From NCBI GenBank assembly GCA_900545165.1, contig UQYA01000002.1, positions 2,543 through 66,542 of the forward strand: a stretch of DNA of 64,000 bases, given 5' to 3'. The notes beneath the pieces were generated by a model. It saw only the letters and a program-made list of their open reading frames with translations. It did no database searches and was not told the DNA's origin. Every line of letters starts with the position of its first letter. Within the stretch, counting starts at the first letter, position 1. This document shows, one piece after another, positions 1 to 64,000 of the stretch. The DNA comes from an uncultured Collinsella sp. (GTDB taxonomy: Bacteria; Actinomycetota; Coriobacteriia; Coriobacteriales; Coriobacteriaceae). Position numbers and translations under genes: made by a program.

Positions 1-361
1 GATGCTTGCGGCCACGCTCGTCAAACGCGCGAACCATGGCCTCAAAAGAATCCGCGCTCACAAGCGGCTGGTCGCCCGGCAAAAAGAGGCAACCTTTCCA
101 GTTGCGTTCGACTCCCCACGAAAGGCCCGCACGGACGCTTTCGCTGCGCAGCTCGCCATCGTGCAACACGCACGGGCAATGCTTGTCCCCGCAAATCTGA
201 GCGACCTCGGGCCAACGCGTCGAAACCACGACGTCAAAGCCCTGGGGAACCGAATCGATGGTCCGGGCAATCAGTGGCTCGCCATAAATATCGGCAAGCA
301 TCTTGTTAGAGCCAAACCGCTTACCCTCGCCCGAAGCCATAATGACGCAACCGAGTTTCAT
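1..361 (-). CDS. mocA: MobA/MocA-like molybdenum-cofactor nucleotidyltransferase (YgfJ/MocA type); 5' part only, runs off the left edge
   Basis: Not in the ORF track because there is no stop in the window. My own translation from ATG 361 reads MKLGCVIMASGEGKRFGSNKMLADIYGEPLIARTID.... It carries the ASGxGxRFG NTP-binding loop of MobA-like transferases. A GGAGG lies about 10 nt upstream. It sits downstream of arcC, as ygfJ does in the E. coli yge/ygf region. Confidence 0.6.
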   Translation of the reverse strand, partial: MKLGCVIMASGEGKRFGSNKMLADIYGEPLIARTIDSVPQGFDVVVSTRWPEVAQICGDKHCPCVLHDGELRSESVRAGLSWGVERNWKGCLFLPGDQPLVSADSFEAMVRAFDERGRKH

Positions 362-538
362 CTCCGCAAACCTCCCCTGGCTGCTTTGGACACCATAGTT
401 GCTATACCCACCATACCAAGCTCACACTCCGTCGGAACAGGCACGCACTCGTTTTCCAGCGAACGACCCTTGGCTCTCCATAGCACAAAGGAGGGCACCC
501 CGCGACGCAGGGCACCCTCCTCAATGGTGCAGATATGC

Positions 539-1489
539 CTACTCAGCGTCGCCGGTAAACGTGGTACCGGTCTTGCCGGCAAGACCGTCACGCGCCTTCT
601 CGAGCAGCGTGATGAGCGCCGTGCGGCCCGGCTTGCTCTCGGCAAACGTCGAGGCGGCCTGAACCTTGGGCAGCATGGAGCCACGACCGAACTCGTTGGC
701 CTCGGACAGACGCTTTACGTCAGCCGCGGTCAGCGTGTCGAGCCACTGCTCGTGGTCGGTGCCAAAGCCAATGGCAACCTTCTCCACGGCCGTCAGGATA
801 ATCAGGGCATCGGCGTCGAGCTGCTCGGCGAGCTTCTCGGCCGCAAAGTCCTTATCGATGACGGCGGCAGCGCCCTTAAGGTGGTTGCCCTGGGACTTGG
901 TGACGGGAATGCCGCCACCGCCGCAGGAGATCACCACATGGTTGGACTCGACGAGCGACTTAATGGTGTCGAGCTCGACGATGTTCACGGGCTTGGGCGA
1001 GGCAACCACGCGACGGAAGCCCTGCTTCTCGTCGTGGATGAACTGATAGCCGCGATCGGCCTCCAGCTCCTTGGCCTCGGCCTCGCTCATCCACGGACCG
1101 ATCGGCTTGACCGGGTCGGCAAAGGCCGGGTCGTCCGCCGCAACCTCGACCTGGGTGAGCACGGTCGCGACACCCTTGTCGATATTGCGGTCGAGCATTT
1201 CCTCGCGCAGCGCATTTTGCAGGTCATAGCCAATGTAGCCCTGGCTCATGGCGCCGCAAACGGACAAGGGGCAGGGAACGTACTTCTGAGGATTAGAGCG
1301 CGTGAGCTCAGCCATCGCGTTGGCGATCATGCCCACCTGGGGACCGTTGCCGTGCACGACGACGACCTCGTTGCCCTCCTCGATCAGGTCGACGATAGCC
1401 TTGGAAGTCGTCTTGACGGCCTCCATCTGCTCGGGAAGGTTGGCGCCGAGGGCGTTTCCGCCCAGGGCGACAACGATACGCTTAGCCAT
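539..1489 (-). CDS. arcC: carbamate kinase
   Basis: 316-aa ORF with N-terminus MAKRIVVALGGNALG and motif VVVHGNGPQVG, both typical of carbamate kinase. ATG at 1489, 14 nt after the ygeW stop. Confidence 0.9.
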   Translation of the reverse strand: MAKRIVVALGGNALGANLPEQMEAVKTTSKAIVDLIEEGNEVVVVHGNGPQVGMIANAMAELTRSNPQKYVPCPLSVCGAMSQGYIGYDLQNALREEMLDRNIDKGVATVLTQVEVAADDPAFADPVKPIGPWMSEAEAKELEADRGYQFIHDEKQGFRRVVASPKPVNIVELDTIKSLVESNHVVISCGGGGIPVTKSQGNHLKGAAAVIDKDFAAEKLAEQLDADALIILTAVEKVAIGFGTDHEQWLDTLTAADVKRLSEANEFGRGSMLPKVQAASTFAESKPGRTALITLLEKARDGLAGKTGTTFTGDAE

Positions 1490-1503
1490 TTCTCAGCCCA
1501 GCT

Positions 1504-2706
1504 TTAGGCCTGGAACCAACGGGCGGTGTTGCGCTCGTCGAGGGCCTTGAGGGTAGCGGCGGGATCGGCAACCTTCTGCAGGAACATCATGGCTGCGATG
1601 GCGTACGGCTTGTAGCTGGCCTCCTTGTACATGCCCACGCGGTGCATGTCGAAGACGTCGGCGTTGACCTCGCCGTGCTCGCAGGAGACACCGGAGATGT
1701 CGGCGGGCAGCGGATGCATAAAGATAGTGTCCTGGCCGTTGGCGGTCTTCTCCATGAGCTCGGTCGTGGAGCACCAATCCTGATGCGTGGCGTTCTGGGC
1801 GAGCAGCTCCTTCTCGAGCGCTGCGATGCCGGCGTCGTCGCCCTCGGCGTACAGGTTGGTACGCTTTTCCATGGCGGCAAACGGAGCCCAGCTCTTGGGG
1901 ATCACGATGTCGGCGCCCTCGAAGGCCTCGGCCATGGTGTTGACCTGCTTAAAGGTGGTGCCGGACTCGGCGGCATAGGTCTTGGCGCGCTCGACGACCT
2001 CGGGCATGAGGTCGTAGCCCTCGGGGTGAGCCAGGGTGACGTCCATGCCAAAGCGGGGCAGCAGGCTGATTAGCGACTGCGGGCAGGACAGCGGCTTGCC
2101 GTAAGAGGGCGAATAGGCCCAGGTGACGGCAACCTTCTTGCCCTTGAGGTTCTCGAGGCCGCCAAACTCGTTGATAAGGTAGAGCATGTCGGCAGAGGAC
2201 TGCGTGGGGTGATCGGAGTCGGACTGCAGGGAGATGAGCGTGGGACGGTGATCCAGAACGCCGTCCTCGTAAGCCTGCCGGACAGACTCGGAGACCTCGG
2301 CCATGTAGGCGTCGCCCTTGCCGATGTACATGTCGTCGCGGATGCCGATGACGTCGGCCATGAAGGAGATCATGGTAGCGGTCTCGCGGACGGTCTCGCC
2401 GTGAGCGATCTGGGACTTCTTCTCGTCCAGGTCCTGCAGCTCAAGGCCGAGCAGGTTGGCGGCCTTAGAGAAGGAGAAGCGCGTACGGGTGGAGTTGTCG
2501 CGGAACAGCGAGACGGCCAGGCCCGAATCGAAGATCTTGGACGAAACGTTGTTCTCGCGCAGCTCGCGCAGAGCGTCGGCGACGATGTAGAGCGCCTTGA
2601 GCTCATCGGTGGTCTTATCCCAGGTGTGCAGGAAGTCGCTGCCGTACATACCCTTAAAATCGAGGCCGTTCAGCTGCTCGACGAGCTCGGTAAACTTGGC
2701 GTCCAT
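1504..2706 (-). CDS. ygeW: YgeW-type (knotted) carbamoyltransferase
   Basis: ORF 1504..2892 trimmed to ATG 2706, which has GAAAGGA 7 nt upstream. It has the STRTR carbamoyl-phosphate motif (NSTRTRFSF) and an HPLP motif (FMHPLPA). About 400 aa, as in YgeW. Confidence 0.85.
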   Translation of the reverse strand: MDAKFTELVEQLNGLDFKGMYGSDFLHTWDKTTDELKALYIVADALRELRENNVSSKIFDSGLAVSLFRDNSTRTRFSFSKAANLLGLELQDLDEKKSQIAHGETVRETATMISFMADVIGIRDDMYIGKGDAYMAEVSESVRQAYEDGVLDHRPTLISLQSDSDHPTQSSADMLYLINEFGGLENLKGKKVAVTWAYSPSYGKPLSCPQSLISLLPRFGMDVTLAHPEGYDLMPEVVERAKTYAAESGTTFKQVNTMAEAFEGADIVIPKSWAPFAAMEKRTNLYAEGDDAGIAALEKELLAQNATHQDWCSTTELMEKTANGQDTIFMHPLPADISGVSCEHGEVNADVFDMHRVGMYKEASYKPYAIAAMMFLQKVADPAATLKALDERNTARWFQA

Positions 2707-2907
2707 GGAAATGTCCTTTCTAAAGGTGAAACGATCGCAATGAGTAGATGCGCTCCGGCATGCGCGTGTGGCTAGAACATGCAGAGCGCTATGACGAGGA
2801 CCCGCCACCGTCGAGGAAGCATGGGAGATAACGACCGCGGGCCCCAAGTCAACAGGAGGCGCCGGGGGCATAAACTGCCCCCGGCTCAACAAGATCGAGG
2901 AATGGGA

Positions 2908-4293
2908 CTAGTCGATCTTGTTGTTGGTCAGACCGGCGCGGAACACGGTGGCGTCGCCATCGGCCTGGCTCGGATCGTAGAGGTTCAGGGCAGCCACATA
3001 CATGGCGGCAGCGGTGACCAGGTCGTCCTTGTAGGTGACCTCGTTGGGAGCGTGAGCCTGAGACTCGGCACCCGGGCCAAAGCCGACGCAGGGGATGCCA
3101 TAGCGGCCCTGGATGGAGACGCAGTTCGTGGAGAAGGTCCACTTGTCGCACAGCGGACGACCGGTGCGCTTGTCCATGCTGGGCTCGCAGCCGATGCGCT
3201 CGTCACCGAACATGGCCTTGTGGGCGTCGACGAGGGCCTTGACGTGCGGAGCGGTCTCCTTGTTGATCCACGTGGGGAAGTAAGCCTCGGTCTCGTAGAC
3301 CTCGCCGGTCCAGGACGGACGGTCGTACATGTACATGGAGACCTTCACGTCGTCGCCGTACTTCTTGGCGGCCGGCAGGTTGCGGATCTCGTCCAGGCAG
3401 GACTCCCAGGTCTCGCCGGCGGTCATGCGACGGTCGATGGAGATGGCGCAGGAATCGGCCACGGCGCAGCGGCTGGGGCTGGTGTAGAAGATCTGGCTGA
3501 CGGTGCAGGTGCCGCGGCCCAGGAAGCGGGCATCCTCGTAGTGCTCGGGGTTGTACTTGGGGTCGAGCATCTTGACGAGACCCTTGATGTCGGTCGACTC
3601 GTCGCAGCCGTTGTTGTTGAGGGCGCGGACGTCAGCGATGATGTCAGCCATCTTGTAGATGGCGTTGTCGCCGCGGTCGGGAGCGGAGCCGTGGCAGGAG
3701 GTACCGTGAACGTCGACGCGGATCTCCATACGGCCGCGGTGACCGCGATAGATGCCGCCGTCGGTGGGCTCAGTGGAAATGACAAACTCGGGCTTAATGC
3801 CGTCCTTGTTGTAGATGTACTGCCAGCACATGCCGTCGCAGTCCTCTTCCTGGACGGTGCCGACGACCATGATCTTGTAGCCCTCGGGGATGAGGCCCAT
3901 GTCCTTCATCATCTTGGCAGCATAGGTAGCAGAAGCCATGCCGCCCTCCTGGTCGGAGCCGCCGCGGCCGTAGATGATCTCGTCGGTCTCGTAGCCCTCA
4001 TAGGGATCGGCGTCCCAGTTCTCGATGTTGCCGATGCCGACGGTGTCGATGTGGGAGTCGATGGCGATAATCTTGTCGCCCTCGCCCATAAAGCCCATAA
4101 CGTTGCCCAGGCCGTCGACCTTGACCTCGTCATAGCCGAGGCTCTCCATCTCGGCCTTGATGCAGGCGACAACCTCGCCCTCCTCGCAGGACTCAGAGGG
4201 GTGAGAGATCATGGCGCGCAGAAAGCGAGTCATATCAGCACGATGGGACTCAGCAGCAGCCTTGATAGCGTCGAAATCGAGTTCCTTAGTCAT
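2908..4293 (-). CDS. ygeY: YgeY-type M20 family metallo-hydrolase
   Basis: M20 peptidase motifs are present: [29 protein letters not shown]. Start placed at ATG 4293 (GAAAGG 9 nt upstream); the track starts it at TTG 4302. Confidence 0.85.
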
Positions 4294-4397
4294 AACAGTC
4301 AACCTTTCTACAAGGGTTTACCTACAGATAGATATTTCAGATAGATCACTTGTGCCAAGCAGCGTGAGGTCGAGTACCCCACGAGCAAGTGGACGTA

Positions 4398-4516
4398 GGG
4401 TGGCGGAGCATATGTTTGCTCCGTCGCGAGTTCCGCACGCAAAGGAAAGCACTTAATGTGCTTTCCGTCTTGCGCAGGACTGTTCGAGCAGGGAGCAAAC
4501 ATATGCTCCGCCACCC
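4398..4516. repeat. Large palindromic element, copy 1: 25-bp perfect inverted arms around a 69-nt core
   Basis: Arm GGGTGGCGGAGCATATGTTTGCTCC (4398-4422) is the exact reverse complement of 4492-4516. The core 4423-4491 contains the hairpin GGAAAGCAC-TTAAT-GTGCTTTCC. The core recurs in inverted orientation at 52382-52450. Confidence 0.85.
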
Positions 4517-4532
4517 GGACAGGTCAGGCCTG

Positions 4533-5747
4533 CTAGCAGGTGGGGTACTCGCCCTCCCAGACGATGCGACGGTACTGATCCGGATCCGTGTCGCCCTCGG
4601 TGGAGAAGCAGAGCACGGAGCTCGTCTTGTCCAGGCCGATGAGCTCCTTGAGCTCGGCGTACTCGGGATCGAGCATGAGGGTCTCGACCAGGCCGGTGGT
4701 CACCGCGCCGGACTCGCCGGAGATGACGCGCGGGTCGCCCTTCTCGGGAGCGCCCAGGGTGCGCATGCCGCGAGCGGTGACCCAGTCGGGGCAGGACACG
4801 AAGGCGGTAGCGTGGTTGCGCAGGATATCCCAGCCCAGGATGTTGGGCTCGCCGCAGCACAGACCGGCCATGATGGAGGGCATGTCGCCGTCCACGATGC
4901 GCGGATCGCCGTCGCCGGCGGCAGCGCCCTTGTACAGGCAGGCGGCAGGCGCGCACTCAACCACGACGAAGGTGGGCGGGTTATCGGGATACAGGTTGGT
5001 GAAGTAGCCCACCACGGCGCCGGCGAGCGAACCCACGCCAGCCTGGACAAACACGTGCGTCGGGCGGTTGATGGCCATCTCGCGCAGCTGCTCGGCAGCC
5101 TCGGAAGCCATGGTGCCGTAACCCTCCATGATCCAGGACGGGATCTTCTCGTAGCCCTCCCAGGCGGTGTCCTGAACGATGACGCCACGCTCGCAGGCGT
5201 CAGCCTCGGCGGCAGCCATGCGCACGCACTCGTCGTAGTTGACCTCTTCGATGGTCACCGTGGCGCCCTCGGCGGCGATGTTATCGAAGCGGGGCTTGGT
5301 GGAACCCTTGGGCATGTGCACGACGGCCTTCTGGCCCAGCTTGTTGGCAGCCCATGCCACGCCGCGGCCATGGTTGCCGTCGGTAGCGGTAAAGAAGGTG
5401 GCCTGGCCAAAGTCCTCGGCCAGCTGATCGGAGGTCAGGTAATCGAAGGTGCAGTCGGCAACGTCCTTGCCGGTCTCGTCGGCAATATAGTTGGCCATGG
5501 CAAACGAGCCGCCCAGGACCTTAAAGGCGTTGAGGCCAAAGCGATAGCTCTCGTCCTTAACGCACAGGTTGGACAGGCCCAGGCGCGCGGCCTGGCCGTC
5601 CAGGCGGGCAAGCGGAGTGACGGTGTACTGGGGGAACGACTGGTGGAAGGCACGGGCCTTCTTCACGTGGTCGAGACTCATGATTCCCAAGTGCTTGTCA
5701 TCGCTCTTGGGCATCGTGTTGCTCGCCCACTGGATCTTATCGGCCAT
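4533..5747 (-). CDS. dpaL: diaminopropionate ammonia-lyase (PLP-dependent, YgeX/DpaL)
   Basis: 404-aa ORF. The segment KDESYRFGLNAFKVLGG contains the PLP-lysine context of the Trp-synthase-beta-like fold. AAGGAG lies 8 nt before ATG 5747. Confidence 0.85.
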   Translation of the reverse strand: MADKIQWASNTMPKSDDKHLGIMSLDHVKKARAFHQSFPQYTVTPLARLDGQAARLGLSNLCVKDESYRFGLNAFKVLGGSFAMANYIADETGKDVADCTFDYLTSDQLAEDFGQATFFTATDGNHGRGVAWAANKLGQKAVVHMPKGSTKPRFDNIAAEGATVTIEEVNYDECVRMAAAEADACERGVIVQDTAWEGYEKIPSWIMEGYGTMASEAAEQLREMAINRPTHVFVQAGVGSLAGAVVGYFTNLYPDNPPTFVVVECAPAACLYKGAAAGDGDPRIVDGDMPSIMAGLCCGEPNILGWDILRNHATAFVSCPDWVTARGMRTLGAPEKGDPRVISGESGAVTTGLVETLMLDPEYAELKELIGLDKTSSVLCFSTEGDTDPDQYRRIVWEGEYPTC

Positions 5748-5839
5748 ACGGTGAACTCCTTAAGTCCTCTCTTGCCGGCCCCCGCATACGCGTTTCAGCC
5801 CATTCCCATTCATGCGACTGAACTTTTATGTGGATGCCA

Positions 5840-5905
5840 AACAAAAAGTTTGTTAGCACTGTTCTATCACACTTTTTGATTGGAAAACCTAACAAATTGT
5901 TTGTT
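5840..5905. promoter_or_regulatory. Two AACAAA-N3-TTTGTT palindromes in the dpaL / yheO-like divergent intergenic region (candidate operators)
   Basis: AACAAAaagTTTGTT at 5840-5854 and AACAAAttgTTTGTT at 5891-5905, 51 bp apart. They lie between divergent starts at 5747 (-) and 6025 (+). Confidence 0.35.
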
Positions 5906-6024
5906 GCCGTAATCGGTACCTTTTCGCCGCCGAACGGTTATGAATTGCCTTGTTGATGGATTTGTTTGCGGTCAAGTGTGGTTTATGGCAAAGTGTGCCC
6001 AAACTAATTTTTAGGAAGGCACCC

Positions 6025-6678
6025 ATGACCCCCGCACAGATTGAGTTTTACAAGCGCCTCGCACACGGTCTGGCGCTCCAATTTGGCCCCAACTGCGAAG
6101 TCGTCGTCCACGATCTGGAGACCGAGGACGTGGACCACTCCATCGTAGTGATCGAAAACGGCCACGTCAGCGGGCGCAAACTGGGTGACGGCCCCAGCCA
6201 TATTGTGTTTGAGTCCATGCACGAGGGCGTCACCGATGTACACGACCGCGAGCCGTACCTCACTAAAACCACCGACGGTAAGCTGCTCAAATCGTCGACG
6301 ATCTTTATCCGCAACGACGAGGGCAAGCCCGTCGGCATTTTGGGCATCAACTTTGACATTACGCTCATGAAGGCTTTTGAGCGTTCGCTCGACGCCTTTA
6401 CCGGCACCGGCGGCATGGGCTATACCGAGCCCGAGCCCATTACCAAGAACATCGGCGACCTGCTCGAGGACCTGCTGCACGAGTGCGAGCAGTTTGTGGG
6501 CAAGCCCGCGGCACTCATGACCAAAGACGAGCGTATTCGTGCCATTGGCTACCTCGACCGTCGCGGCGCCTTCCTCATTTCCAAGTCGAGCGAGCGCGCC
6601 TGCGAGTTCTTTGGCATCTCCAAGTACAGCTTCTATAGCTACCTCAATGAGGCCAAGGCGGCGGCCGGCGACAAGTAG
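6025..6678 (+). CDS. YheO-like PAS-domain / C-terminal HTH transcriptional regulator
   Basis: ORF 5950..6678 trimmed to ATG 6025 (AGGAAGG upstream). It reads ...VVVHDLETEDVDHSIVVIENGHVSGRK...GILGINFDITL... with a C-terminal HTH segment ERACEFFGISKYSFYSYLNE. It is a paralogue of 39241-39897. Confidence 0.75.
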   Translation: MTPAQIEFYKRLAHGLALQFGPNCEVVVHDLETEDVDHSIVVIENGHVSGRKLGDGPSHIVFESMHEGVTDVHDREPYLTKTTDGKLLKSSTIFIRNDEGKPVGILGINFDITLMKAFERSLDAFTGTGGMGYTEPEPITKNIGDLLEDLLHECEQFVGKPAALMTKDERIRAIGYLDRRGAFLISKSSERACEFFGISKYSFYSYLNEAKAAAGDK

Positions 6679-6801
6679 GCACTCGCCTGGATTGCCCCTC
6701 CCCTTTTGGGCGCGAGTTCTGGAAAGCACGAATCCAAGACCGAGCCGCTTGGGAAGTTCCATATAATCGATGTCATTAGTATTTCGAAAGGATGGGACAG
6801 A

Positions 6802-7764
6802 ATGGCGTTGAGCAAGGCATCATGCACCGGTCGCGGATTGATTCCGGCAATTGGTGGACATGTGCACCACATGTTCGATGAGAGTGAAGACGACCTGTTT
6901 TCGCTGAGCCTTGACGACGTGATGGATGATCGCCCGTGGACCGCCGACGAACTCATGGGCGGCGGGGCTCGCCCGTCAAGTCCCAATCCCGCACTTGCGC
7001 CTAAGCCCGCATCTGCGCCGACTCCTGCGCAGTCGCCCGCACCCACTTCGGCGCCCACGCCCGCTCCCCGCCCCGCAAGCGACCCATCCGAGACGGCGGC
7101 ATTTCTCGCTGCAGCGACGCAGGGCAAATCGGCCGACAGCACCGTTATGTATAACGCCCAGCAGTTGCCCGTTCCTGCGGCGCGCAAGCCTCCGGTCACA
7201 AGGCTCGATGAGCCCGTTGCCCATCAGGTTGCCTACGATTCCTGGGCTGCAGCCGATCTGGATGAGACCTCTACCGGCATGCCGGCGCTCGATGTTCCAG
7301 TTAACCCGCTTTTTGCCGCCAACACGAGCGCCGCAGACTATGAGGGCGGTGCGGCATATTCCGATTATTCCGATGGCTATGCTGGCAACGGTCGCATCGA
7401 GACCGAGGATTATGGCACCGCATCGAGCGATTATCTCAACGATCCGTACGCTGCCACGCCCGCACCGGAATATGACCCGGAGGCCGCGTCCGCGCCGGCG
7501 TATACCAAAAGCACGGGCGAAGAGCGCTTCGCCGATTATTACGCCGAGGAAAAGGCGCTGCGTTTCTCGGAATTTCCGCAGGCAGTCAAGGTTGCCTTTA
7601 TCGCCATTATCATTGCCCTGCTCGGTGTCATTGCGTTTGAGGGATTCCAGCTGTTCCGCGGCCCCACCCAAGCGGAGTCGGAAACCCAGCAAAAAGAGGA
7701 CGATAACCAGTACCTGGACATCAACACCCTCAAGGGCGACCCCAACGACGGAGACGACGAATAA
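6802..7764 (+). CDS. hypothetical Pro/Ala-rich, acidic, C-terminally anchored membrane protein
   Basis: ORF 6706..7764, with the start most plausible at ATG 6802 (AAGGA upstream). It has a low-complexity APxP region and DY-rich acidic segments. There is a single C-terminal TM segment (VAFIAIIIALLGVIAF). A strong terminator follows. Confidence 0.5.
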   Translation: MALSKASCTGRGLIPAIGGHVHHMFDESEDDLFSLSLDDVMDDRPWTADELMGGGARPSSPNPALAPKPASAPTPAQSPAPTSAPTPAPRPASDPSETAAFLAAATQGKSADSTVMYNAQQLPVPAARKPPVTRLDEPVAHQVAYDSWAAADLDETSTGMPALDVPVNPLFAANTSAADYEGGAAYSDYSDGYAGNGRIETEDYGTASSDYLNDPYAATPAPEYDPEAASAPAYTKSTGEERFADYYAEEKALRFSEFPQAVKVAFIAIIIALLGVIAFEGFQLFRGPTQAESETQQKEDDNQYLDINTLKGDPNDGDDE

Positions 7765-7796
7765 CAAATGCCAAAAATTGAGGGTCGTAGACCAAA

Positions 7797-7836
7797 TCAA
7801 CCCCGTGCGCTCATTGCCGCACGGGGTTGATTTTTG
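7797..7836 (+). terminator. rho-independent terminator
   Basis: TCAACCCCGTGCG-(8 nt)-CGCACGGGGTTGA followed by TTTTT, 33 nt after the stop at 7764. Confidence 0.8.
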
Positions 7837-7981
7837 TCCGCGCGCGCTGATAGACTCCATCGTGCCCGCAAGGAGCGGGCGCGTTTTATCCAGAGTCGGG
7901 GTAGAGAGTTGGCTCCACGATCCCGACGCCAACCGGCCAAGAGGCACGGTGGCCCTGCCAACATCGATGAAAGGAGTCCGT

Positions 7982-8404
7982 ATGAACAATTTCTCTATGC
8001 GCGGTGAGCTCAACTTCCACAACCTGGTAGTCAAGCCAAAACGAATGCATCTTCTGGACGAGCCGAGCGGCTATGCCTCGGCCATGGTCAAGAGCAGCCT
8101 CTCCCACCAGATGCGCTTTACGGTGGAGAAGCTCGAGGAAGAGCTTTGCGCCGCCAGCAATCCGCACGTGCTGCAGATCAAGCTGCTTGGAGACGACTCG
8201 CGCGAGCCGTCGAGTTGGAAGTTGTTTGCAGACGGCATGTGCGTCGCAGACGGCTCGGGTGACTTTGCCCGTGAGTGCTTCTACGAGGGAGCCGAGGTAT
8301 TCCTGGACCTGTGTCGCGATGCCGTCGAGACTGTCGAACTGCGCCAGTGGAGCCAGAGGGAGTATGAGCTGTTGAGTGCGGCCCGCGGGATTGCTATGGC
8401 GTAA
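7982..8404 (+). CDS. hypothetical protein (140 aa)
   Basis: This is the last 140 codons of track ORF 6926..8404. ATG 7982 is preceded by AAAGGAG. The last ~60 codons have a decayed second copy at 10045-10250. The antisense ORF 7886..8452 is judged less likely. Confidence 0.45.
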   Translation: MNNFSMRGELNFHNLVVKPKRMHLLDEPSGYASAMVKSSLSHQMRFTVEKLEEELCAASNPHVLQIKLLGDDSREPSSWKLFADGMCVADGSGDFARECFYEGAEVFLDLCRDAVETVELRQWSQREYELLSAARGIAMA

Positions 8405-8426
8405 GCGAGAGATCTCAGCAGTGTCA

Positions 8427-9260
8427 CTAACGAGCAGAATCGATTTTTGCAATCAAGTCGTTCGCCCATGCCACGGCATCATCGACAGTCGGCAAAACGT
8501 TAAGTCCTTCCGCCTGGGAGAAATACAGTGAGTCCCAGCCCACTCCCCTCGAGATCATTGGAGGCCACTCCTGCTCCGCACGATACGCAAAGAGTCTGAT
8601 ACAGACCTCTCGAGTTTTTAGGTAATCAATTTCCCCGTTGGAAATTGCAATCTGGAGATCTATCAGATCATGGGCGCGCTCGCTGCCGGGGCTGCTCGCA
8701 GCATGAAGTTTCTGGGCAATCTGATGCTCGAGCCTCATGCACGGAACCGGCCCCGGTTCGGGAAACCCGAGACCTTTCAATATTGCCGCAGCTTCAGGCG
8801 AGGAAACCATATCGGGATCGTCGGCGTCGCCGATTTCGTTATGACCGACCTCAAGCGGCAGCGTCATCCACGATTTACCATTGTAGGCAATCTTGATTTC
8901 GAACGGACGCATGACGTAAGCAGTTGGAATTCCCTTCGGAGATGCGGGCTCCCTCGGAACAATGGCACCCGAGAATCCGTTCCAGCCCATAGTGAGCGAA
9001 TCTTCAAGCTTCGTCATGTAATCGTTCAGTGAGGATGCCCTGGCGGTATCGAGGTCGCGCGAGAACCGCGTGGCATCCTTCCCAAAGCGAATCTTCAGGG
9101 CATTTCCACCCTTTGCGGCTCCATCGGGTAGCATTTGTCCAACAACAACGGCCGCAATGAGCCTTTTAACGCGGCCCGGTTCTTCGCCCAAATCAGTGCA
9201 GAGTCGGTCTATCGCTATGTCAAGGTTACGTCTGCTGGTTGGCTTCTTGACTTCCTTCAC
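8427..9260 (-). CDS. abiEii: AbiEii/AbiGii-family nucleotidyltransferase toxin (DUF1814)
   Basis: 277 aa with an ...FSRDLD... nucleotidyltransferase-type segment. Its GTG start overlaps the antitoxin stop (GTGA), giving the classic AbiEi-AbiEii gene order. Confidence 0.8.
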   Translation of the reverse strand: MKEVKKPTSRRNLDIAIDRLCTDLGEEPGRVKRLIAAVVVGQMLPDGAAKGGNALKIRFGKDATRFSRDLDTARASSLNDYMTKLEDSLTMGWNGFSGAIVPREPASPKGIPTAYVMRPFEIKIAYNGKSWMTLPLEVGHNEIGDADDPDMVSSPEAAAILKGLGFPEPGPVPCMRLEHQIAQKLHAASSPGSERAHDLIDLQIAISNGEIDYLKTREVCIRLFAYRAEQEWPPMISRGVGWDSLYFSQAEGLNVLPTVDDAVAWANDLIAKIDSAR

Positions 9261-9784
9261 GACAGCTCCTTCATCAGTCTCTCATGCTCATTGGAGGTAA
9301 TAAGGCCCTCGGCTTGAGCGTGCTTGGTTGCCTCGATGAGGCGTTCGGTCATAACGGACCCCTTACAAGCCTCAATCGCATCGGCAACGCATTGAGAAGG
9401 GATTCCTTCATAGAACGTCGTTTTCGCATTCTCTGGAGCGGGCACTGTTTTTACCCAAGCTGGCAGTTTGCGGCGAATACGCTTTGGTGTTGCCACGGTC
9501 ACGGCACGAGGATCAACAAGTGCAAGTGCGTGCATAGACAGCACTGATTCGCCCCACAGGAAACCCTCGTCACCAACAAGAGCCACTGCCTCCGCAAAGA
9601 CGTCCCGGGGCGTCGGAACCCATTGGGTGAGCTTGTACACCCCATGTCCTCGGCGCATCAATTTCCCAGTGGCACACCATCGGCTCAGTTCTCCGGTGGT
9701 TACGCCAATCTCGCGTGCCTGCGCAGCAGTCACGATGCCGTAGCCATCTGCCGCCAGTTCGAATATTTCATCAAAGTGTTTCAT
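9257..9784 (-). CDS. abiEi: AbiEi-family type IV antitoxin (winged-helix N-terminus)
   Basis: 175 aa. N-terminus GIVTAAQAREIGVTTGELSRWCATGKLMRRGHGVYKL is the typical AbiEi wHTH. It is translationally coupled to the toxin gene. Confidence 0.8.
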   Translation of the reverse strand: MKHFDEIFELAADGYGIVTAAQAREIGVTTGELSRWCATGKLMRRGHGVYKLTQWVPTPRDVFAEAVALVGDEGFLWGESVLSMHALALVDPRAVTVATPKRIRRKLPAWVKTVPAPENAKTTFYEGIPSQCVADAIEACKGSVMTERLIEATKHAQAEGLITSNEHERLMKELS

Positions 9785-9820
9785 GTCAAAAGACTAACAC
9801 TTTTGTATGTCTTTTGACAT
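9783..9820. promoter_or_regulatory. 12-bp perfect inverted repeat over the abiEi start (candidate autoregulatory operator)
   Basis: ATGTCAAAAGAC (9783-9794) and GTCTTTTGACAT (9809-9820). The left arm includes the abiEi start codon. Confidence 0.45.
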
Positions 9821-10044
9821 AGACATGGTCTTAATTAAGCATTAGAGATCTATTTAAATTCGTATAGCATTGCAATCGCCCTCTCTGAATTCGAAGTCCG
9901 CGCCGACAGCATGCGGAAGTAAAAAGTACCGGCAAGAACGATATCGAATGAAATCGCTCCCGCTGGCATATATCTTACCATATAAACGAACACGTGTTCG
10001 TTCTCATCAATAATCAATTTATCACACGCCCGCTTTAGCCGCTG

Positions 10045-10250
10045 CCCGCGCGAATCGACTAGCCGATAGCTCTTCGCCGACAGCGCGTGCATCGTAAGCG
10101 GCTCGGGTGCCTTTGCCCGCGAGTGCTTCTGCGAGGGCGCCGAGGTGTTCCTGGACCTGTGTCGCGACGCCGTGCACGCGGCCGAGCTGCGCCAGTGGAG
10201 CCGGAGGGAGTGCGAGCTGCTGAGCGCCGCGCGCGGGATTGCGGGGTGCA
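10045..10250 (+). pseudogene. decayed 3'-end copy of the 7982-8404 gene
   Basis: 10098-10244 aligns by hand to 8249-8395 at roughly 80-85% identity (..GSGAFARECFCEGAEVFLDLCRDAV..LRQWSRRECELLSAARGIA). There is an in-frame TAG at 10067 and no start codon. Confidence 0.55.
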
Positions 10251-10395
10251 GACGAAAGCAATTTAGAATAAGCATTCATGTGCAGTCATCGAGTTCCTCC
10301 GCTGAAGCGCACTGCGAATAGTAACCTTGCCGCCGGCAATGGGCTTGTTGGCAAATCTGCACCGCTGAAGAAGGTAGTAAGACCCCCAAACAGAA

Positions 10396-10419
10396 GGGGG
10401 CTGCACATCTGCAGCCCCC
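10396..10419 (-). terminator. hairpin terminator after the DUF4230 pair
   Basis: GGGGGCTGCA-CATC-TGCAGCCCCC with T-rich flanks on both strands, 27 nt past the stop at 10446. Confidence 0.6.
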
Positions 10420-10445
10420 TTTAATCCGACCGATTGCCAACCAGT

Positions 10446-11030
10446 CTATTCGGCATCCTTAAACTGAACTTCGTACTTCTCGCCCATCCGCTCACCAATT
10501 CCAGTGACGTACCGGCCCAAGAGAGTTTTAGCTCTTTCACGGGCGCTGCTCATCAATGCTGAATTGCCCTCGGCACTTTTTACCATTTCATTTTGGGCTT
10601 CTTCAAGCGCAGCAGACTGATCAACTGTCGTAATAGGAGTTAGCAGTCCGGTATCGCTATAGATATCAGAAAAGGTGCTCTCGTCGGCTTGGGGCTGACC
10701 AAGGACCTGCGCATTAGGGAGCGTGATAGTTACGACATTGTTCTCATCCGGCTTACTGACATCTACCTTGGAGACGTCAACGCCCAGTTGCACCGTTCCG
10801 TCATACTCGAACCACGCTTTCTTGTATCCCACGTTTATCCCAAACAACATATTGGTGCCGTCGTTATAGATTTCCGCGACGTTATGGAATCTGCACTCGA
10901 CGGTAGCAAGCTCGGCAATCTTCGTATAACCCGAAAAATCAGGCTCTTCGTCTTTTTTGGCGCAACCCGAAAGCCCAGTAAGTGACAGCGCCACCACGAG
11001 GGCAAAGCATACCAACCATGGTTTACGCAT
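10446..11030 (-). CDS. DUF4230-like lipoprotein
   Basis: ORF trimmed to ATG 11030 (GGGGGAG upstream). Signal peptide plus lipobox LSGC. The body (ELATVECRF..., GVDVSKVDV..., ITLPNAQVL) matches the DUF4230 pattern as I remember it. Confidence 0.65.
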   Translation of the reverse strand: MRKPWLVCFALVVALSLTGLSGCAKKDEEPDFSGYTKIAELATVECRFHNVAEIYNDGTNMLFGINVGYKKAWFEYDGTVQLGVDVSKVDVSKPDENNVVTITLPNAQVLGQPQADESTFSDIYSDTGLLTPITTVDQSAALEEAQNEMVKSAEGNSALMSSARERAKTLLGRYVTGIGERMGEKYEVQFKDAE

Positions 11031-11763
11031 TGGAGTCAGTCTCCCCCTTGTAATCGGCCAACGGTTTGAAATCAAGCTTGTACTCATCCTCGATAAGCGG
11101 CAGCGTCAGCGCCTTTACGGTATCCCGCAAGCTCGCGTCCGCCTGTTTTTTGATCTCCTTTTTATCGACTTCATCTGCGGCATCTTTGCGACAAAGTGAC
11201 AGAACATCTTTCATATCTGCAGTTGCGTTTTCGGGAAGATAGCCAAACTTACTATTGTCGAGCTGTGGCTCGCTCACCTGCGCTTTGGGGAGATAGGCGG
11301 TAACGGTCTTATTCTCTTCGTCAATGTCAAACTGGATGTCGCTCATCGTATACGATGCACGAATGTGAGCCTCGTATTTAACGCGATAGTCCACGCGATC
11401 CATCCAGAGGAACCTGCCGTGCTTCTCGACGATGCCGTGGTAGGTGTAATCAACCGTAGAAAGACTGTCGATATCTACAGCAGACTTAAGATCCGATGTC
11501 GTGAGGTACTGAGTTTCGTGGTTATCGGTTATCCAAGGAAGGCCACCGCCAAAAAAACTGGCAAGGGCCACCACTATGACCACGACCAAAACAATCTTTA
11601 CTTTGGTCGATAGCTTTCCAAAATGCTTGGCAACCTTCTTACCCCACTTGTCATTCGCCTCGACCGCTTCTTTTCGAGGCGCTTCCACACGCTCATCATG
11701 CCCGGAGGTACATTCGGACTGAATGCCCCTCTCATGTTTGCTATGTTCCAAAACAAGCCTCAC
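11023..11763 (-). CDS. DUF4230-like membrane-anchored protein (paralogue of the downstream gene)
   Basis: 246 aa with an N-terminal TM segment (IVLVVVIVVALASFF). The layout is similar (DYTYHGIVE..., VTAYLPKAQV...). It overlaps the next gene by 8 nt. The start codon (GTG 11763) is uncertain. Confidence 0.6.
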   Translation of the reverse strand: MRLVLEHSKHERGIQSECTSGHDERVEAPRKEAVEANDKWGKKVAKHFGKLSTKVKIVLVVVIVVALASFFGGGLPWITDNHETQYLTTSDLKSAVDIDSLSTVDYTYHGIVEKHGRFLWMDRVDYRVKYEAHIRASYTMSDIQFDIDEENKTVTAYLPKAQVSEPQLDNSKFGYLPENATADMKDVLSLCRKDAADEVDKKEIKKQADASLRDTVKALTLPLIEDEYKLDFKPLADYKGETDSNA

Positions 11764-11845
11764 TCATACCGTTGAGTAATAATCTGCTGGTAGAATTCTA
11801 TCAGCAGTTATTGAACTCATTTCTTCCAGTTCGGCAGGAGGCAAA

Positions 11846-11941
11846 ATGAAGCGGTTGTATGCGGTTTTGGCAGTTGTAATCGCGTTGGTGGTCTTTATTC
11901 TTCTCGCCAGCAGCATCGGCATTATCAGCATCAGGCTTTAG
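11846..11941 (+). CDS. 31-aa hydrophobic mini-ORF (MKRLYAVLAVVIALVVFILLASSIGIISIRL)
   Basis: Found by reading the sequence; too short for the track. AGGAGG lies 7 nt upstream of ATG 11846. The product is a single TM helix. Confidence 0.3.
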   Translation: MKRLYAVLAVVIALVVFILLASSIGIISIRL

Positions 11942-12429
11942 CTTGCCATCAAATACCTCGCATCCATCCCTCGGCAGATTCAGTCTCAGCCTTCAAACTA
12001 GGCAACCACAGCGGCATGCACAACGTCTGCGGGCTCACCGATTCCGATGAGCCCGCTTTCCGCAATCTGGTTGCCAAAAGCTCCACATTAATGATTGCCC
12101 GCATCGACATTGCAATCGATGTACGGTCAGGGAGTGTTGATAAAAAGTGACTAAACGCTTGACGTGTGAGGACGTAAAAGCCTGCATCCCAAATAAGGTG
12201 GGATCAAGCGTGTGCGTCGGCTTCTTGGCAAGCAGAGCAATGGGCGTACAAGATGTTATGCGAGAAATAGCGATGACAGAGATGCGCAAATAAGGTCGTG
12301 GATAGCAGCTCTCAATGGTCCCAAATTGCAACTAGCTTAAGGACGCATTGAAAAACATAGCTGCACGAATGCAGTCAGGACCACAGTGAAACCCGATACC
12401 ATGACTACCAAACCACAGCAGGCTCAGCA

Positions 12430-13203
12430 CTAGTTGACAGTCCCCTTTTTAATGTGACACTCGATGCCGTGATCAAAACAAAAATCACGGACTTCCCTTG
12501 CACTATCACGATAGAAGCGGGCGCAGTCGTCGTAGGAGCTTGTTAACCTGTCATAGTGCGTCCTGCCAAAAACAATTTTATCGACAAAAGAGATCTTGCG
12601 CAGCAGCGCATCCAAATCTTGCTCGCAGATATTTGGAGTCGGATATGGCTCCATGCTAACCCAAGTCTTACAGCCAGCCTTATGGAGAGACTCGAGAGCG
12701 GCAAGCCTGACTGAGTATGCCGCTGCACCGGGTTCCATCCTTTTCCGATTGTCCTCATCAAGTGACACCAAGGTAATTCCATAGGTGTTCAACGCCGCAT
12801 TAGGCAACGCCGCAAGTTCAACGGGAAGCTCTCCTTTCGTTAGAATGCTGCACGGCTTACCGTACTCGTTAATGAGCTCAATTGCACCCAAGCTCATACT
12901 GCCAACTTCTGGATATCCGAGCATAAAAGGATCGGTTGTAAAGCACAGTTGAACCTGTTTTATCTCATCACAATAACGCGGCAACTCTTTGCGCAGCAGA
13001 TCCAAAGTGTTGTCGACAAGGCTCGGCCGCCGCCATTCCTCGTATGTTTTGACACGCCCAAAACGTTTTGCCATTAAATATGCATAGCATGGAAAATTGC
13101 ATCCATGCGAACAGCCTTGCACATGATTCATCGCCCAATCGCCATATTCAACTTTTGTACGGTAGAGCATACTTTTTCGATATATGTGCCCAAGTTGTTC
13201 CAT
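12430..13203 (-). CDS. three-Cys-motif, radical-SAM-like protein (Gp37/Gp68 DUF5131 / SplB-like)
   Basis: 257 aa. The motif GCSHGCNFPCYAYLMAKRF has C-x3-C-x3-C spacing, not the canonical C-x3-C-x2-C. Downstream TTDPF and ILTKG segments resemble radical-SAM barrel strands. It is the last gene of the hsd operon. Confidence 0.6.
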   Translation of the reverse strand: MEQLGHIYRKSMLYRTKVEYGDWAMNHVQGCSHGCNFPCYAYLMAKRFGRVKTYEEWRRPSLVDNTLDLLRKELPRYCDEIKQVQLCFTTDPFMLGYPEVGSMSLGAIELINEYGKPCSILTKGELPVELAALPNAALNTYGITLVSLDEDNRKRMEPGAAAYSVRLAALESLHKAGCKTWVSMEPYPTPNICEQDLDALLRKISFVDKIVFGRTHYDRLTSSYDDCARFYRDSAREVRDFCFDHGIECHIKKGTVN

Positions 13204-13264
13204 TGTTCTTTAATTCTCTTCTCGCTAAACTTCCTCACACCAAAGATACGACCGACCTAAGCAC

Positions 13265-14491
13265 TCATCTTGCTCGATAAACCTCGTCTTTGAGCGCAAA
13301 GCTCTTTTTTGGCTTTCCTTTCAAAGTGTTCTTGACCGCACGCTCAAGAACACCTTCCTCAATCATTGGGCCCACATAGGTCTTCAAAATAGTATTGCTT
13401 CTGTCAAAGACTCCGCACTCGGAAATCAACGTGGCAGCAATATCGCCCATTTTCATGTTTTGGTGAACGGGCATATGCTGGACAAAATCACTGGCCTTGG
13501 CCGCAATTACGGCAGTCTCAACATTGCGACCATCAACATCCACCGCAAACAATCCCAACTGCTTGCATTGCCGGTCGAGGTTGCGCTTAATCATGTTATC
13601 GTTCATCAGAACGCAACCGTCTGGGCTATTGGTCATATGGATCATTCTATATTTGACGAGCCCACCGACATTAACGCGTTTACTCATATCTTTGATAGGC
13701 ATATTCGTTACATACTTATAGTAAGAACGCGCGTTGTTGCAAAAGAGTTCCGAGAGCGCATGTTCAGCCTGCCAAGCGTCGATCTCTCCAGCCTTATAAC
13801 GAACGACCACTTCTTTCCAGTTACCACTTCCGATGCAGGCATTCAGACGTTCAACCCAAACGCTGGCTTTCGTGAGCTCATTAAAGTCGTCTTCCGGCAG
13901 TTCAACTTCATTTGGAAGTGACAGTGGCACTTTCATGGCAGCGCAGGCAACGCGGAATAAACCAAAACTATTGAAGTTGACCAGGGCCTCCGTGTGAGCC
14001 ATATTCGGCGAATTAGTTAGAAGATCGAGTCGTAGGTCTTTAACCCCGAATGGATCGATGTAATAGAAGACTGTTGAGGGCTTACCGCCCCCACAAACGC
14101 TAGTTTGTTGTGCCCGTCTTATAGCATCCTCGCAACTGGAAACGATAATTGGCGGCTTGATATAGCCGCTGGCTCCCTTTGCTTCGTTAAATGTCGATTC
14201 GAGATGCTTTCTAGATTCCGCGTTGGATTCACTAAGAATGAACTGGATGGGCGTCTTTGAACGATTTTTCTTTGCAATTGCAAAATACTTAGAAAGGGCA
14301 ATCAAGGGAGATCCTTTACTGCCATCGGCAAATAAACCCGCGCCAGCAAAAGCATCGATATAAAGAATGCCGTTCCGTGAAGGTCGATACACTTTAGTGA
14401 AAAAAGGCGTTAGATAGCATGACAGAAGATCATCCTTAGTCTCAGACCACGGATGTTTTGCCTGAAAGTAATCTGACTGATTTTTTGCCAT
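13265..14491 (-). CDS. tcmP: TcmP-like 'three-Cys-motif partner' protein (Rossmann/methyltransferase-like N-terminus)
   Basis: 408 aa. N-terminus HPWSETKDDLLSCYLTPFF...ILYIDAFAGAGLFADGSKGSPLIAL matches the family signature as I remember it, including an FAGxG motif-I-like loop. It is paired with the three-Cys protein. Confidence 0.55.
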   Translation of the reverse strand: MAKNQSDYFQAKHPWSETKDDLLSCYLTPFFTKVYRPSRNGILYIDAFAGAGLFADGSKGSPLIALSKYFAIAKKNRSKTPIQFILSESNAESRKHLESTFNEAKGASGYIKPPIIVSSCEDAIRRAQQTSVCGGGKPSTVFYYIDPFGVKDLRLDLLTNSPNMAHTEALVNFNSFGLFRVACAAMKVPLSLPNEVELPEDDFNELTKASVWVERLNACIGSGNWKEVVVRYKAGEIDAWQAEHALSELFCNNARSYYKYVTNMPIKDMSKRVNVGGLVKYRMIHMTNSPDGCVLMNDNMIKRNLDRQCKQLGLFAVDVDGRNVETAVIAAKASDFVQHMPVHQNMKMGDIAATLISECGVFDRSNTILKTYVGPMIEEGVLERAVKNTLKGKPKKSFALKDEVYRAR

Positions 14492-14523
14492 GCTAAGCCC
14501 ACCTTGCTCTTAGTCCTCATCGT

Positions 14524-17500
14524 CTACTTGAACTTCTCCACCAGCAACTGCCCGATGGCGCTCATCATGGCGCGATACTTCTCACTGTCCTCAAAGAGGC
14601 TGGTAAAGGAGTCCGTGTTCTCCACATAGGCGCGGCGAGCCTCTTCATCGAACACCTTGGGCAGCAGGCTTGATTCGAAGACCTGTCTGCCGTCGCGACG
14701 GATGGTGTCGGCGACCTGCGGGTTTTCGGCGATACGCTTCCACAGCGTGTCGATAACCACACGATCTCCCTCGGTGAAGTTGCCAGCCCACTGCTCGTTG
14801 AACTTATCCACGAGCACCTGCAGCGGGTCGCGCTTCTTGTCGGGCGTCACGGTCTTGGCCGCGCCACCGGGATCGAGCACGCCGCCGCCAGGCTCAAGCG
14901 AAATGCTGCCCTCGAACTCTTGCTTGAGCTTGTAGAAGCGCATCTCGACCTTGTCGTCCACCGCCTCGACGGGGATCTTCTCGACCTTGAGGAGGTGGCG
15001 CAGATAGCTCAGATACACGTACTCCTTGTGCAGGTCGCGATCGAACATGCGAACAATCTGGGTGATGTAGGTGTACCACTTGCAGAAGCTACGCACCTTA
15101 CGACGCACCTGATAGCGCGAGTCGTCATCCAGCTCGTTGTAGCGCGAGACCGCAGGCTTCAAAACGGCAGCAAGCTTGCCCTGCACGTTGCCCTGCGGCT
15201 TACCCTTGTCATCCGTGAAGACAATCTCGGCCGCGGCCTCGATGTCGTCCTCGTCGTAGAGTTTGTAGCCGCGAATGTCGGTCTGCACCTGATAGAGGAG
15301 GTCGGTGTTGATCTGCTCGGAAAGCGACGTCTCGGCATAGAAGCGCTCGAACGCCTTCTGGATATCCTCGGGCTTGTTCACAAAGTCGAGGATGTAGGTG
15401 TCCTCCTTGTCCGGATGGATACGGTTGACGCGGCAGAGCGTCTGAACCGCCTTCACGTCCTTGAGCTTCTTGTCCACCACCAGCGTGTGAAGCAGAGGCT
15501 CATCGAAGCCCGTCTGGTACTTCTCGGCGACAACGAGCACGTCACCATAGTTGTGGAACTCGGCCTTCGTTTGGCTCTCGGCGACACGTTGCCCATCGTG
15601 GCCGACGTTGATAGACGGCTCGGTGTACTCGGGACCGTTGGGGCCATCCACGGGGTCGCTGATGGCACCCGAGAACGCCACCAGCACCTCGACGTCGTCG
15701 TAGCCCTTCTTCTGCATGTAGCGCTTGATCTCGTGGTAGTAGCGAACCGTCGCGAGGCGCGAGGCAGTGACCACCATCATCTTGCCCTTGCCGCGGATCT
15801 TGGTGCGCGTAACGTTGCGGAACGTCTCCACGATGAGCTCGGCCTTCTGACCGAGAGCGTAGGGATGCAGCTCCTTGTACTTGCGGAGCAGCTTGAGCGT
15901 GGGGCTGCTGGGCACATCGGGGTTGTCGGGGACCGTGCGCGCGAGCTCGACGGCCTCCGAATAACTCACGTAGTTGGCGAGGGGGTCCATAATGAAGCCC
16001 TCCTCTATCGCCTGGCGCATCGAGTAGACGTGGAACGGGTGGAAGGACCCGTCAGGCCACTCATCGCCGAAGATCTCGAGCGTCTGTTCCTTTGGCGTGG
16101 CGGTAAAGGCAACGAAGGTCAGGTTCTTGTGACGGCCGTGGCTCGCGAGCTCGTCGGCGAGCTGGTCCTCCCAATCGGCTGCGGCGTCCTCGGCTTCCGC
16201 CTCGATCTCAGCGTACTCCTCGAGCGCGTCGCGCTTGTCGGCAAGGGCGCTCTTGAGCTTGAGCGCGCTCGTTCCCGTCTGGGACGAGTGCGCCTCGTCG
16301 ACGATGATGGCGAAGCGCTTACCCTTGCTCTCGACCTGCTCGTAAATCACGGGGAACTTTTGCAGGGTCGAGACGATGAGACGAGCGCCGCCGTTGATGG
16401 CGTCCCGCAGGTCGGCCGAGGTCTTGTCCTTGCCGATGGTCACGACCGAGCCGATGGCGTGGTCGAAGCCCGAGATGGTCTCCTGCAGCTGGCTGTCGAG
16501 AATGCGACGGTCGGTGACGACGACCACGGAGTCGAACAGCGGGGTGTCATCCACAAAGAGGGATGCAAGGCGATAGGCCGTCCAGGCGATGCTGTTAGAC
16601 TTGCCCGACCCCGCCGAATGCTGCACGAGGTAGTTCTTGCCCGTCCCGTTCGCGCGCACGTCGGCGATGACCTTACGCACGGAGTCGAGCTGGTGGTAAC
16701 GGGGGAAGATGATGCGCTCCTTCTTGCGCTTCACCTCGTTGCCGCGCGCATCGAGCTCTGTCTCTTCCTTGACCTCCAGGTGAAGGAACTTGTTGACGAT
16801 ATCGAGCAGGCTGTCCTTCTGCAGGGCGACCTCCCACAAGTGACTCGTGGCATAACCGTCGGGATTTGCGGGGTTGCCGGCGCCGCCGTCGTTTCCCGCC
16901 CCGGCGGAGCCCTGGTTGAACGGCAGGAAGAAGGTCTTCGCGCCCTCCAGCTTGGTGGTCATGTAGACATTTTCGAGATCGACGGCGAAAAATGCCAGCA
17001 TGCGCGCGTTGAACTTGAGACAGCGACACCGTGGATCGCGGTCCTCGCGCCACTGGCGCATGGCGTTCTCGACGTCTTGGCCGGTAAACTGGTCCTTGAG
17101 CTCTATGCCCACCAGGGGGATGCCGTTCACGTCCAGGACCATGTCGATGGTCTGGTTGCCCGTCTCGGCGAAGTGGAACTGGCGGATGCAGCGGCAAACG
17201 TTCTTGGCATAGCGATCGGCGGCGCTTTCGTTAAGACCGCTCTCCGGCTTGAAGAATACAACTTTGAACGGAATTCCTCGGTGCTTGAAGCCGTGTTTGA
17301 GCACTGCAACCATGCCTAGGCGGTCGACGGCGTCGTTGAAGACTTTGGCGAACTTCGCCGTGGAATCGGAGTTGCACATGCGCTCGAAGCGCTCCCAAGC
17401 CTTGGGCTGCGTCGTCTGGATAAAGTTGACCAGAGTCGTAGCGTCGAGCGCGCGGTCGCGGTGTTCCATGTAGCCGCCGCCGACCATCTGATAGGTGCCG

Positions 17501-17616
17501 TCCTCGACGTAGAGGAGCGAATGTTTATCGTCGCACTTAAGGAAACCGCCCGCAGGCGAGCAGAGGAACGACTCTATGTCCTGCTCGAGGTTCTTTTCCT
17601 TTGTCTGCGCAGACAT
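14524..17616 (-). CDS. hsdR: type I restriction endonuclease subunit R
   Basis: 1030 aa. Helicase motif I is QHSAGSGKSNSIAW and the DEAH box is IIVDEAHSSQ. The size and the HsdR N-terminal nuclease region are typical. Confidence 0.9.
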   Translation of the reverse strand: MSAQTKEKNLEQDIESFLCSPAGGFLKCDDKHSLLYVEDGTYQMVGGGYMEHRDRALDATTLVNFIQTTQPKAWERFERMCNSDSTAKFAKVFNDAVDRLGMVAVLKHGFKHRGIPFKVVFFKPESGLNESAADRYAKNVCRCIRQFHFAETGNQTIDMVLDVNGIPLVGIELKDQFTGQDVENAMRQWREDRDPRCRCLKFNARMLAFFAVDLENVYMTTKLEGAKTFFLPFNQGSAGAGNDGGAGNPANPDGYATSHLWEVALQKDSLLDIVNKFLHLEVKEETELDARGNEVKRKKERIIFPRYHQLDSVRKVIADVRANGTGKNYLVQHSAGSGKSNSIAWTAYRLASLFVDDTPLFDSVVVVTDRRILDSQLQETISGFDHAIGSVVTIGKDKTSADLRDAINGGARLIVSTLQKFPVIYEQVESKGKRFAIIVDEAHSSQTGTSALKLKSALADKRDALEEYAEIEAEAEDAAADWEDQLADELASHGRHKNLTFVAFTATPKEQTLEIFGDEWPDGSFHPFHVYSMRQAIEEGFIMDPLANYVSYSEAVELARTVPDNPDVPSSPTLKLLRKYKELHPYALGQKAELIVETFRNVTRTKIRGKGKMMVVTASRLATVRYYHEIKRYMQKKGYDDVEVLVAFSGAISDPVDGPNGPEYTEPSINVGHDGQRVAESQTKAEFHNYGDVLVVAEKYQTGFDEPLLHTLVVDKKLKDVKAVQTLCRVNRIHPDKEDTYILDFVNKPEDIQKAFERFYAETSLSEQINTDLLYQVQTDIRGYKLYDEDDIEAAAEIVFTDDKGKPQGNVQGKLAAVLKPAVSRYNELDDDSRYQVRRKVRSFCKWYTYITQIVRMFDRDLHKEYVYLSYLRHLLKVEKIPVEAVDDKVEMRFYKLKQEFEGSISLEPGGGVLDPGGAAKTVTPDKKRDPLQVLVDKFNEQWAGNFTEGDRVVIDTLWKRIAENPQVADTIRRDGRQVFESSLLPKVFDEEARRAYVENTDSFTSLFEDSEKYRAMMSAIGQLLVEKFK

Positions 17617-17617
17617 G

Positions 17618-18181
17618 TTACAGCCTCATCTCTCTCAGCTCACGACCGAAAAGAACGAGCCACGGAAATATGCTCTTGTTTAGCACCATGTACATCTTCG
17701 CGCGCTGCTTTTCTGTCGGCGCCGTCCTCTTGTTGAACATATCCACCATGAACTCGTAATCGTTTCGGCCGTCGTAACCGTTGTACCTATTGGGCGGAAA
17801 AGCACCTTTCTCGTAAAGGAAGGCGTAGAGACATCGAGAGAACAGGTCCCTGTTCATGCCGTCGAGTCGTACGTCCGGCCTTCTTGCCTCGAGGGCCTCC
17901 AGCAACTTGATTGCCGCTTTCCAACCTTCAACCTCGTTCTTGAGCTCATCGTTTTCGAACTTCAGGATGCAGGTTGAGCCTATTGGTGAGAGCTCGTTCC
18001 CGTTGACAGAGTTTTTGATAGTGAACTCATACCTAATGCCCTCGTGTCCGCAAAGACAATCGCCAGAAGCGTCCCCATTGTCACGGCATCCCGTCACGTG
18101 CCATTCGGAGATAGCGGCATCCCACGTTTTTGACGATGACGCTTCCAACACGATGCGAGGGAGACGATAGGAATCACCCAT
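17618..18181 (-). CDS. hypothetical Cys-cluster protein embedded between hsdS and hsdR
   Basis: 187 aa. Gaps are 3 nt to hsdS and 1 nt to hsdR. Cys/His cluster TGCRDNGDASGDCLCGHEGIRYEF...PIGSTCILKF. I recognise no family. Confidence 0.6.
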   Translation of the reverse strand: MGDSYRLPRIVLEASSSKTWDAAISEWHVTGCRDNGDASGDCLCGHEGIRYEFTIKNSVNGNELSPIGSTCILKFENDELKNEVEGWKAAIKLLEALEARRPDVRLDGMNRDLFSRCLYAFLYEKGAFPPNRYNGYDGRNDYEFMVDMFNKRTAPTEKQRAKMYMVLNKSIFPWLVLFGRELREMRL

Positions 18182-18184
18182 TGG

Positions 18185-19387
18185 CTACACCTCCCGCTTT
18201 CCGGTGACGGCCTCGTAAATGAGCGACTGCTTGTATGCTTTGAGGTCGGCGATGATAGCCTGTTTGGCCCCTATCGACTCGGCAATGGAAGCATACAGGT
18301 CATCCAGTTCCGCCACGATACGCTGCTGCACCTCGATAGAAGGCACTGGCACCGCTATGTCAAACAGATCGCTTGTATACAAGCGCCTGAAACCATCCGC
18401 AACACCAGAGATGCGAATTATAAATTCATCAATCACTGCTGCTGTATGGAATACGTACTCAAGATATTTCAGTGAGGTTCTCTCCATATCGATGGCCTGA
18501 TAAACGGCATATTCTGGGCTAATCAAGCCGTTGTAAGGCGACACATACATCACACCGTAATACGCCTTTAGCTTATTGAAGACCAGGTCGCCAGCATGGA
18601 CAATTTTGGCACCAACAAGGCTTGATGTCGGATTCGGTATGGCCAGTTCAATAGAACGAAGCACTCCACGAGCGATCGTAATTGACAGCGGCTCTCCGAT
18701 TCCGTCAGGAGATTTATCCTTAGACTCCTTCAGCACGTATTTGAGTTTCTCCCGCGGCGCTTCGTGCGAAACTCTGGTAATCATCTCTTCCAAACGTGCA
18801 GAGCGATACAGGTTCAGCTCCTCGATAGACCGCTCGGCGGCGAAGACGGCGCGGTCGATCTCGCCGCACCTCTCGTCCAGGAAGTCCGCGATACGGAGCT
18901 GCTCGTCGAGGGGCGGCAGAGGCACCATTTCCGACTTTAGCTCAACAAGTGAAATATTTCTTTGGATTGTGCCGACCCCTCGACTGCACAGTTCAAGCAC
19001 CTGCACAAAAGGACCTCTAAATAGATAATTAGCGAAACGATCATCTATATTGCTTGTGTTTTTCTCGAGAACATAGTAAGCGGGGCTGACTATTCCGCGG
19101 TAAATAGATATCCCAACGGATCCACGCCATGCTTGTTGGTTGTTTAGAACAAAATTGCCCGGACGAACCAGCTGATACTTCAACAAAGATTTGCTTGGCT
19201 TATGCACCTGCACCCCATCAGAGTCCACATAGCGGATAACTCCACGATTCAAGTAGACCGAAAGGAGCTCTTCGCTCTCGCAATTTGTGATGGAGACCTG
19301 TGAGTACAGTCGTTTGAACGGTGCAAAAGTCCATCCCGCGGGCACCTCGCCAAGCCACTCGACGCCGCTGTCCTTCATCTCCCGCAT
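18185..19387 (-). CDS. hsdS: type I R-M specificity subunit S
   Basis: 400 aa with two target-recognition halves. Each half is followed by the conserved spacer helix (PLPPLDEQLRIADFLDE; VPVPSIEVQQRIVAELDD). Confidence 0.85.
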   Translation of the reverse strand: MREMKDSGVEWLGEVPAGWTFAPFKRLYSQVSITNCESEELLSVYLNRGVIRYVDSDGVQVHKPSKSLLKYQLVRPGNFVLNNQQAWRGSVGISIYRGIVSPAYYVLEKNTSNIDDRFANYLFRGPFVQVLELCSRGVGTIQRNISLVELKSEMVPLPPLDEQLRIADFLDERCGEIDRAVFAAERSIEELNLYRSARLEEMITRVSHEAPREKLKYVLKESKDKSPDGIGEPLSITIARGVLRSIELAIPNPTSSLVGAKIVHAGDLVFNKLKAYYGVMYVSPYNGLISPEYAVYQAIDMERTSLKYLEYVFHTAAVIDEFIIRISGVADGFRRLYTSDLFDIAVPVPSIEVQQRIVAELDDLYASIAESIGAKQAIIADLKAYKQSLIYEAVTGKREV

Positions 19388-19389
19388 CG

Positions 19390-21186
19390 CTAACGCACCT
19401 CTCCGAAGAGGGCCTCGAGGCTCTCCTCGAGCGTCTTTTCGTGCTCTAAGATGCGCTTGGCGATCTCATCGGCAGGCTCGAGCTCGGCGTACTTGTAGAA
19501 CACGCGCGTGAACGGGATGGTGTAGCCCACTTTGGTCTTCTTCTTGTCCACCCAGGCGTACTTGTTGTACGGGCGCACCTCGCGCTCGATATAGGCATCG
19601 ATATCCTGCGTGAGCGGGATGTCCTCGGTGTCCTCCTTGGCCTTGTCCGCCTGCATTTTCCCGCGCTTGTTAAGGACGGGACCTCCTTTCTCATCAACGA
19701 CGGGGCTCTCCACGGCCACACGGTTGAAACCGAACTCGACCGTCTCCATTAGGCGCGCCTCGACGGAGACCTCCTGCCCGTTGGAGCCGGTACCCACCCA
19801 GGTGGCATCGCGATACTCGGAGTACGCCTGCACGATGAGGTCGCGACAGGGCTTGGTGATGTCGTTCTTCTTGTCGCCGATGCCCTTGCGGCGTTTCTCG
19901 AAGCACCGAGAGGCGTCGATGAGCAGCACGTGATCACGATGCTCCGGCGCCTTTGCCTTGCTGAAGAGCCACACATAGGTTGCGATGCCGGTGTTGTAGA
20001 ACGAGTCGCAGGGCAGCTGCACGATGGCGTCGAGCCAGTCGTTCTCCAGCACGTAGCGGCGGATGCCGTCCTCGCCGCTGCCGGGTTTGCCTTTGTAGAG
20101 CGGGCTGGCGTCTTGGATGATTGCCATCACACCATCGTCCTTGAGCTTCGACAGCCCGTTGAGCACGAAGAGCATCTGGCCGTCGCCCTTGGCTGGGAGT
20201 TTCTCAACCGGGAAGCGCCCGCCGCCGGCGGTCTTGAACTCCTTCTCCACCGCAGCGGCCTGTGGGTTCCACGGGTCTCCGAACGGAGGGTTGGAGATGC
20301 AGTAGTCGAACTTGAAGCCCTCGAACTTGTCGGCGGACAGGGTATCACCAAAGCGCATGTTAGCGTCGTCCTCACCGCGAATGAGCGCGCTCGCCTTCGC
20401 GATGCCGAAGGTAAACGGGTTGAATTCCTGGCCGTAGCAGGTCACATGAGCATCGGCGTCGAGCTGGCGTAGGCGTTCCTCGGTGCAACCGAGCATCTGC
20501 GAGGTGCCCATGGTCTGATCGTAGACCGTCTTGGTGATGCGATCGCCTTCGAAGACGTGCGAGTCTGCCTGGATGAGCAGGTCGGTCATAAGGTACACGA
20601 TATCGCGGCTCGTAAAGTGGGCGCCAGCATCCTCGTCGTAAGACTCAGAGAAGCGCTGGATGAGATTTTCGAAGATATAGCCCATATCCACCGCACGGAT
20701 CTTATCGGGAGACATATCGGCCTGCGGCTTGCAGAAGTCGCAGATAATCTGGTAGAGCAGCGGGGCATCCGGGTCGGAGAGGCGTTCGATCTGGTCGGCG
20801 AACTTCATGCGCGCCAGGATGTCCTGCACGTTGTCCGAGAACCCGTTGATGTAGTCCTTGAAGTTATCCTCGATGTTCTCCGGGTCGGCCTTAAGTGTCT
20901 CGAAGGTGAACTTAGAGGTGTTGTAAAAGGGGTATCCAGAGGCTTCGCGCAGAAAGCCGTCCTTCACGGCAAGTGTCTTGTATTTCTCGGCAGCGGCGAG
21001 AACAGCATTGTGTGTGGGAGCGAGGCAATCATGAAAGCGCTTGATGACGGTCATAGGAAGGATAACCAGGCCGTACTCATGCGGCTTGTAGGGACCGCGC
21101 AGGGTGTCGGCAGCGCTCCAGATAAGGGATGCCTTCTCCTGAATATTAGCGCCAACGGCCTTGATGAGATCGTCGCTGTCTGCCAT
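19390..21186 (-). CDS. hsdM: type I R-M methyltransferase subunit M (N6-adenine)
   Basis: 598 aa with the NPPFG catalytic motif (ISNPPFGDPW) and an HsdM N-terminal domain (IWSAADTLRG). Confidence 0.9.
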   Translation of the reverse strand: MADSDDLIKAVGANIQEKASLIWSAADTLRGPYKPHEYGLVILPMTVIKRFHDCLAPTHNAVLAAAEKYKTLAVKDGFLREASGYPFYNTSKFTFETLKADPENIEDNFKDYINGFSDNVQDILARMKFADQIERLSDPDAPLLYQIICDFCKPQADMSPDKIRAVDMGYIFENLIQRFSESYDEDAGAHFTSRDIVYLMTDLLIQADSHVFEGDRITKTVYDQTMGTSQMLGCTEERLRQLDADAHVTCYGQEFNPFTFGIAKASALIRGEDDANMRFGDTLSADKFEGFKFDYCISNPPFGDPWNPQAAAVEKEFKTAGGGRFPVEKLPAKGDGQMLFVLNGLSKLKDDGVMAIIQDASPLYKGKPGSGEDGIRRYVLENDWLDAIVQLPCDSFYNTGIATYVWLFSKAKAPEHRDHVLLIDASRCFEKRRKGIGDKKNDITKPCRDLIVQAYSEYRDATWVGTGSNGQEVSVEARLMETVEFGFNRVAVESPVVDEKGGPVLNKRGKMQADKAKEDTEDIPLTQDIDAYIEREVRPYNKYAWVDKKKTKVGYTIPFTRVFYKYAELEPADEIAKRILEHEKTLEESLEALFGEVR

Positions 21187-21188
21187 CG

Positions 21189-21395
21189 TTACTTCTCCTT
21201 CTTGGACAGATACTCGATGAGGCTCGTCTTTACGAGAGACGTGAAGCTAACGCCATTGAGAGCAGCCGCCTCCCTAGCGGCGTCGCGCATGTTCTTGGGA
21301 ATGCGGACGGTTACTGCCACGTTCTCGCCGCCCACGAGGAAGCTTCTGAGCTCGCTCGGGGTTGCTTCTCCGTCGATAAGGTCGGCGTACTTCAT
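21189..21395 (-). CDS. ribbon-helix-helix (CopG-like) small protein leading the hsd operon
   Basis: Trimmed to ATG 21395 (GGAGG upstream); 68 aa. The segment VTVRIPKNMRDAAREAAALNGVSFTSLVKTSLIEYL looks like a beta-strand followed by two helices. Its stop lies 2 nt before the hsdM start. Confidence 0.55.
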   Translation of the reverse strand: MKYADLIDGEATPSELRSFLVGGENVAVTVRIPKNMRDAAREAAALNGVSFTSLVKTSLIEYLSKKEK

Positions 21396-21699
21396 GGGAA
21401 CCTCCGCGATTGCATGATGCAATACAAATGCGCCTTTGATTCTAGCAAAGGACTGAAAACTAATAACCGTCTAGCACAGATGGATAGACAAGTAATTAAC
21501 GCAAATAAGAAGGGAGAATAACATTCTGAACCGTCGTCTCTCCCGCCTGAAGGAGCTCGACGAGAACTAGTCGGCAACTCAAAAAGACACCGAGCAAGCC
21601 GCTAACACACTTATCACGTTCCACAAAGAGATGGGTAAGCATGACGCCAGCTTGGGCGAGGGCGCTAATGGCATAGAATTGCAGCCAGACTGCCTGAAC

Positions 21700-24063
21700 C
21701 TATTCATCACTTGTTGCCGGCAAGCTGTTGGGCGGCTCGCTCTCACCGGCGGCACCAAGGTGCTTCTGTATCTTCTCGATTCGCTTAAGGGTTGAAGTCA
21801 AATACCCAAGACCCCTCTTCAACTGCTTAAGCAACCTGCTATCCCTGCGGTCCCCCTTTCCATTCTCCTTCTCGACATCTTCCTCAACACCAGCGATGCT
21901 ACGCTGCACGGCCTCGGCCGCCTTCCGCACCAAAATGGCCCCTTCATGCGGACAGCGGTCAGTTGCCACATCAAGAAAAGCAAGGAGCCTGGAACATTCG
22001 ACGAGCACGAATTGCGCGTAGTTCTCCCCCATCGATGCCGCCAAGGCAACGCCGCCGGAACCCAATAGACCAAGCGCGGCGCCGCCGCCCGTAATCAAAG
22101 CAGTGCCACCGGCCATGCCCATGCCGCCGGCGGCCAAGGCCCCACCGCCAGCTGCAGCAAGGCTCGCATTGACAAGCGCAGCCCCGTGAAGGCCGACAAA
22201 CGAGCCCCCGAAGATACCGACAGCAATATCCGGAGCGAGTACCGCGGCCGCCCCTCCTGCGCCTACGGCCGACGCCACGACAATGACGCCGCCCACCAAA
22301 AGCTTTGGCAATGTACCTGAAAGCTCGCGGAAGCGTGTCCCGCAACGTTTCTCGAGAGAACGTATGGCGTCCAAATCAACCGCGTCTTGTCTCCTGGGAA
22401 ATTCGTGTTTAACCCAAGATTCACTCTCCTTCAAACCTTTGTATTCCTTCTTCTCTTCATCTCCCATCTGGGAATAGGGGCGAAACTCAACCAACTCCTG
22501 TGCAACAAGCAAGGCACGCACTTTACCTCCTCGCCGCCGCGAAACTGTCTCAAGGGCTCCGTACGCATCTTCCTCGCTCAAAAAGTAGCCGTCTGCATCA
22601 ATGCCTAGGCCATCCGCGACCGAATCCTGCCACGCGCGGGCCCAGCTCCTCTTTTGCCCTTTGCGCACTTCGTTCTTCTCGTTCCCGCAGTCGTAGTTGA
22701 TGGCGGCAAGCTTCAGCGAGAAGGCAATCCTCGTCGTTTCTCTATCTAGGCTATAAAAGTGAAATCCATCGAAGATATCCTGGCGGCGCCTGGCGCGCTC
22801 AGTCCAAGCCTCGGACATTTCCTCCGCCATATAGCCCCAGTCGGCATGGAGGGCAAACGCAAGGCGTCCAACTCCAACGTAGTTTATTCGCAAGAAGAGC
22901 TTCTGGGCGAACACGACCTTGTTCCCCTCGCATTCGATACCCGCCCTGACCGCCGCCGTCGCTAGATTCGCCAAAACGAACGAAGTGCTCGAAACCGTGA
23001 CCATGCGGGCGAGAGCTCTGCTGTTGTAGGGCATAAAATGCGAAGCCTTGAGCTTGTGCAAGCCGGAAACCTTGCTCACTTCGCAACGTTCTAGCTCGGC
23101 CTTGAGCCTTGAAAGCATGTAGAGACAACGAACGATAACCTCGTTGGCCACGACTGCTGGCACCTGGCTTAAAGCTTGGTTGAGAAGGCCGACTTCCGTC
23201 CGAAGGTCGAAACGAATGGGCTTGCCGTCCTCGGTTTTGAACGCCGTTCCGTTAAACAGCTTTGAGATCCATTGCTGAATGCGAATATCCTCGCCCTTAT
23301 AGGCAATCTGCATGTCTTGAAAAACAGGCAGGGAGGAGAGCTCCTTTAGCAGGGACAGCACGACGCCGGGAATGCCCGTCCCCTTACCGGGGTTTGAACT
23401 AGACCCCGCCATGTCGCTCACGAGATGCATCGCCCAGAACAGAGTGCCAAACGCGATCTTCTCTGGAACGTTCCTGCCTATAAGAGGGCAGTCGGGATCG
23501 AAGGCGGCGGCAGGCAGGTCAAAGGCGACAAACCGGCCGGCTGTATCGGTACCATAGCCTTTGCCCGTGAATTGCGAGAGGATCGAACACGCAAGGCCAA
23601 CCAAACTCGGGTGGTGCGAGAAATCCCGCAGATGATGTTGGAGCCCGCCGCCAAACTCGGCAGCCAGCTTGTCCGCGGCAAGAGGAAACTCTTTCTCTAG
23701 AAAGCGAATAGCGTCTTCTAGAGTTGCATCCGCCTTTGCCATACCCGCAGACTTGGCAATCGTAAGAACGAATTTGCCAACCTTCTCGTCGCCCCACTCT
23801 TTGGCACCCTCTAGGTTGAAGTCTTTCTGCCAAAGGATATTCAACGCGCCCGTGAGGAGCCCGCTAACGGCTGCAAGTTCATAGTCGAGCTTCGTAGCCT
23901 TTTCAGCCCGAGGGTCAAAATCAAAGAGGACCTCCTCCCCATCGGGAGCGTCCTTAAAACCGACCAGTACGGCGCTACCGTTCAGCGGCGCAGATGTAAC
24001 TTTGGGCAGTTGAGACATGGTGTAGACTATCTCGCCACCACTAAAAACAAGTTCGTCTGCCAT
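21700..24063 (-). CDS. large uncharacterised protein with C-terminal Gly/Ala-rich (glycine-zipper-like) membrane region
   Basis: Track ORF 21700..24225 (GTG start). I prefer ATG 24063 because AGGAGG lies 8 nt upstream, giving 787 aa. A ~95-aa G/A-rich hydrophobic block (about nt 22025-22320) is followed by a charged helical tail. No NTPase or nuclease motif was seen. Confidence 0.6.
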   Translation of the reverse strand: MADELVFSGGEIVYTMSQLPKVTSAPLNGSAVLVGFKDAPDGEEVLFDFDPRAEKATKLDYELAAVSGLLTGALNILWQKDFNLEGAKEWGDEKVGKFVLTIAKSAGMAKADATLEDAIRFLEKEFPLAADKLAAEFGGGLQHHLRDFSHHPSLVGLACSILSQFTGKGYGTDTAGRFVAFDLPAAAFDPDCPLIGRNVPEKIAFGTLFWAMHLVSDMAGSSSNPGKGTGIPGVVLSLLKELSSLPVFQDMQIAYKGEDIRIQQWISKLFNGTAFKTEDGKPIRFDLRTEVGLLNQALSQVPAVVANEVIVRCLYMLSRLKAELERCEVSKVSGLHKLKASHFMPYNSRALARMVTVSSTSFVLANLATAAVRAGIECEGNKVVFAQKLFLRINYVGVGRLAFALHADWGYMAEEMSEAWTERARRRQDIFDGFHFYSLDRETTRIAFSLKLAAINYDCGNEKNEVRKGQKRSWARAWQDSVADGLGIDADGYFLSEEDAYGALETVSRRRGGKVRALLVAQELVEFRPYSQMGDEEKKEYKGLKESESWVKHEFPRRQDAVDLDAIRSLEKRCGTRFRELSGTLPKLLVGGVIVVASAVGAGGAAAVLAPDIAVGIFGGSFVGLHGAALVNASLAAAGGGALAAGGMGMAGGTALITGGGAALGLLGSGGVALAASMGENYAQFVLVECSRLLAFLDVATDRCPHEGAILVRKAAEAVQRSIAGVEEDVEKENGKGDRRDSRLLKQLKRGLGYLTSTLKRIEKIQKHLGAAGESEPPNSLPATSDE

Positions 24064-24158
24064 ACCGGCTTCCTCCTGCAAACGCGTAAAATCAGATTGC
24101 TCTACGCCGCCAAATCCCTCTTCGTAGAAGTATTCGAAAATCTCGGTGATGCAGTTGC

Positions 24159-24434
24159 TCAGAACCTCGTCGGGATAGTTCGCCACTGGCAGCCTATACA
24201 CCTCATTGTGCACGATAACGCACACAGCGTCACGGGTCTCTGCCTATCCGTCCAGCGAATCATGTTAGCAAGCCGCTCTTCGATAATGGAAGCCATTTCG
24301 ATGTCCACGCTCTTGACCTGCTTGGTCTCGGCGGGCGTCAGCGTGTCCTTGAATAGCATCTCAAGCACAGCCCTCTGATGCTGATTCTGGAATCCTTCCC
24401 GCAACCATTCCTTCTGCTTGCGCCCAATGGGCAC
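24159..24434 (-). CDS. small hypothetical protein (91 aa) between the exonuclease and the large protein
   Basis: GTG 24434 with GAGGGGAGG 8 nt upstream, inside the end of the exonuclease gene (4-nt gap). The C-terminal tail is Cys-rich (CALSCTMRCIGC). The last 67 nt overlap the long version of the next ORF. Confidence 0.4.
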   Translation of the reverse strand: MPIGRKQKEWLREGFQNQHQRAVLEMLFKDTLTPAETKQVKSVDIEMASIIEERLANMIRWTDRQRPVTLCALSCTMRCIGCQWRTIPTRF

Positions 24435-24438
24435 CCGC

Positions 24439-25173
24439 CTACCTCCCCTCCGCTTTCAGCTTCAGCAGTAAATCGCCCAGCTCGGGGCACTTGCTGGAAA
24501 GGCGCGTCTGGGCTCGCTCGCCTATCCCCCATCGTTGGCGGATCTCCTGGGCGTGCGGACTCACGTGATAGTCCCCCTCCATCATCTGCTTGAGCAGCTT
24601 GGCGGTCACGCGCGCATCGGCTAGGGCACTGTGGGCGTAGCCCGTCGACTCATCAAACTCGATGCCAAACCACGCCGCCGCGTCACTCAAAGAGACGCAC
24701 CCGTGGCTGCCCACGTCCATGATCGAGGTGTAAAACGCCTGCAGGTCGGCCCAGTCCGTAGGAAATGCGGAAAGGTCGATGTGTTTTGCCTGGCACTCAG
24801 TCAAAAGCTGTCGACGGTCCGTCCCGCTCCAGCAAACTATCTGGGCGGAGTAGCGACCGATCCAATCGCTGAGCCTTTTGATCACCATGTAGAGCGGATC
24901 GGCCATCGCGGTGTCCACAGCCGATATCCCTGTAAGCTCGCGGACGGGGAACACAACGCCTTCGGTAAATTCCGTCTGCACAAACTGCGAAAACTCGCCC
25001 ATAACGTTGCCGTGGTAATCGAGTTTGACGGCGCCGACCTCGATAATCTCATGGCGCAGTCCACGGCGCTGGCGCTGCTTTGGCACCGGCGCAAACTCAA
25101 AGTCCAGCACAATCTGGCGCGCAAAGTTCGTCGTATCGATAGCCGAGATGCACGGCGTCTTTTCAGCTGACAC
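24439..25173 (-). CDS. DEDDh-type 3'-5' exonuclease (ERI-1/KapD-like)
   Basis: 244 aa. Exo I is VLDFEF, Exo II is CWSGTDRRQL and Exo III is HSALADARV. It is the first gene of a three-gene operon. Confidence 0.8.
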   Translation of the reverse strand: MSAEKTPCISAIDTTNFARQIVLDFEFAPVPKQRQRRGLRHEIIEVGAVKLDYHGNVMGEFSQFVQTEFTEGVVFPVRELTGISAVDTAMADPLYMVIKRLSDWIGRYSAQIVCWSGTDRRQLLTECQAKHIDLSAFPTDWADLQAFYTSIMDVGSHGCVSLSDAAAWFGIEFDESTGYAHSALADARVTAKLLKQMMEGDYHVSPHAQEIRQRWGIGERAQTRLSSKCPELGDLLLKLKAEGR

Positions 25174-25635
25174 GGTTAGGGCCTTTCTCCGTCAACTGCC
25201 GCTTGTTACATAAGCGACTACATTGCCGTAAGGATAGGCGCCCGTGCGGACACAAAAGCGGGGCGCAACGCCATGCGCCGGTCGCACGCCATGCAGACCG
25301 CCCCAAGAGAGTCGCCCGCTCTATTCAAATACATGAAAAAGATTTAGGCCCGGTGACTTGAATCAGCGGTCATCCCGAGCCCATCAATATGCAGTGTACC
25401 TACAGAGGGCTGGTTAATCAAACGGGCTTTCGGTGACGAAGACCTGCGCGTCTATCCCCAATCGCCCAGCGTCGTCTTCTGCCGCCCTTACGAAAGGCTG
25501 CTATTCGAGGGAATCACGTTGCTGTTATTATCGAACATATATTCGTATTTATGACCGCGCTTTGATAGAATGGCAGTTGTTGACGGCAGTTCCATGTGCC
25601 GGGCAGCGCCCTCCATGCGACGGGAGGTGATGCCC

Positions 25636-25761
25636 ATGACCGATCTGATTGATTTCGTGAAGCTCCTGACCGCTTCGGTCTCGCTCCTCACGGCGCTTAT
25701 CGGACTTACCGAGGCACTCAAGCAGCGTACGAAGCAGAAAAAGAGGGGTCGACGCCTCTAA
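25636..25761 (+). CDS. 41-aa hydrophobic peptide with Lys/Arg tail (holin-like / type I toxin-like architecture)
   Basis: MTDLIDFVKLLTASVSLLTALIGLTEALKQRTKQKKRGRRL. GGGAGG lies 8 nt before ATG 25636. An extended -10-like TGATAGAAT sits at about 25560-25568. Confidence 0.4.
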   Translation: MTDLIDFVKLLTASVSLLTALIGLTEALKQRTKQKKRGRRL

Positions 25762-25919
25762 GGCATTGACCCCTTAATCGAAGTAACGGCGCTGCCCAGC
25801 TATCACCCTTGGGCTGCCGTCGACCTTATTCTACCCACGGGTGCCAGGTTTAACAAATGGATTTTCGGTTACGAAGTCCGGAGCTCGCCCCTCTACTCCA
25901 GCGGCGTTGCGCCGGATTC

Positions 25920-26018
25920 TGGGACGTGCTTTCCGCTCCAGGCCTCTACCGGAAAATGCGTTCCACTCTGAGGCCGAAATCTGGGACGCGCTTTCCGCCA
26001 AAGGGAAAGCGCGTCCCA
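25920..26018. repeat. ~62-bp dyad tandem repeat, array A (~1.6 units)
   Basis: TGGGACgtgcTTTCCG (25920) and CCGGAAAatgcGTTCCA (25949). TGGGACGCGCTTTCC-gccaaag-GGAAAGCGCGTCCCA (25982-26018) is a perfect 15-bp hairpin. The array shares an identical 24-mer (25963-25986) with array B (27702-27725). Confidence 0.8.
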
Positions 26019-26047
26019 TTCCGAGCATCACATCAGAGCGCGCTTGG

Positions 26048-27439
26048 TTATCTCCGCTCGCACATCTCGGCAAACGAAATCAGCTTGGCATCTCCCCTAC
26101 TCTCCGCGGCATCCCGACATCCCTGCGTAAAGCCGCTTTTTGAGAAAAGCGCATAGCTTTTATGCTGCCGCCTAAAAAGCTCGCTTCGGTACACGAGCTT
26201 TTCCAGAACATCCTCGCCTACCGGTTCATTGCGCCATTTGCACTCCGCAAACAGCGCAGCGCCCTCGCCATCGTCAACAATCAAGTCGATTTCTTCCTGC
26301 GTATGCGTGCGATTATCCGTCCCCCACCAGCGCCCAACGCTTGCCGGAACCACATCGAGCTGGCCCGCGCGTGCGAGTTCGTACACGTATTGCCTGCATA
26401 TAAGCTCAAAGACCGTGCCCATGTAATCCGATACGTGCGGCTCAATGCGCTCATACGCCATCTCGGCCATATCGTTTTGAATCAGCCCGATGTTCTGCGG
26501 AACAAACTTGTACCAGAACCTAAACATCTGATCGCTCAGCAGATACACGGCTCGCTTATTGCTCGTCTCGTTTAGGGGCAGCTCGCGCTCGACAATCCCA
26601 AGCGACGCCAGCTTATCCACATAGCTCTTTACGTTGCTCGCAGGGATTCCCGTAGAGCTCGCAATCTCCGAGATCTTCGAGCGCCCCTGAGCAATTGCTT
26701 GCACGATCGCATCATATTGCTCGGGATTGCGGCACTCTTGCAATAGCAGGTTACTCGGCTCTTCAAAGAGATAACCCGTAGGGGTAAGAAAAAGACGCTT
26801 GATGTTGTCCTTGAGCGATACGGTAGGATCGACTTTCTCGATATATGCAGGAATGCCGCCCATCATGCCATAGCAAACCGCAGCGTCTTCGCGACCCATG
26901 CTCTGCCACAGGCCGAGGGTCGTCGTAAAATCGAGCGGCATGATCTTAAACTGGGCCGTACGCCTACCGTATAGTGGACTCTCGTAGCTCAACACCTGCT
27001 CTTCCATGAACGAAAGCGACGACCCGCACAGGATAAGCATGAGCTTGGTCTCTTTGTACAGGTGATCGATCTTATCTTGCAGCAACGAGCTGATCTCGGG
27101 ATTCGATTGGGCGAGATAGGGATACTCGTCAATCACGACAATCAAACGTTCCGCGCGAGCCATGGTGGCCAATGCATCGAACGCCTCGTCAAAACTACGA
27201 AACGACACGCCAGCAACACCAACGGAGCCCGCAAGTATCGCCTGGCTAAAGCCATGCAGGTTTGCCTCTGCATTGGTACGACGAGCTTGAAAGTAAATAG
27301 CCTTCTTGCCTTGGATGAACTCTGTGATAAGACGCGTTTTGCCCACGCGACGGCGGCCGTAAATCACAGGCATCTCAAAGGAGCCCGTGCCATACAGTCG
27401 ATTGAGCTCGGACATTTCCGCTGTTCTTCCGATAAACAT
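26048..27439 (-). CDS. AAA-type ATPase with DUF234-like C-terminus (Arch_ATPase family)
   Basis: 463 aa. Walker A is GRRRVGKT and Walker B-like is LIVVIDEYPY. There is a wHTH-like middle segment. The C-terminus EIDLIVDDGEG..LFAECKW resembles a PD-(D/E)xK motif. Confidence 0.8.
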   Translation of the reverse strand: MFIGRTAEMSELNRLYGTGSFEMPVIYGRRRVGKTRLITEFIQGKKAIYFQARRTNAEANLHGFSQAILAGSVGVAGVSFRSFDEAFDALATMARAERLIVVIDEYPYLAQSNPEISSLLQDKIDHLYKETKLMLILCGSSLSFMEEQVLSYESPLYGRRTAQFKIMPLDFTTTLGLWQSMGREDAAVCYGMMGGIPAYIEKVDPTVSLKDNIKRLFLTPTGYLFEEPSNLLLQECRNPEQYDAIVQAIAQGRSKISEIASSTGIPASNVKSYVDKLASLGIVERELPLNETSNKRAVYLLSDQMFRFWYKFVPQNIGLIQNDMAEMAYERIEPHVSDYMGTVFELICRQYVYELARAGQLDVVPASVGRWWGTDNRTHTQEEIDLIVDDGEGAALFAECKWRNEPVGEDVLEKLVYRSELFRRQHKSYALFSKSGFTQGCRDAAESRGDAKLISFAEMCERR

Positions 27440-27456
27440 AGGGCCATCCTTCCTTT

Positions 27457-27508
27457 ACGTTATAGCTAGCTATATTATATCTTCCTATAATATAGCTAGC
27501 TATAACGT
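27457..27508. promoter_or_regulatory. 23-bp perfect inverted repeat (6-bp spacer) immediately upstream of the ATPase gene
   Basis: ACGTTATAGCTAGCTATATTATA-tcttcc-TATAATATAGCTAGCTATAACGT. It lies 18 nt upstream of the start codon at 27439 and contains TATAAT on both strands. Confidence 0.5.
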
Positions 27509-27563
27509 AATTCGACAAGCGGCGCACGCAAAAGGGTCGGTACACCACCGCACGTGGACCGTT

Positions 27564-27798
27564 CCGGAAAATGTATCCCGTTCTGGAGCCAAAAACTGGG
27601 CCGTAGTTTCCGCCAAGCATGCCATCCGGAAAGTGCGTCCCACCCCGAGGCTCGATTCCGGGACGCAGTTTCCGTTTGAGGCCCGATCTGGAAACGGCAT
27701 CCCACTCTGAGGCCGAAATCTGGGATGTAGTTTCCGCTTGAAGGGCGATCCGGAAAGCACGTCCCATTCCGAGTGGCAATTCCGGGTCACAGTTTCCG
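27564..27798. repeat. ~62-bp dyad tandem repeat, array B (~3.8 units)
   Basis: CCGGAAA-N5-TCCC elements at 27564, 27626, 27688 and 27749 alternate with GGGAC-N4-TTTCCG elements at 27597, 27659, 27720 and 27783. Confidence 0.85.
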
Positions 27799-28093
27799 CA
27801 GACACAGACGACGACCTGCAGCCCTTATCACATGCCTTCAAATATACGATCCAGAGACACAAAACAGCAGATAGAATGCTCTTTTTCAAAAAAGTACACG
27901 TCCCGATACTTACCCAGTCTTCATAACTCGCTACCGTTCAAGGTCGCCGATTACCGCCCACCGATTCAGCTTCAAAAAATGACGTCAAAACCAGGCCATC
28001 TACCTGCATGGTTAGATTTTGGTCAGCTTTTGGTCAGCTGAGCGGCAAGTTCCAGTTGATACGTTTTTGCTACCCAAAAGGAGGCGGTAGCTC

Positions 28094-29092
28094 ATGACCC
28101 ATTGCAATGACCAACTCATCGACCAGCTGTTGAACCAAGCCGAACAAGAGGGGCGCTGTCTGATTCCCCCGAGCGCGGCGATCCGAAAAGCGCTCCTTCG
28201 GCGCACCGGCGGCACGGTTGTCTCGCCCATGCCGGGGTTGTTTGCGCGAAAAACGCGCTGGGATGAACTCAACCGAGCGCAACGCCATTGCGAGACTATC
28301 CGCGCCCTTGCGATCATCCATCCCGATTGGACGTTCTGCTCGTTTTCGGCAGCTTGCCTGCTGGGGCTCGAGGTCTCGTGGCGACACCTGAACGTCGTGC
28401 ATGTTTGCAGCTCGATAAAGCCGTCGGCTCGTCCGGGCGCACATATTCAGCAACACCAGATCGAGCCGGCCGGAGCAATACGCAGAGCCGGCATATCGGT
28501 AACGCCGCCCATCCAAACGGCCACAGATTGCCTGCTGCAAACTGGTTTTGCCGACGGCATGCCCATTGCCGATTCGGCGATCTCAAAGCTCGGCCTTACG
28601 CGAGAGCAGTTGATGGAGGCCGTCGAGCAACGAGCGACCGCCCGCAATGGTCGCGCGATTCGCACCGCCCTCACCACGCTTCGATATGCCGACGCCCGCG
28701 CCGAGAGCGGCGGGGAATCGGTCGCCCGAGCCGTCATGATCGAGACGGGCTTTGCGCCCGACTGGCTTCAATACGAGCTGACGGACCCCTTCGATTCGGC
28801 CAAGCCCATACGAACGGACTTTGCCTGGGAGCGCCAGGCGCGGGAACTCACGCTGGGCGAGCTCGACGGGCTCATCAAATATACCGACCAGACCATGCTG
28901 GCCGGACGCACCACCGCCGAGGCGCTCGTTGCCGAACGACAGCGCGAGGCGCACCTATCGCTCTACGGCCACCCTCTGCTGCGCTTTACCATGAACGAGG
29001 TCCGCTCGGCAGGAATGCTCGCCAAAAAGCTGCAGACGGCAGGCATCCGACAGACCGCTCTACCGACATGGCTCAACGAGGTGGACCTGTAG
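28094..29092 (+). CDS. hypothetical protein: AbiEi-like N-terminus plus DUF559/Vsr-like endonuclease-fold C-terminus
   Basis: 332 aa. AAAGGAGG lies upstream of ATG 28094. The N-terminus has ..SPMPGLFARK.. and ..CSFSAACLLGLEV. The C-terminus (ESGGESVARAVMIETGF..., PIRTDFAW, GELDGLIKY) fits the DUF559 pattern as I remember it. Confidence 0.55.
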   Translation: MTHCNDQLIDQLLNQAEQEGRCLIPPSAAIRKALLRRTGGTVVSPMPGLFARKTRWDELNRAQRHCETIRALAIIHPDWTFCSFSAACLLGLEVSWRHLNVVHVCSSIKPSARPGAHIQQHQIEPAGAIRRAGISVTPPIQTATDCLLQTGFADGMPIADSAISKLGLTREQLMEAVEQRATARNGRAIRTALTTLRYADARAESGGESVARAVMIETGFAPDWLQYELTDPFDSAKPIRTDFAWERQARELTLGELDGLIKYTDQTMLAGRTTAEALVAERQREAHLSLYGHPLLRFTMNEVRSAGMLAKKLQTAGIRQTALPTWLNEVDL

Positions 29093-29127
29093 GAGCTGTT
29101 GAGCTTATGCCCGTCTGCTTGGCAAAG

Positions 29128-29391
29128 CGGGACACACTTTCCGGTTGGCAGCACCCGCGGAAACCAGGGCCCAGATTGAGTGTTCAAAACGGGGTGCGCT
29201 TTCCATATGGCATGCCTAGCGGAAACCGTGTCCCGGAATCAAGGCCTAGAACGGGACAGACTTTCCGGTTGAAGCGCCCAGCGGAAACTGCATCCCGGAA
29301 TAGACGCTCAAACTGGGACGCAGTTTCCGGTTTCCTGCTGTTCCGGAAAGTACGTCCCATTCTGAGCGCCAAATCCGGGACACAGTTTCCG
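29128..29391. repeat. ~62-bp dyad tandem repeat, array C (~4.3 units)
   Basis: GGGAC-N4-TTTCCG elements at 29128, 29190, 29252, 29314 and 29376 alternate with CGGAAA-N5-TCCC elements at 29157, 29219, 29281 and 29343. Orientation is the same as arrays A and B. Confidence 0.85.
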
Positions 29392-29406
29392 CATGCGGAG
29401 GCGCTC

Positions 29407-29442
29407 CAAACAAAAGGCCCCGGCTCGCGATGGGGCTGGGGC
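29407..29442 (-). terminator. probable rho-independent terminator of the xdhD operon
   Basis: On the minus strand: GGCCCCAGC-(9 nt)-GCCGGGGCC followed by TTTTGTTTG. It lies ~70 nt after the xdhD stop. Confidence 0.5.
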
Positions 29443-29512
29443 CAAAGGTGCAGCGTATGTAGTTGATGTTCAGCGCGAACAGCCCGTCAGCAACGGCCGT
29501 GCGCGCCCTACC

Positions 29513-32290
29513 CTACCCGCGGTGACGGGCGCGGCTGTAGGGCGTATCCACCATGGGCAGATCTGGACGCAGCTTACCGTCAAACGCGCGGTAGGCATTC
29601 TGCACGGCGGGCGCCGTGGGGATCGTTGCGATCTCGCCGATGCCCTTGCCGCCGTATGCCACGGGCAACAGCTCGTCCTTCTCCACGTAGATGGCGTGGA
29701 TATTCGGAATCTCGGGCGCGCGGAACAGCCCGAGGGTGCCGTACCTGGCCTGGGGCACGCAGTCCTTGAGCGGCCAATCCTCGGTAAGCGCATAGCCCAT
29801 ACCCATGAGCACGCCGCCTTCGATCTGACCCTGGATGGAGATGGGGTTGACCACCTTGCCGGAATCGTGTGCGGCATAGACCTCGCTCACGCGGCCGTCA
29901 TCATCCAGAATGACCACATGCGTGGCAAACCCGTAGCAGATGTGGCTCTTGGGGTTGGGAACGTCGGCGCCCAGCTTGTCGGTCGGCTCCAGGTACACGT
30001 AGCCAAACTCGCATCCCTCGAGCGCCTTGATGGCAGCCGCGGGATCCTGAGGATGCATACCCTGGTCGGCGACGAGCTCCTGCGTGCGCAGCTGATAGGC
30101 GCGACCGTCGTCGTACTCGATCTTGACGCCGTCGCCGTGGGCGCTCACCGGGCCAGTAGGCGCAGGCTTGCCGGCCTCGACGTCAAGCATGGCATCGCGC
30201 AGCAAGAAGGCGGCACCGCGCACAGCCTCGCCGGTCACGACCGTCTGACGCGAGCCAGACGTGGTGCCGGAGTCGGGAGCGTTCTCGGTGGAGCACTCGC
30301 CGTTGGCAATGCAGCTCAGCGGTAGACCGCAGGCCTCGGCAACGTCCTGCAAAAAGACGGTGTTGCAGCCCTGGCCGATGTCGGACGTGGCGGCGTAGAC
30401 CACGGCGCGGCCATCCTCGATGCGGATCTTGCAGCGGCCGGCATCGGGCAGGCCCACGCCCACGCCGGCGTTCTTCATGGCGCAGGCGATACCGGCGTGT
30501 CCGGGATGCGCGTAGTAGGCATCCTTGACCTCGAGCAGCGTCTCTTTAAGCGCCGTGGAGCAATCGGCAATCTGGCCGTTGGGCAGAACCTCGCCCGGCT
30601 CGATGGCGTTGCGGTAGCGAATCTCCCACGGATCCAGGCCGACCTTCTCTGCCAGCAGGTCGATCAGGCTCTCGAGCGCAAACTCGGACTGGCAGACGCC
30701 AAAGCCGCGGTACGCGCCGGCGGGCGGGTTGTTGGTGTAGTAGCCAAAGCCGCGAATGTCGGTGTTCTGGTACTTGTAGGGGCCGACGGCATGCGTACAG
30801 GCGCGCTCGAGCACCGGGCCGCACAGCGACGCGTAGGCGCCGGTATCAAAGTTGATCTCGCAATCCAGGCCGGTAAAGTTGCCCTCGGCGTCGCAGCCCA
30901 GCGTAAAGGTGCCGTCCATGGCGTGGCGCTTGGGATGGAACGCGAGCGACTCGGCGCGCGTGAGCTTGCACTTCACAGGACGCTGGAACTTATATGCGGC
31001 GAGCGCGGCCAGGTGCTGGATGGACACGTCCTCCTTGCCGCCAAAGCCGCCGCCCACGAGCATGGTCTCGACGACCACGCGCTCGGGCTCGTTATCCCAG
31101 CCAAACATGTGGGCGCACTCTTTGCGCGTATCGTAAGTGCCCTGGTCGGTCGATTGCACCTTGACGCCGTTCTTGTACGGGAAGGCGACGGCGCACTCGG
31201 GCTCCAAGAAGGCATGCTCGGTAAAGGGCGTGGTAAAGCGCTGCGTCACGGTGAACGCGCTCTCCGCCAGCGCCTTGGCGGCGTCGCCGCGCGTCACGTG
31301 ACGGCTCTGGCACACGTTGTCCTTGAGCTCCACCGTGTTGCCAAAGGCAAAGAAACTGTCATGCAGGCGCGGCGCGTCGGCGGCCTTGGCCTCGGCGATG
31401 TTGCGCACGGGCTCCAGAGGCTCGTAATCGATCTTTACGAGCTTCTTGGCCTTCTCGAGCGTCGCCTCGTCCTCGGCAACCACCAGCACGATGGCATCAC
31501 CCACGCAGCGGGTGATATCGCCCTGGGCGATCATGACGTCCCAGTCCTGGATAAGGTGACCGACCTGGTTGACCGGCACGTCCTCGGCGCGCAGGATGCC
31601 CACCACGCCGGGCAGGGCCTCGGCCTTGGAGGTATCGATGGAGAGCACGCGGGCGCGCGGATACTTGGAGCGCACGGCGCTGGCGTAGGTCAGACCCGGC
31701 TGATCGAGCTCGTCGATGTCGTCGGGATACTTGCCCTCGCCGAGCACCTTCTTGCGCACGTCGATACGGAAGGCGCGCTTGCCCACGCCGTAGTCGTCGC
31801 CGCGCTCCAAGCCCTCGTCAATCTGCTTTTCGCCGCGGAGCACCGCAGCGGCCAGCGAAATGCCCTCAATAATCTTCTTGTAGCCGGTGCAACGGCAGAC
31901 ATTGCCGCGAATGGCGTACTTAATCTGCTCCTCGGTGGGCTCGGGGTCCTCGGCGATGAGCGCCGCACCCGCCATGACCATACCGGGGATGCAAAAGCCG
32001 CACTGTACGGCGCCCACGGCGCCAAAGGCGTACACAAAGGCCTCGCGCACGTCCTCGGGCAGGCCCTCGACGGTCACGATGTTGCGGCCGGCGGCAAGAG
32101 CGGTGGTCAGCACGCAGGCCTTGACGGCCGCACCGTCCACGTGGATGGTGCAGGTACCGCAGGCGCCCTCGGAGCATCCGTCCTTGGCGGAATGGATATG
32201 CAGGTCGTCGCGCAGGTAGCGCAGTAGCGGTTTATTTTGGGTCATCGTGCGCTCGATGCCGTTAACGGTAAAAGTGAATTCCTGTGCCAT
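29513..32290 (-). CDS. xdhD: XdhD-type molybdopterin hydroxylase with fused N-terminal 2Fe-2S domains
   Basis: 925 aa. N-terminus DGCSEGACGTCTIHVDG and CGFCIPG/CRCTGY are the two 2Fe-2S motifs of xanthine-dehydrogenase-family proteins. They are followed by an aldehyde-oxidase/XDH Mo-binding body. Confidence 0.85.
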   Translation of the reverse strand: MAQEFTFTVNGIERTMTQNKPLLRYLRDDLHIHSAKDGCSEGACGTCTIHVDGAAVKACVLTTALAAGRNIVTVEGLPEDVREAFVYAFGAVGAVQCGFCIPGMVMAGAALIAEDPEPTEEQIKYAIRGNVCRCTGYKKIIEGISLAAAVLRGEKQIDEGLERGDDYGVGKRAFRIDVRKKVLGEGKYPDDIDELDQPGLTYASAVRSKYPRARVLSIDTSKAEALPGVVGILRAEDVPVNQVGHLIQDWDVMIAQGDITRCVGDAIVLVVAEDEATLEKAKKLVKIDYEPLEPVRNIAEAKAADAPRLHDSFFAFGNTVELKDNVCQSRHVTRGDAAKALAESAFTVTQRFTTPFTEHAFLEPECAVAFPYKNGVKVQSTDQGTYDTRKECAHMFGWDNEPERVVVETMLVGGGFGGKEDVSIQHLAALAAYKFQRPVKCKLTRAESLAFHPKRHAMDGTFTLGCDAEGNFTGLDCEINFDTGAYASLCGPVLERACTHAVGPYKYQNTDIRGFGYYTNNPPAGAYRGFGVCQSEFALESLIDLLAEKVGLDPWEIRYRNAIEPGEVLPNGQIADCSTALKETLLEVKDAYYAHPGHAGIACAMKNAGVGVGLPDAGRCKIRIEDGRAVVYAATSDIGQGCNTVFLQDVAEACGLPLSCIANGECSTENAPDSGTTSGSRQTVVTGEAVRGAAFLLRDAMLDVEAGKPAPTGPVSAHGDGVKIEYDDGRAYQLRTQELVADQGMHPQDPAAAIKALEGCEFGYVYLEPTDKLGADVPNPKSHICYGFATHVVILDDDGRVSEVYAAHDSGKVVNPISIQGQIEGGVLMGMGYALTEDWPLKDCVPQARYGTLGLFRAPEIPNIHAIYVEKDELLPVAYGGKGIGEIATIPTAPAVQNAYRAFDGKLRPDLPMVDTPYSRARHRG

Positions 32291-32302
32291 GGTGATTCCC
32301 TT

Positions 32303-32782
32303 CTACACGCCGGCGGCGATGCCGGTGCGGTCGTGGATGGCGCCATGCGGGCAGACGACGGCGCACATGCCGCACGACAGGCAGTCCACGCCGTCGATAT
32401 GGGCGCAGTTGTCCACGATGCGGATAGCGCCGGCAGGGCACTTTTTGGCGCACATACCGCAACCGATGCAGCTCGTGTCGCAGACCTTGCGCGCAATGGC
32501 ACCCTTATCGGTGTTGTTGCAGCGCACCAGAATGTTCTGGTAGCCGGGGACGAAGGCAATCACGCGCTGCGGGCACGCCATGCCGCACAGGCCACAGCCC
32601 GTGCACTTGGAGCGGTCCACGCGGGCGATGCCATCGACCAGCGCAATGGCGCCGTGGGGGCAGGCCGTGACGCAGGCGCCACAGCCAATGCAGCCTTCGC
32701 TGCAGCGGGCGTCGCCGCCCGCGGAGGCACAACCGCTTCCGCAGGCAACGTAGGCCACATTATGTTGAATGGATTTGGCCAT
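32303..32782 (-). CDS. polyferredoxin, four 4Fe-4S motifs
   Basis: 159 aa with CIGCGACVTACP, CTGCGLCGMACP, CIGCGMCAKKCP and CLSCGMCAVVCP. Confidence 0.8.
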   Translation of the reverse strand: MAKSIQHNVAYVACGSGCASAGGDARCSEGCIGCGACVTACPHGAIALVDGIARVDRSKCTGCGLCGMACPQRVIAFVPGYQNILVRCNNTDKGAIARKVCDTSCIGCGMCAKKCPAGAIRIVDNCAHIDGVDCLSCGMCAVVCPHGAIHDRTGIAAGV

Positions 32783-32793
32783 AAGAGACTCGC

Positions 32794-35793
32794 CTATTTC
32801 TTAAGAAGGTACGAATAGTTGTCGCGCACAGCCCTGATGGTCAGGCGGACGGCCTCGGGAAGACCGGTGTTGACGGCATCGACCGAGACGGTGCGGACCG
32901 TGCCGGCGACGCGAACCTTAAAGTGGTCCTCGTCCACGGCCAGGAAGCCCTCGTTCTCGGAGTTCTCCATGTCCTCCTCGCTCCAGAACAGGGTGAGCTT
33001 GTCCTTGTAGGGACGACCCTCCTGGTAAGGGCAGAACACGGCGCAGTTGCCGCACTCGTTGCACATGCCGTCGACATGGACGACCTGATGCTTGGCCAGG
33101 CCCGGCACCTTAATTGCCACGTTGGCGCGGTTGGGGCACACGTCGCAGCAGACCTCGCACACCGAGCCGCAGCCCAGGCAGCGGGTCTTGGTGCAGTTGC
33201 GCTTGTCGCGGCACAGCGACCCCTTGCGCTCGTAGCAGGTGTCCTCGCGGCCGGCCTGCTCGTTGCAGTCGGCGTACTTGTTAAAGTCCACACCGGCGAT
33301 GGCACGGGCGACCTCGGCGGCATCGGCGATAGCCTCGACCACGGTGGCAGGACCGCGACGGCAGTCGCCGGCAGCCCAAACGCCCTCGACGCCGGTGGAG
33401 GTGGCGGCAAGACGGCCGCGACGGTCGTGCTCGACGCCCGCGGCATCGTACAGGCTGGCATCGATGCCCTCGCCCACGGCGCAGATCACCGTGGTGGCGG
33501 AAAGCTCGACGGTCTCGCCCGTGGCGACGGGGCTGCGACGGCCGCTTGCATCCGGCTCGCCGAGCTCCATGACGTCGCAGGTCAGCACGGAGCCGTTGAG
33601 TGCCTTGGGCGCCAGCAGCTCGCAGAGCTCAACGCCGTCGGCAAGAGCAAGATCGAGCTCTTCCTCGTCGGCGGGCATCTGCTTCTTGGTGCGGCGATAC
33701 ACCAGGCGCACGTTCTTCACACCAGCCAGACGCTTGGCCACGCGGGCCGCGTCCATGGCGGTGTTGCCGGCGCCAATGACCACGACGTCCTCGCCCAGCT
33801 CGAGTTTCTCGCCCTTCTTGGCGGCCTCGAGGAACTCCAGCACATCGAGCTCGGCACCCTCGCCCAGGCCCGCAGAGCCGGGCATCCAGGCACCGGTGGC
33901 CACGACCACGTCGGTAAAGCCCTGGTCCTTGAGCTCGTCAATGGAATCAACGCGAGCGTTGAGCTGCACCTTGGCGCCAAAGGCTAGGCAGAGCTCGGCA
34001 TCGTGGGAGATATCGTCGCTCGCGATGCGGAACTCGGGAATCACGTGACGGACCACGCCACCGAGCGAATCGCGGGCCTCAAAGATGGTGACGGGCACGC
34101 CGGCACGCGTCAGGAAGAACGCCGTCGCCAGGCCGGCCGGGCCGCCGCCGATAACGGCAACGTTGCGCTCGCCGTCGTTTGCGATGGCCTGAGCACGCAG
34201 CTTGGGCAGCACGGCGGTCATGGCCTCGCGGGCGGCCTTGAGCTTGCTGGCGCGAATCTGGGCGCCCTCGGGCTCGTAGAACGCACGCTCGCAGGCACGG
34301 CCGCAGGGATGCGGGCAGATGGTGCCGGTAATGAACGGCAGAGCGTTGCGCTCGATGATGATGTTGAGCGCGTCCTCGTAGCGGCCCTCGTCAACAGCCG
34401 CCAGATAGGCGGGAATATCCTGCTGGATGGGGCAGCTCGTGCGGCACGGCGTGGTAAAGCAATCGGAAAGCGGACTCTTGCCGGCGACCTTGCGGTCGGG
34501 CAGCGGACGCAGCGGCTTCTTGTAGAGCGGGTTGGTGAGTGAGTCGGTCTGGATCGCAGTCACAGCCTCGAGCGAGACGCCCGCGAACGGCTTGCCATCC
34601 AGGTCGGTAAACTCGCCGGCCATCTGGCTAAAGCGCTCGTAGCCACCAGGCTTGAGCACGTCGGTCGCCAGGGTGACGGGCCAAATGCCGGCATCGTACA
34701 GGGCGCGGATGTTGTAGACCGTGGCACCGCCGGAGTAGCTTATGCGCAGTTTGCCATCAAACTGCTCGGTAATGCGGCGGGCAGCCTCGATGGTCAGCGA
34801 GAACAGCGAACGGCCGGACATGTACATCTCGGTGGAGGGCAGCTCGTTCCTCGTCACGTCGACGGGGAACGTGTTGGTCAGCTTGACGCCAAACTCCAGG
34901 CCGCGCTCGGCGCACAGGGCAATCAGGCGCTCGAACATAGGCACGGCATCGGCCCACTGCAGGTCCTCGCGGAAGTGCGTGTCATCGAAGACGATGTAGT
35001 CAAAGCCCAGCTCGTTGAGGCGCTGGCGGGCAAACTCATAGCCCAGCAGCGTGGGGTTGCACTTGATGTAGGTGTTGAGACCCTTCTCGGTAATCAGATA
35101 GGTCGCGATGCGCTCGATCTCCGCCGGCGGGCAGCCATGCAGGGTGGACTCGGTGATGGAGTTGGAAACGCGTGCCGGGATGGACTCGACAAACGCGGCG
35201 TCGACATGCTCAAACTTGTCCAGGTTGGCGAGCGCCCAGGCACGGCACTCGTTCCAGACGTCAGAGCCGCTGGCGTCCTTCATGCCCTCGATGTAGGCGT
35301 CGACCTTGGGGCTCTTGATGCCCTCGAGGTCATAGCCCACGGACATGTTGAAGACAAAGCCGTCCGGGCTACCTAGGCCGTACTCGCGAGCGATGAGGTG
35401 GCAGGCGAACCATGCCTTCACGTACTCGGCAAAAGCCTGCGGAACCTCGAGCTCGGTCGACCACTCGCAGTTGTAGCACTCGTCCTGCGCCACGATGCAG
35501 GGCTTGTTCACACACTTGGAGAGCTCCTCGCCGTCCATAACCTGAACGGTCTTGAGCTCAAAGAAGCGGGAACCGGCCACGTAGGATGCCACGATGTTTT
35601 GGGCAAGCTGCGTATTGGGGCCGGCGGCCGGGCCAAACGGAGTCTCGATGCGCTCGTCAAAAATGGGAAGCGCGCCCTCCTGGTTGGTCGTAACCATCTT
35701 GCGCACGCCAAAGACGGCGCCCTGAGTCTTGTGCTCCTCGATGATCCAGTTCATCAGCTGCGAAAACGGGATCGGCCTCATGATGTCGCTCAT
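32794..35793 (-). CDS. ygfK: YgfK-type Fe-S / FAD-NAD(P) oxidoreductase ('putative selenate reductase subunit YgfK' family)
   Basis: ORF trimmed to ATG 35793 (999 aa). It has an N-terminal DHOD/DPD-like barrel, a Rossmann motif VAVIGGGPAGLATAFFL, and C-terminal Cys clusters (CLGCGSVCEVCCDVCPN, CNECGNCAVFCP). Confidence 0.85.
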   Translation of the reverse strand: MSDIMRPIPFSQLMNWIIEEHKTQGAVFGVRKMVTTNQEGALPIFDERIETPFGPAAGPNTQLAQNIVASYVAGSRFFELKTVQVMDGEELSKCVNKPCIVAQDECYNCEWSTELEVPQAFAEYVKAWFACHLIAREYGLGSPDGFVFNMSVGYDLEGIKSPKVDAYIEGMKDASGSDVWNECRAWALANLDKFEHVDAAFVESIPARVSNSITESTLHGCPPAEIERIATYLITEKGLNTYIKCNPTLLGYEFARQRLNELGFDYIVFDDTHFREDLQWADAVPMFERLIALCAERGLEFGVKLTNTFPVDVTRNELPSTEMYMSGRSLFSLTIEAARRITEQFDGKLRISYSGGATVYNIRALYDAGIWPVTLATDVLKPGGYERFSQMAGEFTDLDGKPFAGVSLEAVTAIQTDSLTNPLYKKPLRPLPDRKVAGKSPLSDCFTTPCRTSCPIQQDIPAYLAAVDEGRYEDALNIIIERNALPFITGTICPHPCGRACERAFYEPEGAQIRASKLKAAREAMTAVLPKLRAQAIANDGERNVAVIGGGPAGLATAFFLTRAGVPVTIFEARDSLGGVVRHVIPEFRIASDDISHDAELCLAFGAKVQLNARVDSIDELKDQGFTDVVVATGAWMPGSAGLGEGAELDVLEFLEAAKKGEKLELGEDVVVIGAGNTAMDAARVAKRLAGVKNVRLVYRRTKKQMPADEEELDLALADGVELCELLAPKALNGSVLTCDVMELGEPDASGRRSPVATGETVELSATTVICAVGEGIDASLYDAAGVEHDRRGRLAATSTGVEGVWAAGDCRRGPATVVEAIADAAEVARAIAGVDFNKYADCNEQAGREDTCYERKGSLCRDKRNCTKTRCLGCGSVCEVCCDVCPNRANVAIKVPGLAKHQVVHVDGMCNECGNCAVFCPYQEGRPYKDKLTLFWSEEDMENSENEGFLAVDEDHFKVRVAGTVRTVSVDAVNTGLPEAVRLTIRAVRDNYSYLLKK

Positions 35794-35942
35794 AATGAGT
35801 TCCTCTCTGTAACGCCCGGCGAGACCGCGCGGCGGGCGCAAATACGGTGTAGCGCTAGCACAGCGCCGGCGACCCCGCGGAGGCCGCCTATGCGCGCGCC
35901 GGATGCGGCGAAACATCCGACGCGCGCGAATCTACTTGTGAA

Positions 35943-37298
35943 TTAGTAGGTGCGATCGTTGAGCGTGCTCCAGAGCTTCTTGGACTCGGCCATGGTCCAC
36001 GCGTTGATCTTGGCCTCATCAATCCCAACGAACTCGCGATCCTTGTACAGGACGCGGCCGTTGATGATGGTGGTGCGGCAGTTTTTGCCCATCATGCCAA
36101 AGAGCATGTGGCCGTCGATGTTCTCCTCGCTCAGCGGCGTAAAGGGCTTGTAGTCCATAACGATAACGTCGGCGGCAGCGCCGGCCTCGAGCACACCGAG
36201 CTTGCGATCGAAGTACTTGCTCGCCATCTTGGCGTTGTTCTCGAACAGCATCGTCATGGCCTCGCACCAGCCCACGTTGGGCATGGCGGCGTTGTGGCGC
36301 TGAATGATCAGGAAGACCTTAAGGCTCTCGAGCATATCGTGGGTGTAGGCGTCGGTGCCCATGCACACGGGGATGCCGCGGCGGAAGAACTCGAGCACGG
36401 GGGCGCAGCCCACGGCGTTGCCCATATTGGATTCGGGATTGTTGACCAGCCAGGTGCCGGACTCCTTGACGATATCCATCTCGGCAGGCGTCACGTGGAT
36501 GCAGTGGCCCAGCATGGTGTCGGGACCCAGCAGGTTGTGCTGCAGCAGGCGCTCGACGGGGCTGATACCACCGCGGTTGAGACGGGAGTCCCACACATCG
36601 TTCATGCCCTCGCACACATGGATGTGGAAGCCGGTCAGGCCGTTGTTGGCCTCGGCCATCTTGTCCATGGTCTCGTCCGACAGCGTAAAGGTGGCGTGAC
36701 CGCCAAACATGGCGGCGATCATGTGGTTATCGTTATCGCGACGCTCCTTGGCGGCCCACTGGGCAAACTCGGCGTTCTCGGCAATGGCCTGGTTGCATTT
36801 TTCCTGGCCGCGGCGATCGGAGACCTCGTAGCACAGGCACGAACGCATGCCCAGCTCCTGAGCTGCATCCTTAATGGTAAAGAGGCTTCCCGGGATCTCG
36901 CAGAAGCTCGCATGGTGATCGAAGATCGTGGTGACGCCATCGCGAATGGAGTCCAGAATCGTGGCATAGGCGCTTGCCTTGGTGCCGTCGAGCGTCAGAT
37001 TGTCGTCGATCTTCCACCACTGCTGCTCAAGATTCTCCAGGAAGTTGGTGGGGTTGCAGCCCTTAATGGCAAGTCCGCGGGCCAGACCCGAGTAGATGTG
37101 GGTGTGGCAGTTGATGAGTCCGGGCATGATGAGGTTGCCCTGGGCGTCGACGTACTCGGCATCCGGGTACTTGGCCTTGAGCTCGCACTCGGGACCTACT
37201 TCGACGATCGTATCTCCGTCAATGGCGACCGCACCGTTTGGAATGAACGGGGCCTGAGCGTTGCGGGTAAAGACGGAACCGTTAGCGACCAGAAGCAT
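35943..37298 (-). CDS. ssnA: SsnA-type amidohydrolase
   Basis: Trimmed to ATG 37298 (AAGGGAG upstream). The metal-binding motif PGLINCHTHIYS marks the amidohydrolase superfamily. 451 aa, as in SsnA. Confidence 0.8.
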   Translation of the reverse strand: MLLVANGSVFTRNAQAPFIPNGAVAIDGDTIVEVGPECELKAKYPDAEYVDAQGNLIMPGLINCHTHIYSGLARGLAIKGCNPTNFLENLEQQWWKIDDNLTLDGTKASAYATILDSIRDGVTTIFDHHASFCEIPGSLFTIKDAAQELGMRSCLCYEVSDRRGQEKCNQAIAENAEFAQWAAKERRDNDNHMIAAMFGGHATFTLSDETMDKMAEANNGLTGFHIHVCEGMNDVWDSRLNRGGISPVERLLQHNLLGPDTMLGHCIHVTPAEMDIVKESGTWLVNNPESNMGNAVGCAPVLEFFRRGIPVCMGTDAYTHDMLESLKVFLIIQRHNAAMPNVGWCEAMTMLFENNAKMASKYFDRKLGVLEAGAAADVIVMDYKPFTPLSEENIDGHMLFGMMGKNCRTTIINGRVLYKDREFVGIDEAKINAWTMAESKKLWSTLNDRTY

Positions 37299-37493
37299 GA
37301 ATGCTCCCTTCAACATCAGGGGCGGGGTTTGACACCTCTGACATGGCGGAGTGCGAAGCGCCGGCCTACACCGGAAACGGGCCCTCTCCCGTCAACGCTT
37401 CACCAAAGGGACAAACCCTTTGAAGTGCGGCTTGGCGCCGCATGGCGTCGGCGGACGAGGCGATGCGTCCGCCGACGAATAGCACCGAATTGG

Positions 37494-38888
37494 TTACTTC
37501 TTGCTCTCGGGCAAGACCAGATCCACGGCAGCGTCCTTGGCAGCATCGATGTGCTGAGCCACGACCGGCGTCTGCGGAAGGATCAGGTTAAGGACAATGG
37601 CCATGATGGCGGTGGGGGTTACGGCATTGGAGCCGATGACGGTGGACACCCAGGCGGGCATACCCTCGCCGGCAAGGCAGCCGCTGGCCATCCAGATACC
37701 CAGGCCAAAGACGACCGAGGTGCCGACGATGGTGGTGGTGCGCTGCGTGAGGCCCTCGCGGGTGAACATGCGCACGCCGTTCATGGTGATGGTGCCAAAG
37801 ACGCCGACGGTCGCGCCGCCGATGACGGGCTGCGGGATAGCGGAAAGGACGGCAGAGAGCTGCGGGAACAGGCCGGCGATGGCAAAGACGGCCGCGATGA
37901 TCACAAAGACCCACTTGTTGACGACCTTGTTGGAGCAGATGATGCCCACGTTCTGGCCAAGGGCGCTGGTGGGAAGACCGCCCAGCAGGCCGCCGACCAT
38001 AGAGGTGAGGCCCTGGGACACGATAGCGCCGGAGAGCTCGCGCTCGGTGGGCATACGGTCGATGGAGCCCAGGCAGGCGGCGGAGACGTCGCCGATAATC
38101 TGGATGGCGACCATGGGGAACACGACGGCGAGGGTAATGCAGACCTCGGGATCAAACTCGAGCGCGTAGGGCATGAGCTTGGGAAGGGCGAAGACCTGAG
38201 CGGTGGCGACGCTGGAGAAGTCGATCATGCCAAAGGGGATGGAGACGATCATGCCAACGATCATGCCAAAGAACACGGATCCCAGCTTGAGCGTGCCCTT
38301 GCCAAAGTTGGCGAGCGCAAAGACCACGGCGAAGGTGATAAGAGCGACGCACCAGGCCTGCGGGGTGCCCCACAGCGGCGTACCCATACCGCCGGCCATA
38401 TACTTGACGGCCGTGGGATACAGCGAAACGCCGATGGAGAAGATGACCGTACCGGTCACGACGGGCGGGAACAGCCACTTGATCTTGCTGTAGGCCAGAC
38501 CAAAGAGGACCGCGACGGCGCCGCCGACGATCTCGCCGCCCAGCAGCGCACCAAAGCTAAAGCCCGAGGCACCCATGGCCTGCAGGGCCGGCAGGAACGC
38601 GAACGAAACGCCCATGACGATGGGCAGGCCGCCGCCGATGCGACGGAAGGGAGCGAAGGCCTGAAGGGCCGTGTCGATTGCCGAAAGAATGAGCGCGACC
38701 TGGATGATGTCGGTGCTCTGCTGGCTATTAAAGCCGTAGACGCCGGCCATGATGACCGCCGGGGTAATGATGCCGGCAAACGATGCCAGTACGTGCTGAA
38801 GGGCACACGGGATCATTTCCTTAACGGGAGGCATGCCTTCGCGAGTGAACAGGGCTTCAGTGCCGTTCGTAACCGTCTCCTGGGTCAT
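37494..38888 (-). CDS. NCS2-family nucleobase (xanthine/uracil/urate-type) permease
   Basis: 464 aa and polytopic, with an NCS2-like layout and glycine-rich TM segments. Its position at the head of the xdhD operon is consistent with substrate uptake. Confidence 0.8.
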   Translation of the reverse strand: MTQETVTNGTEALFTREGMPPVKEMIPCALQHVLASFAGIITPAVIMAGVYGFNSQQSTDIIQVALILSAIDTALQAFAPFRRIGGGLPIVMGVSFAFLPALQAMGASGFSFGALLGGEIVGGAVAVLFGLAYSKIKWLFPPVVTGTVIFSIGVSLYPTAVKYMAGGMGTPLWGTPQAWCVALITFAVVFALANFGKGTLKLGSVFFGMIVGMIVSIPFGMIDFSSVATAQVFALPKLMPYALEFDPEVCITLAVVFPMVAIQIIGDVSAACLGSIDRMPTERELSGAIVSQGLTSMVGGLLGGLPTSALGQNVGIICSNKVVNKWVFVIIAAVFAIAGLFPQLSAVLSAIPQPVIGGATVGVFGTITMNGVRMFTREGLTQRTTTIVGTSVVFGLGIWMASGCLAGEGMPAWVSTVIGSNAVTPTAIMAIVLNLILPQTPVVAQHIDAAKDAAVDLVLPESKK

Positions 38889-39240
38889 TTGACCACCAAT
38901 CCTCGAAGTAGTTGTTTTCGCATCTAACGCTCTATTGTGACGCAGTGCGGGGTTGAGGTTGTGCCTTCATTGCATATCGTATTAAAGATGATTCTCATTC
39001 TCAATAATAATTTTTTGTTATCAGACTATTCTTCAGCTGAAATAACGCATTTCCGCAGGTCAGGAAAGTGTCTGGTCAAAATAACATCTAACTTTTCTTT
39101 TGGTCAACCGTTTACCGCTAAATTCCTACCGTTCGTCTGCATTACGCAATGTACCTGCGGATATACGAGATGATGGGCAGCGTGTTACCATGAGAAAAAA
39201 TTGTTATGAACATTTCCGATTTCACCCAAAGGAGTTGCCC

Positions 39241-39897
39241 GTGAACGAGACCGTACGTCGCTTTTTGCCGATGGTCGATTTTCTGGAGCAGATACTCGGC
39301 AAAAACAGCGAAATCGTGCTGCACGATTTCTCGGATCCCGACCACGCCATCGTTGATATTCGCAACGGCATCGTGAGCGGCCGCAAGGTCGGCGGTCCCG
39401 CCACCGATCTGGCACTCAAGATCATGCACGACGCCAAGTATCGCGACCTGCCGTTTATTACGGGCTACGAGGGGCGCGGTGCCGGCGGCAAGACGTTGGA
39501 GTCAGCGACGTACTTTATCCGCGAGAATGACGAGATCGTCGGTATGCTCTGCGTCAACACCGACCTCTCGACCGTGCGCTCCATCAACGCCATGGCGCAG
39601 CAGCTCATGGCGTGCTTCGACGCGGCGCCGACGCGCACGGAGCCCGCCCCTATCGAGGTCGAAAGCCTTTCGGAGTCCACGCAGGAGCTCATCGACCGCA
39701 GCATTGCCGAGTTGCTGAGCGCGCGCGGGCTGGATGTAGCGTCGCTTGGTCAGAGCGACCGCGTGGACGTCATTCGCCACCTCAACGGCAACGGGGTGTT
39801 CATGCTCAAGGGCGCCGTGGCCTGCGCCGCCACCGCGCTGGGCATCTCGGAGCCCAGCGTCTACCGCTACCTGCAAAAAGTTCGCAAGGAGGGCTAA
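39241..39897 (+). CDS. YheO-like PAS/HTH transcriptional regulator (second paralogue)
   Basis: ORF 39100..39897 trimmed to GTG 39241 (AAAGGAG 7 nt upstream). It reads EIVLHDFSDPDHAIVDIRNGIVSGRK...MLCVNTDLS..., ending in the HTH ALGISEPSVYRYLQKV. It is collinear with 6025-6678. Confidence 0.7.
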   Translation: MNETVRRFLPMVDFLEQILGKNSEIVLHDFSDPDHAIVDIRNGIVSGRKVGGPATDLALKIMHDAKYRDLPFITGYEGRGAGGKTLESATYFIRENDEIVGMLCVNTDLSTVRSINAMAQQLMACFDAAPTRTEPAPIEVESLSESTQELIDRSIAELLSARGLDVASLGQSDRVDVIRHLNGNGVFMLKGAVACAATALGISEPSVYRYLQKVRKEG

Positions 39898-39941
39898 CGG
39901 GCAAAATGGAGCGCGGCTCCACAAGCGATCCGTCACTTAAC

Positions 39942-39980
39942 AAAAGACCCTGCAGCTCGCACGCGCTGCAGGGTCTTTTT
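39942..39980. terminator. bidirectional rho-independent terminator
   Basis: AAAAGACCCTGCAGC-(8 nt)-GCTGCAGGGTCTTTTT, between the convergent regulator (stop 39897) and ridA (stop 40010). Confidence 0.75.
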
Positions 39981-40009
39981 GCATGTCATGTTTAGTTGTT
40001 GCCAACGCC

Positions 40010-40387
40010 TTAGTGAGCGGCGACGACCTCGATCTCGACCAGACCGCCAGCCGGAAGGGCGGCAACCTGGAAAGCGCTGCGCGCGGGGAACGGAGCCTCG
40101 AACTTGGAGGCGTAGATCTCGTTCACGGCAGCGAAGTCGGCAATGTCGGCCAGGTAGACCGTGGTCTTGACGACATCGGCAAACGTAGCGCCGGCGGCAG
40201 TCAGCAGGGCCTCGACGTTGGCAAGGGACTGCTTGGCCTGGGCCTCGACGCCCTCGGGCATCTTGCCAGTTGCGGGGTCGATGCCCAGCTGGCCGGACAG
40301 GAACACCATGTTGCCGGCCTGGATACCGGGGGAATACGGGCCGATGGCTGCGGGTGCGTTATCGGAAGACACGACGGTCTTGCTCAT
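40010..40387 (-). CDS. ridA: RidA-family reactive enamine/imine deaminase
   Basis: Trimmed to ATG 40387 (AAGGAG upstream); 125 aa. It reads APAAIGPYSPGIQAGNMVFLSGQLG...PARSAFQVAALP..VEIE, which is typical RidA/YjgF. Confidence 0.85.
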   Translation of the reverse strand: MSKTVVSSDNAPAAIGPYSPGIQAGNMVFLSGQLGIDPATGKMPEGVEAQAKQSLANVEALLTAAGATFADVVKTTVYLADIADFAAVNEIYASKFEAPFPARSAFQVAALPAGGLVEIEVVAAH

Positions 40388-40587
40388 GTTTTTCTCCTTA
40401 CGATCAATTGAGAGAGCGTGAGCGCGGCGTTCGCACCGGGAGGCACAATTCGGTCTGAACACCGCGCTTGATTGGGATAGTAAGTGAGCTTTTTGCTCGA
40501 TGCAAGATTATTATTACGTTACGAGAATATTTTATCGCCCAACGGCGCCTGTCGGCCGCTAAACGGCACGACCGGACGGTGAGGCTC

Positions 40588-40659
40588 AAAATGATCCGTT
40601 TCCCTCCGTCCCCATCGGATCAGGTGATCCATAGGGGACGGAGGGAAACGGATCATTTT
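40588..40659. repeat. 26-bp perfect inverted repeat with 20-nt spacer (itself a GGATCA/TGATCC mini-palindrome)
   Basis: AAAATGATCCGTTTCCCTCCGTCCCC (40588-40613) is the exact reverse complement of 40634-40659. It lies between the divergent ridA and U32 genes. Confidence 0.85.
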
Positions 40660-40765
40660 TGCTACAAGGGCTGCTGAAGACTTTGTCCTGCTTAGGCTGC
40701 GGGCGTCGCTCACCGCAGCGACGCCACTATACTTTCGAATATCTGAGCATTTTGAAAGGCAGGAT

Positions 40766-43261
40766 ATGACCGCAACCGCCAGTCGAACCACTAACCGCAG
40801 GCCCGAGCTTTTGGCCCCCGCCGGAGGGCCCGAGCCCTTTGTCGCCGCACTCGCCGCCGGGGCAGACGCCATCTATTGCGGCATGGGCAGCTTCAACGCC
40901 CGCCGCAAGGCTACCAACTTTACCGACGAGGCCTTTGAGCAGGCCTGCCGCGCCGCACATCTAGCCGGGTCGCGCGTCTACGTCACGGTCAACATCGTCA
41001 TCAAGCAGTCCGAGATGGGCGATGCGCTGCAACTCATCCATCGCTGCTCCACGCTGGGCGCCGATGCCTTCATTATCCAGGACTGGGGTCTGTTCTTTGA
41101 GGTCAAGCGCACGATGCCCGGCATCGAGACGCACATCTCAACCCAAGCAAACATCCACGACGACCGCGGAACCCTTTGGTGCCGTGAGCAGGGCGCCGAC
41201 CGAGTGACCTTGTCGCGCGAGCTCTCCATTGACGAGATCGCCGCCATCCACGACGCCGCACCCGATGTGGACCTCGAGGTCTTTAGCCACGGTGCCATCT
41301 GCTTTTGCTACTCGGGCCTGTGCCTGCTCTCGAGCTTTGCCATGGCGGGCCGCTCGGCCAACCGCGGCATGTGCGCCCAGCCCTGCCGCCTGCCCTACGA
41401 GCTGATCGACGAGAACGGCCGCTCGCTCTCCCCTGCCGGTCGCGAGCGCGCGCTGTGCCCGCGCGACACCAACACGTCGCAGCTTGTTCGCCGTCTGTAT
41501 GACGCCGGCGCCGCATCGCTCAAGCTCGAGGGCCGCATGAAGGCCCCCGATTACGTGTATTCCATCGTCGATGTGTATCGTCACCAGATTGATGACATGC
41601 TGGCCGATGTTTCGACCTCCAAGGATGAGGATGCCGCCCGCCAGCGACAGCTCAAGCGCTGCTTTAACCGCGACTTTACGCACGCCTACCAGGATGGCAC
41701 CTCGGGCGACGAGATGATGAGCTACGAGCGCTCCAACAACCGCGGCCAGATTGTGGGCACGGTGCTGGGCAGCCGTCTGGCCAACCGCGATGTACGCGGA
41801 CTCAAGCCCGACGACCGCCGTCGCCGCGCCGCCATCGCCCGCATTGAGCTGTTTGAGCCCGTGGGCAAGGGCGACCTGCTGGAGCTTCGTCACGATAACG
41901 AGTTTGACCAGTTCCTGACCACCATTGCCGCCGATGATGCCGCCGCGGGCGACATCATCGAGTGCCGCGTGCCCCGCAGCATGCCCGAGGGCTGCCGCGT
42001 GCGCGTGATTCGAAGCCAGCGCGCCATTGACGCCGCCGGGGCTGCGCTCAAACGCGATGTGCTGCGCCGCCGCGCCGTAGACGTGTCCGTTGTGACGCGT
42101 CTGGGCGAGCCGTTTACCGTTACGCTCACCTGCTGCGACGACCCTTCGCTTACGGCCACGGCCACGGGCTTTACCGTCGAGGCTGCCAAGACCCGCGCCG
42201 TCGAGGCATCCGATCTGGTTGAGCACGTCGGGCGCATGGGCTCCTCTCCCTTTGAGGCCGCAAGCTTTGACGTTTCGCTCGACGCCGGCTGCGGTATGGG
42301 CTTTTCCGCCGTGCACAAGGTGCGCACCGCCGCTTGTAAGGCGCTGGAAGAGGCCATTCTGGCACCGTACGAGGAGCGCGCGAAAACGCTCGAGCTGCCG
42401 GCGATTGTAACCAGTGATTCCCGCCCCGCGCCCGAGCACTACCGCGATGAGCCGCAAATCTGCGCCACCGTCACCTCGCTCGAGGCCGCCGAGGCTGCTC
42501 GCGCCGAGGGTGCAACGCGCATCTACATGACCACCGACGCGCTCGATGCGGCCGAGCTCTCCCCCGCCGATGCATTTGAGCAGGGCATCGTACCCGTGCT
42601 CGACGAGGTCTGCCGCGCCGTTGACCACGTACGCATCGACCCGTGGGTTGTTGCCGGCGCCACGGTCGCTATTGGCAACATCTCTGAGCTTGCCCTGGCC
42701 GCCCAGGTTGGCGCCACGGCCGAGATTCGCTCTTGCCTGCCGGTGCACAACACGCCCTGCATGGAGGCGCTTGCCGAGCGCGGAGCCGGTGCGTTTTGGC
42801 TCTCGCCCGAGATCACGCTCGACGAGATTGTCTCGCTCGGCGCCGCGGCGCCCGCGACTCTGGGCATCACCGTCTTTGGCCGCCCGCGCGTCATGACAAG
42901 CGAGCACTGCATCCTGCAGGTGGCCAATGGCTGCATCCACGATTGTGCCAACTGCCGCCTGCGTGCCCGCAAGCTCTCGCTCAAGAATATCGACGGCAAG
43001 GTCATGCCGGTGCGTACCGACATCCACGGCCGCTCACGCTTGTACGACGCCTACCCCATCGACCTCACGCCTCAGGTTCCACAGTTACTCGATGCCGGCG
43101 TGCGCCGTCTTATGGTCGACGGAACCCTGCTCGAGGCCGATGAGATCGCCCGTGCCGTCGCTCGCGTCCGTCGCGCCGTCGAGGCGGCTCAAGCCGGCCG
43201 CAAGCCCGCCGCCCGCCTGCGCGGGGCGACCTCGGGCTGCATGTTTGTGGGAATCAGCTAA
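40766..43261 (+). CDS. U32-family peptidase-like protein, long form
   Basis: 831 aa. It has PELLAPAGGPEPFVAALAAGADAIYCG and the U32 signature EVFSHGAICFCYSGLCLLS. Confidence 0.8.
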   Translation: MTATASRTTNRRPELLAPAGGPEPFVAALAAGADAIYCGMGSFNARRKATNFTDEAFEQACRAAHLAGSRVYVTVNIVIKQSEMGDALQLIHRCSTLGADAFIIQDWGLFFEVKRTMPGIETHISTQANIHDDRGTLWCREQGADRVTLSRELSIDEIAAIHDAAPDVDLEVFSHGAICFCYSGLCLLSSFAMAGRSANRGMCAQPCRLPYELIDENGRSLSPAGRERALCPRDTNTSQLVRRLYDAGAASLKLEGRMKAPDYVYSIVDVYRHQIDDMLADVSTSKDEDAARQRQLKRCFNRDFTHAYQDGTSGDEMMSYERSNNRGQIVGTVLGSRLANRDVRGLKPDDRRRRAAIARIELFEPVGKGDLLELRHDNEFDQFLTTIAADDAAAGDIIECRVPRSMPEGCRVRVIRSQRAIDAAGAALKRDVLRRRAVDVSVVTRLGEPFTVTLTCCDDPSLTATATGFTVEAAKTRAVEASDLVEHVGRMGSSPFEAASFDVSLDAGCGMGFSAVHKVRTAACKALEEAILAPYEERAKTLELPAIVTSDSRPAPEHYRDEPQICATVTSLEAAEAARAEGATRIYMTTDALDAAELSPADAFEQGIVPVLDEVCRAVDHVRIDPWVVAGATVAIGNISELALAAQVGATAEIRSCLPVHNTPCMEALAERGAGAFWLSPEITLDEIVSLGAAAPATLGITVFGRPRVMTSEHCILQVANGCIHDCANCRLRARKLSLKNIDGKVMPVRTDIHGRSRLYDAYPIDLTPQVPQLLDAGVRRLMVDGTLLEADEIARAVARVRRAVEAAQAGRKPAARLRGATSGCMFVGIS

Positions 43262-43276
43262 CCGAAAGGCTTACAC

Positions 43277-43936
43277 GTGAACGAAGAACCTCAAGTCCTT
43301 TACTGCGACGCCTGGCTCATGGCCATCGACAAGCCCGCCGGCATGATCGTCCACGGCGACGGCACCGGCGAGCGCACGCTCACCGACTACGCCAGCGACC
43401 TGCTGCTGGCGATGGGCGACGGCTTTGCCGCGACCGACATGCAGCCGCTCAATCGCCTGGACCGTGACACCACCGGCGTGGTGCTGTTCTCGCTCGACAA
43501 GCAGACGCAGCCCGCCTTTGACCAGATGATCATCGACCACGCTTTCGAAAAGCACTACCTGGCGCTCGCCGAGGGCAAGATCGACTGGAACGAGAAGCTC
43601 ATCGACAAGCCTATCGCTCGCGATCGCCACGATAGCCGCAAGATGCGTGTCGGCGCCAGCGGAAAGCCCTCTCAGACGCGCGTCAAGGTGCTCAAGCGCC
43701 TTAAGAGCCGCCGTGGCCTGCCCACGCGCTCGTATATTGATGTCGAGTTGCTCACCGGCCGCAAACACCAAATCCGTGTGCATCTGGCGAGCGAGCGTCA
43801 TCCCCTGGTTGGCGACGACCTGTACGGCACGCCGCGCCCCTGCGGCCTGATGCTCCACGCCCACAGCGTGTCCTTCACGCATCCCGTAACCGGCGAGCAC
43901 ATCCACATCGAAGCCCCCTGCCCCTGGGAGCCCTAA
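43277..43936 (+). CDS. RluA-family pseudouridine synthase
   Basis: 219 aa, GTG start. The catalytic-Asp context is LNRLDRDTTGVVLFS, and HQIRVHL is also present. Confidence 0.8.
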   Translation: MNEEPQVLYCDAWLMAIDKPAGMIVHGDGTGERTLTDYASDLLLAMGDGFAATDMQPLNRLDRDTTGVVLFSLDKQTQPAFDQMIIDHAFEKHYLALAEGKIDWNEKLIDKPIARDRHDSRKMRVGASGKPSQTRVKVLKRLKSRRGLPTRSYIDVELLTGRKHQIRVHLASERHPLVGDDLYGTPRPCGLMLHAHSVSFTHPVTGEHIHIEAPCPWEP

Positions 43937-43996
43937 ACCACCACAATGGGGACAGGCGCCTTCGCGGTGGTTTTGGCCTTAGCCCGTCCCCTGCTG

Positions 43997-44743
43997 TTAG
44001 ACCGTGATGACGTTGTCCATTGCCTGGTACTTGGCGGGGACCTCGCCTGCGGTAATAATCGTTGCGTCGCGGAAGTCCGCGAACTTGATGGGCGCCACCA
44101 TGCCAAATTTACTGGCGTCCGAGATTACGAAGCGCTTGGCCGTATGGCGCATCGAGATACGCTTTACTTGCGCCTCCTCGATATCGGGCGCCGTGAAGCC
44201 CTGCTCGGCTGCAATGCCGTTAGAGCCCCAAAAGCCACAGTTGAAGTTGTAGCGGTCTAAGGTTGCCAAGGCATCGGGGCCAACGAGCGCCTCGGTCTCG
44301 GGTTTGAGCTCGCCGCCCAGCACCACGGTACGCATGCCGCGCAAAGCAAGGCGCTGAGCATGGAGCACGGAATCGGTCACATAGGTGACATCTTCAAGGT
44401 GTGGAAGATGCTCGATGAGCCTGAGCGTCGTCGAGCCCGAGTCGATGTATACAAAGCTCTCAGGCTCCACAAGCGCCGCCGCACGGGCGCAGATACGCTC
44501 CTTGTCGTCGTTATGGAGGTCGCTGCGCTCATTAAGCGTTAGGTCGCGCGTCACGTGCGCGCGCTCAAGACTCGTCGCCCCACCGTGGACCTTGGCGATA
44601 CGGTGCGCTCGGTCGAGCGTCTGCAGGTCGCGCCGAATGGTAGACGCCGTCACGCCCAGGGCCTCAGCAAGCTCCGGCACGGTAACCGAGCCGGCCTGCT
44701 GCACCATCGACACGATCGCATTGAGCCTATCTTCCGCAAGCAT
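43997..44743 (-). CDS. DeoR/GlpR-family transcriptional regulator
   Basis: 248 aa. N-terminal HTH is VTVPELAEALGVTASTIRRDLQTLD, followed by a DeoR C-terminal sensor domain. Confidence 0.8.
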   Translation of the reverse strand: MLAEDRLNAIVSMVQQAGSVTVPELAEALGVTASTIRRDLQTLDRAHRIAKVHGGATSLERAHVTRDLTLNERSDLHNDDKERICARAAALVEPESFVYIDSGSTTLRLIEHLPHLEDVTYVTDSVLHAQRLALRGMRTVVLGGELKPETEALVGPDALATLDRYNFNCGFWGSNGIAAEQGFTAPDIEEAQVKRISMRHTAKRFVISDASKFGMVAPIKFADFRDATIITAGEVPAKYQAMDNVITV

Positions 44744-44746
44744 CGC

Positions 44747-45826
44747 TTACTCCTCCTCGGGGTACACGACTCCCCAATCGGCGCGGAGCTTGGTCATAAG
44801 CTCCATTACATCAGAAGCATAATCCAGCAGCTCGCACTTGGAGTCGTCGCCGGCAACGGCCTTCTCAAGATCGGCCATCTCATAGCAAAGGGCGTAAGCT
44901 TCGGTGCCGGCGTGGACCTCCTCGCGGTGGCCGTCCACAGTCCACACGATGGTCGCGTGATCGGCGCGCGGATACTCGTTGACCTCGATATAGCACTTGT
45001 CGAAGCTGATGACCGAGCGCTTGGGCTGCTTGGAGTGGAGCGTAAGGCTCACAACACCCAGCTGCTGCTCGGCGTTACGGCAGACAATGCCGCCCGCAAC
45101 GTCGACACCTGTCTCACAGGTGTTGCCCAGCGAGACAACCTCAGCGGGCTGGCTCGCCATAAAGAGGCGCATAACGGAGAGCGCATACACGCCAATGTCG
45201 AGCATGGCGCCACCGGCAAGGCTACGGTTGTAGAAGCGGTTGGTCAGGTCGCCGTACTCCTTATAGCTGCCAAAGTTGAGCTGAGCGAGATTCATGCGGC
45301 CGAACTCGCCGACATCCATGCGACGACGCAGCTCCTGATACAAGGGCATGTGAAGCACCGTGGTGGCGTCCATAAGGACCACGTTGTGCTCGTCGGCAAT
45401 GGCGCGGGCCTCGTCAAGCTCGGCGGAATTAAGGGTAATGGCCTTCTCGCAGAGCACGTGCTTGCCAGCTGCCAGAGCGGCTCGCAGGTAGGTGATATGC
45501 GTGTTGTGCGGCGTGGTGATATAGACTGCGTCAATGTTCGGATCGGCGTAGAGGTCTTCGACCGTTTCATAGACCCTCTCAACGCCATACTGCTCTGCAA
45601 AAGCTTGAGCCTTGGACAGAGTGCGGTTGGCAACGCCCGCAAGCTTGCGGCCGGCAAGAGCGAGAGACTGGGCCATCTGGTTGGCGATAACGCCGCACCC
45701 GATCACAGCCCAACGAAGCTCGGGAGCCGTAAAAATATCGTCGGGGAACGGCTGATCCTGGACCGAGGCGAATGCCGCCTTAGCGGCTGCTTCGGCGTCG
45801 AGCGGAGCCTGTTTGGAATCTGCCAT
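44747..45826 (-). CDS. Gfo/Idh/MocA-family NAD(P)-dependent oxidoreductase
   Basis: 359 aa. Rossmann motif is WAVIGCGVIANQ and EKA is present in VLCEKAITL. There is a 3-nt gap to the DeoR gene. Confidence 0.8.
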   Translation of the reverse strand: MADSKQAPLDAEAAAKAAFASVQDQPFPDDIFTAPELRWAVIGCGVIANQMAQSLALAGRKLAGVANRTLSKAQAFAEQYGVERVYETVEDLYADPNIDAVYITTPHNTHITYLRAALAAGKHVLCEKAITLNSAELDEARAIADEHNVVLMDATTVLHMPLYQELRRRMDVGEFGRMNLAQLNFGSYKEYGDLTNRFYNRSLAGGAMLDIGVYALSVMRLFMASQPAEVVSLGNTCETGVDVAGGIVCRNAEQQLGVVSLTLHSKQPKRSVISFDKCYIEVNEYPRADHATIVWTVDGHREEVHAGTEAYALCYEMADLEKAVAGDDSKCELLDYASDVMELMTKLRADWGVVYPEEE

Positions 45827-45967
45827 GATGTGCCTCCTAAGTCATCGGAAGTCCTTCATTTCTAACAACCCTATATTCGCACAATTGCGCGCGTATCTGC
45901 TCGTGTTTGCGTGTTTATTTGCTTATCAGTCTTTATTTAGCCATAGTTGCCAGATGTTTGTGCAGTT

Positions 45968-46007
45968 ATGCGCATTATCGCGCAAGGCTATGCGTATAAA
46001 TGCGCAT
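45968..46007. promoter_or_regulatory. cluster of ATGCG(C/T)AT palindromes upstream of the oxidoreductase-DeoR operon
   Basis: ATGCGCAT at 45968-45975, ATGCGTAT at 45989-45996, ATGCGCAT at 46000-46007. Confidence 0.3.
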
Positions 46008-46154
46008 GCGACGATCCTTGTGAAACATAAAGGGGCAGAGCACCATAGCCATAAAAGACAGAGTAGGCCGTATTACTCCACCCCTCTGGGGGCATCAGAC
46101 AACAAAGGACCGTCCCAAACTGTCGGCACATTGAGACTGTCCCCCAACGACTGG

Positions 46155-46213
46155 TCATTTAAGTCTGTCCCCAATGAATGCAACGGCCACTCATTTAAGT
46201 CTGTCCCCAATGA
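46155..46213. repeat. 23-bp perfect direct repeat x2
   Basis: TCATTTAAGTCTGTCCCCAATGA occurs at 46155-46177 and 46191-46213. Confidence 0.8.
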
Positions 46214-46223
46214 GTGGGGATAG

Positions 46224-46259
46224 AAAAAGGCCCGGGTGCCGTGGGGCATCCGGGCCTTT
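46224..46259 (-). terminator. rho-independent terminator after rplX
   Basis: On the minus strand: AAAGGCCCGG-(loop)-CCGGGCCTTTTT, 27 nt after the rplX stop. Confidence 0.7.
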
Positions 46260-46285
46260 GCTAGCAACTTGATGTTGCGGGCAGC

Positions 46286-46591
46286 TTAGAACTTGTGGCC
46301 GCACTTCTTGCAGACGCGCAGCTTGTTCTTGCCGTCCTTCTCGTGACCGACGCGGGTAACCTTACCGCACTCGGGGCAAACGAGATTGACGTTGGAGGCG
46401 TCGATGGGAGCCTCCTGCGAAACGATGCCGCCCTGCTGGTTGGCAGCGTTGGGCTTGACGGCCTTCTTGACGACCGAAACGCCCTCGACAACGACCTTGT
46501 TCTCGGCGGGGAGAGCACGCAGGACAACGCCCTGCTTGCCGCGATCCTTACCAGAGAGAACCTGGACCTTATCGCCCTTCTTGATATACAT
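46286..46591 (-). CDS. rplX: 50S ribosomal protein L24 (C4 zinc-ribbon form)
   Basis: [21 protein letters not shown] is the KOW motif. CPECG...CKKCG is in the C-terminal part. Confidence 0.9.
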
Positions 46592-46604
46592 ATATCTCCC
46601 CTAA

Positions 46605-46973
46605 CTACAGGGTCTCGGGAGCGAGCGAGACGATCTTCATGTACTTCTTGTCACGAAGCTCGCGAGCGACAGGCCCGAAGATACGGGTGCCGACGGGCGA
46701 ACCATCGTTGTTGATGACAACGCAGGCGTTCTCATCAAAGCGAATGTAGGAGCCATCCTTGCGGCGGATCTCCTTAACGGTGCGAACGACGACGCAACGG
46801 ACAACGTCCTTCTTCTTGACGTTGGCGCCAGGGGTAGCCTCCTGGACAGCACCGATGAACACATCGCCGATGCCTGCATAACGACGCTTGGAACCGCCAA
46901 GCACCTTGATGCAGCGAATCTTGCGAGCGCCGGAGTTGTCGGCGACGTTCAGCATGGTTTGCATCTGAATCAT
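46605..46973 (-). CDS. rplN: 50S ribosomal protein L14
   Basis: [18 protein letters not shown]... is the near-universal L14 N-terminus. Confidence 0.95.
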
Positions 46974-47091
46974 GGTAGATGTTCCTCCGAACTAAGAACC
47001 GAAGAGAGGTGCGCAGTCTTTATACGGCCCGTGGTATGCAAGCCAGACATACGCACATCTTCGGAAACGTACAAGTCGTAAGGGCGACTGC

Positions 47092-47352
47092 TTATTTAGC
47101 GCGCTCGACGACCTCGATGAGGCGCCAACGCTTCATCTTGGACATAGGACGGGTCTCCATAACGCGGACGGTATCGCCCACGCCAGCCGTGCACTCCTCG
47201 TCGTGAGCGTGCAGCTTCTTGGAGCTGGTCATCATCTTGCCGTACTTGGGGTGACGCTTGCGCTCGGTGATGGTGACAACAATGGTCTTGGCACCGGAGA
47301 CGGAGGTAACGACACCCGTACGGACCTTACGCGAGTTACGCGAATCAGTCAT
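47092..47352 (-). CDS. rpsQ: 30S ribosomal protein S17
   Basis: 86 aa, reading RKVRTGVVTSVSGAKTIVV...HDE. It lies between rpmC and rplN. Confidence 0.9.
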   Translation of the reverse strand: MTDSRNSRKVRTGVVTSVSGAKTIVVTITERKRHPKYGKMMTSSKKLHAHDEECTAGVGDTVRVMETRPMSKMKRWRLIEVVERAK

Positions 47353-47368
47353 GTTCTCTCCTTAGGTC

Positions 47369-47584
47369 CTACTCGGCGACAGCGGACTTCTCCGCTGCGA
47401 TCTCGCGGGCGCGCTGCTCCGTGAGGACGCGAGCGATGTCCTTCTTCACGGTGTTGACGCGAGCGGTGTTGTCCAGCTGGCTGGTGGCCATCTGGAAACG
47501 AAGGTTAAAGAGCTCGGCGCGCATTTCCTTCAGCTTCTCAACGAGCTGAGCGTCCGAGAGCTCACGAATCTCTGCGGGCTTCAT
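47369..47584 (-). CDS. rpmC: 50S ribosomal protein L29
   Basis: [31 protein letters not shown]. Confidence 0.9.
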   Translation of the reverse strand: MKPAEIRELSDAQLVEKLKEMRAELFNLRFQMATSQLDNTARVNTVKKDIARVLTEQRAREIAAEKSAVAE

Positions 47585-48087
47585 TAGTTCTCCTCCTTGG
47601 CGGCGGCGGCGTCCTCAGCAGCCCACTTGGCCTCGAGAGCGGCCTCCTCAGCCATCTCCTTCTCGATGCGCTGCTCAGCGTTCTTGGCAGCAACAATCTT
47701 GGTCTTGATGGGAAGCTTGTGCTGTGCAAGACGCAGAGCCTCGCGAGCGACCTCCTCGGGCACGCCCTTGACCTCGAACATGATGCGGCCGGGCTTGACG
47801 ACGGCCACCCACTCCTCGGGGTTACCCTTACCAGAACCCATGCGAGTCTCGGCAGGCTTCTTGGTGATGGGCTTATCGGGGAAGATCGTGATGTAGACAC
47901 GACCGCCACGCTTCATGTAGCGGGTCATGGCAATACGAGCGGCCTCGATCTGACGGTTGGTAATCCAATGGGCCTCGAGAGCCTGGATACCAAACTCGCC
48001 GAAATGCAGCTCGGTATTACCCTTGGCCTGGCCCTTCATGGAGCCACGCTGCACCTTGCGGTGAAGAATACGCTTAGGGGCAAGCAC
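47584..48087 (-). CDS. rplP: 50S ribosomal protein L16 (with ~25-30 aa Ala/Glu-rich C-terminal extension)
   Basis: [19 protein letters not shown].... It has TAATG overlaps with both neighbours. Confidence 0.9.
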
Positions 48088-48797
48088 TACTGACCCCTCC
48101 TCTCGGAGTTACGACGACGAGGACGGGAAGAGCCCTCGAGTGCAGGGTTGGGAACAGGCTGGCCCGGGAGCTTCTCGCCCAGGTAGATCCAGACCTTCAC
48201 GCCGCAAGCGCCCATGGTGGTGCTGGCGACAGCCGTGCCGTAGTCGATCTTGGCACGGAGGGTGTGCAGAGGCACGCGACCCTCGCGGTACCACTCACGA
48301 CGGCCCATCTCGGCACCGCCGAGACGACCGGAGCACTGAATACGGATGCCCTTAGCGCCGGCCTTGCGGGCGGACTGGACAGCCTTGCGCATAGCGCGAC
48401 GGAAGGCAACGCGGCCCTCGAGCTGCTCGGCGATAGACTGAGCAACGAGGTTGGCGTCGAGCTCGGGGCGCTTAATCTCGACAACGTCGACGGAGAGCTG
48501 GCCCTTGGAGACGCCAGCGACCTTCTCGAGCTCGGTGCGGAGGGTATCGATCTCGGCACCCTTCTTACCGATGACAACGCCGGGGCGAGCAGTGAGGATG
48601 ATGACCTTCACCTTGTCGCCAGCGCGCTCGATCTCGACACGGGAGACAGCTGCGCGGGAAAGACGCTTCTCGAGGTACTTGCGGATCTCGAGATCGTTAC
48701 CGAGGGTCTTAGCGTAATCCTTCTCTGCGAACCAGCGGGAGCGCCAGTTCTCGGTGATGCCAAGACGGAAGCCGGTGGGGTAGACTTTCTGACCCAT
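48087..48797 (-). CDS. rpsC: 30S ribosomal protein S3
   Basis: [23 protein letters not shown].... Confidence 0.95.
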
Positions 48798-48803
48798 ACA
48801 GCT

Positions 48804-49175
48804 TTACGCCTCCTTTCGAGGAGCAACGACGACGGTGATGTGGGAAGTACGCTTCAGAATGCGAGAAGCGGAACCCTTGGCGCGGGGACGGATGCGCTTA
48901 AGCGTCGGACCCTCGTCAACATAGGCAGCGGCGACAACCAGGTTGTCGGCACGCAGACCGTTGTTGTTCTCGGCGTTCGCAACGGCGGAACGGAGAACCT
49001 TCTCGACATCCACGGCGACGGCGCGGTCGCAGAAGTGGAGGATGTCGAAGGCCTGAGCGACAGGCTTGCGGCGGATCAGATCGACCACCAGGCGGGCCTT
49101 GCTGGGGGAAACACGCACGTACTTAGCGACGGCGCGAACCTCGGTGGCCTCAGTTTCAATAGACTTAGTTGCCAT
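48804..49175 (-). CDS. rplV: 50S ribosomal protein L22
   Basis: ...[25 protein letters not shown].... Confidence 0.9.
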
Positions 49176-49189
49176 TTACGGTTAACCCC

Positions 49190-49450
49190 CTATTTGGCCT
49201 TGTGGCCACGGAACGTACGAGTCGGCGCGAACTCGCCGAGCTTGTGACCAACCATGGACTCGGTAACATACACGGGCACATGCTTGCGGCCGTCGTGGAC
49301 GGCGATGGTGTGACCAACCATCTCGGGGAAGATGGTGGACGCGCGGGACCAGGTCTTCACGACGTCCTTCTTGCCAGCCTCGTTCATCGCGGTGATACGC
49401 GAGAGAAGGCGAGTCTCCACGAACGGGCCCTTTTTGAGACTTCTGCTCAT
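49190..49450 (-). CDS. rpsS: 30S ribosomal protein S19
   Basis: [16 protein letters not shown].... Confidence 0.95.
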
Positions 49451-49482
49451 AAGTGCTTTCTCCTAAAACTCGGTATCCGAAA

Positions 49483-50313
49483 TTACTTCTTACGGCGACG
49501 AATGATGTGCTGGTTCGAGACCTTCTTCTTCTTGCGCGTACGAAGGCCCTTCGTCGGCTTACCCCAGGGGGTAACGGAGGGACGACCAGAGGTGTGGTTC
49601 TTGCCCTCGCCACCGCCGTGCGGGTGGTCGACAGGGTTCATGACGGTACCGCGGACGGTCGGGCGCACGTTCATGTGACGCTTACGGCCGGCCTTGCCGA
49701 TGACGATGTTGGAGTGATCGGCGTTGCCGACCTCACCGACGGTGGCGCGGCAGGTAACGAGGATGCGGCGCATCTCGGAGGAAGGCATACGGACGATAGC
49801 GTACTTGCCCTCCTTACCCATCAGCTGGCAGGAGTTACCGGCGGAACGGGCGATAGCGGCGCCCTTGCCCGGCTGGAACTCGACGGCGTGGATGAGCGTA
49901 CCGACGGGGATGTCGGCGAGGGGCAGAGCGTTGCCCGGCTTGATGTCGGCGTCAGAACCGGACATGATGGTCTGACCGACCTCGAGGCCCTTGGGGGCCA
50001 GGATGTAGCGCTTCTCACCGTCAGCGTAGTGCAGCAGAGCGATGCGAGCGGAACGGTTCGGATCGTACTCGATCGTGGCAACCTTGGCAGGCACGCCGTC
50101 CTTGTTGCGCTTGAAGTCGATCACGCGGTAACGACGCTTCACGCCGCCGCCCTGGTGGCGGGTGGTGATGCGGCCGTTGTTGTTACGACCGGCCTTCTTG
50201 GGCAGGGGCTCGAGAAGAGACTTCTCGGGCTTGGTGCAGGTGATCTCGGAGAAGTCGGAGATCGTCTGCCAACGCCTACCAGCGGAGGTCGGCTTAAGGT
50301 GCTTTACAGCCAT
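49483..50313 (-). CDS. rplB: 50S ribosomal protein L2
   Basis: ORF trimmed to ATG 50313. It reads [17 protein letters not shown]... and has ...HPHGGGEGK. Confidence 0.95.
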
Positions 50314-50492
50314 TACAATCCCTTTCAATAGGAATCCGTTAGCCATCGCAGACAGGGATTCGAGGTTCTGCCTCGGGTGCGATGACACCGGACGTATACA
50401 CGGTTCCGGGCGTGTCCATTTAATACGCCCAAAACCTCGAGCTCTCGCCTCCCCTATTTGGGAGGCATGAGCTCAGTCAACAGCAGCGAGTC

Positions 50493-50780
50493 TTAGGCCT
50501 GGTTGCCAAAGACCTCGATGGTGTCGCCCTCGGCCAGCGTGACGATGGCCTTCTTCCAAGAACGGGTCTTGCCGGCGACATAGCGCACGCGCTTGGTCTT
50601 GGGCTTGACCGTCAGGGTGTTCACGCGAACGACCTTGACGCCGAAGATCTCCTCGACAGCGTCCTTGATCTGATACTTGTTAGCATCCTTGGCGACCTCG
50701 AACGTGTACTTGTTCTGCTCCATGCCGGAGAAGGAACGCTCGGACACGATCGGACGGATGATGATCTCGTGGGCGGTCAT
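50493..50780 (-). CDS. rplW: 50S ribosomal protein L23
   Basis: 95 aa, reading ...IIRPIVSERSF.... It lies between rplD and rplB. Confidence 0.9.
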   Translation of the reverse strand: MTAHEIIIRPIVSERSFSGMEQNKYTFEVAKDANKYQIKDAVEEIFGVKVVRVNTLTVKPKTKRVRYVAGKTRSWKKAIVTLAEGDTIEVFGNQA

Positions 50781-51407
50781 TTATGCAAGCACCTCCCCGA
50801 AGTGAGCGGCGATGTCGGCGGGCATCACCACGGCGTTGTTGTTGACGAGATCGTAGGTGTTGGCCTCGTCAGCGGTGATGATGAACGTCTTGGGAATGTT
50901 GCGGAACGACAGGTAGGCGTTGACGTCCTCATCGCGAACGATGATGGTCAGACGCTTGCCCTCAAGGCCGAGAGCCTTGAGCATGGCAACGGCAGCCTTG
51001 GTGGAAGGCTTCTCGAAGCCGTAGTCGTCGACGAGCACGAGCTCGCCATCGGCCAGCTTGGCGGACAGCGCGGAGCGCATAGCCAGCTTGACCTCCTTGT
51101 TGTTCATACGCTTAGCGTAGGAACGGGGCTTGGGGGCGAAGACAACGCCACCGTGACGCCACTGGGCAGCACGGATGGAACCCTGGCGGGCACGGCCGGT
51201 GCCCTTCTGACGCCAAGGCTTCTTGCCGCCACCGGAAACCTCAGAGCGGCCCTTAGCGGACTGGGTGCCCTGACGCCAAGAGGCCATCTGGCACTTGACG
51301 ATGTGGTGCATAACGTGGATGTTCGGCTCGATGCCGTACACCTCAGCGGCGAGCTCGGCCTCGGCGACCTTCTTGCCCTCGCTGTTCTTTACTTCAAACT
51401 TTGCCAT
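50781..51407 (-). CDS. rplD: 50S ribosomal protein L4
   Basis: ...GGGKKPWRQKGTGRARQGS.... Confidence 0.95.
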   Translation of the reverse strand: MAKFEVKNSEGKKVAEAELAAEVYGIEPNIHVMHHIVKCQMASWRQGTQSAKGRSEVSGGGKKPWRQKGTGRARQGSIRAAQWRHGGVVFAPKPRSYAKRMNNKEVKLAMRSALSAKLADGELVLVDDYGFEKPSTKAAVAMLKALGLEGKRLTIIVRDEDVNAYLSFRNIPKTFIITADEANTYDLVNNNAVVMPADIAAHFGEVLA

Positions 51408-51453
51408 TTAAGTGTTCTCCTTGGTATGACGCTGGGCTAAATGGGCTGGGCCC

Positions 51454-52065
51454 TTAGGCCATACGGATGGCGACGAGACCATTCTTGGCACCCGGGACAG
51501 CGCCCTTGACCAAGATGAGGTTCTGCTCGGCATCGATGCGGACAACGGAAAGGTTCTTAACGGTAACGCGCTCGTTACCCATGTGACCGGCCATCTTGAC
51601 GCCCTTGAGGACGCGCGCAGGATAGGCGCACTGACCGATAGAACCGGGGTGACGCTGGAAGTGAGAACCATGCGTCATAGGACCGCGGCGCTGACCCCAG
51701 CGCTTGATGCGACCCTGGAAGCCCTTACCCTTGGAGGTACCGATGACGTCGACCTTCTCGACATCAGCGAAATCAGCGACGGTGACGACCTCGCCGACCT
51801 TGTGCTCCTCGCCGTTCTCGACGCGGACCTCACGAAGGAAGCGGACAGGCTCGACGCCGGCCTTGGCGAAGTGACCAGCCATGGGCTTGTTCACGTTCTT
51901 GGCCTTGATGTCGCCGAAACCGATCTGGACGGCGTCATAGCCGTCGGTTGCCTGAGTTTTAACCTGCGAGACAGCGCAGGGGCCAGCCTGGATGACCGTG
52001 ACGGGAACGACGTTGTCGTCCTCGTCCCAAACCTGGGTCATGCCAATCTTGCGGCCGAGAATCAT
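51454..52065 (-). CDS. rplC: 50S ribosomal protein L3
   Basis: [14 protein letters not shown].... ATG 52065 is preferred; the track starts at TTG 52074. Confidence 0.9.
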
Positions 52066-52333
52066 GCTGATCAAGATATGATCCCAACTCTCGCGTGGTC
52101 TTGGGACAATGCGTACACCACCGAGCGTACGCCCCTAGAGGACCACTACTTACACGACGTGCTCCCCAGCCTTGTATTTCGCCCGGACTACCTGACAACC
52201 CTATTAAGCAGGCATTTTGTCCAGCCAGAATACTCCCCTGGTTTCACACAGCTGTTTAGTATACACGGCTGCGGGCGTATCCATCGAGATTCATATTTCA
52301 CTCACATTGTTTACGCAGGTAAAGTGCGTGGCA

Positions 52334-52498
52334 CGTCTCCCGAGCTTTGGCGGAGGGGCGGGGCCGAGAGTAGTTAAAGTTGCTGCTCTACAGTCCTGCT
52401 CACGACGGAGAGCACATTAAGTGCTCTCCTGTTCGTGCGGAACTCGCGACAACCTTAACTACTCTCGGCCCCGCCCCTCCGCCAAAGCTCGGGAGACG
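52334..52498. repeat. Large palindromic element, copy 2: 48-bp inverted arms (1 mismatch) around the same 69-nt core, inverted relative to copy 1
   Basis: 52334-52381 pairs with 52451-52498. The core 52382-52450 is the reverse complement of 4423-4491 at about 60 of 69 positions by hand alignment. The central hairpin is GGAGAGCAC-ATTAA-GTGCTCTCC. Confidence 0.85.
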
Positions 52499-52533
52499 AC
52501 ACGTTGATGTCTGCTAAACCTTGCTCGCTCAGG

Positions 52534-53160
52534 CTAATGACTTTGTTGGGGATCGATGATTTGCTGCAAGGTGAACTTGGATTGAGACGTGTCGCCCTCT
52601 TCTCCCGACTTTTCCTCATCGAAATCGAAGATCATGATGGCGCAGTTGGGGAGTTTTGTTGGGAGCTCAAAGTCCTCTGGGGCTGCAGCCTTGATGAATT
52701 GGCGGCTGGCGCTGCCGTGGCTTACTGCTAGGAGGGTTTCTATGCCCTCGGCGCCCATGAGATTGGTGAGGGTGTCTACCATGCGCTCTTGCAGCGCGCG
52801 GCTTCCTTCTCCTCCGAAGGGGACCAGGTCCTCGCCTGGATCCCAGACGTCGGTGGGTAGAGCGTCGTGCGGGCCTTCTTCGAAGGTGCCGTAGCAGCGC
52901 TCGATGATGCCTTCGCAGGGCTCGACTGCTGCGTCCGGGCCGAGGAGCTCGAATGCGACGAGCTGAGCTGTGTCCATGGCTCGGCCTAAGGGCGAAGAGA
53001 CCACTTTGTCGGGGACAACGTCGTGGCCCTTGAGCCATGCGGCTGCCATTCCCGCTTGTTTGCGGCCCAGGTCGGTCAGCGGTGAATCGCAGCGGCCCTG
53101 GACCAGCTTTTTGACGTTGAACTCCGTCTGACCGTGACGGAGTAGATACAGCTTCTTCAT
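52534..53160 (-). CDS. histidine phosphatase (phosphoglycerate-mutase-like) family protein
   Basis: LYLLRHGQTEFN carries the RHG motif. 208 aa. Confidence 0.8.
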   Translation of the reverse strand: MKKLYLLRHGQTEFNVKKLVQGRCDSPLTDLGRKQAGMAAAWLKGHDVVPDKVVSSPLGRAMDTAQLVAFELLGPDAAVEPCEGIIERCYGTFEEGPHDALPTDVWDPGEDLVPFGGEGSRALQERMVDTLTNLMGAEGIETLLAVSHGSASRQFIKAAAPEDFELPTKLPNCAIMIFDFDEEKSGEEGDTSQSKFTLQQIIDPQQSH

Positions 53161-53199
53161 GCTCTCCCCTTCTGCATAACCTGCTTTGCCGGCACAGCC

Positions 53200-54354
53200 T
53201 TACTCGTGGGCATGGCCTACGTAGTCTTCGTCGATAGTGATTTTGGCGACCGACTTGGGATATTCCGATTCGACCCGTTTCGCCAACGCGCGCTTTAGGT
53301 CCTCGGCGCTCATCGCCAAATCCGAGGGTCGCACGCAGTCAAAAATCACATTGGTGTGCGTAGGGCCCGGCACACAGCGTAGGTCATGAATCGAGAGGCG
53401 GCTATCGATCTCTTGAGCCATAGCGTTGATGCGCAGGCGCATGCTCGCCACCTTAGGGTCGTCGGTCACGATGGGGTCGTAATGGAGCGTGACAATCATG
53501 CCGTCTTCGACCCTAAACGACTGCTCGATGTTATCGAGCGTGTCGTGGCTTTCCAGCGGGCTAGCCTCGGCCGCCATCTCGGCGTGCGCACTTGCAAACT
53601 TCCTGCCCGGGCCGTAGTCGTGAACCATCAAATCGTGAACGCCCAAAACGCCGGGATAGCTCATGATCTTGTCTCGAATGTGCTTGACCAGCTTAGGATC
53701 GGGCGACTGGCCCAAAAGCGGGCTCACCGTATCTTGAATAAGTTCAAGGCCGCTCCAGCCAATATAGGCGCCAACGGCAAGGCCAACCCATGCGTCAAGA
53801 TTGATGTGCGTCACCTGCGAAACAATCGCACATGCCAGCACGGCGCCTGTGGCAAGGACATCGTTCTTGGAATCCTGCGCGGTCGCATGCAGCGTCTCGG
53901 ACTCGATACGATCGCCGAGCTTTTGGTTGAGGGCCGCCATCCAGAGCTTTACGACCATCGAAAGCGCCAGGACTGCCACCAGGGCAAGCGAGAACTCGAC
54001 AGGTTCGGGGTGAATGATGCGCTCAACCGAGGACTTCACCAGCTCAACGCCGATCAGCAGCACGAGCGCCGCCACGACCAGACCCGAGAGATACTCGTAG
54101 CGGCCATGTCCGTAAGGATGCTCGGGGTCCGCCGGCTTGCTCGCAAGTTTAAAGCCCAGCACGCTCACAATGTTTGAGCTGGCATCGGACAGGTTGTTCA
54201 TGGCATCCGCCACGATCGAAACCGATCCCGACAGCACGCCAATTGCGCCCTTCGCAGCGCATAGTGCCACATTGGCGAGAATACACACCACGCCCGTCAA
54301 CGTGCCCACGCGCGCACGGTCGCCCTGCGCACGCTTAACAATCCACTCGACCAT
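53200..54354 (-). CDS. cation diffusion facilitator family transporter
   Basis: 384 aa with six N-terminal TM segments, DPEHPYGHGRYEYL, and a C-terminal cytoplasmic domain. Confidence 0.8.
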   Translation of the reverse strand: MVEWIVKRAQGDRARVGTLTGVVCILANVALCAAKGAIGVLSGSVSIVADAMNNLSDASSNIVSVLGFKLASKPADPEHPYGHGRYEYLSGLVVAALVLLIGVELVKSSVERIIHPEPVEFSLALVAVLALSMVVKLWMAALNQKLGDRIESETLHATAQDSKNDVLATGAVLACAIVSQVTHINLDAWVGLAVGAYIGWSGLELIQDTVSPLLGQSPDPKLVKHIRDKIMSYPGVLGVHDLMVHDYGPGRKFASAHAEMAAEASPLESHDTLDNIEQSFRVEDGMIVTLHYDPIVTDDPKVASMRLRINAMAQEIDSRLSIHDLRCVPGPTHTNVIFDCVRPSDLAMSAEDLKRALAKRVESEYPKSVAKITIDEDYVGHAHE

Positions 54355-54504
54355 CTACATCCGCCCCCACGGTGCTATCTATATATCTATTGCTCAAACG
54401 GATTGTAGTGTAGCCACTTTGCCCCACAGATACAAAAAGGCCGCAACCCACACGGGCCACGGCCTTAGAATGTGGCAAAGGAATCGTCCTTGTGTCGCAC
54501 AGGT

Positions 54505-55719
54505 TTACGCGCTTGCTTCGGCCACGCTCTTCGAGGTTTCGGGTGAATCGGCCCCGTCTTCTGCCGCCCGTCCCTGCGCCGGCACCACGCCAAAGCAGTA
54601 GCTCAGCGCCGCAGACACCGCAAATGCTACACCGCCGGCAACGCAGCACCACAGCAGGTTCGAGATGCCGCCCGTGGCAAAGCCAATGACCATAAGGACA
54701 TTCGTCATGCCGATGGTATAGGCCGTAACGTGGCCCACGGCCGCAACAAGGCCTCCGACGGCGCCGCCAATGGCCATGCACGTCAGGCACCTGCCATATT
54801 TAAAGCCGCAACCGTACAGCGCCGGCTCGCTTACGCCGCCAAGAATACCCGAGATTGAATAGCCCAGCATGAGTGCCTTCTCGTCCTTATCCGCAACGCG
54901 GAGCGACGCGCCAAAGGGCATGCCCCAAACGGCGAACGTCGCCATCGTCGCGGCGATCAGGATGCACGAATCCGTTCCCACACTCATAAACTGAGCATAG
55001 GCAAGCGATAGGACAACGTTGCTGACGCCTGCAATCTTAAGAAACTCCCAACCCGCGGCAAGCCCCATGAGCGTGAGCAGCGACACGATGCCACCGGAAT
55101 TGCCAAGCATAAACATAAGCTGGCCCAACAGCATGCCCAGATAGCTGCCCGCCGGCGCCGTGATACACAGCGAAACCGGAACCATGACAAGCATGGTTGT
55201 AAACGGAACAAACGAAAACGCCACGGCCTTAGGGATAACGCGCTTAAAGAAACACTCCACTCGCCATAGCACGGGCACCGAGATGAGAACCGGAATAACA
55301 GTCGTCGTGTAATCGTTGACCGGCGCGGGAAGCAGACCATACACGGAAGTCATCGATGCCCCCGTCGTCGATGCGGCATCGACGAGCTTAAGCAGATCGG
55401 GCGCAATCAATACGCCGCCCAGCATCATGCCCAGCTGCTCCGAGCAACCGAGCTGGCGGGCGGCCGCCCAACCAAGATAAATGGGCAAAAAGTAGTAGCC
55501 GGCGTTATAGAGCCAACTGTAGAACAGGCGATAGATATCGGAATCGGCAGACCACAGGCCCAGCATGCCTTCGCCCATAATGACAGCGACGGTGCGGAAC
55601 AACGCCGCGCAGACAATAAACGGCAGCGCCGACATCATGCTTTTGGACAGATAGTCCACCACGGCCATGGCGTTTGATGAAACCGACGTTGTAAACGAGG
55701 TGTTAGAAACTTGTAGCAT
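54505..55719 (-). CDS. PTS EIIC-type permease (stand-alone)
   Basis: ORF 54505..56019 trimmed to ATG 55719, because the upstream part overlaps accDA. It is polytopic. GGVSEPALYG matches the EIIC GITEP-type motif. Confidence 0.65.
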   Translation of the reverse strand: MLQVSNTSFTTSVSSNAMAVVDYLSKSMMSALPFIVCAALFRTVAVIMGEGMLGLWSADSDIYRLFYSWLYNAGYYFLPIYLGWAAARQLGCSEQLGMMLGGVLIAPDLLKLVDAASTTGASMTSVYGLLPAPVNDYTTTVIPVLISVPVLWRVECFFKRVIPKAVAFSFVPFTTMLVMVPVSLCITAPAGSYLGMLLGQLMFMLGNSGGIVSLLTLMGLAAGWEFLKIAGVSNVVLSLAYAQFMSVGTDSCILIAATMATFAVWGMPFGASLRVADKDEKALMLGYSISGILGGVSEPALYGCGFKYGRCLTCMAIGGAVGGLVAAVGHVTAYTIGMTNVLMVIGFATGGISNLLWCCVAGGVAFAVSAALSYCFGVVPAQGRAAEDGADSPETSKSVAEASA

Positions 55720-55759
55720 GGAACGCCTTTCCCAATATGACATGCGGGCTGTCCCTTTG

Positions 55760-57470
55760 TCACATCGTGCGGTACTGACCGATTGCGCGGTACTTGTCGT
55801 AGCGGAGGTTTGTGAGGGTCGCGTCGTCGAGCTGCCCAAGCGTATCGAAGGCATCAAATGCCGAGGACATGACGGCACCGGCGATCTCCTCATGCGACAG
55901 GCCCCTATCGTCAACAATGCCGTCGATGATGCCGAGCGCCAACAGATCGGGGGCCGTGAGCTTAAGCGCCTCGGCGGCCTCATTCGCGCGCTCGGTATCC
56001 TTCCACAGGATCGACGCACAGGCCTCGGGGCTCACGACCGAATAGGCCGAGCTCGAGAGCATCAGGATGCGGTCGGCCACGGACAGCGCCAGCGCGCCAC
56101 CAGAGCCGCCCTCGCCTGTCACCACCGAGACAATCGGCGTCTTGAGGCCGCTCATCTCCATGAGATTCTGGGCAATCGCCTCGCCCTGGCCGCGCTCCTC
56201 GGCACCGATGCCGCAAAACGCGCCCGAAGTATCGACCAGACACAGAACCGGTCGACCAAACTTTTCGGCCTGGCGCATAAGGCGACGCGCTTTGCGGTAG
56301 CCCTCGGGATGTGCCATACCAAAGTTGCGACGCATGCGCTCTTTGGTCGTGGTACCGCGCTCGACGGCGATAACCGTCACGGGTCGCCCGTCTTTCCAGC
56401 CAATGCCAGCCACCACGGCGGCGTCGTCGCCAAAGTAACGGTCGCCATGCAGCTCCACAAATCCATCCAGGCCCAGCGAGATCATCTCGCCCGCCGTGGC
56501 GCGATCTGCCGAGCGGGTCTGCTTGACAATCTCGAGCGCGGTTTTTGGTGCGGTCGAGCGCTTGAACAAGTGTCCCAGCTTTTTGCCGCGACGACCCGTA
56601 TGCACGATCTCATGCGGTGCCCCCAGGCCGGGCGCGTGCCCTTCGTGCAGTGCCAGCAGCTCGCCTACCGTGAGCGCAATCTCGCCACGCGGAACAACGG
56701 CATCGCAAAAGCCGTGCTCCAGCAAAAACTCGGAGCGCTGGAATCCCCTGGGCAGGCGCTTGTGCATGTTCTGCTCGATCACGCGCGGGCCGGCAAATGC
56801 CGTCAGGGCATCGGGCTCGGCCAGGATAATATCGCCCTCCATGGCAAAGCTCGCGGTTACGCCTCCGGTCGTGGGATCAGTGAGCACCGTGATATACAGG
56901 CCGCCCACCTCGCTATGGCGCCTAACCGCCGCAGAAATCTTGGCCATCTGCATAAGCGATGTCACGCCCTCTTGCATGCGTGCACCGCCCGAAACGGTAA
57001 AGCCGACAACTGGCAATCCAAGCTCGGTCGCTCGCTCAAATGTGCGACAGATCTTTTCGCCCACCACGGAACCCATCGAGCCCATCATAAAGTTGGCGTC
57101 CATAAAGAAGAGCGCGGTATCGCAACCGCAGATTTTGCCCCTGCCGCACACAACGGCATCGCGCTCGCCCGAACGCTCGCTCACGCTCTTGAGCTTGTCG
57201 GCATAGCCGGGAAACGAGAGGAAATCCTCCGACGCCAGATTGGCATCCCATTCCTCAAACGTGCCCTCGTCGACCGTCATGCGCATGCGCGCGCGACCGC
57301 TCACGCGAAAGTGTTTGCCGCAACGAGGGCAGACCTCGAGGTTGTCGTGCAGGCGTGCCTCATCGATCACGCGGCGGCACTCCGGACACTTGATAAATAC
57401 GTGGCGCGCGGGAAACTCGGCGCACGACTCGGTCATCGGCCCCTCGAGGACGTTGACCGTCTTCGCTTTT

Positions 57471-57484
<14 letters not shown>
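55760..57484 (-). CDS. accD: acetyl-CoA carboxylase carboxyltransferase, fused beta-alpha (AccD-AccA)
   Basis: 574 aa. The N-terminal zinc ribbon CPECRRV...CPRCGKH is AccD-type and is followed by a second carboxyltransferase half (AccA-like). Confidence 0.85.
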
Positions 57485-58814
<1,330 letters not shown>

Positions 58815-58824
58815 GAAGCCTTCC

Positions 58825-59256
58825 TTAACTTTCGTGCATGAGTGCAAAAGACATATCGGCGCGGCAGCAAACCTCACCGTTGACGCTCGCAGTACCCGTC
58901 GCAAAGCGGAACGGCCCGCGCGCACGCGTGATGGAGCACACCAGATCCACCGTGTCGCCCGGGCGCACCGGACGCTTAAAGCGCACCTTGTCCAGACTCG
59001 TGTAGAACGGCGTCGCGCCGTGCGCTTCCTCATCGCCCATCAGCAACACGCAGCAGTTCTGGGCGAGCATCTCGCACTGAATAACGCCGGGGACGACCGG
59101 GTTTCCCGGAAAATGCCCCTGCAAAAAGTATTCGTCGCCCGTAATCGTGATCTTGCCGTGGGCCTCGTCGCCCACCAGCTCGGCTTCGTCGAGCAAAAGC
59201 ATCGGCTCGCGATGCGGTAACAGCTTCTTGAGCTCTTCTTTGTTCATGGATATCAC
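58825..59256 (-). CDS. fabZ: 3-hydroxyacyl-ACP dehydratase
   Basis: LPHREPMLLLD...GHFPGNPVVPGV. Confidence 0.9.
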   Translation of the reverse strand: MISMNKEELKKLLPHREPMLLLDEAELVGDEAHGKITITGDEYFLQGHFPGNPVVPGVIQCEMLAQNCCVLLMGDEEAHGATPFYTSLDKVRFKRPVRPGDTVDLVCSITRARGPFRFATGTASVNGEVCCRADMSFALMHES

Positions 59257-59730
59257 CTATCCGATCCTCATGAGGCAGCTGCCGAACTCCACGAGGTCGC
59301 CGTCGGCCACGCAGATCTCGAGCACCTCGCCATCCGCCTCTGCCGTCACCTCGTTGAGAACCTTCATGGCCTCGATGATGCAAAGGGTCTCGCCAGCCTT
59401 GACCTTGGAGCCCACGCGCACAAACGGTTCGTCGCCCGGCGCCGGGGCAGCATAGAAAACGCCGACCATGGGAGCGGTCACCTCGGTGCCCTTGGGCTCC
59501 GGTGCGGCGGCAGGTGTCTGCGCGGCGGGCTCCGGTGCGGCAGGCGCGACTGTGGGAGCTGCAACTGGAGCGGCCATAGCGCTCGGCATGGGCATGGGCA
59601 CGGCAACCGGCTGTGCGGCGCTCGCGCGCTCGAGTTCGACCGCGGTGCCATCGGGCTCCTCAACGCGCACGCGCGTGAGGCCGCGGTCCTCCATCACATC
59701 GGCTATCTCGGCAAGTCTTTTGGAATCCAT
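59257..59730 (-). CDS. accB: biotin carboxyl carrier protein
   Basis: An Ala/Pro linker and the biotinylation motif CIIEAMKVLNEV. Confidence 0.9.
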   Translation of the reverse strand: MDSKRLAEIADVMEDRGLTRVRVEEPDGTAVELERASAAQPVAVPMPMPSAMAAPVAAPTVAPAAPEPAAQTPAAAPEPKGTEVTAPMVGVFYAAPAPGDEPFVRVGSKVKAGETLCIIEAMKVLNEVTAEADGEVLEICVADGDLVEFGSCLMRIG

Positions 59731-59733
59731 GCT

Positions 59734-60984
59734 CTAGCTCCTCGTATATCTACGCAGCGCGATGGCGGCGTTGTGCCCGCCAAAGCCTAGGTTGGTCGAA
59801 AGCGCCCAGGTAAGGTCGGCGCGAACCGCGCGATTGGGCGTGTAGTCAAGATCGCAGGCGGGATCGGGCGTGTGGTAGTTAATGGTCGGCGGCACCACGT
59901 CCTGCTCGAGCGCCATGGCGCAGGCCATGACCTCGATGGCGCCCGTGGCACCGATCATGTGGCCGGTCATCGACTTAGTCGACGAGACGTGCGCGGCGCG
60001 CGCCGCGTCCTCGCCGAGCGCACGCTTAATGCCCGCCGTCTCGGACGAATCGTTGAGCTTGGTAGATGTGCCGTGGGCATTGATGTAGAGACCCTCGGAA
60101 GGCTTGACGTCGCCCTCGGTCACCGCCAGCGATATCGCGCGGGCAATGCCGGCAGCCTCGGGATCAGGGCTCGTGATGTGATAGGCATCATCGGTGTTGC
60201 CGTAGCCCACGACCTCGGCATAAATGTGCGCACCGCGCGCCTGCGCATGTTCCATGCTCTCGAGCACGAGCACGCAGGCGCCCTCGCCCATCACAAAGCC
60301 GTCGCGGTCTGCATCGAACGGACGGCAGGCCGTCGCGGGATCGGGGTTGGTGGTCAATGCGCGGCAGGACGTAAAGCCCGCAACGGCATCGGGGATAATG
60401 GCCGCCTCGGCGCCGCCCGCGAGGATCGCGTCGGCATAGCCGTGCTTGATGGCGCGGAACGCCTCGCCCACCGCATGGGCCGAGGTTGCGCACGCGGTCA
60501 CCACGGGCAGGGTCGGGCCCTTTGCCTTGTGGCGGATTGCGATATTGCCCGATGCCATGTTGGGGATCATCATCGCGATCATATAGGGCGATGCGCGGCG
60601 GGGCCCACGTTCGGCAATCGTATGGACGTTGTCGACGAGCGTCGTCATGCCGCCCACGCCCGAGCCCACGTAGACGCCCAGGCGCTCGCGATCGATGGCG
60701 CCTTCGACATCAAAGCCCGCATCGTGCATGGCTTCGTCCGAAGCCGCCATCGCAAACTGAACGCAGGGGTCGAGATGCTTGGCGTCACGCTTGCCAAAGT
60801 ACTCGTTGCCGTCAAAGCCCTTGACCTCGGCTGCCACCTTGACGGCAAACGCATCGGTATCGAAGTGCGTGATCGGGCCGATGCCGCACGTGCCGGCGCA
60901 CATGGCCGCCCAGGTGGCAAGCGCGGTGTTGCCGAGCGGCGACACGGCACCGATACCGGTGATTGCAACTCTCTGTTCCATCAT
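59734..60984 (-). CDS. fabF: beta-ketoacyl-ACP synthase II
   Basis: RVAITGIGAVSPLG, active-site Cys in VVTACATS, and HGTST. Start placed at ATG 60984 (GAGGAG upstream). Confidence 0.9.
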   Translation of the reverse strand: MMEQRVAITGIGAVSPLGNTALATWAAMCAGTCGIGPITHFDTDAFAVKVAAEVKGFDGNEYFGKRDAKHLDPCVQFAMAASDEAMHDAGFDVEGAIDRERLGVYVGSGVGGMTTLVDNVHTIAERGPRRASPYMIAMMIPNMASGNIAIRHKAKGPTLPVVTACATSAHAVGEAFRAIKHGYADAILAGGAEAAIIPDAVAGFTSCRALTTNPDPATACRPFDADRDGFVMGEGACVLVLESMEHAQARGAHIYAEVVGYGNTDDAYHITSPDPEAAGIARAISLAVTEGDVKPSEGLYINAHGTSTKLNDSSETAGIKRALGEDAARAAHVSSTKSMTGHMIGATGAIEVMACAMALEQDVVPPTINYHTPDPACDLDYTPNRAVRADLTWALSTNLGFGGHNAAIALRRYTRS

Positions 60985-61020
60985 GGTCTCCTCATCCAAG
61001 CCGTTCTTCGGCCCTGGTTT

Positions 61021-61794
61021 CTACATCGCCATTCCGCCGTCGACGCGCACGACCTCACCCGTAATGTAGGCAGCCGCATCACTCGCCAGAAAGCGCACTA
61101 CGCCGGCCACCTCCTCGGGGCGCGCCATACGCTTAAGGGGAATCTGCTCCTCGGTTACCGTACGCACCTTCTCCGAGAGCTTTGCCGTCATATCCGTCTC
61201 GACAAACCCGGGGGCAACCGCGTTCACTCGTACGCCGCGGGGCGCAAGCTCGCGCGCCACCGCCTTGGTCAGGCCGATCACGCCCGCCTTGGAGGCAGCG
61301 TAGTTGGCTTGCCCGGCATTGCCCATCAGGCCCACGACCGAGCTCATGTTGACGACGCAGCCGCCGCGCTGGCGCATAAAGGTCTTGGTGAGCGCGCGCG
61401 TCGTGTTAAACGTTCCTTTAAGATTGACATCGAGCACGCGATCGAAGGCGTCATCGCCCATGCGCATGAGCAGGCCATCGCGGGTGATGCCAGCGTTGTT
61501 GACGAGTGCCCAAATGGAGCCAAAGTCGTTGAGGACCGCTTCCACGCACGCGTTGACGGCAGCGGGGTCGGCCACGTCGCATTGATATGAGCGCGCCGTG
61601 GCGCCAGCCGCCTCGCAGGCGTCGCACGTCTCGCGCGCCGCATCGACGCTGCCGGCATAGACGACGGCGATATCGTAGCCATCCTCCGCCAGACCGATAG
61701 CGCAGGCGCGGCCGATACCCCGCGAGCCGCCCGTGACCAGTGCCACGCGACGTGAGTCGTTGCGCTCGAGCGCGCCATTGTTCAAGTTGCCCAT
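61021..61794 (-). CDS. fabG: 3-oxoacyl-ACP reductase
   Basis: ALVTGGSRGIGRA and YAASKAG are SDR motifs. Confidence 0.85.
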   Translation of the reverse strand: MGNLNNGALERNDSRRVALVTGGSRGIGRACAIGLAEDGYDIAVVYAGSVDAARETCDACEAAGATARSYQCDVADPAAVNACVEAVLNDFGSIWALVNNAGITRDGLLMRMGDDAFDRVLDVNLKGTFNTTRALTKTFMRQRGGCVVNMSSVVGLMGNAGQANYAASKAGVIGLTKAVARELAPRGVRVNAVAPGFVETDMTAKLSEKVRTVTEEQIPLKRMARPEEVAGVVRFLASDAAAYITGEVVRVDGGMAM

Positions 61795-61824
61795 GTCATT
61801 CCTTTCGGGTTACAGCCCTGTGGA

Positions 61825-62751
61825 CTATGCGAGCTCGTCGGCAATAGCTGCGACCTGCTCGGCCGTCTCGCACGAATACACACGAACGTCGCTCAGCGTA
61901 CGCTTGACCAGGCCGGACAGCGTTTTGCCGGGGCCGACCTCAATAAATGTGTCGATGCCTTGATCCTGCAGAGCATGCAGCGTATCGACCCAGCGTACGG
62001 CATGGCTCACCTGATTGGCCAAGACATCCGATGCCGTCTGGGGATCCGCCGGATAGGGCGCCGCTGTCATATTTGCCAAAACAGGAATGAGCAACGGGGA
62101 CGGCGCGTGACCGGCCTCAATATATGCGGCAAGGCCACAGGTCGCCTCGGCCATATAGGGGCTATGAAATGCACCCGACACCGCGACCTTCATGGCGCGG
62201 CCGCCAGCCTCTTTTACTAGGACGTCGAGCTCCTGCAGCGCCTCGGGCGCTCCGGCCACAACCGTCTGCTGTGGGCTGTTGTAGTTGACTGGCCAGCAGT
62301 CCTCGCCGGCCTGTTTTGCCAGGCCCTCGACTTGCGCCGCATCGAGCTTGATGACGGCGCGCATGCCGCCCGGATGGCGCTCGGCAGCCGCGGCCATCAG
62401 CGCCGCGCGCTCGCACACGAGCTCAAAGCCCGCTCGCGTATCGAACGCCCCCGCAAAGGTGAGCGCGGCGACCTCGCCCAGCGAGAATCCCGCACAGGCG
62501 GCAGGTACCACGCCGCGCTCACGCAGGGCGGCAGCCGCTGCCAGGTCGTGAACGAACACGCACGGCTGCGTGTTCTCGGTCTGCGAGAGCTCCTCCTTGG
62601 AGGCACTCCGGCATTGCTCGCTGGTCCCCGGGCGCACCTCGTCGGCAATGGCGAACACCTCGGCGGCCGCCGGCGATGTCTCGATCAAGTCGACGCCCAT
62701 CGCGGGGTGCTGGGCACCCTGGCCGGCAAACAAAAACGCTACGCCACCCAT
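61825..62751 (-). CDS. fabD: malonyl-CoA:ACP transacylase
   Basis: AFLFAGQGAQ and GFSLGE. ATG 62751 is preferred; the track starts at GTG 62757. It overlaps the fabK end. Confidence 0.85.
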   Translation of the reverse strand: MGGVAFLFAGQGAQHPAMGVDLIETSPAAAEVFAIADEVRPGTSEQCRSASKEELSQTENTQPCVFVHDLAAAAALRERGVVPAACAGFSLGEVAALTFAGAFDTRAGFELVCERAALMAAAAERHPGGMRAVIKLDAAQVEGLAKQAGEDCWPVNYNSPQQTVVAGAPEALQELDVLVKEAGGRAMKVAVSGAFHSPYMAEATCGLAAYIEAGHAPSPLLIPVLANMTAAPYPADPQTASDVLANQVSHAVRWVDTLHALQDQGIDTFIEVGPGKTLSGLVKRTLSDVRVYSCETAEQVAAIADELA

Positions 62752-63683
62752 GCGCACGCACCCTTCAGGACGTGCTCGGCGCCATCGACCAGGTCGTCAA
62801 CGATTTCGCGTGCGCTCTGGCGCTCGTTGACCATGCCGGCAATCTGTCCACACAAAAACGAACCCTCTTCGTAGTTGCCGTCCTTGGCGGCCTTACGCAG
62901 CGCACCGGTTCCCATAGCACCGAGCTCCTCGGCACTCGCGCCGGAACCCTCGCTCTTGGCATAGGCGTTGGTGAAGGGGCTCTTGAGGGCGCGCACTGGA
63001 TGTCCCGTCGAGCGACCGGTCGCACGCGTCGAAGTGTCGTTGGCCTTCAGGACCATCTCTTTGTACTGCTCCGCGACGGTGCACTCGTCTGCGACCAGAA
63101 AGCGCGTACCCACTTGCACGCCTTCGGCGCCCAGCATAAAGGCGGCCGCCACGCCGCGGCCGTCGGCAATACCACCGGCGGCCACGACGGGAATGTCAAC
63201 CGCATCGACGACCTGCGGCACCAGTGCCATCGTCGAGGTCTCGCCAATATGGCCGCCCGATTCGGTACCCTCGGCAACAACCGCCGTGGCTCCACGACGT
63301 GCCACGAGGCGCGCCAGCGCCACCGAGGCAACGACCGGGATGACCTTGATGCCCGCCTCGTTCCACGCCTTCATGTACTTGGCGGGATTGCCGGCGCCCG
63401 TCACGACGACCGGCACTCGCTCGTCAATCACGACCTGTGCAACCTCGTCGGCAAACGGGCTCATGAGCATGACGTTCACGCCAAAGGGCTTATCCGTCTT
63501 GGCGCGCAGCTCATGAATCTGGTCGCGAAGCCAGTTGGCGTCGGCGTTCATGGCCGCGATGATGCCTAAGCCACCCGCCTCGGACACTGCGGACGCCAGC
63601 GAGGCATCGGCAATCCAGGCCATACCGCCCTGGAACACGGGCTTTTCGATGCCGAGCAGATCGCAGAGAGGAGTCTTGAGCAT
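62739..63683 (-). CDS. fabK: enoyl-ACP reductase II (FMN, nitronate-monooxygenase fold)
   Basis: LLGIEKPVFQGGMAWIADASLASAVSEAGGLG. It sits within the fab operon. Confidence 0.8.
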   Translation of the reverse strand: MLKTPLCDLLGIEKPVFQGGMAWIADASLASAVSEAGGLGIIAAMNADANWLRDQIHELRAKTDKPFGVNVMLMSPFADEVAQVVIDERVPVVVTGAGNPAKYMKAWNEAGIKVIPVVASVALARLVARRGATAVVAEGTESGGHIGETSTMALVPQVVDAVDIPVVAAGGIADGRGVAAAFMLGAEGVQVGTRFLVADECTVAEQYKEMVLKANDTSTRATGRSTGHPVRALKSPFTNAYAKSEGSGASAEELGAMGTGALRKAAKDGNYEEGSFLCGQIAGMVNERQSAREIVDDLVDGAEHVLKGACAWVA

Positions 63684-63685
63684 CT

Positions 63686-63922
63686 CTACTTCTCCAATGC
63701 CGCCTCGACCGTATCGGCGAACTCGCCGACCGTCTTGGGGTTCTCCTCGGTATCGAGCTGGATGCCAAACTCGTCCTCGACGGCAACGAGGATCTCGACG
63801 GTGCCCAGGCTGTCGAGACCAATCTCCTCGAGCGTGGACTCGGGCTTCATCTCGACATCGTCAAGACCGGCGGTCTCGCGGATAACGTCGCAAACGCGCT
63901 CGAAGGTCTTCTGATCTGCCAT
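63686..63922 (-). CDS. acpP: acyl carrier protein
   Basis: 78 aa. GLDSLGTVE carries the phosphopantetheine Ser in a DSL motif. Confidence 0.9.
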   Translation of the reverse strand: MADQKTFERVCDVIRETAGLDDVEMKPESTLEEIGLDSLGTVEILVAVEDEFGIQLDTEENPKTVGEFADTVEAALEK

Positions 63923-63973
63923 GGTAGTTCTCCTTTGGTTGTGCCCTAGGGCGTTTTTATTTCCTATGTGCGA

Positions 63974-64000
63974 CTACTTCCAACGAAGCAGATAGCCACC
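63974..64000 (-). CDS. 3' end of an upstream gene (possibly fabH); only 8 codons in the window
   Basis: My own translation gives ...GGYLLRWK-stop (TAG at 63974-63976). The position upstream of acpP fits KAS III, but 8 residues cannot prove it. Confidence 0.25.
   Translation of the reverse strand, partial: GGYLLRWK

What the first reader, a model, noticed from the sequence alone, without database searches (positions are those of the whole stretch)
4370..4550. Palindromic element copy 1: conserved 69-nt core inside 25-bp perfect arms, with an outer decayed inverted copy of the dpaL 3' end
- **Structure:** between dpaL and ygeY, arms 4398-4422 and 4492-4516 are exact reverse complements. They flank a core with the hairpin GGAAAGCAC-TTAAT-GTGCTTTCC.
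- **Outer copy:** outside the arms, CGAGTACCCCAC (4370-4381) is the inverted copy of the last dpaL codons (4539-4550). The sequence between is a degraded inverted copy.
- **Inference:** it looks as if the flank on one side of the core was copied, inverted, onto the other side.
- **Relation to copy 2:** the same core occurs at 52382-52450 with completely different arms. So the arms are not classic terminal inverted repeats of a MITE.
- **RNA consequence:** in the dpaL-ygeY mRNA this would form a ~120-nt near-perfect hairpin, which could be an RNase III site, a stabiliser or an attenuator.
Basis: seen in the sequence. Interest (0 to 1): 0.65.

Follow-up and report, generated by a model that had tools for sequence, protein, structure and literature searches.

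The report
Self-palindromizing repeat family in Collinsella
The dpaL-ygeY palindrome is one copy of an undescribed short repeat of the gut bacterium Collinsella: a conserved 69-base core sits between inverted arms that differ from place to place, and DNA copying keeps each pair of arms matched, showing how genomes build long hairpins.

Summary
Copy 1 has perfect 25-nt arms (4398-4422 / 4492-4516) around a 69-nt core. A decayed outer inverted copy of the dpaL 3' end lies at 4366-4389 / 4533-4556. Copy 2 has the same core on the minus strand (52382-52450) inside unrelated 49-nt arms.

The core is a Collinsella aerofaciens-group repeat:
- It occupies at least 15-18 intergenic loci.
- One 0.9-Mb record holds 12 places.
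- It is absent from Rfam, phages and the searched literature.

Population comparisons across about 200 genomes show:
- Arms diverge at about the neutral rate but stay 98% Watson-Crick complementary.
- Mismatches show no G:U bias.
- Two-sided variants often fall at neighbouring arm positions, and some alleles show graded outward extension of the palindrome.
- Presence/absence alleles, one core inversion and element-centred rearrangements occur.

Best reading: a non-autonomous, REP/MITE-like palindromic repeat. Its arms are homogenised and extended by intramolecular template switching or gene conversion, which recruits flanking DNA, including the dpaL end. How the core reaches new loci is unresolved. 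An RNA role is plausible (a hairpin of -120 kcal/mol in the operon transcript) but untested. I rate this a new variant of a known kind, of moderate interest.

The parts
4423..4491 (+). Copy 1 core: 69 nt, asymmetric quasi-palindrome, GTCGCGAGTTCCGCACG...CAGGACTGTTCGAGCAG
   Evidence: nhmmer E 8e-23; the same core is found in more than 120 Collinsella loci
4444..4466 (+). Central 9-bp hairpin with TTAAT loop inside the core
   Evidence: stem variants in other copies are complementary on both sides
4398..4422 (.). Copy 1 inner arm on the ygeY side; includes GGTGGCGGAGC, the complement of ancestral-looking spacer GCTCCGCCACC
   Evidence: 100% complementary to 4492-4516; allele and outgroup comparison
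4492..4516 (.). Copy 1 inner arm on the dpaL side, the exact reverse complement of 4398-4422
4366..4389 (.). Decayed inverted copy of the dpaL 3' end (outer arm, non-coding side)
   Evidence: 83% complementary to 4533-4556; conserved in C and C' alleles
4533..4556 (-). dpaL stop codon plus last 7 codons: the donor side of the outer arm
   Evidence: Pfam PALP for ORF 4533-5747
2908..4302 (-). ygeY-like M20 peptidase gene downstream of the element
52382..52450 (-). Copy 2 core
   Evidence: nhmmer E 8e-24
52334..52382 (.). Copy 2 arm on the rplC side, 49 nt
52450..52498 (.). Copy 2 arm on the histidine phosphatase side, 49 nt, 98% complementary
   Evidence: four allelic arm types at this locus
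52534..53160 (-). Histidine phosphatase gene; its stop codon lies 36 nt from the copy 2 palindrome

Best explanation
What it is: one copy of a previously undescribed, non-autonomous palindromic repeat family of the Collinsella aerofaciens species complex. The conserved part is an about 69-nt asymmetric quasi-palindrome, in many copies with about 9 nt of inner inverted repeat (TTAAGTTT / AAACTTAA).

How the arms arise (inferred):
- The long, locus-specific, near-perfect arms are not transposase-binding ends. They arise and are kept up after arrival by intramolecular DNA copying between the two arms.
- The copying is replication template switching (quasi-palindrome correction) or repair of the hairpin heteroduplex.
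- Each event overwrites a stretch of one arm or flank with the reverse complement of the other.
- As a result, arms drift in sequence at about the neutral rate but stay Watson-Crick complementary, and the palindrome creeps outward until it meets selection. At copy 1 it took in the last 7 codons and stop codon of dpaL, with the coding side as donor.
- The same kind of event can symmetrise the core or invert it.

Other processes:
- Ectopic conversion between copies can explain why cores stay alike.
- The palindromes are also fragile: deletion alleles with 3-6 nt microhomology, hybrid alleles and rearrangement junctions are centred on them.

What is shown and what is inferred:
- Shown: the family, the concerted arm evolution, the extension series, the polymorphism and the inversion.
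- Inferred: template switching as the molecular route. The lack of a dedicated cellular function is also an inference.
- Probable side effects in RNA are a very stable hairpin inside the dpaL-ygeY transcript, with possible processing or pausing.
- How the core gets to a new locus is not resolved.
For: Family:
- The core 17-mer hits more than 120 stretches, nearly all Collinsella, in at least 15 locus clusters.
- One 0.9-Mb C. aerofaciens record holds 12 places.
- There is no Rfam match, no phage match and no paper containing the sequence.

The arms behave as DNA, not RNA:
- In 146 unique arm pairs, 4044 positions are paired and 74 mismatched.
- Mismatches split 29 G:T type, 22 A:C type and 23 transversion type.

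Concerted evolution at the copy 2 locus (58 genomes):
- Arm divergence is 0.18-0.20, against 0.20 at third codon positions of the neighbouring gene.
- Left-arm and right-arm distances correlate at 0.84.
- Within-copy complementarity is 0.946.

Point variants:
- 18 are two-sided and keep the pair, against 47 that are one-sided.
- Several two-sided variants fall at neighbouring arm positions.

Direct examples of copying:
- Graded outward replacement series: AAGCCCAGGCGACTCCACG, then AAGCTCGGGAGACTCCACG (L270, an isolate), then AAGCTCGGGAGACGACACG (L276).
- The core right half is converted to a perfect complement of the left half in L045.
- The dpaL 3' end is copied in inverted form.
- Arm segment GCTCCGCCACC resembles outgroup spacer CCCCGCCACACC.
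- Inversion: type B (core +) and type C (core -) dpaL alleles share the unusual inner arm GCTCC / GGAGC. Both types occur in isolates.
- Ectopic conversion: the central stem is swapped as a block between otherwise identical alleles, L214 against L233.

Fragility:
- Deletion-type alleles: L268 and the X18 contig, and dpaL type A.
- Hybrid arms: L241 (an isolate) and L175.
- Junctions: L203/L231/L253, L187 and L210.
- About a fifth of hits lie at contig ends.

Literature: template switching is an established route to perfect and maintained hairpins (PMC8794818; PMC5453318).
Against: - No read-level or experimental evidence for template switching in this organism. Selection for pairing combined with ordinary mutation could give two-sided changes, though it does not predict extension tracts or the lack of wobble bias.
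- The core is about 3 times more conserved than neutral sites (0.063 against 0.20). Its asymmetries persist in nearly all copies. That could mean a sequence-specific function or a recognising protein rather than ectopic conversion alone.
- The 5' arm is always G-rich, which this model does not explain.
- The spread to new loci is unexplained. No clean empty site, target duplication or parent element was found. A 72-nt segment in the type B allele has no source elsewhere.
- Some supporting alleles come from metagenome bins, where a repeated palindrome can be misassembled.
Confidence: 0.6

Rival explanations
1. A structured RNA, either cis-regulatory or a small RNA. The conserved core would be the functional part and the arms a long closing helix kept by selection for base pairing.
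For: - The predicted hairpins are extremely stable: -120.3 kcal/mol (z -12.5) for copy 1 in mRNA sense and -146 kcal/mol (z -17.5) for copy 2.
- Complementary changes occur in the central stem and in the arms.
- The core is more conserved than neutral sites.
- RNA-seq contigs run through a copy at the thrB locus.
Against: - No Rfam family matches, even at E 10.
- Arm mismatches show no G:U excess on either strand (29 against 22).
- Arms of 25-49 perfect Watson-Crick pairs are far more than an RNA helix needs.
- Copies lie in tandem (both senses), convergent and divergent contexts. One locus carries the core in either orientation.
- The secondary structure outside the 9-bp stem is not kept between core variants (my reading).
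- Copy 2 lies upstream of where rplC operon contig coverage begins.
Confidence: 0.12
2. An ordinary MITE moved in trans by a transposase. It would be about 85 nt with short ends GTTTG...CAAAC and a palindromic TTAA (YTAR-type) target duplication. The long arms would be later palindromisation of the flanks.
For: - It is multi-copy, intergenic and polymorphic in presence.
- About half of the loci have TTAAG at positions -8 to -4 on both sides of the core.
- This is compatible with the same template-switch maintenance of the arms.
Against: - No parent insertion sequence was seen. Every left end had its right end within 70 nt.
- The candidate inverted ends are only 5-9 nt long.
- Many loci lack TTAA, including copy 1.
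- Clusters 1 and 7 share an about 190-nt unit that includes outer arm segments, so more than the putative MITE was copied.
- No empty site with a single TTAA was found.
- The IS200/IS605 element seen nearby has unrelated hairpins.
Confidence: 0.18
3. An invertible DNA switch (inverton). The arms would be the crossover sites and the 69-nt core would flip to change expression of neighbouring genes.
For: - A short segment is flanked by inverted repeats.
- The core is found in both orientations at the dpaL locus, type B against type C.
- It is also found in both orientations at the copy 2 locus in L056, L064 and L247.
Against: - The arms differ at every locus, so no common recombinase site exists beyond about 9 nt.
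- At 69 bp, the segment is, from general knowledge, far shorter than known invertible segments.
- The consensus scan found no promoter-like site in either element region.
- No recombinase gene adjoins either copy among the neighbours checked.
- The flipped copy 2 alleles are all metagenome bins with 49-nt arms, close to assembler k-mer sizes, and could be artefacts.
- Orientation is fixed within each allele lineage.
Confidence: 0.05
4. A REPIN-like element mobilised by a RAYT or IS200-family single-strand transposase that recognises the hairpin.
For: - It has hairpin architecture and an intergenic position near gene 3' ends.
- The arms evolve as a unit, as described for REPINs (PMC3116915).
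- An IS200/IS605 tnpA gene exists in the genome.
Against: - In REPINs the conserved repeated part is the arm (the REP sequence). Here the arms are locus-specific and the centre is conserved.
- The tnpA gene seen is flanked by unrelated hairpins.
- No gene flanked by cores was seen in about 300 loci.
Confidence: 0.05

Closest known systems
REP / BIME / REPIN elements of proteobacteria
   Same: - Short, multi-copy, intergenic palindromic repeats, often just after gene 3' ends.
- They form hairpins.
- The two halves co-evolve.
- They are non-autonomous.
   Different: - In REPINs the repeated, conserved unit is the arm, and a RAYT gene is associated.
- Here the conserved unit is the centre, the arms are locus-specific, and no RAYT association was found.
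Correia (NEMIS), ERIC and YPAL-type palindromic MITEs
   Same: - Size of about 100-170 bp.
- They sit inside transcription units and fold into long RNA hairpins.
- Presence and absence vary between strains.
   Different: - Those families have family-wide terminal inverted repeats and TA target duplications.
- This family shares only the core and about 9 nt of arm. No direct target duplication was found.
Quasi-palindrome correction / template-switch mutation (Ripley model; Loytynoja and Goldman 2017; Monttinen and Loytynoja 2022)
   Same: - Multi-base two-sided changes that keep the pairing.
- Conversion of imperfect to perfect inverted repeats.
- Creation of new reverse-complement copies of flanking sequence.
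- Inversion of the spacer (PMC8794818).
   Different: - That literature describes a mutation mechanism acting on any inverted repeat.
- Here the mechanism is tied to a dispersed repeat family. It acts repeatedly on the same elements over population time scales and produces arms of 25-58 nt.
Small hairpin-loop inversions between inverted repeats in plastid genomes
   Same: A short spacer is found in both orientations between perfect short inverted repeats in related lineages, as for the B and C alleles of the dpaL locus.
   Different: - The organelle cases are isolated hairpins, not copies of a dispersed conserved core.
- This comparison rests on my own knowledge and was not tested here.

Membership tests
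MITE (transposase-mobilised) | Terminal inverted repeats conserved among copies | tested here: not met
   Only about 9 inner nt (TTAAGTTT) are semi-conserved. The outer arms of different loci are no more alike than reversed controls (local score 12.15 against 11.78; sequences).
MITE (transposase-mobilised) | Direct target-site duplication flanking the element | tested here: inconclusive
   The flanks are inverted, not direct. A palindromic TTAA next to the inner arm in about half of the loci could hide a duplication. The three empty/filled comparisons show replaced sequence and 3-6 nt microhomology, not a clean duplication.
MITE (transposase-mobilised) | A related full-length insertion sequence with the same ends | tested here: not met
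   Among 127 left-end hits, every untruncated copy had the right end within 70 nt. This is a sample of 120 stretches, not whole genomes.
MITE (transposase-mobilised) | Multi-copy, intergenic, polymorphic in presence | tested here: met
REPIN / REP | Conserved REP sequence forming both arms of the hairpin | tested here: not met
   The arms are locus-specific and the conserved part is the centre.
REPIN / REP | Single-copy RAYT (Y1 transposase) gene flanked by the repeats | tested here: inconclusive
   The one IS200/IS605 tnpA examined has unrelated flanking hairpins. Whole genomes were not scanned.
Inverton (site-specific invertible switch) | Both orientations coexisting within a clonal population | not testable with these tools
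   Only assembled contigs of public runs were available, with no raw reads. Contigs built with k=31 cannot phase a core between arms of 25-49 nt.
Inverton (site-specific invertible switch) | A common recombinase site in the inverted repeats and an invertase gene | tested here: not met
   The arms differ between loci. Neighbouring genes of both copies are metabolic or ribosomal. The rest of the window was not screened.
Known RNA family (Rfam 15) | A covariance-model match | tested here: not met
   In the whole window, the only match at gathering score is a SAM riboswitch elsewhere. For 4300-4620 at E up to 10, the only hits are spurious miRNA-precursor hairpins and one frameshift-element hit.
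Intrinsic terminator | A short G+C-rich stem-loop followed by a T run | tested here: not met
   No terminator-like site in 4100-4800 or 51900-52800. The loop is 69 nt and there is no T tract after the arms.
Template-switch (quasi-palindrome) conversion product | Multi-base changes that are exact reverse complements of nearby sequence and raise arm identity | tested here: met
   The extension series L270 and L276, the symmetrised L045 core, two-sided variants at neighbouring arm positions, and the dpaL-end copy.

The most novel reading that the evidence does not exclude
The core is a new kind of selfish DNA that has no fixed ends and needs no transposase.
- It is a fork-stalling quasi-palindrome that spreads to nearby or micro-homologous sites by replication template switching.
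- It then manufactures its own inverted repeats out of whatever flanks it, in effect an inverted target-site duplication that keeps growing.
- A variant of this reading is that a dedicated hairpin-specific nuclease or binding protein recognises the conserved asymmetric core and triggers these events.
- The shared 190-nt unit of clusters 1 and 7, 2.1 kb apart with a T-run microhomology at the junction, fits this reading. So does the absence of a parent element.
Probability: 0.2. Interest if true: 0.75.

Novelty: new variant of a known kind. Interest (0 to 1): 0.5.

Why it matters
- **A natural record of hairpin formation.** Hundreds of sequenced Collinsella genomes show long perfect hairpins being created, kept perfect and extended by DNA copying rather than by selection on RNA pairing. 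This bears on how much weight covariation in stems deserves as evidence for RNA function.
- **Consequences for Collinsella genomics.** The family explains recurrent contig breaks, chimeric bins and structural variants next to core operons (rpoBC/rpsL, rplC, thrB, dpaL-ygeY). It also gives polymorphic markers for strain typing.
- **Possible effect on gene expression.** Filled and empty alleles put a hairpin of -120 kcal/mol inside some operon transcripts and not others.
- **If transposase-independent spread were confirmed,** it would be a new mode of repeat propagation in bacteria.

Tried and rejected
- **Rfam.** Nothing was found at gathering score for the window or at E up to 10 for the element.
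- **Phages, plasmids, viral contigs.** The phage collection gave no hit. The plasmid collection gave only a mislabelled 0.9-Mb Collinsella replicon. IMG/VR gave two contigs with ordinary copies.
- **Literature.** Searches for Collinsella with palindromes, invertons or MITEs, and for the core sequence itself, found nothing.
- **IS200/IS605 as mobiliser.** Its end hairpins are unrelated to the core.
- **Promoter and terminator scans.** Nothing was found at either copy.
- **Hypermutation of the arms.** Rejected, because arm divergence equals third-codon-position divergence at the copy 2 locus.
- **Arms as diverged family-wide inverted repeats.** There is no clear homology beyond G/C-rich low complexity.
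- **The 72-nt extra segment of the type B allele as a templated insertion from elsewhere.** It occurs only at that locus.
- **Polarity of empty against filled alleles from a tree.** Flanking genes show no structure by allele type because the population recombines. Outgroups were used instead.
- **Read-level tests of flipping and RNA processing.** Every run found was held as contigs only.
- **A short peptide in the core (MCFPSCAGL).** Rejected, because the frame is not kept in the other core variants (my reading).
- **Full census of the 0.9-Mb record.** Abandoned after one 50-kb chunk as poor value for the calls spent.
Full report
**1. The observation**

Copy 1:
- The region between the PLP-dependent dpaL-like gene (4533-5747, minus strand) and the M20 peptidase ygeY-like gene (2908-4302, minus strand) holds two exact 25-nt reverse-complement arms. 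They lie at 4398-4422 and 4492-4516, 69 nt apart.
- The centre carries the hairpin GGAAAGCAC-TTAAT-GTGCTTTCC at 4444-4466.
- Outside the arms, 4366-4389 is 83% complementary to 4533-4556. That stretch is the dpaL stop codon plus its last 7 codons.
The correct coordinates are 4371-4382 and 4540-4551.

Copy 2:
- The same core lies on the minus strand at 52382-52450. It sits inside unrelated 49-nt arms that are 98% complementary.
- A profile of the core finds only these two copies in the window.

By my own calculation, none of this is expected by chance.

**2. What it belongs to**

All but three chance hits are Collinsella or Coriobacteriaceae.
- Clustering by outer flanks gives at least 15 loci.
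- One 0.9-Mb C. aerofaciens record has 12 places.
- About a fifth of hits sit at contig ends.
- The anatomy is constant. A 68-69-nt core runs from GTCGCG to GAGCAG, plus one base. The arms start exactly at its edges.
- The perfect arm run ranges from 4 to 48 nt. With a few mismatches allowed, the median arm extent is 32 nt.
- Many loci share an inner TTAAGTTT / AAACTTAA. Beyond that the arms of different loci are not detectably homologous.
- All copies are intergenic. They occur in tandem (both senses), convergent and divergent contexts. The palindrome edge is often 34-70 nt from a stop codon.
- Copy 2 lies 36 nt after the histidine phosphatase gene and upstream of the rplC leader.
- Nothing matches in Rfam, in phage records or in the literature searched.

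**3. How the arms behave**

- Across 146 distinct arm pairs, 98.2% of positions are Watson-Crick paired. The 74 mismatches split 29 G:T type, 22 A:C type and 23 transversion type. There is no wobble bias on either strand.
- At the copy 2 locus (58 genomes), orthologous arms differ by 0.18-0.20 per site. That equals third codon positions of the adjacent gene (0.20).
- At the same locus, the two arms of one copy stay 94.6% complementary, and left-arm and right-arm distances correlate at 0.84.
- Among recent point variants, 18 changed both arms and kept the pair. Several of these fall at neighbouring arm positions. A further 47 changed one arm only.
- Independent mutation would give essentially no two-sided changes.
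- A graded series at the copy 2 locus shows the right outer flank being overwritten by the complement of the left arm over increasing lengths. The steps are most type iii alleles, then L270, then L276.
- In one copy (L045) the right half of the core itself has been made a perfect complement of the left half.
- These are the signatures of quasi-palindrome correction by template switching (PMC8794818). Repair of a hairpin heteroduplex would look the same.

**4. Copy 1 in the population**

The dpaL-ygeY spacer was compared in 80 genomes, plus 25 more found through the type B segment. Three allele classes appear.

- **Type A (about 60%).** It is 76-84 nt, has no core, and carries the small hairpin GGCGGAG-TAAATAGGTATCG-CTCCGCC.
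- **Type B.** The core is in the dpaL sense. The arms are GGCGGAGCGATACCTATTTGCTCC / GGAG(T/C)AAATAGGTATCGCTCCGCC. There is an extra 72-nt segment found nowhere else.
- **Type C and C' (the window is type C).** The core is in the opposite sense. The arms are GGGTGGCGGAGCATATGTTTGCTCC or GGAGGC.G.CGGAGGACTTT.CTCC, and the inverted dpaL-end copy is present.

What these alleles show:
- B and C share the unusual inner arm GCTCC / GGAGC. They therefore most likely descend from one arrival, followed by an inversion of the core between its arms.
- Both orientations occur in isolate genomes.
- Flanking genes differ by about 3% with no structure by allele, so a tree cannot give polarity.

Outgroups:
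- More distant Collinsella have 64-149-nt spacers without the core. These are C. tanakaei (86% protein identity) and two others (88% and 93%). The element is therefore a gain.
- One outgroup has CCCCGCCACACC where types A, B and C have CTCCGCCACC. This part of the arm is therefore probably old spacer, and its partner on the other side a later inverted copy.
- The dpaL end is obviously the original of the outer pair. Copying has therefore gone in both directions.

Type A could be the pre-insertion state. It could also be a scar left by deletion between GCGG(AG) repeats. I cannot decide between the two.

**5. Other empty/filled pairs**

- At the copy 2 locus, one isolate (L268) and an RNA-seq contig of another strain lack the element. 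They read TTTAGCA|CACTGGGAACG, keep the outer end of a type ii arm, and have GCA microhomology. This looks like a deletion.
- At cluster 7, an about 190-nt unit follows an intrinsic terminator in four genomes. In four others 12 nt of different sequence stand there instead.
- The same unit, including outer arm segments, lies 2.1 kb away at cluster 1. More than the core can therefore be copied.
- This fits a nearby template switch at a T-run better than a transposase with fixed ends. That is an inference only.

**6. Instability**

- Hybrid alleles with non-complementary arms exist: L241 (an isolate), L175 and L225.
- One recurrent junction lies inside the left arm in three independent assemblies (L203, L231, L253).
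- Chimeric joins between loci also occur: L187, L076 and L111.
- Some of these may be misassemblies in metagenome bins.
- The flipped copy 2 alleles (L056, L064, L247) are all bins with 49-nt arms. I treat them as unconfirmed.
- The central stem is swapped as a block between otherwise identical alleles, L214 against L233. This shows exchange between copies. It could account for the core's low divergence (0.063) without any function.

**7. RNA**

- In mRNA sense, copy 1 folds at -120.3 kcal/mol (z -12.5). Copy 2 folds at -146 kcal/mol (z -17.5).
- RNA-seq contigs of a related strain run through the thrB-locus copy. The elements can therefore be transcribed.
- That strain has the empty dpaL spacer, and only contigs were available. 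Processing could not be examined.
- No feature of the sequences requires an RNA function.

**8. Verdict**

- The element is best filed as a new variant of the palindromic intergenic repeat kind (REP, Correia and ERIC-like elements).
- It is distinguished by a conserved centre with locus-specific arms that are made and maintained by inter-arm copying.
- Open points: the route of spread, the G-rich 5' arm bias, and why the core's asymmetries persist.

Noticed in passing
window 7883-7973 (+): SAM riboswitch (RF00162), 45.1 bits, just above the gathering score. It is the only Rfam match in the window.
   Followed up: no
window 52075-52533; L283 23423-38411: rplC has a 460-nt non-coding leader and no rpsJ upstream. 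In C. aerofaciens TSDC17.2-1.1, rpsJ and rplC are separated by about 14 kb. That stretch holds an IS200/IS605 tnpA, birA, a fab/acc cluster, PTS EIIC, a CDF transporter and the histidine phosphatase gene. The S10 operon is therefore split, and copy 2 sits at the rplC-side junction.
   Followed up: partly
L045 4800-7100; L283 17938-20319: An ECF sigma factor and DUF4179 gene pair lies between rpoC and rpsL. It is bounded by a 30-nt inverted repeat (TGCCAATAAGGGACAGGTTTATTTTGG) and, in some genomes, by a copy of the palindromic unit at each end in direct orientation.
   Followed up: partly
NZ_OY725717.1 (L283, L289): This PLSDB record is labelled 'plasmid 6' and is 899,693 bp. It carries rpoBC, ribosomal protein operons, recA and ftsK, so it is evidently chromosomal sequence.
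   Followed up: no
L136, L151, L159, L195, L235: Genome bins named Bacteroidaceae, Bulleidia, Sodaliphilus, Ruminococcus and Alloprevotella carry Collinsella dpaL or histidine phosphatase loci at 92-100% protein identity. This is probably bin contamination.
   Followed up: no
L153 3716-3789 and 24 other loci (L290-L314): A 72-nt segment starting with the hairpin GCGGCGC-AAC-GCGCCGC is present only in the type B dpaL-ygeY spacer. Its origin is unknown.
   Followed up: yes
all copies: The 5' arm of the palindrome is G-rich (45% G, 23% C) and the 3' arm C-rich, on both strands and at all loci. This is unexplained.
   Followed up: partly
L286 2749-2897: The outgroup dpaL-ygeY spacer (149 nt) has a tandem CCTCACCGCGAG repeat and a CGCGAGAGTTTCTTTCGCGCAGG stretch that faintly recalls the core.
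   Followed up: no
L281 12740-12940; L282 1-150: Two IMG/VR 'viral' contigs carry an ordinary copy of the element, with an ATCGCGAG core variant and arms of about 34 nt. Whether these contigs are prophages or chromosomal was not checked.
   Followed up: no

Follow-up and report, generated by a model that had tools for sequence, protein, structure and literature searches.

A type I restriction-modification (R-M) operon found in an uncultured Collinsella sp. ends with two genes that encode TcmP, a three-Cys-motif partner protein, and a small radical-SAM-fold protein. This raises the question of whether these genes evolved as a part of the hsd operon, as proposed by the initial annotation, or constitute an element of their own that merely occupies its 3' end. 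The locus was analysed in a stretch of 64,000 nucleotides (hereafter the window) and compared with homologous loci from other genomes.

Organization and origin of the operon

According to ORF calls, seven genes lie head-to-tail on the minus strand in the order RHH, hsdM, hsdS, orf187, hsdR, TcmP and radical-SAM-like, with successive intergenic gaps of 2, 2, 3, 1, 32 and 61 nt; these coordinates agree with the gene order and gap sizes initially annotated. The features are as follows (positions in the window, with the basis of each assignment in brackets).

21189–21395 (ATG start, 68 aa) or 21189–21422 (TTG start, 77 aa), minus strand: small RHH/Arc-like protein, first gene of the operon (ORF)
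19390–21186, minus strand: hsdM, type I N6-adenine DNA methyltransferase subunit, 598 aa (Pfam, PADLOC model)
18185–19387, minus strand: hsdS, type I specificity subunit with two target-recognition domains, 400 aa (Pfam, PADLOC model)
17618–18181, minus strand: orf187, embedded Cys-rich gene (ORF)
14524–17616, minus strand: hsdR, type I restriction/translocase subunit, 1030 aa (Pfam, NCBIfam)
14492–14523, minus strand: hsdR/TcmP junction, 32 nt, from native hsd core to acquired cassette (homology break, GC3 step)
13265–14491, minus strand: TcmP, 408 aa (NCBIfam TIGR04474)
14336–14362, minus strand: motif I of TcmP, YIDAFAGAG, residues 44–52, predicted SAM-binding loop (translation, alignments)
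14045–14056, minus strand: DPFG motif of TcmP, residues 146–149 (alignments)
12430–13203, minus strand: small radical-SAM-fold 'three-Cys' partner of the SPL/PA0069-like branch, 257 aa (PF04055)
13078–13116, minus strand: cluster motif GCSHGCNFPCYAY of the partner, residues 30–42, C31-x3-C35-x3-C39 (translation)
12361–12374, minus strand: weak terminator-like hairpin and T-run, 56 nt past the last stop codon (pattern scan)

The type I R-M operon is complete. HsdM matches PF02384 (165 bits), PF12161 (78 bits) and the PADLOC MTase_I model (662 bits), HsdS matches PF01420 in two stretches and Specificity_I of PADLOC (247 bits), and HsdR matches PF04313, PF18766, PF22679 and PF04851 as well as TIGR00348 (171 bits). 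The RHH protein, which is likely the operon regulator, displays weak matches to YlcI/YnfO (27.5 bits), the RelB antitoxin, DUF6290 and Arc-like repressors from PHROG. The product of orf187 has no match in any profile library searched, and only one of its 34 homologue clusters bears an organism name (Paratractidigestivibacter). This gene forms a presence/absence cassette in the hsdS-hsdR interval, exactly missing in one Collinsella locus (L023) and found outside any R-M context in another locus (L086). The whole seven-gene operon is almost identical in at least five other public Collinsella/Coriobacteriaceae assemblies (L002–L005 and L007) and is broken or variant at L006 and L023.

The composition of the last two genes differs from that of the hsd genes: their GC3 is 0.48–0.50 versus 0.81 for hsdM and 0.84 for hsdR, with a step from 0.84 to 0.48 across the hsdR/TcmP junction. 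This mismatch points to a recent acquisition of the pair. An orthologous hsd operon from Paratractidigestivibacter shares 83–85% nucleotide identity with that of the window up to the hsdR stop codon (14524), where the homology breaks exactly, and the slot after hsdR is occupied there by the PADLOC candidate PDC-M49A/B instead of the pair.

The cassette was initially considered to be co-transcribed with hsdMSR, which is likely judging from the anatomy of the operon. The hint from RNA is a single 159-nt contig (14372–14530) that spans the hsdR/TcmP junction and comes from an uncertain 'RNA?' run. A pattern scan found no promoter- or terminator-like site in the 32-nt and 61-nt gaps, which fold no better than shuffled sequences. 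The operon may end at the hairpin at 12361–12374, although with low confidence for this hairpin, as its folding is not better than that of shuffles either and terminator-like sites are no more numerous than in shuffles.

The two proteins and their known relatives

The TcmP of the window is a true member of its family, as it was first named (96.5 bits against TIGR04474 for a cutoff of 53). In its AF2 model (pLDDT 87), a Rossmann methyltransferase-fold core precedes a helical C-terminal region, which may be winged-helix-like and whose last elements are two short strands. The top PDB match found by Foldseek is Trm1 (3axs, E 7e-5) and the next ones are other class I methyltransferases. As the TM scores of these matches are low (about 0.3) and a search for a sequence-level relative with a solved structure found none, it is the motifs alone that suggest catalytic competence. 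The methyltransferase-like FAGAG loop already noticed in this protein belongs to motif I, YIDAFAGAG (residues 44–52 of TcmP), which contains conserved residues: an alignment of 40 homologues shows no variation at D46, F48, G50 and G52, and D46 and G52 are invariant even across all 66 TcmP partners. In the DPFG motif, D146, P147 and G149 are invariant in the 40-homologue alignment; in the 66-member alignment, D146 is invariant and P147 is found in 90% or more. This motif resembles the catalytic D-P-F-G of Trm1-type N-methyltransferases.

The partner protein exceeds the threshold of the Pfam family Radical_SAM (PF04055, 46.9 bits, GA 29.5). Its match to DUF5131 is restricted to residues 15–58 and remains below threshold (18.9 bits, GA 28.9). 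Thus, of the 'DUF5131/SplB-like' assignment initially suggested, the SplB-like radical-SAM fold holds and DUF5131 membership fails at the Pfam threshold. Scores against the PA0069 and Rv2578c models reach about 57 bits for cutoffs of 360 and 430. The Foldseek matches of its AF2 model (pLDDT 90.5) are radical SAM enzymes, spore photoproduct lyase (SPL) giving the highest TM scores (0.64–0.67). Reading of the translation confirmed the unusual C-x3-C-x3-C spacing, which is conserved in 119 of 120 homologues: GCxHGCx[YF/H]PC is found in all but one of the 120 closest cluster representatives. Moreover, C31, C35, P38 and C39 are invariant among 31 sequences sharing 60–84% identity. Alignments therefore indicate that CxHGCx[YF]PC is conserved family-wide and is no chance feature. 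Since close relatives retain the canonical CxHGCxYCYA, the extra proline is a one-residue insertion; one such relative, devoid of TcmP, sits in an integrase/AAA_25 element.

Like SplB, the partner has a radical-SAM partial TIM-barrel (its best TM match) and the GCxHGC...CYA cluster-loop context, and it shares with DUF5131 and SPL the neighbourhood of RadicalSAM.org megacluster 5 (PMC9477430). Unlike SPL, it is about 80 residues shorter and harbours the extra proline in its cluster loop; unlike both SPL and PA0069/Rv2578c, it lacks membership in their HMM families, has an obligatory methyltransferase-fold partner and is found in a defence-island context.

The pair is a divergent member of the already named TcmP pairs and PADLOC PDC-M30/M41 systems. 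As in TIGR04474 TcmP pairs, the upstream gene encodes a true family member and is followed by that of a small protein with three clustered N-terminal cysteines. In contrast to TIGR04474/DUF5131 ('phage Gp37/Gp68') pairs, this small protein passes the Radical_SAM threshold, is SPL/PA0069-like and has the C-x3-C-x3-C spacing. PDC-M30 and PDC-M41 are candidate phage-defence systems nominated by 'guilt by embedding' in type I R-M, BREX or DISARM loci (Payne et al., bioRxiv 10.1101/2024.01.29.577857). They are also two-gene A/B systems with a TcmP-like A component, but their models match the pair of the window only weakly, since TcmP scores 42 bits against PDC-M30A and the partner 18 bits, over its N-terminus only, against the B models. 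Strong matches come from TcmPs of other size classes that are paired with the same radical-SAM (rSAM) family, at 305 bits for PDC-M41A and E 1e-133 for PDC-M30A. In the literature, TcmP was found only in table mentions and among PADLOC candidates, in line with the initial statement that TcmP/three-Cys pairs have no established function.

Pairing, spread and genomic neighbourhoods

In other genomes, the upstream neighbour of the rSAM gene is a TIGR04474 TcmP gene in all of the 66 cases tested, and the stop and start codons at the junction often overlap (−4 or −13 nt). A 634-aa TcmP-rSAM fusion protein is encoded by four contigs (the two shown come from different samples). The rSAM proteins are 57–65% identical across Actinomycetota, Bacillota, Spirochaetota, Synergistota and Verrucomicrobiota, and the distribution of the pair, which is horizontally transferred, is patchy in gut and rumen anaerobes.

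Neighbourhoods were surveyed at 80 loci, the best-scoring of at least 590, which may not represent the whole family. Among these, the pair adjoins an R-M system at at least 41 of the 72 non-Collinsella loci: a type III system lies downstream at 32 loci and upstream, flanking or nearby at four, whereas a type I system is the neighbour at three or four loci and a type ISP system probably at two. The adjacency survey proposed by the initial annotation thus reveals a strong linkage to R-M, chiefly with type III and not with type I, a linkage lying outside the search space of the PDC-M30/M41 study. It mostly involves mod-res: at many type III loci, 1–10 nt separate the rSAM stop from the mod start, and at one locus, L047, mod and res flank the pair on either side. 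The identities of rSAM and type III Res are correlated (Spearman 0.82, 28 loci, phylogenetically non-independent pairs), which can simply reflect that both genes travel together on one mobile unit.

The nearest relatives of the pair of the window are devoid of R-M and terminate polysaccharide loci. The pair can thus do without R-M, and its 'defence' label is itself guilt by association. Both the pair and the fusion protein also occur as stand-alone copies, and stand-alone pairs adjoin Pycsar, AbiE or toxin-antitoxin genes; the island of the window itself carries AbiEi/Eii and a BnzB-like gene. In the phage genomes searched, the TcmP-linked pair is almost absent, the exceptions being an unannotated metagenomic record of 12.9 kb carrying both genes and a second short record carrying a part of the rSAM gene. 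Distant rSAM relatives are found in Bacteroides phages beside replication genes.

Possible roles of the pair

We give about an even chance to the interpretation that the pair, an autonomous, horizontally mobile cassette inserted in the variable 3' cargo slot of a type I R-M operon native to Collinsella, is a defence-island accessory for SAM-dependent nucleic-acid base chemistry rather than an integral part of the type I system. PrrC is a literature example of a gene embedded in a type I R-M operon (10.1101/2024.01.29.577857). Like PrrC/RloC, thought to be a restriction backup, the pair is an exchangeable accessory within or ending an hsd operon, orf187 and PDC-M49 occupying comparable slots in these operons; unlike PrrC/RloC, it has no ABC-ATPase or anticodon-nuclease domain and its predicted chemistry is SAM-based.

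It is unlikely that the pair integrally extends restriction by adding a second DNA modification or nucleotide-directed activity that works with HsdMSR or, elsewhere, type III Mod/Res and uses, for instance, the R-M complex for targeting. This reading would account for the shared strand, the tight spacing, the lack of a detected terminator after hsdR, the adjacency to three ATP-dependent kinds of R-M system, the insertion at L047 and the short rSAM-mod gaps elsewhere, the covariation of rSAM with Res, and the S. meliloti TcmP gene listed with the helicase defence gene hna in one putative transcriptional unit (PMC12445080). However, hsd is complete without the pair, an unrelated candidate system fills the orthologous slot, the GC3 is foreign, and both the closest relatives and the fusion protein are found on their own. 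Furthermore, the R-M systems next to the pair come from families without kinship (type I, III and ISP), with which a specific protein-protein coupling is hard to reconcile. Slightly less probable still is a selfish function, the pair modifying the DNA or RNA of the element or cell to evade other restriction or defence systems, or stabilizing the island in an addiction-like manner, and owing its accumulation in defence islands solely to their being insertion hot spots. The swapping of cassettes after hsdR, the integrase/AAA_25 element, the stand-alone copies next to variable polysaccharide loci and the Bacteroides phage relatives fit this scheme, but the TcmP-linked family itself is nearly absent from phages, and the long-term linkage to type III res and the fixed gene order in R-M operons seem to exceed what random insertion would give. 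As for a housekeeping-type repair, in which an SPL-like 'DNA repair photolyase' and its helper would reverse a base lesion and happen to travel on mobile DNA, it is very improbable: the name, given by JGI to homologues, is an automatic COG label with no tested function, and the top TM scores to SPL and distant matches to the PA0069/Rv2578c SplB-like families are countered by scores far under the cutoffs, a patchy, horizontally acquired distribution, the location in defence islands beside R-M and an obligatory methyltransferase-fold partner that has no parallel in SPL repair.

For the mobile accessory cassette, nucleic-acid-directed SAM chemistry is plausible, given the Trm1-like fold modelled for TcmP and the SPL-like one of its partner; of the activity 'coupled to restriction' initially suggested, this part can be retained, whereas integral coupling to hsd is unlikely. 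In wybutosine synthesis, the Trm5 methyltransferase and then the radical SAM enzyme TYW1 act on the same base. The pair is likewise a duo of a class I methyltransferase fold and a radical SAM protein, with a tRNA guanine methyltransferase as the top match of TcmP, but it is a mobile accessory module and not a core tRNA pathway, and neither TYW1 nor Trm5 proved homologous to it. With this order as precedent, the following model can be drawn. The cassette would probably be expressed by read-through from the hsd operon, and the two proteins would act as one unit. TcmP, with a Rossmann methyltransferase fold and two invariant motifs (DAFAGxG and DP(F/Y)G), would bind SAM and a nucleic-acid base, which it would probably N-methylate. 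The partner would bind a [4Fe-4S] cluster via C31, C35 and C39 and cleave a second SAM, the resulting 5'-deoxyadenosyl radical being used on that base or on the methyl group added by TcmP. The substrate would likely be DNA, and the pair would likely be an anti-phage accessory to helicase-type restriction enzymes, either adding a second mark or acting on DNA that escapes restriction. As a counterpoint to a DNA substrate, both the top structural match of TcmP and the mechanistic precedent are tRNA enzymes.

Operon architecture and the two terminal proteins

Seven tightly spaced minus-strand ORFs span positions 12430-21422 of the window. They follow the head-to-tail order claimed by the initial annotation, with successive gaps of 2, 2, 3, 1, 32 and 61 nt.

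ORFs of the hsd operon in the window, from upstream to downstream
21189-21395 (ATG start) or 21189-21422 (TTG start), minus strand: RHH protein, 68 or 77 aa
19390-21186, minus strand: HsdM, 598 aa
18185-19387, minus strand: HsdS, 400 aa
17618-18181, minus strand: orf187, 187 aa
14524-17616, minus strand: HsdR, 1030 aa
13265-14491, minus strand: TcmP-like protein, 408 aa
12430-13203, minus strand: three-Cys protein, 257 aa

The three hsd ORFs are full-length. HsdM carries N6_Mtase and HsdM_N domains, HsdS two Methylase_S domains, and HsdR an HSDR_N domain, an SF2 ATPase and a domain 3; all three being intact in one operon, they are predicted to form a type I restriction-modification (R-M) system. 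A pattern scan of the 32-nt and 61-nt gaps detected no promoter-like or terminator-like consensus, and folding of these gaps was no better than that of shuffled sequence. The gene arrangement, the tight gaps and the lack of such signals therefore give this region the anatomy of a single putative operon. A 159-nt contig (14372-14530) from one run of uncertain 'RNA?' type spans the hsdR/TcmP junction and is the sole hint of read-through; the four runs compared with the operon gave only fragmentary contigs, are of uncertain type and neither establish nor exclude co-transcription.

The assignment of the sixth protein to TcmP was confirmed by NCBIfam TIGR04474 (96.5 bits for a cutoff of 53; residues 14-302 aligned to profile positions 1-261 of 263), while no Pfam match was obtained. 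In its AlphaFold2 model (40 homologues as input, pLDDT 87), a putative Rossmann methyltransferase core precedes a mostly helical C-terminal part with two short strands at its end. The first Foldseek match in the PDB is the tRNA guanine-N2 methyltransferase Trm1 (3axs, E 7e-5), and the next ones are other class I methyltransferases, with probabilities up to 1.0 and TM scores of only ~0.3. The motifs D-A-F-A-G-x-G, G-S-P and D-P-(F/Y)-G are invariant in TcmP homologues, the first corresponding to YIDAFAGAG (residues 44-52), which contains the previously reported FAGAG loop, and the last resembling the catalytic D-P-F-G of Trm1-type N-methyltransferases. A search of the TcmP family profile against the sequences of solved structures returned no methyltransferase, only SurE noise.

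The downstream partner matches the Pfam family Radical_SAM (PF04055) over almost the whole profile (46.9 bits for a GA of 29.5; residues 25-203, profile positions 1-165 of 166). Of the DUF5131/SplB-like assignment initially proposed for this protein, the first half was rejected: the score against DUF5131/phage Gp37-Gp68 (PF07505) is below the Pfam threshold (18.9 bits for a GA of 28.9), and the alignment is limited to residues 15-58 and profile positions 1-46 of 243. The second half holds at the fold level only. The NCBIfam library gave no match to an SplB model, and the scores against the 'SplB-like' PA0069/Rv2578c models NF033668 (57 bits, cutoff 360) and NF038135 (56.8 bits, cutoff 430) are far below their cutoffs. 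All the top PDB matches of the structure model (pLDDT 90.5) are radical SAM (rSAM) enzymes, the highest TM scores (0.64-0.67) being to spore photoproduct lyase (SPL); as judged from this predicted structure, the similarity to spore photoproduct lyase/PA0069/Rv2578c is thus one of fold. The search of the family profile against solved-structure sequences gave no meaningful match, just noise from PACSIN and complex I, and the fold search in BFVD returned only generic rSAM proteins.

The unusual cysteine spacing noticed in this protein (GCSHGCNFPCYAY, residues 30-42) is real and family-wide. The cluster motif reads C31-x3-C35-x3-C39 (CSHGCNFPC) in place of the canonical C-x3-C-x2-C, and GCxHGCx[YF/H]PC is found in 119 of the 120 closest cluster representatives. 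In an alignment of 31 homologues sharing 60-84% identity, C31, C35, P38 and C39 are invariant, as are C87, C118 and C242. An exhaustive profile search recovered relatives at ~300 bits with the canonical CxHGCxYCYA, the majority having CxHGCx(Y/F)PCYA, and GCSNGCTYCYL stands in the equivalent context of a 28% identical rSAM protein encoded by a Bacteroides phage. As the canonical motif occurs in relatives within the same sequence context, the motif can therefore be viewed as an ordinary rSAM cluster loop with one Pro inserted before the third Cys, and a separate, non-rSAM metal site was rejected on the same grounds. One close relative (P0285, 323 bits; 6001-6804 of its contig, L095) carries the canonical CSHGCNYCYA and has no TcmP neighbour; its gene lies in an element that encodes an AAA_25 protein and two integrases.

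Association with TcmP and with helicase-type restriction systems

The rSAM family is large: over 7,400 homologues were scored, those with E <= 1e-30 form 208 clusters at 50% identity, and at least 590 species genomes carry a member. This last figure comes from a scan of a single genome for each GTDB species, and the best 80 of the at least 590 loci were analysed. The ORF upstream of the rSAM gene encodes a TIGR04474 TcmP in all 66 loci with a complete upstream ORF. The partner begins 61 nt downstream of TcmP in the window, and the TcmP stop codon frequently overlaps the start of the rSAM gene elsewhere. From the single canonical-motif relative looked up, there are hints that the Pro insertion may track the pairing with TcmP. 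Both proteins are also found fused in a 634-aa ORF (P0277) carried by four contigs. Two of these contigs, from different samples (L097, 5173-7077; L098, 5127-7031), have the fusion gene on its own between ABC-transporter genes. This fusion is good evidence that TcmP and the rSAM protein function together. Another protein, P0288 (592 aa), has a similar architecture.

Eight of the best 80 loci correspond to the same Collinsella/Coriobacteriaceae type I operon; the contexts of the remaining 72 are as follows (L numbers designate loci).

R-M genes adjoining or near the TcmP-rSAM pair among the 72 loci
32 loci: type III Mod and Res directly after the pair on the same strand, often 1-10 nt past the rSAM stop
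2 loci (L009, L010): type III genes upstream of the pair
1 locus (L047): pair embedded between type III mod and res
1 locus (L033): type III Res-like gene three genes downstream
3-4 loci (L008, L062, L063, possibly L039): type I genes adjoining the pair
2 loci (L055, L071): large neighbours, judged by their size to be type ISP

R-M systems with an ATP-dependent helicase restriction subunit therefore adjoin the pair in at least 41 of these 72 loci (~57%; best 80 of at least 590 loci). The adjacency to hsd genes extends to other genomes as an R-M linkage, but one that mainly concerns type III, type I genes being found in only 3-4 of the 72 loci. In the 32 loci with downstream type III genes, Mod is an N6_N4_Mtase protein of about 700-814 aa and Res a ResIII protein of about 955 aa. 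Pairwise identities of the rSAM protein and of Res are correlated (Spearman 0.82 for 28 complete type III loci, the pairs not being independent), which is compatible with long co-inheritance. Across loci, TcmP proteins of three lengths (about 287, 380 and 405 aa) can be distinguished. In type III-linked loci with the short (~287 aa) TcmP, the upstream gene of ~375 aa encodes a second, divergent TcmP paralogue (7965-9086 in L021, with equivalents in L024-L074; no Pfam match, 53 bits against PDC-M30A).

The type III units are sometimes part of longer arrays. On three metagenomic contigs (L083-L085, 4270-9997), mod, res, TcmP and rSAM come immediately after genes for an HTH protein and for a reverse transcriptase of 308 aa (RVT_1), this HTH-RT-Mod-Res-TcmP-rSAM array lying inside a defence island. 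The gene after the type III res often encodes either an SNF2 helicase of 1,200 aa, which has a Swt1-like HEPN domain at its N-terminus, or an AIPR (abortive-infection) protein (L042, 9484-13092; L057 and L060; L025, 15843-17591; L045 and L054), which suggests larger composite defence units.

Pairs of TcmP and three-Cys proteins are widespread, named in annotation pipelines and listed as defence candidates, among many comparable ones. PDC-M30 and PDC-M41 are two phage-defence candidates containing TcmP that PADLOC already names. Strong matches to their A models were obtained with the 287-aa and 380-aa classes of TcmP (305 bits for PDC-M41A, E 1e-133 for PDC-M30A), whereas the TcmP of the window reaches 42 bits over half the profile of the A component; the rSAM partners score about 18-19 bits against the B models, that of the window being aligned over its N-terminus only. 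From these weak scores, the pair of the window appears to belong, as a divergent member, to a named, uncharacterised kind. A literature search on TcmP pairs, DUF5131, PDC-M30/M41 and CX3CX3C found no functional study; it returned mentions in tables and the preprint on the PADLOC candidates, in which the pair is not discussed in the main text. The earlier statement that such pairs have no established function thus stands. In S. meliloti, a TcmP gene lies beside the defence helicase gene hna in one putative transcriptional unit (PMC12445080).

Possible function of the pair

The pair is best read as an autonomous, SAM-dependent nucleic-acid-modifying cassette of defence islands that rides the hsd operon in the window, a reading to which we give a probability of about 0.5. 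The predicted folds, the motifs, the pairing, the fusion, the mobility of the pair and its R-M linkage are established here, and the following model can be drawn from them. TcmP would bind SAM and a nucleic-acid base, and would probably N-methylate this base. Its partner would be a minimal rSAM enzyme devoid of a substrate-binding extension of its own, carrying a predicted [4Fe-4S] cluster on C31, C35 and C39. With a second SAM, it would direct radical chemistry at that base or at the methyl group just added to it. The succession of a methyltransferase and an rSAM enzyme has a precedent in wybutosine synthesis, in which Trm5 acts before TYW1. The SPL-like fold and the R-M company make DNA the favoured substrate; RNA, on which the closest structural match of TcmP and the wybutosine enzymes act, is a possible alternative.

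The initial annotation proposed a second DNA-modification activity coupled to restriction. Its observation was borne out and its interpretation is supported in part only: a mechanistic coupling of the pair to restriction appears improbable. The frequent R-M neighbours and the correlated identities of rSAM and Res are what such a coupling would predict. The pair is also found alone next to a Pycsar system, among toxin-antitoxin and AbiE genes and at the edges of polysaccharide loci, and its other neighbours include type II methylases, Mrr-like nucleases, AbiEii-type ATPases, recombinases and unrelated genes. An accessory role in defence is favoured, a selfish or mobile-element role being a less probable alternative. 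As for a phage anti-restriction module, it was rejected, the pair being essentially absent from 50,697 phage records. The exceptions are an unannotated 12.9-kb metagenomic record with both genes and a second, short record with part of the rSAM gene; the remaining matches, all in records that gave no TcmP match, are rSAM proteins sharing 25-30% identity, among them one with a PA0069-family annotation.

A bolder version of the cassette, in which the TcmP/rSAM unit would be an rSAM system acting directly on DNA in anti-phage immunity, is a long shot, at about one chance in five. The methyltransferase-fold subunit would present the base, and the SPL-like radical enzyme would hyper-modify it or reverse a phage-made modification; DNA that otherwise escapes type I, type III and ISP helicase-type restriction enzymes could in this way be discriminated or cut by them. 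To our knowledge, the only rSAM defence enzymes described so far are viperin-like and act on free nucleotides. If true, direct action on DNA would thus constitute a new mechanistic class of defence chemistry and would give a function to the large family of TcmP/three-Cys gene pairs; radical chemistry on either DNA or RNA in defence would be new enzymology. The survey adds that the partner family includes a genuine rSAM lineage whose cluster loop is one residue longer, that pairing with TcmP is obligatory in this branch and fusion to it occasional, and that its linkage is mainly to type III, also to type I and probably to type ISP systems, in several phyla. Experiments could start cleanly and cheaply from the four-to-five-gene type III-linked units.

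Cargo slots of the hsd operon and its genomic island

The pair of the window is a recent passenger in the hsd operon. Its GC3 values (0.48 for TcmP and 0.50 for rSAM) differ from those of hsdR (0.84) and hsdM (0.81). An orthologous hsd operon from Paratractidigestivibacter shares 83-85% nucleotide identity over the stretch that starts with hsdM and runs to the final base of hsdR (14524 in the window), and the homology breaks exactly at the hsdR stop codon. There, the post-hsdR slot is occupied by two different genes that match the PADLOC candidate PDC-M49A/B (676 and 112 aa; 411 and 39 bits; 11672-14037 in L088 and 9286-11651 in L089). The other slot, between hsdS and hsdR, holds orf187 (17618-18181, minus strand), which encodes a Cys-rich 187-aa protein that matched nothing in any library searched. 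This gene is a presence/absence cassette, cleanly missing from a Collinsella locus (L023). Its family (~34 clusters, with Paratractidigestivibacter as the one named source) also occurs outside R-M, in L086, where its neighbours are a reverse transcriptase and an SLFN-type helicase. The hsd operon can thus be seen as a scaffold whose cargo slots are exchangeable, which the window illustrates with orf187 between hsdS and hsdR and with TcmP-rSAM alternating with PDC-M49 after hsdR. Such an embedded-cargo pattern was used by Payne et al. to nominate 'phage defence candidates' (10.1101/2024.01.29.577857).

A low-GC island (about 9-28 kb) surrounds the operon and contains the following other genes.

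Genes surrounding the operon in the low-GC island
8427-9784, minus strand: AbiEi antitoxin/AbiEii nucleotidyltransferase toxin pair, at the island edge
10446-11763, minus strand: two neighbouring DUF4230 proteins of 213 and 246 aa, immediately downstream of the operon
21700-24225, minus strand: BnzB-like protein of 841 aa, just upstream of the operon
24439-25173, minus strand: RNase_T-family exonuclease
26048-27439, minus strand: ATPase_2, DUF234 and wHTH protein

The 841-aa protein, which has no Pfam match, scores 108 bits over residues 109-297 against PADLOC BnzB of the Bunzi system. The RNase_T-family exonuclease and the ATPase_2/DUF234 protein are likely further defence-island cargo.

What the first reader, a model, noticed from the sequence alone, without database searches (positions are those of the whole stretch)
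21700..25173. Uncharacterised three-gene operon (DEDDh exonuclease, 91-aa protein, ~790-aa Gly-zipper membrane protein) next to the type I R-M system: candidate new defence module
- **Gene arrangement:** three co-directional genes are tightly coupled. There is a 4-nt gap between the first two, and the ribosome-binding site of gene 2 lies inside the end of gene 1.
- **Exonuclease:** gene 1 has clear ExoI/II/III motifs (VLDFEF, CWSGTDRRQL, HSALADARV).
- **Large protein:** I see no NTPase, nuclease or protease motif. It has several hydrophobic segments. It also has a ~95-residue Gly/Ala-rich block (GGVIVVASAVGAGGAAAVL...GGGALAAGGMGMAGGTALITGGGAALGLLGSGG). That block resembles glycine-zipper membrane-perturbing effectors, and a charged helical tail follows it.
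- **Context:** the operon sits in an AT-richer island between a type I R-M operon and a toxin-like peptide gene. I cannot match the trio to any named defence system I know.
Basis: partly seen in the sequence, partly recalled or inferred. Interest (0 to 1): 0.75.

Follow-up and report, generated by a model that had tools for sequence, protein, structure and literature searches.

The report
Fused Bunzi-like membrane defence gene
The proposed three-gene operon is really one candidate anti-phage gene (a single-protein fusion of a two-gene, Bunzi-related system), a dead fragment of a restriction gene, and an unrelated conserved exonuclease gene that marks the edge of a defence island in the gut bacterium Collinsella aerofaciens.

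Summary
All three ORFs exist on the minus strand, but they are not a conserved trio.

- **Exonuclease (24439-25173):** a real DEDDh enzyme. It is a conserved Collinsella aerofaciens flank gene. In other strains the same gene, in the same left flank, is followed by quite different defence cargo, and homology stops 5 nt after its stop codon.
- **"Gene 2" (24159-24434):** not a gene. It is the frameshifted last ~120 codons of a type I restriction hsdR. That hsdR is intact directly upstream of the large gene in other Collinsella genomes.
- **Large gene:** it starts at the ATG at 24063 (787 aa, not 841).
  - Residues ~42-430 are a BnzB-core domain (BnzB is a component of the validated Bunzi system).
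  - Residues ~581-678 are a glycine-zipper block homologous to PADLOC candidate PDC-M09A.
  - On a Lactiplantibacillus plasmid and in a gut phage, these two parts are adjacent separate genes.
- **Context:** the gene sits beside restriction, BREX and GmrSD genes in several genera, always without the exonuclease.

Most likely it is a stand-alone, infection-triggered membrane-perturbing defence protein. This mechanism is inferred, not shown. It is a new variant of a known kind and of moderate interest.

The parts
24439..25173 (-). DEDDh 3'-5' exonuclease gene (244 aa, GTG start). It is the conserved left-flank gene of the defence-island hotspot and is not part of the large gene's system.
   Evidence: - Pfam RNase_T E = 4e-10, 40.9 bits against a cut-off of 24. 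NCBIfam KapD E = 6.5e-20 but 71.5 bits against a cut-off of 169.
- 35 of 51 substitutions against L011 are at third codon positions.
- Copies 95% identical sit in C. aerofaciens contigs L012-L019 in the same left flank but with different downstream cargo.
- Window/L012 homology ends at 24434.
24064..24434 (-). Relic of the 3' end (~120 codons) of a type I restriction hsdR.
   Evidence: - 85-86% nucleotide identity to the end of the intact 1042-aa hsdR of L007, L050, L080 and L081, which lies 38 nt upstream of the large gene there.
- A 1-nt deletion near 24245/24246 is shared by 77 of 80 Collinsella loci.
- A 1-nt insertion near 24121/24122 is present in 34. It puts the old stop (TAG, 24102-24104) out of frame.
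- Three loci carry further 8-10-nt or small frameshifting deletions.
- Substitutions show no codon-position bias.
- It has no protein family match.
24072..24077 (-). AGGAGG ribosome-binding site, 8 nt upstream of the ATG at 24061-24063 of the large gene.
   Evidence: - Read directly from the sequence.
- The segment is conserved in the loci that have an intact hsdR upstream.
21700..24063 (-). The large gene: 787 aa, a single-chain BnzB-core plus PDC-M09A-type glycine-zipper protein.
   Evidence: - Homologues are 787/788 aa.
- The ORF is intact at 787 codons in 76 of 78 Collinsella loci, and 60% of differences are at third codon positions.
- More than 2567 homologues were found in the word-indexed search. 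The profile search found 4286 50%-identity clusters at E <= 1e-3.
22774..23940 (-). BnzB-core domain (residues ~42-430). Invariant motifs are GGGLQHHLRDFSHHP, HL(V/I)SDMAGSS..PG.GTGIPG and RFDLRTE.
   Evidence: - PADLOC BnzB E = 1e-31 for the window protein. All 29 family members match, best 4.7e-43.
- BLASTP against the validated L. animalis BnzB: 25% identity over 220 residues, E = 4e-13.
- Many ~490-540-aa proteins match only this part of the profile and are BnzB by PADLOC.
- AF2 domain model: pLDDT 75.5, pTM 0.65, mostly helical. No match in PDB or BFVD.
22324..22773 (-). Helical linker region (residues ~431-580) with no recognisable family.
   Evidence: - AF2 secondary structure.
- No Pfam or PADLOC match.
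22030..22323 (-). Glycine-zipper, predicted membrane-embedded block (residues ~581-678; 27% Gly, 25% Ala; many small-xxx-small repeats).
   Evidence: - It is the only strongly hydrophobic stretch by Kyte-Doolittle hydropathy.
- hhalign of the family against PDC-M09A (L106/L108): 98% probability, E = 2.4e-13, 52% identity over 65 columns.
- PADLOC PDC-M09A matches family members, best 2.6e-15, but the window protein alone scores only E = 1.7.
- hhalign against the BnzA Gly-rich block gives only 62% probability.
- AF2 pLDDT is below 30 here.
21700..22029 (-). Charged helical C-terminal tail (residues ~679-787, 17 K/R and 17 D/E) plus the stop codon.
   Evidence: - AF2 predicts helices 681-703, 705-734 and 742-772 with pLDDT 66-85.
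- Residue composition.
- In relatives such as P0244 the PDC-M09A match extends through the tail.

Best explanation
**Setting (shown).** The window comes from Collinsella aerofaciens or a very close relative. The finding lies at the left edge of a defence-island hotspot.

**The three pieces (shown)**
- The DEDDh exonuclease gene is the last conserved chromosomal gene before the variable cargo.
- The 370 nt after it are the decayed 3' end of a type I hsdR. That fragment travelled with the large gene when an [hsdR - large gene] block recombined into this site.
- The only cargo unit in the finding is the 787-aa gene, which has its own ribosome-binding site.

**Architecture of the large protein (shown)**
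- It joins in one chain what are elsewhere two adjacent genes.
- The first part is a BnzB-core domain, as in BnzB of the validated Bunzi system.
- The second part is a PDC-M09A-type glycine-zipper membrane module with a helical tail.

**Mechanism (inferred)**
- The protein is anchored in, or inserts into, the cytoplasmic membrane through the Gly-zipper helices.
- The BnzB-core domain keeps it inactive until it senses an infection cue.
- The Gly-zipper helices then oligomerise and perturb or permeabilise the membrane.
- The infected cell stops growing or dies before phage are released (abortive-infection logic).

The protective function, the membrane activity and the trigger are all inferred.
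For: **Homology**
- PADLOC BnzB hit: E = 1e-31 for the window protein, all 29 family members.
- BLASTP against the experimentally verified L. animalis BnzB: E = 4e-13.
- hhalign against PDC-M09A: 98% probability, E = 2.4e-13.

**Split versions of the same architecture**
- A BnzB-like 480-aa gene is followed after 1 nt by a 369-aa PDC-M09A gene (PADLOC 1e-100 and 2e-70). This occurs on an L. plantarum plasmid and in gut phage NatCom_3357.
- A natural BnzB-BnzA fusion also exists (P0378).

**BnzB-core always has a membrane partner in the cases examined**
- BnzA with a Gly-rich transmembrane block.
- PDC-M09A.
- A tail-anchored coiled-coil protein on a viral contig.

**Defence context**
- In Collinsella, six different downstream cargo sets all carry restriction or related genes.
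- Elsewhere the gene follows hsdR (L007), AbiH-SIR2-PglZ-BrxL (L009) or GmrSD_N (L005), or lies near AAA_21/RloB (L002-L004).

**Independence from the exonuclease, and relic status of ORF2:**

**The gene is under purifying selection and intact:**

**Published background:** Bunzi was proposed to act in membrane surveillance (Millman et al., bioRxiv 10.1101/2022.05.11.491447).
Against: **No direct evidence of function**
- There is no experimental evidence for this protein or for PDC-M09.
- Bunzi's own mechanism is unknown.
- A lactococcal Bunzi gave no protection against the phages tested (PMC11381338).

**Differences from Bunzi**
- The TerB domain that characterises BnzA is absent.
- The window protein on its own does not reach significance against PDC-M09A (E = 1.7; no hit for the C-terminal half alone).

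**Weak structural support**
- The Gly-rich block is low-complexity, so its membrane topology is only predicted.
- The full AF2 model is mediocre (pLDDT 64).
- No structural neighbour was found.

**Context is not uniform**
- Some contexts show no recognisable defence genes: Arcanobacterium L100/L101, the P0081 loci, and the Schaalia core-like position.

**Transcription is unresolved**
- About 75 of 80 Collinsella loci keep the exonuclease-relic-large gene adjacency.
- No terminator is predicted between the exonuclease and the large gene.
- Read-through co-transcription with the exonuclease therefore cannot be excluded.
Confidence: 0.6

Rival explanations
1. One reading: exonuclease, 91-aa protein and large membrane protein form one three-component defence operon.
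For: - The three ORFs are co-directional with tight spacing.
- About 75 of 80 Collinsella loci keep the adjacency.
- The exonuclease gives domain-level PADLOC hits to a Cas-associated DEDDh model (1.9e-13) and PDC-S48 (7.3e-10).
- No terminator is predicted between the genes.
Against: - The 91-aa ORF is a frameshifted hsdR fragment with further independent lesions in some strains. It shows no coding substitution pattern.
- The exonuclease keeps its place when the cargo is entirely different.
- The large gene occurs without the exonuclease in Collinsella and in all other genera examined.
- The shared junction and shared 1-nt deletion show the adjacency stems from one ancestral insertion, not repeated selection.
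Confidence: 0.04
2. The large protein is a guard attached to type I restriction-modification, in the manner of PrrC within the prr locus. On this view it is a suicide effector released when a phage inhibits the neighbouring restriction enzyme, rather than an autonomous sensor.
For: - In L007, L050, L080 and L081 the gene starts 38 nt after hsdR of a complete type I system.
- The window keeps a relic of that hsdR upstream.
- A second, different type I system starts 277 nt downstream.
- 15 of 74 loci have that system downstream, and 6 have another type I system.
- The PrrC precedent is from my own knowledge of the literature.
Against: - In 49 of 74 Collinsella loci the neighbour is GmrSD, not type I R-M.
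- In other genera the neighbours are BREX, GmrSD_N or no defence gene at all.
- The gene persists intact after its hsdR partner decayed.
- Split homologues on plasmids and phage have no R-M next to them.
Confidence: 0.12
3. The large protein is not an immune protein. It is an envelope or membrane stress or maintenance protein that happens to lie in variable regions.
For: - In Schaalia it sits at a fixed place between an esterase gene and a UDG gene in all four loci shown.
- The Arcanobacterium and P0081 contexts have no recognisable defence genes.
- No enzymatic effector domain is recognisable.
- Bunzi homologues sometimes give no protection.
Against: - It is homologous to a component of a system that did protect B. 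subtilis (marked verified in Millman et al., supplementary file 11).
- It is repeatedly adjacent to restriction, BREX, SIR2 and AbiH genes in unrelated taxa.
- It occurs on mobilisable plasmids, a phage and viral contigs.
- Its distribution is patchy and strain-variable within C. aerofaciens.
Confidence: 0.15
4. The exonuclease and the large gene are unrelated in origin but have become a functional pair in Collinsella through read-through transcription. For example, the exonuclease might degrade phage nucleic acid while the membrane protein acts as a back-up.
For: - The adjacency is stable in about 75 of 80 loci.
- No predicted terminator lies in the 370-nt relic.
Against: - The terminator and promoter scans are uninformative: counts do not exceed the shuffled controls.
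- The large gene has its own strong ribosome-binding site, and that upstream segment is conserved with the hsdR-linked versions.
- The exonuclease is equally conserved where the large gene is absent.
Confidence: 0.08

Closest known systems
Bunzi (BnzA + BnzB; Millman et al. 2022, verified for the Ligilactobacillus animalis system expressed in Bacillus subtilis)
   Same: - Residues ~42-430 are homologous to the core of BnzB, covering PADLOC profile positions ~148-499 of 504 across the family.
- The motifs HH..(R/K)....H.P..GL, H..SD.AGSS and G.G.P are shared.
- Like BnzA, the protein carries a Gly/Ala-rich hydrophobic block followed by a helical tail.
- It has a defence-island context.
   Different: - It is one gene, not two.
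- It has no TerB domain and no BnzA N-terminal region.
- The first ~150 residues of BnzB (a coiled-coil region) are missing.
- The Gly block aligns with BnzA only weakly (62% probability).
- Only the BnzB model is hit, so I infer that a rule requiring both Bunzi genes would not call it. PADLOC and DefenseFinder themselves were not run.
PADLOC candidate system PDC-M09 (PDC-M09A + PDC-M09B), and the BnzB-like + PDC-M09A gene pairs on Lactiplantibacillus plasmids and phage NatCom_3357
   Same: - Same two modules in the same order: a BnzB-like protein, then a Gly-zipper protein.
- The Gly-zipper core is clearly homologous: LSGAA.T.A.LAW.GGG.LA.GG.GMA, hhalign 98%, E = 2.4e-13.
   Different: - Here the two are fused into one 787-aa chain with a ~150-residue helical linker.
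- The window protein alone is too diverged to reach significance against the PDC-M09A model (E = 1.7) and does not hit PDC-M09B.
- PDC-M09 is only a computational candidate. I found no paper on it.
Type II Thoeris ThsA (Macro domain + transmembrane helices)
   Same: - Some relatives of this family (P0244, P0288) carry an N-terminal Macro domain on the same BnzB-core/Gly-zipper body.
- That gives a ligand-binding domain joined to a membrane element, as described for type II ThsA (bioRxiv 10.64898/2026.01.22.701046).
   Different: - No sequence homology to ThsA was tested or claimed.
- The window protein has no Macro domain.
- There is no TIR partner nearby.
KapD / RNase T-type DEDDh exonucleases (for gene 1)
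   Same: - The ExoI, ExoII and ExoIII motifs with the His variant are present.
- Pfam RNase_T scores above its cut-off.
   Different: - It scores below the KapD equivalog cut-off (71.5 against 169 bits).
- Its function is unknown.
- It is a species-conserved flank gene rather than island cargo.

Membership tests
Bunzi defence system | A BnzB homologue is present | tested here: met
   - PADLOC PDLC03834: E = 1e-31 for the window protein, best stretch residues 55-243 against profile 159-353 of 504. All 29 family members match, best 4.7e-43.
- BLASTP against L. animalis BnzB: E = 4e-13.
- The N-terminal ~150 positions of the BnzB profile are not covered.
Bunzi defence system | A BnzA gene (TerB-domain membrane protein) lies adjacent to bnzB | tested here: not met
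   - The neighbours are the exonuclease, the hsdR relic, a 77-aa DUF6290-like ORF and hsdM.
- No protein in A1 hits BnzA.
Bunzi defence system | A TerB domain is present somewhere in the system | tested here: not met
   - No TerB or other Pfam family is found in any of the 29 family members at E <= 10.
- hhalign against a BnzA family alignment aligns only 39 columns of the Gly-rich block, at 62% probability.
Bunzi defence system | A Gly/Ala-rich transmembrane block with a helical tail, as in BnzA | tested here: inconclusive
   - An analogous block is present.
- Homology to BnzA's block is weak (E = 7.5e-5, 62% probability).
Bunzi defence system | Protects against phage | not testable with these tools
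   This needs cloning and phage challenge.
PADLOC candidate PDC-M09 | A PDC-M09A-type glycine-zipper protein or module | tested here: met
   - Met at family level: hhalign A1 against A4 gives 98% probability, E = 2.4e-13.
- PADLOC models PDLC04406/PDLC04407 match family members, best 2.6e-15.
- The window protein alone scores E = 1.7, and its C-terminal half alone gives no hit.
PADLOC candidate PDC-M09 | A PDC-M09B protein or module | tested here: inconclusive
   - The window protein and its family hit BnzB, not PDC-M09B.
- The plasmid and phage BnzB-like partners of PDC-M09A hit PDC-M09B only weakly, at E = 0.005-0.014.
PADLOC candidate PDC-M09 | Two separate adjacent genes | tested here: not met
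   It is a single 787-codon ORF, intact in 76 of 78 Collinsella loci.
DEDDh (RNase T / DnaQ-like) exonuclease (gene 1) | ExoI (DxE), ExoII (D) and ExoIII (H-x4-D) motifs, and a domain score above the family cut-off | tested here: met
   - The motifs VLDFEF, CWSGTDRRQL and HSALADARV are in the sequence.
- Pfam RNase_T scores 40.9 bits against a cut-off of 24.
KapD equivalog (NCBIfam NF005838) | Score above the curated equivalog cut-off | tested here: not met
   71.5 bits against a cut-off of 169.
Type I restriction HsdR (for "gene 2") | Homology to HsdR and an intact reading frame | tested here: not met
   - It is homologous only to the last ~120 codons of an intact 1042-aa HsdR.
- It is truncated at the 5' side at the junction with the exonuclease flank.
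- It carries two frameshifts.
- It is therefore a pseudogene fragment.

The most novel reading that the evidence does not exclude
The BnzB-core / glycine-zipper family, including Bunzi, could be a membrane effector family wired to ADP-ribose chemistry.

- I screened only relatives that carried extra sequence, among the 150 best 50%-identity representatives. Eight had a recognisable extra domain.
- Five of those eight are ADP-ribose-binding or -hydrolysing domains of three unrelated folds: Macro (2), microbial PARG (2) and ADP-ribosylglycohydrolase (1). They are attached at either end of the same body.
- This could mean the family senses phage-made ADP-ribosylation or an ADP-ribose-derived signal and answers at the membrane.
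- The domain-less 787-aa form in this window would then respond to the same cue through its BnzB-core domain or through a partner acting in trans.
Probability: 0.15. Interest if true: 0.7.

Novelty: new variant of a known kind. Interest (0 to 1): 0.42.

Why it matters
- **An unannotated family.** The family is large: 4286 clusters at 50% identity match at E <= 1e-3. The fused form is unnamed: the window protein and the 28 close relatives checked match no Pfam family, the window protein matches no NCBIfam family, and sources name the listed homologues only "hypothetical protein". By inference it would be missed by defence finders that need two genes.
- **A link between three things.** The fusion ties together Bunzi (validated, mechanism unknown), PDC-M09 (an untested candidate) and this one-gene form. 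It says BnzB-type and Gly-zipper proteins act together, probably as one physical unit at the membrane.
- **A simpler handle on Bunzi-type immunity.** It gives a one-gene construct to test, with clear motifs to mutate.
- **A hotspot map.** The analysis defines a defence-island hotspot in a common human gut bacterium, with a conserved exonuclease gene as its left landmark.
- **A cautionary example.** A perfectly "coupled" small ORF with a ribosome-binding site can be a fossil of a neighbouring gene.

Tried and rejected
**Searches that found nothing for the large protein**
- Pfam, NCBIfam and PHROGS.
- PDB sequence search with the family profile: 0 hits at E <= 10.
- Foldseek of the full model against PDB: best E = 0.18.
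- Foldseek of the better N-domain model against PDB and BFVD: best E = 0.12, TM-score <= 0.17.

**Ideas tested and dropped**
- *The C-terminal half is a BnzA/TerB relative.* Rejected: BLASTP gave only weak, composition-driven hits, and hhalign aligned only the Gly block.
- *ORF91 and the 54-codon extension are one frameshifted small gene of the operon.* Replaced by the hsdR-relic explanation once L007, L050 and L081 were aligned.
- *The relic is a copy of the window's own hsdR (14524-17616).* Rejected: the C-termini are unrelated.
- *The 100% identical stretch 24016-24296 between the window and L011 is a conserved regulatory element.* Not pursued: divergence along the whole island is mosaic.
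- *The BnzB-core domain is an ADP-ribosyltransferase.* This occurred to me because of the hydrolase fusions, but I did not adopt it. The model is mostly helical and nothing supports an ART fold.

**Uninformative or empty**
- Promoter and terminator scans: counts did not exceed shuffled controls.
- Literature search for PDC-M09: no papers.
- Literature search for glycine-zipper defence effectors: nothing directly relevant.

Full report
**1. What is at the coordinates**

- 24439-25173 (244 aa)
- 24159-24434 (91 aa, GTG start)
- 21700-24225 (841 aa from a GTG) or 21700-24063 (787 aa from an ATG)

The 4-nt gap and the purine-rich stretch in the end of ORF1 are there. The DEDDh motifs are there, and Pfam RNase_T scores above its cut-off (40.9 against 24 bits). 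KapD is the best NCBIfam model but falls far below its equivalog cut-off.

The large protein has no Pfam, NCBIfam or meaningful PHROGS match. It has one strongly hydrophobic stretch, residues 581-675, which is 27% Gly and 25% Ala. The region lies in a lower-GC stretch of the window.

**2. The large protein is not unmatched**

PADLOC's model for BnzB, one of the two proteins of the Bunzi system, hits it at E = 1e-31. It hits all 29 aligned relatives, with a best E of 4.7e-43.

I took the Bunzi protein sequences from supplementary file 11 of Millman et al. (bioRxiv 10.1101/2022.05.11.491447). There the Ligilactobacillus animalis system is marked as verified. BLASTP of the window protein against that BnzB gives 25% identity over 220 residues, E = 4e-13. 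The shared motifs are HH..(R/K)....H.P..GL and H..SD.AGSS...G.G.P.

The family is large:
- More than 2567 homologues were found in the word-indexed search, nearly all 787-788 aa and all "hypothetical".
- The exhaustive profile search found 4286 50%-identity clusters at E <= 1e-3.

That search shows the architecture is modular:
- Many ~490-540-aa proteins match only profile positions ~40-430. PADLOC calls them BnzB.
- The ~770-800-aa proteins match end to end.

**3. The C-terminal half**

The same 29 relatives also hit the PADLOC candidate model PDC-M09A (best 2.6e-15) over the Gly-rich block and tail. The window protein alone reaches only E = 1.7.

tblastn against plasmids and phages found BnzB-core relatives on 23 plasmids and one phage. 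Three of these records were then looked at in detail:
- **Split form.** On a Lactiplantibacillus plantarum plasmid (L106) and in gut phage NatCom_3357 (L108), a 480-aa BnzB-like gene (PADLOC BnzB 1e-100) is followed after 1 nt by a 369-aa gene that is PDC-M09A (2e-70).
- **Canonical form.** On Lactococcus lactis p267C (L107), canonical BnzA (4e-125) precedes BnzB (2.7e-150).

Profile-profile comparisons separate the two possible relatives of the C-terminal half:
- Family against the two PDC-M09A proteins: 98% probability, E = 2.4e-13, 52% identity over 65 columns of the Gly-zipper core (LSGAA.T.A.LAW.GGG.LA.GG.GMA).
- Family against a BnzA family alignment: only 39 columns of the Gly block align, at 62% probability, and there is no TerB signal. 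Pfam finds no TerB in any member.

So the 787-aa protein is a single-chain fusion of a [BnzB-like + PDC-M09A] gene pair. That pair is itself a sister arrangement of Bunzi's [BnzA + BnzB]. A natural BnzB-BnzA fusion also exists (P0378).

**4. "Gene 2" is a fossil**

A genome scan returned 368 relatives. The best 80 are all Collinsella, at 88-99% identity. In three of these loci (L050, L080, L081), and in the metagenome loci L007 and L008, the large gene lies 38 nt downstream of an intact 1042-aa hsdR of a complete type I system.

Aligning the DNA shows the following:
- Window positions 24064-24420 are the 3' end of that hsdR.
- The ORF91 peptide (...KQKEWLREGFQNQ...IIEERLANMIRWTD) is the HsdR C-terminal region.
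- After a 1-nt deletion near 24245/24246 the true frame continues as ...AETRDAV.VIV.NEVY.LP...YPDEVL..CITEIF.YFYE.
- That continuation is the "N-terminal extension" of the 841-aa ORF.
- A 1-nt insertion near 24121/24122 then throws the old TAG (24102-24104) out of frame, so the reading runs into the large gene's ATG.

Across 80 loci:
- 77 share the deletion.
- 34 also have the insertion.
- Three have additional 8-10-nt or small frameshifting deletions.
- The three with no lesion are the ones with the whole hsdR.

Substitutions in the ORF91 region show no codon-position bias (2/5/5), unlike the exonuclease (9/7/35). The large gene therefore starts at the ATG at 24063, behind AGGAGG (24072-24077).

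**5. The exonuclease is a flank gene**

Its close homologues fall in clusters with thousands of member sequences. Some are named [quoted passage not shown].

For one 95%-identical copy, eight contigs (L012-L019) show the same left flank: aldehyde/xanthine oxidoreductase, a 332-aa gene, an ATPase_2/DUF234 gene, a 55-aa gene, then the exonuclease. Downstream they carry a 436-aa hypothetical, GmrSD, and a ResIII/RE_endonuc protein plus an N6_N4 methylase. They have no large gene.

blastn between the window and L012 stops at window position 24434, 5 nt past the exonuclease stop codon. So the exonuclease/relic boundary is the island junction. The apparent translational coupling of genes 1 and 2 is an accident of where recombination occurred.

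**6. The site is a defence hotspot, and the large gene keeps defence company elsewhere**

Downstream of the large gene, 74 Collinsella loci fall into six cargo classes of 49, 15, 6, 2, 1 and 1 loci:
- GmrSD plus AAA_14/DUF4143 (49)
- The window's type I system (15)
- Another type I system (6)
- An Eco57I-type methylase plus ResIII (2)
- An OLD-like ATPase/TOPRIM plus an Eco57I-type methylase (1)
- A 1963-aa helicase with REase_MTES_1575 (1)

In other taxa the gene:
- follows AbiH, SIR2, PglZ and BrxL (L009);
- follows GmrSD_N (L005);
- sits near a variable AAA_21/RloB pair in Schaalia (L002-L004).

Not every context is defence-like. The Arcanobacterium loci and the P0081 loci show hypotheticals, transposases and a GH25 gene. 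Five IMG/VR viral contigs carry relatives. On one of them (L110) a BnzB-like gene is followed by a coiled-coil protein with a C-terminal membrane anchor.

The gene is under purifying selection. It is intact at 787 codons in 76 of 78 loci, and 60% of differences are at third codon positions.

**7. Structure**

- The full AF2 model is mediocre: pLDDT 64, pTM 0.43. The Gly block has pLDDT below 30.
- The BnzB-core domain alone models better: pLDDT 75.5, pTM 0.65. It is mostly helical with two small hairpins.
- Neither model has a neighbour in PDB or BFVD.
- The family profile finds nothing in PDB sequences.
- The fold of the BnzB core is therefore uncharacterised.

**8. How it most likely works**

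*Shown:*
- The architecture: a BnzB core, a helical linker, a Gly-zipper hydrophobic block and a charged helical tail.
- Its equivalence to a split two-gene unit.
- The BnzB core had a membrane-anchored partner in every arrangement examined: BnzA, PDC-M09A or a tail-anchored coiled coil.
- The defence-island habit.

*Inferred:*
- The Gly-zipper helices sit in the membrane.
- The cytoplasmic BnzB core holds them inactive until it detects an infection cue.
- Oligomerisation then perturbs the membrane and aborts the infection.

Millman et al. suggested membrane surveillance for Bunzi. A 2025 preprint states that the role of TerB proteins in such systems is still unclear. A lactococcal Bunzi protected against none of the phages tested, so specificity may be narrow.

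My confidence in each part:
- Architectural and evolutionary conclusions: about 0.9.
- A defence role: about 0.6.
- The membrane-perturbation mechanism: about 0.35.

**9. A lead from relatives**

I screened only relatives that carried extra sequence, among the 150 best representatives. The recognisable extra domains were:
- Macro (P0244, P0288)
- Microbial PARG (P0254 at the N-terminus, P0272 at the C-terminus)
- ADP-ribosylglycohydrolase (P0387)
- Peptidase_M48 (P0329)
- OmpA (P0367)
- BnzA (P0378)

Five of the eight bind or hydrolyse ADP-ribose, and they belong to three unrelated folds. Type II Thoeris ThsA is a precedent for a Macro domain joined to membrane helices in a defence effector. 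This hints at an ADP-ribose-linked trigger for the family. The window protein lacks such a domain, and I did not test the idea further.

**10. Verdict**

- The "new three-gene defence module" is not supported.
- What remains is a single-gene, fused variant of the Bunzi/PDC-M09 kind. It sits at the edge of a Collinsella defence hotspot and carries a fossil of the type I restriction gene it once followed.
- This is a new variant of a known kind and of moderate interest.

Noticed in passing
Relatives P0244, P0288, P0254, P0272, P0387 (also P0329, P0367, P0378): - Relatives of the large protein carry fused Macro, microbial PARG or ADP-ribosylglycohydrolase domains at the N- or C-terminus.
- These are three unrelated folds with ADP-ribose-binding or -hydrolysing activity.
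- Other fusions are Peptidase_M48, OmpA and BnzA.
   Followed up: partly
window 27548-27802 and 25915-26001; also 27455-27510: - A tandem array with a 62-nt period (at least 4 copies, 61-76% identical) lies on one side of the ATPase_2/DUF234 gene (26048-27439). One related copy lies on the other side. The units contain GGAAA...TTTCCG.
- Next to the array is a perfect 25-nt inverted repeat with a 6-nt spacer.
- The nature of these elements is unknown.
   Followed up: no
window 25570-25761 (+): - A 63-aa ORF has a hydrophobic helix and a basic tail (...LLTASVSLLTALIGLTEALKQRTKQKKRGRRL).
- It has no Pfam match.
- A 55-aa gene is called at the corresponding place in L012-L019.
   Followed up: partly
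window 21189-21422 (-) and L007 260-466, L050/L080/L081 ~215-475: - A 68-77-aa ORF with a weak DUF6290 match (ribbon-helix-helix-like by my reading) heads the type I R-M operon.
- It is found at the head of both type I lineages (93-99% nucleotide identity), even where hsdM, hsdS and hsdR differ.
   Followed up: no
window 17618-18181 (-); L007 3524-4837: - An unannotated gene sits between hsdS and hsdR: 187 aa here, and 437 aa in the other type I lineage.
- The window copy has no Pfam family, and none is on record for the L007 one. It may be an accessory component.
   Followed up: no
window 24016-24296 vs L011: - These 281 nt spanning the relic and the large-gene start are 100% identical between the window and L011.
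- The exonuclease and the rest of the relic differ by about 7-8%.
- Divergence along the whole island is mosaic, which suggests frequent recombination.
   Followed up: partly
window ~27600-29250 and ~25750-26000 vs L011: - The left flank itself is variable.
- The window has about 1.65 kb (including a 332-aa ORF with no family) that is absent from L011.
- L011 has about 2.4 kb extra (an AAA_14/DUF4143 ATPase and a SIMPL protein) between the ATPase gene and the exonuclease.
   Followed up: partly
L110 4799-8542 (IMG/VR viral contig): Another BnzB-core arrangement: a 324-aa putative regulator, a 520-aa BnzB-like protein, and a 382-aa repeat-rich coiled-coil protein with a single C-terminal membrane anchor.
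   Followed up: no
window 12430-14491 (-): - A 408-aa protein with no family and a 257-aa radical SAM protein lie just downstream of hsdR, inside the low-GC island.
- They may be further island cargo.
   Followed up: no
window 10446-11763 (-): A pair of overlapping DUF4230 ORFs (213 and 246 aa; they share 65 nt) lies in the lowest-GC part of the island.
   Followed up: no
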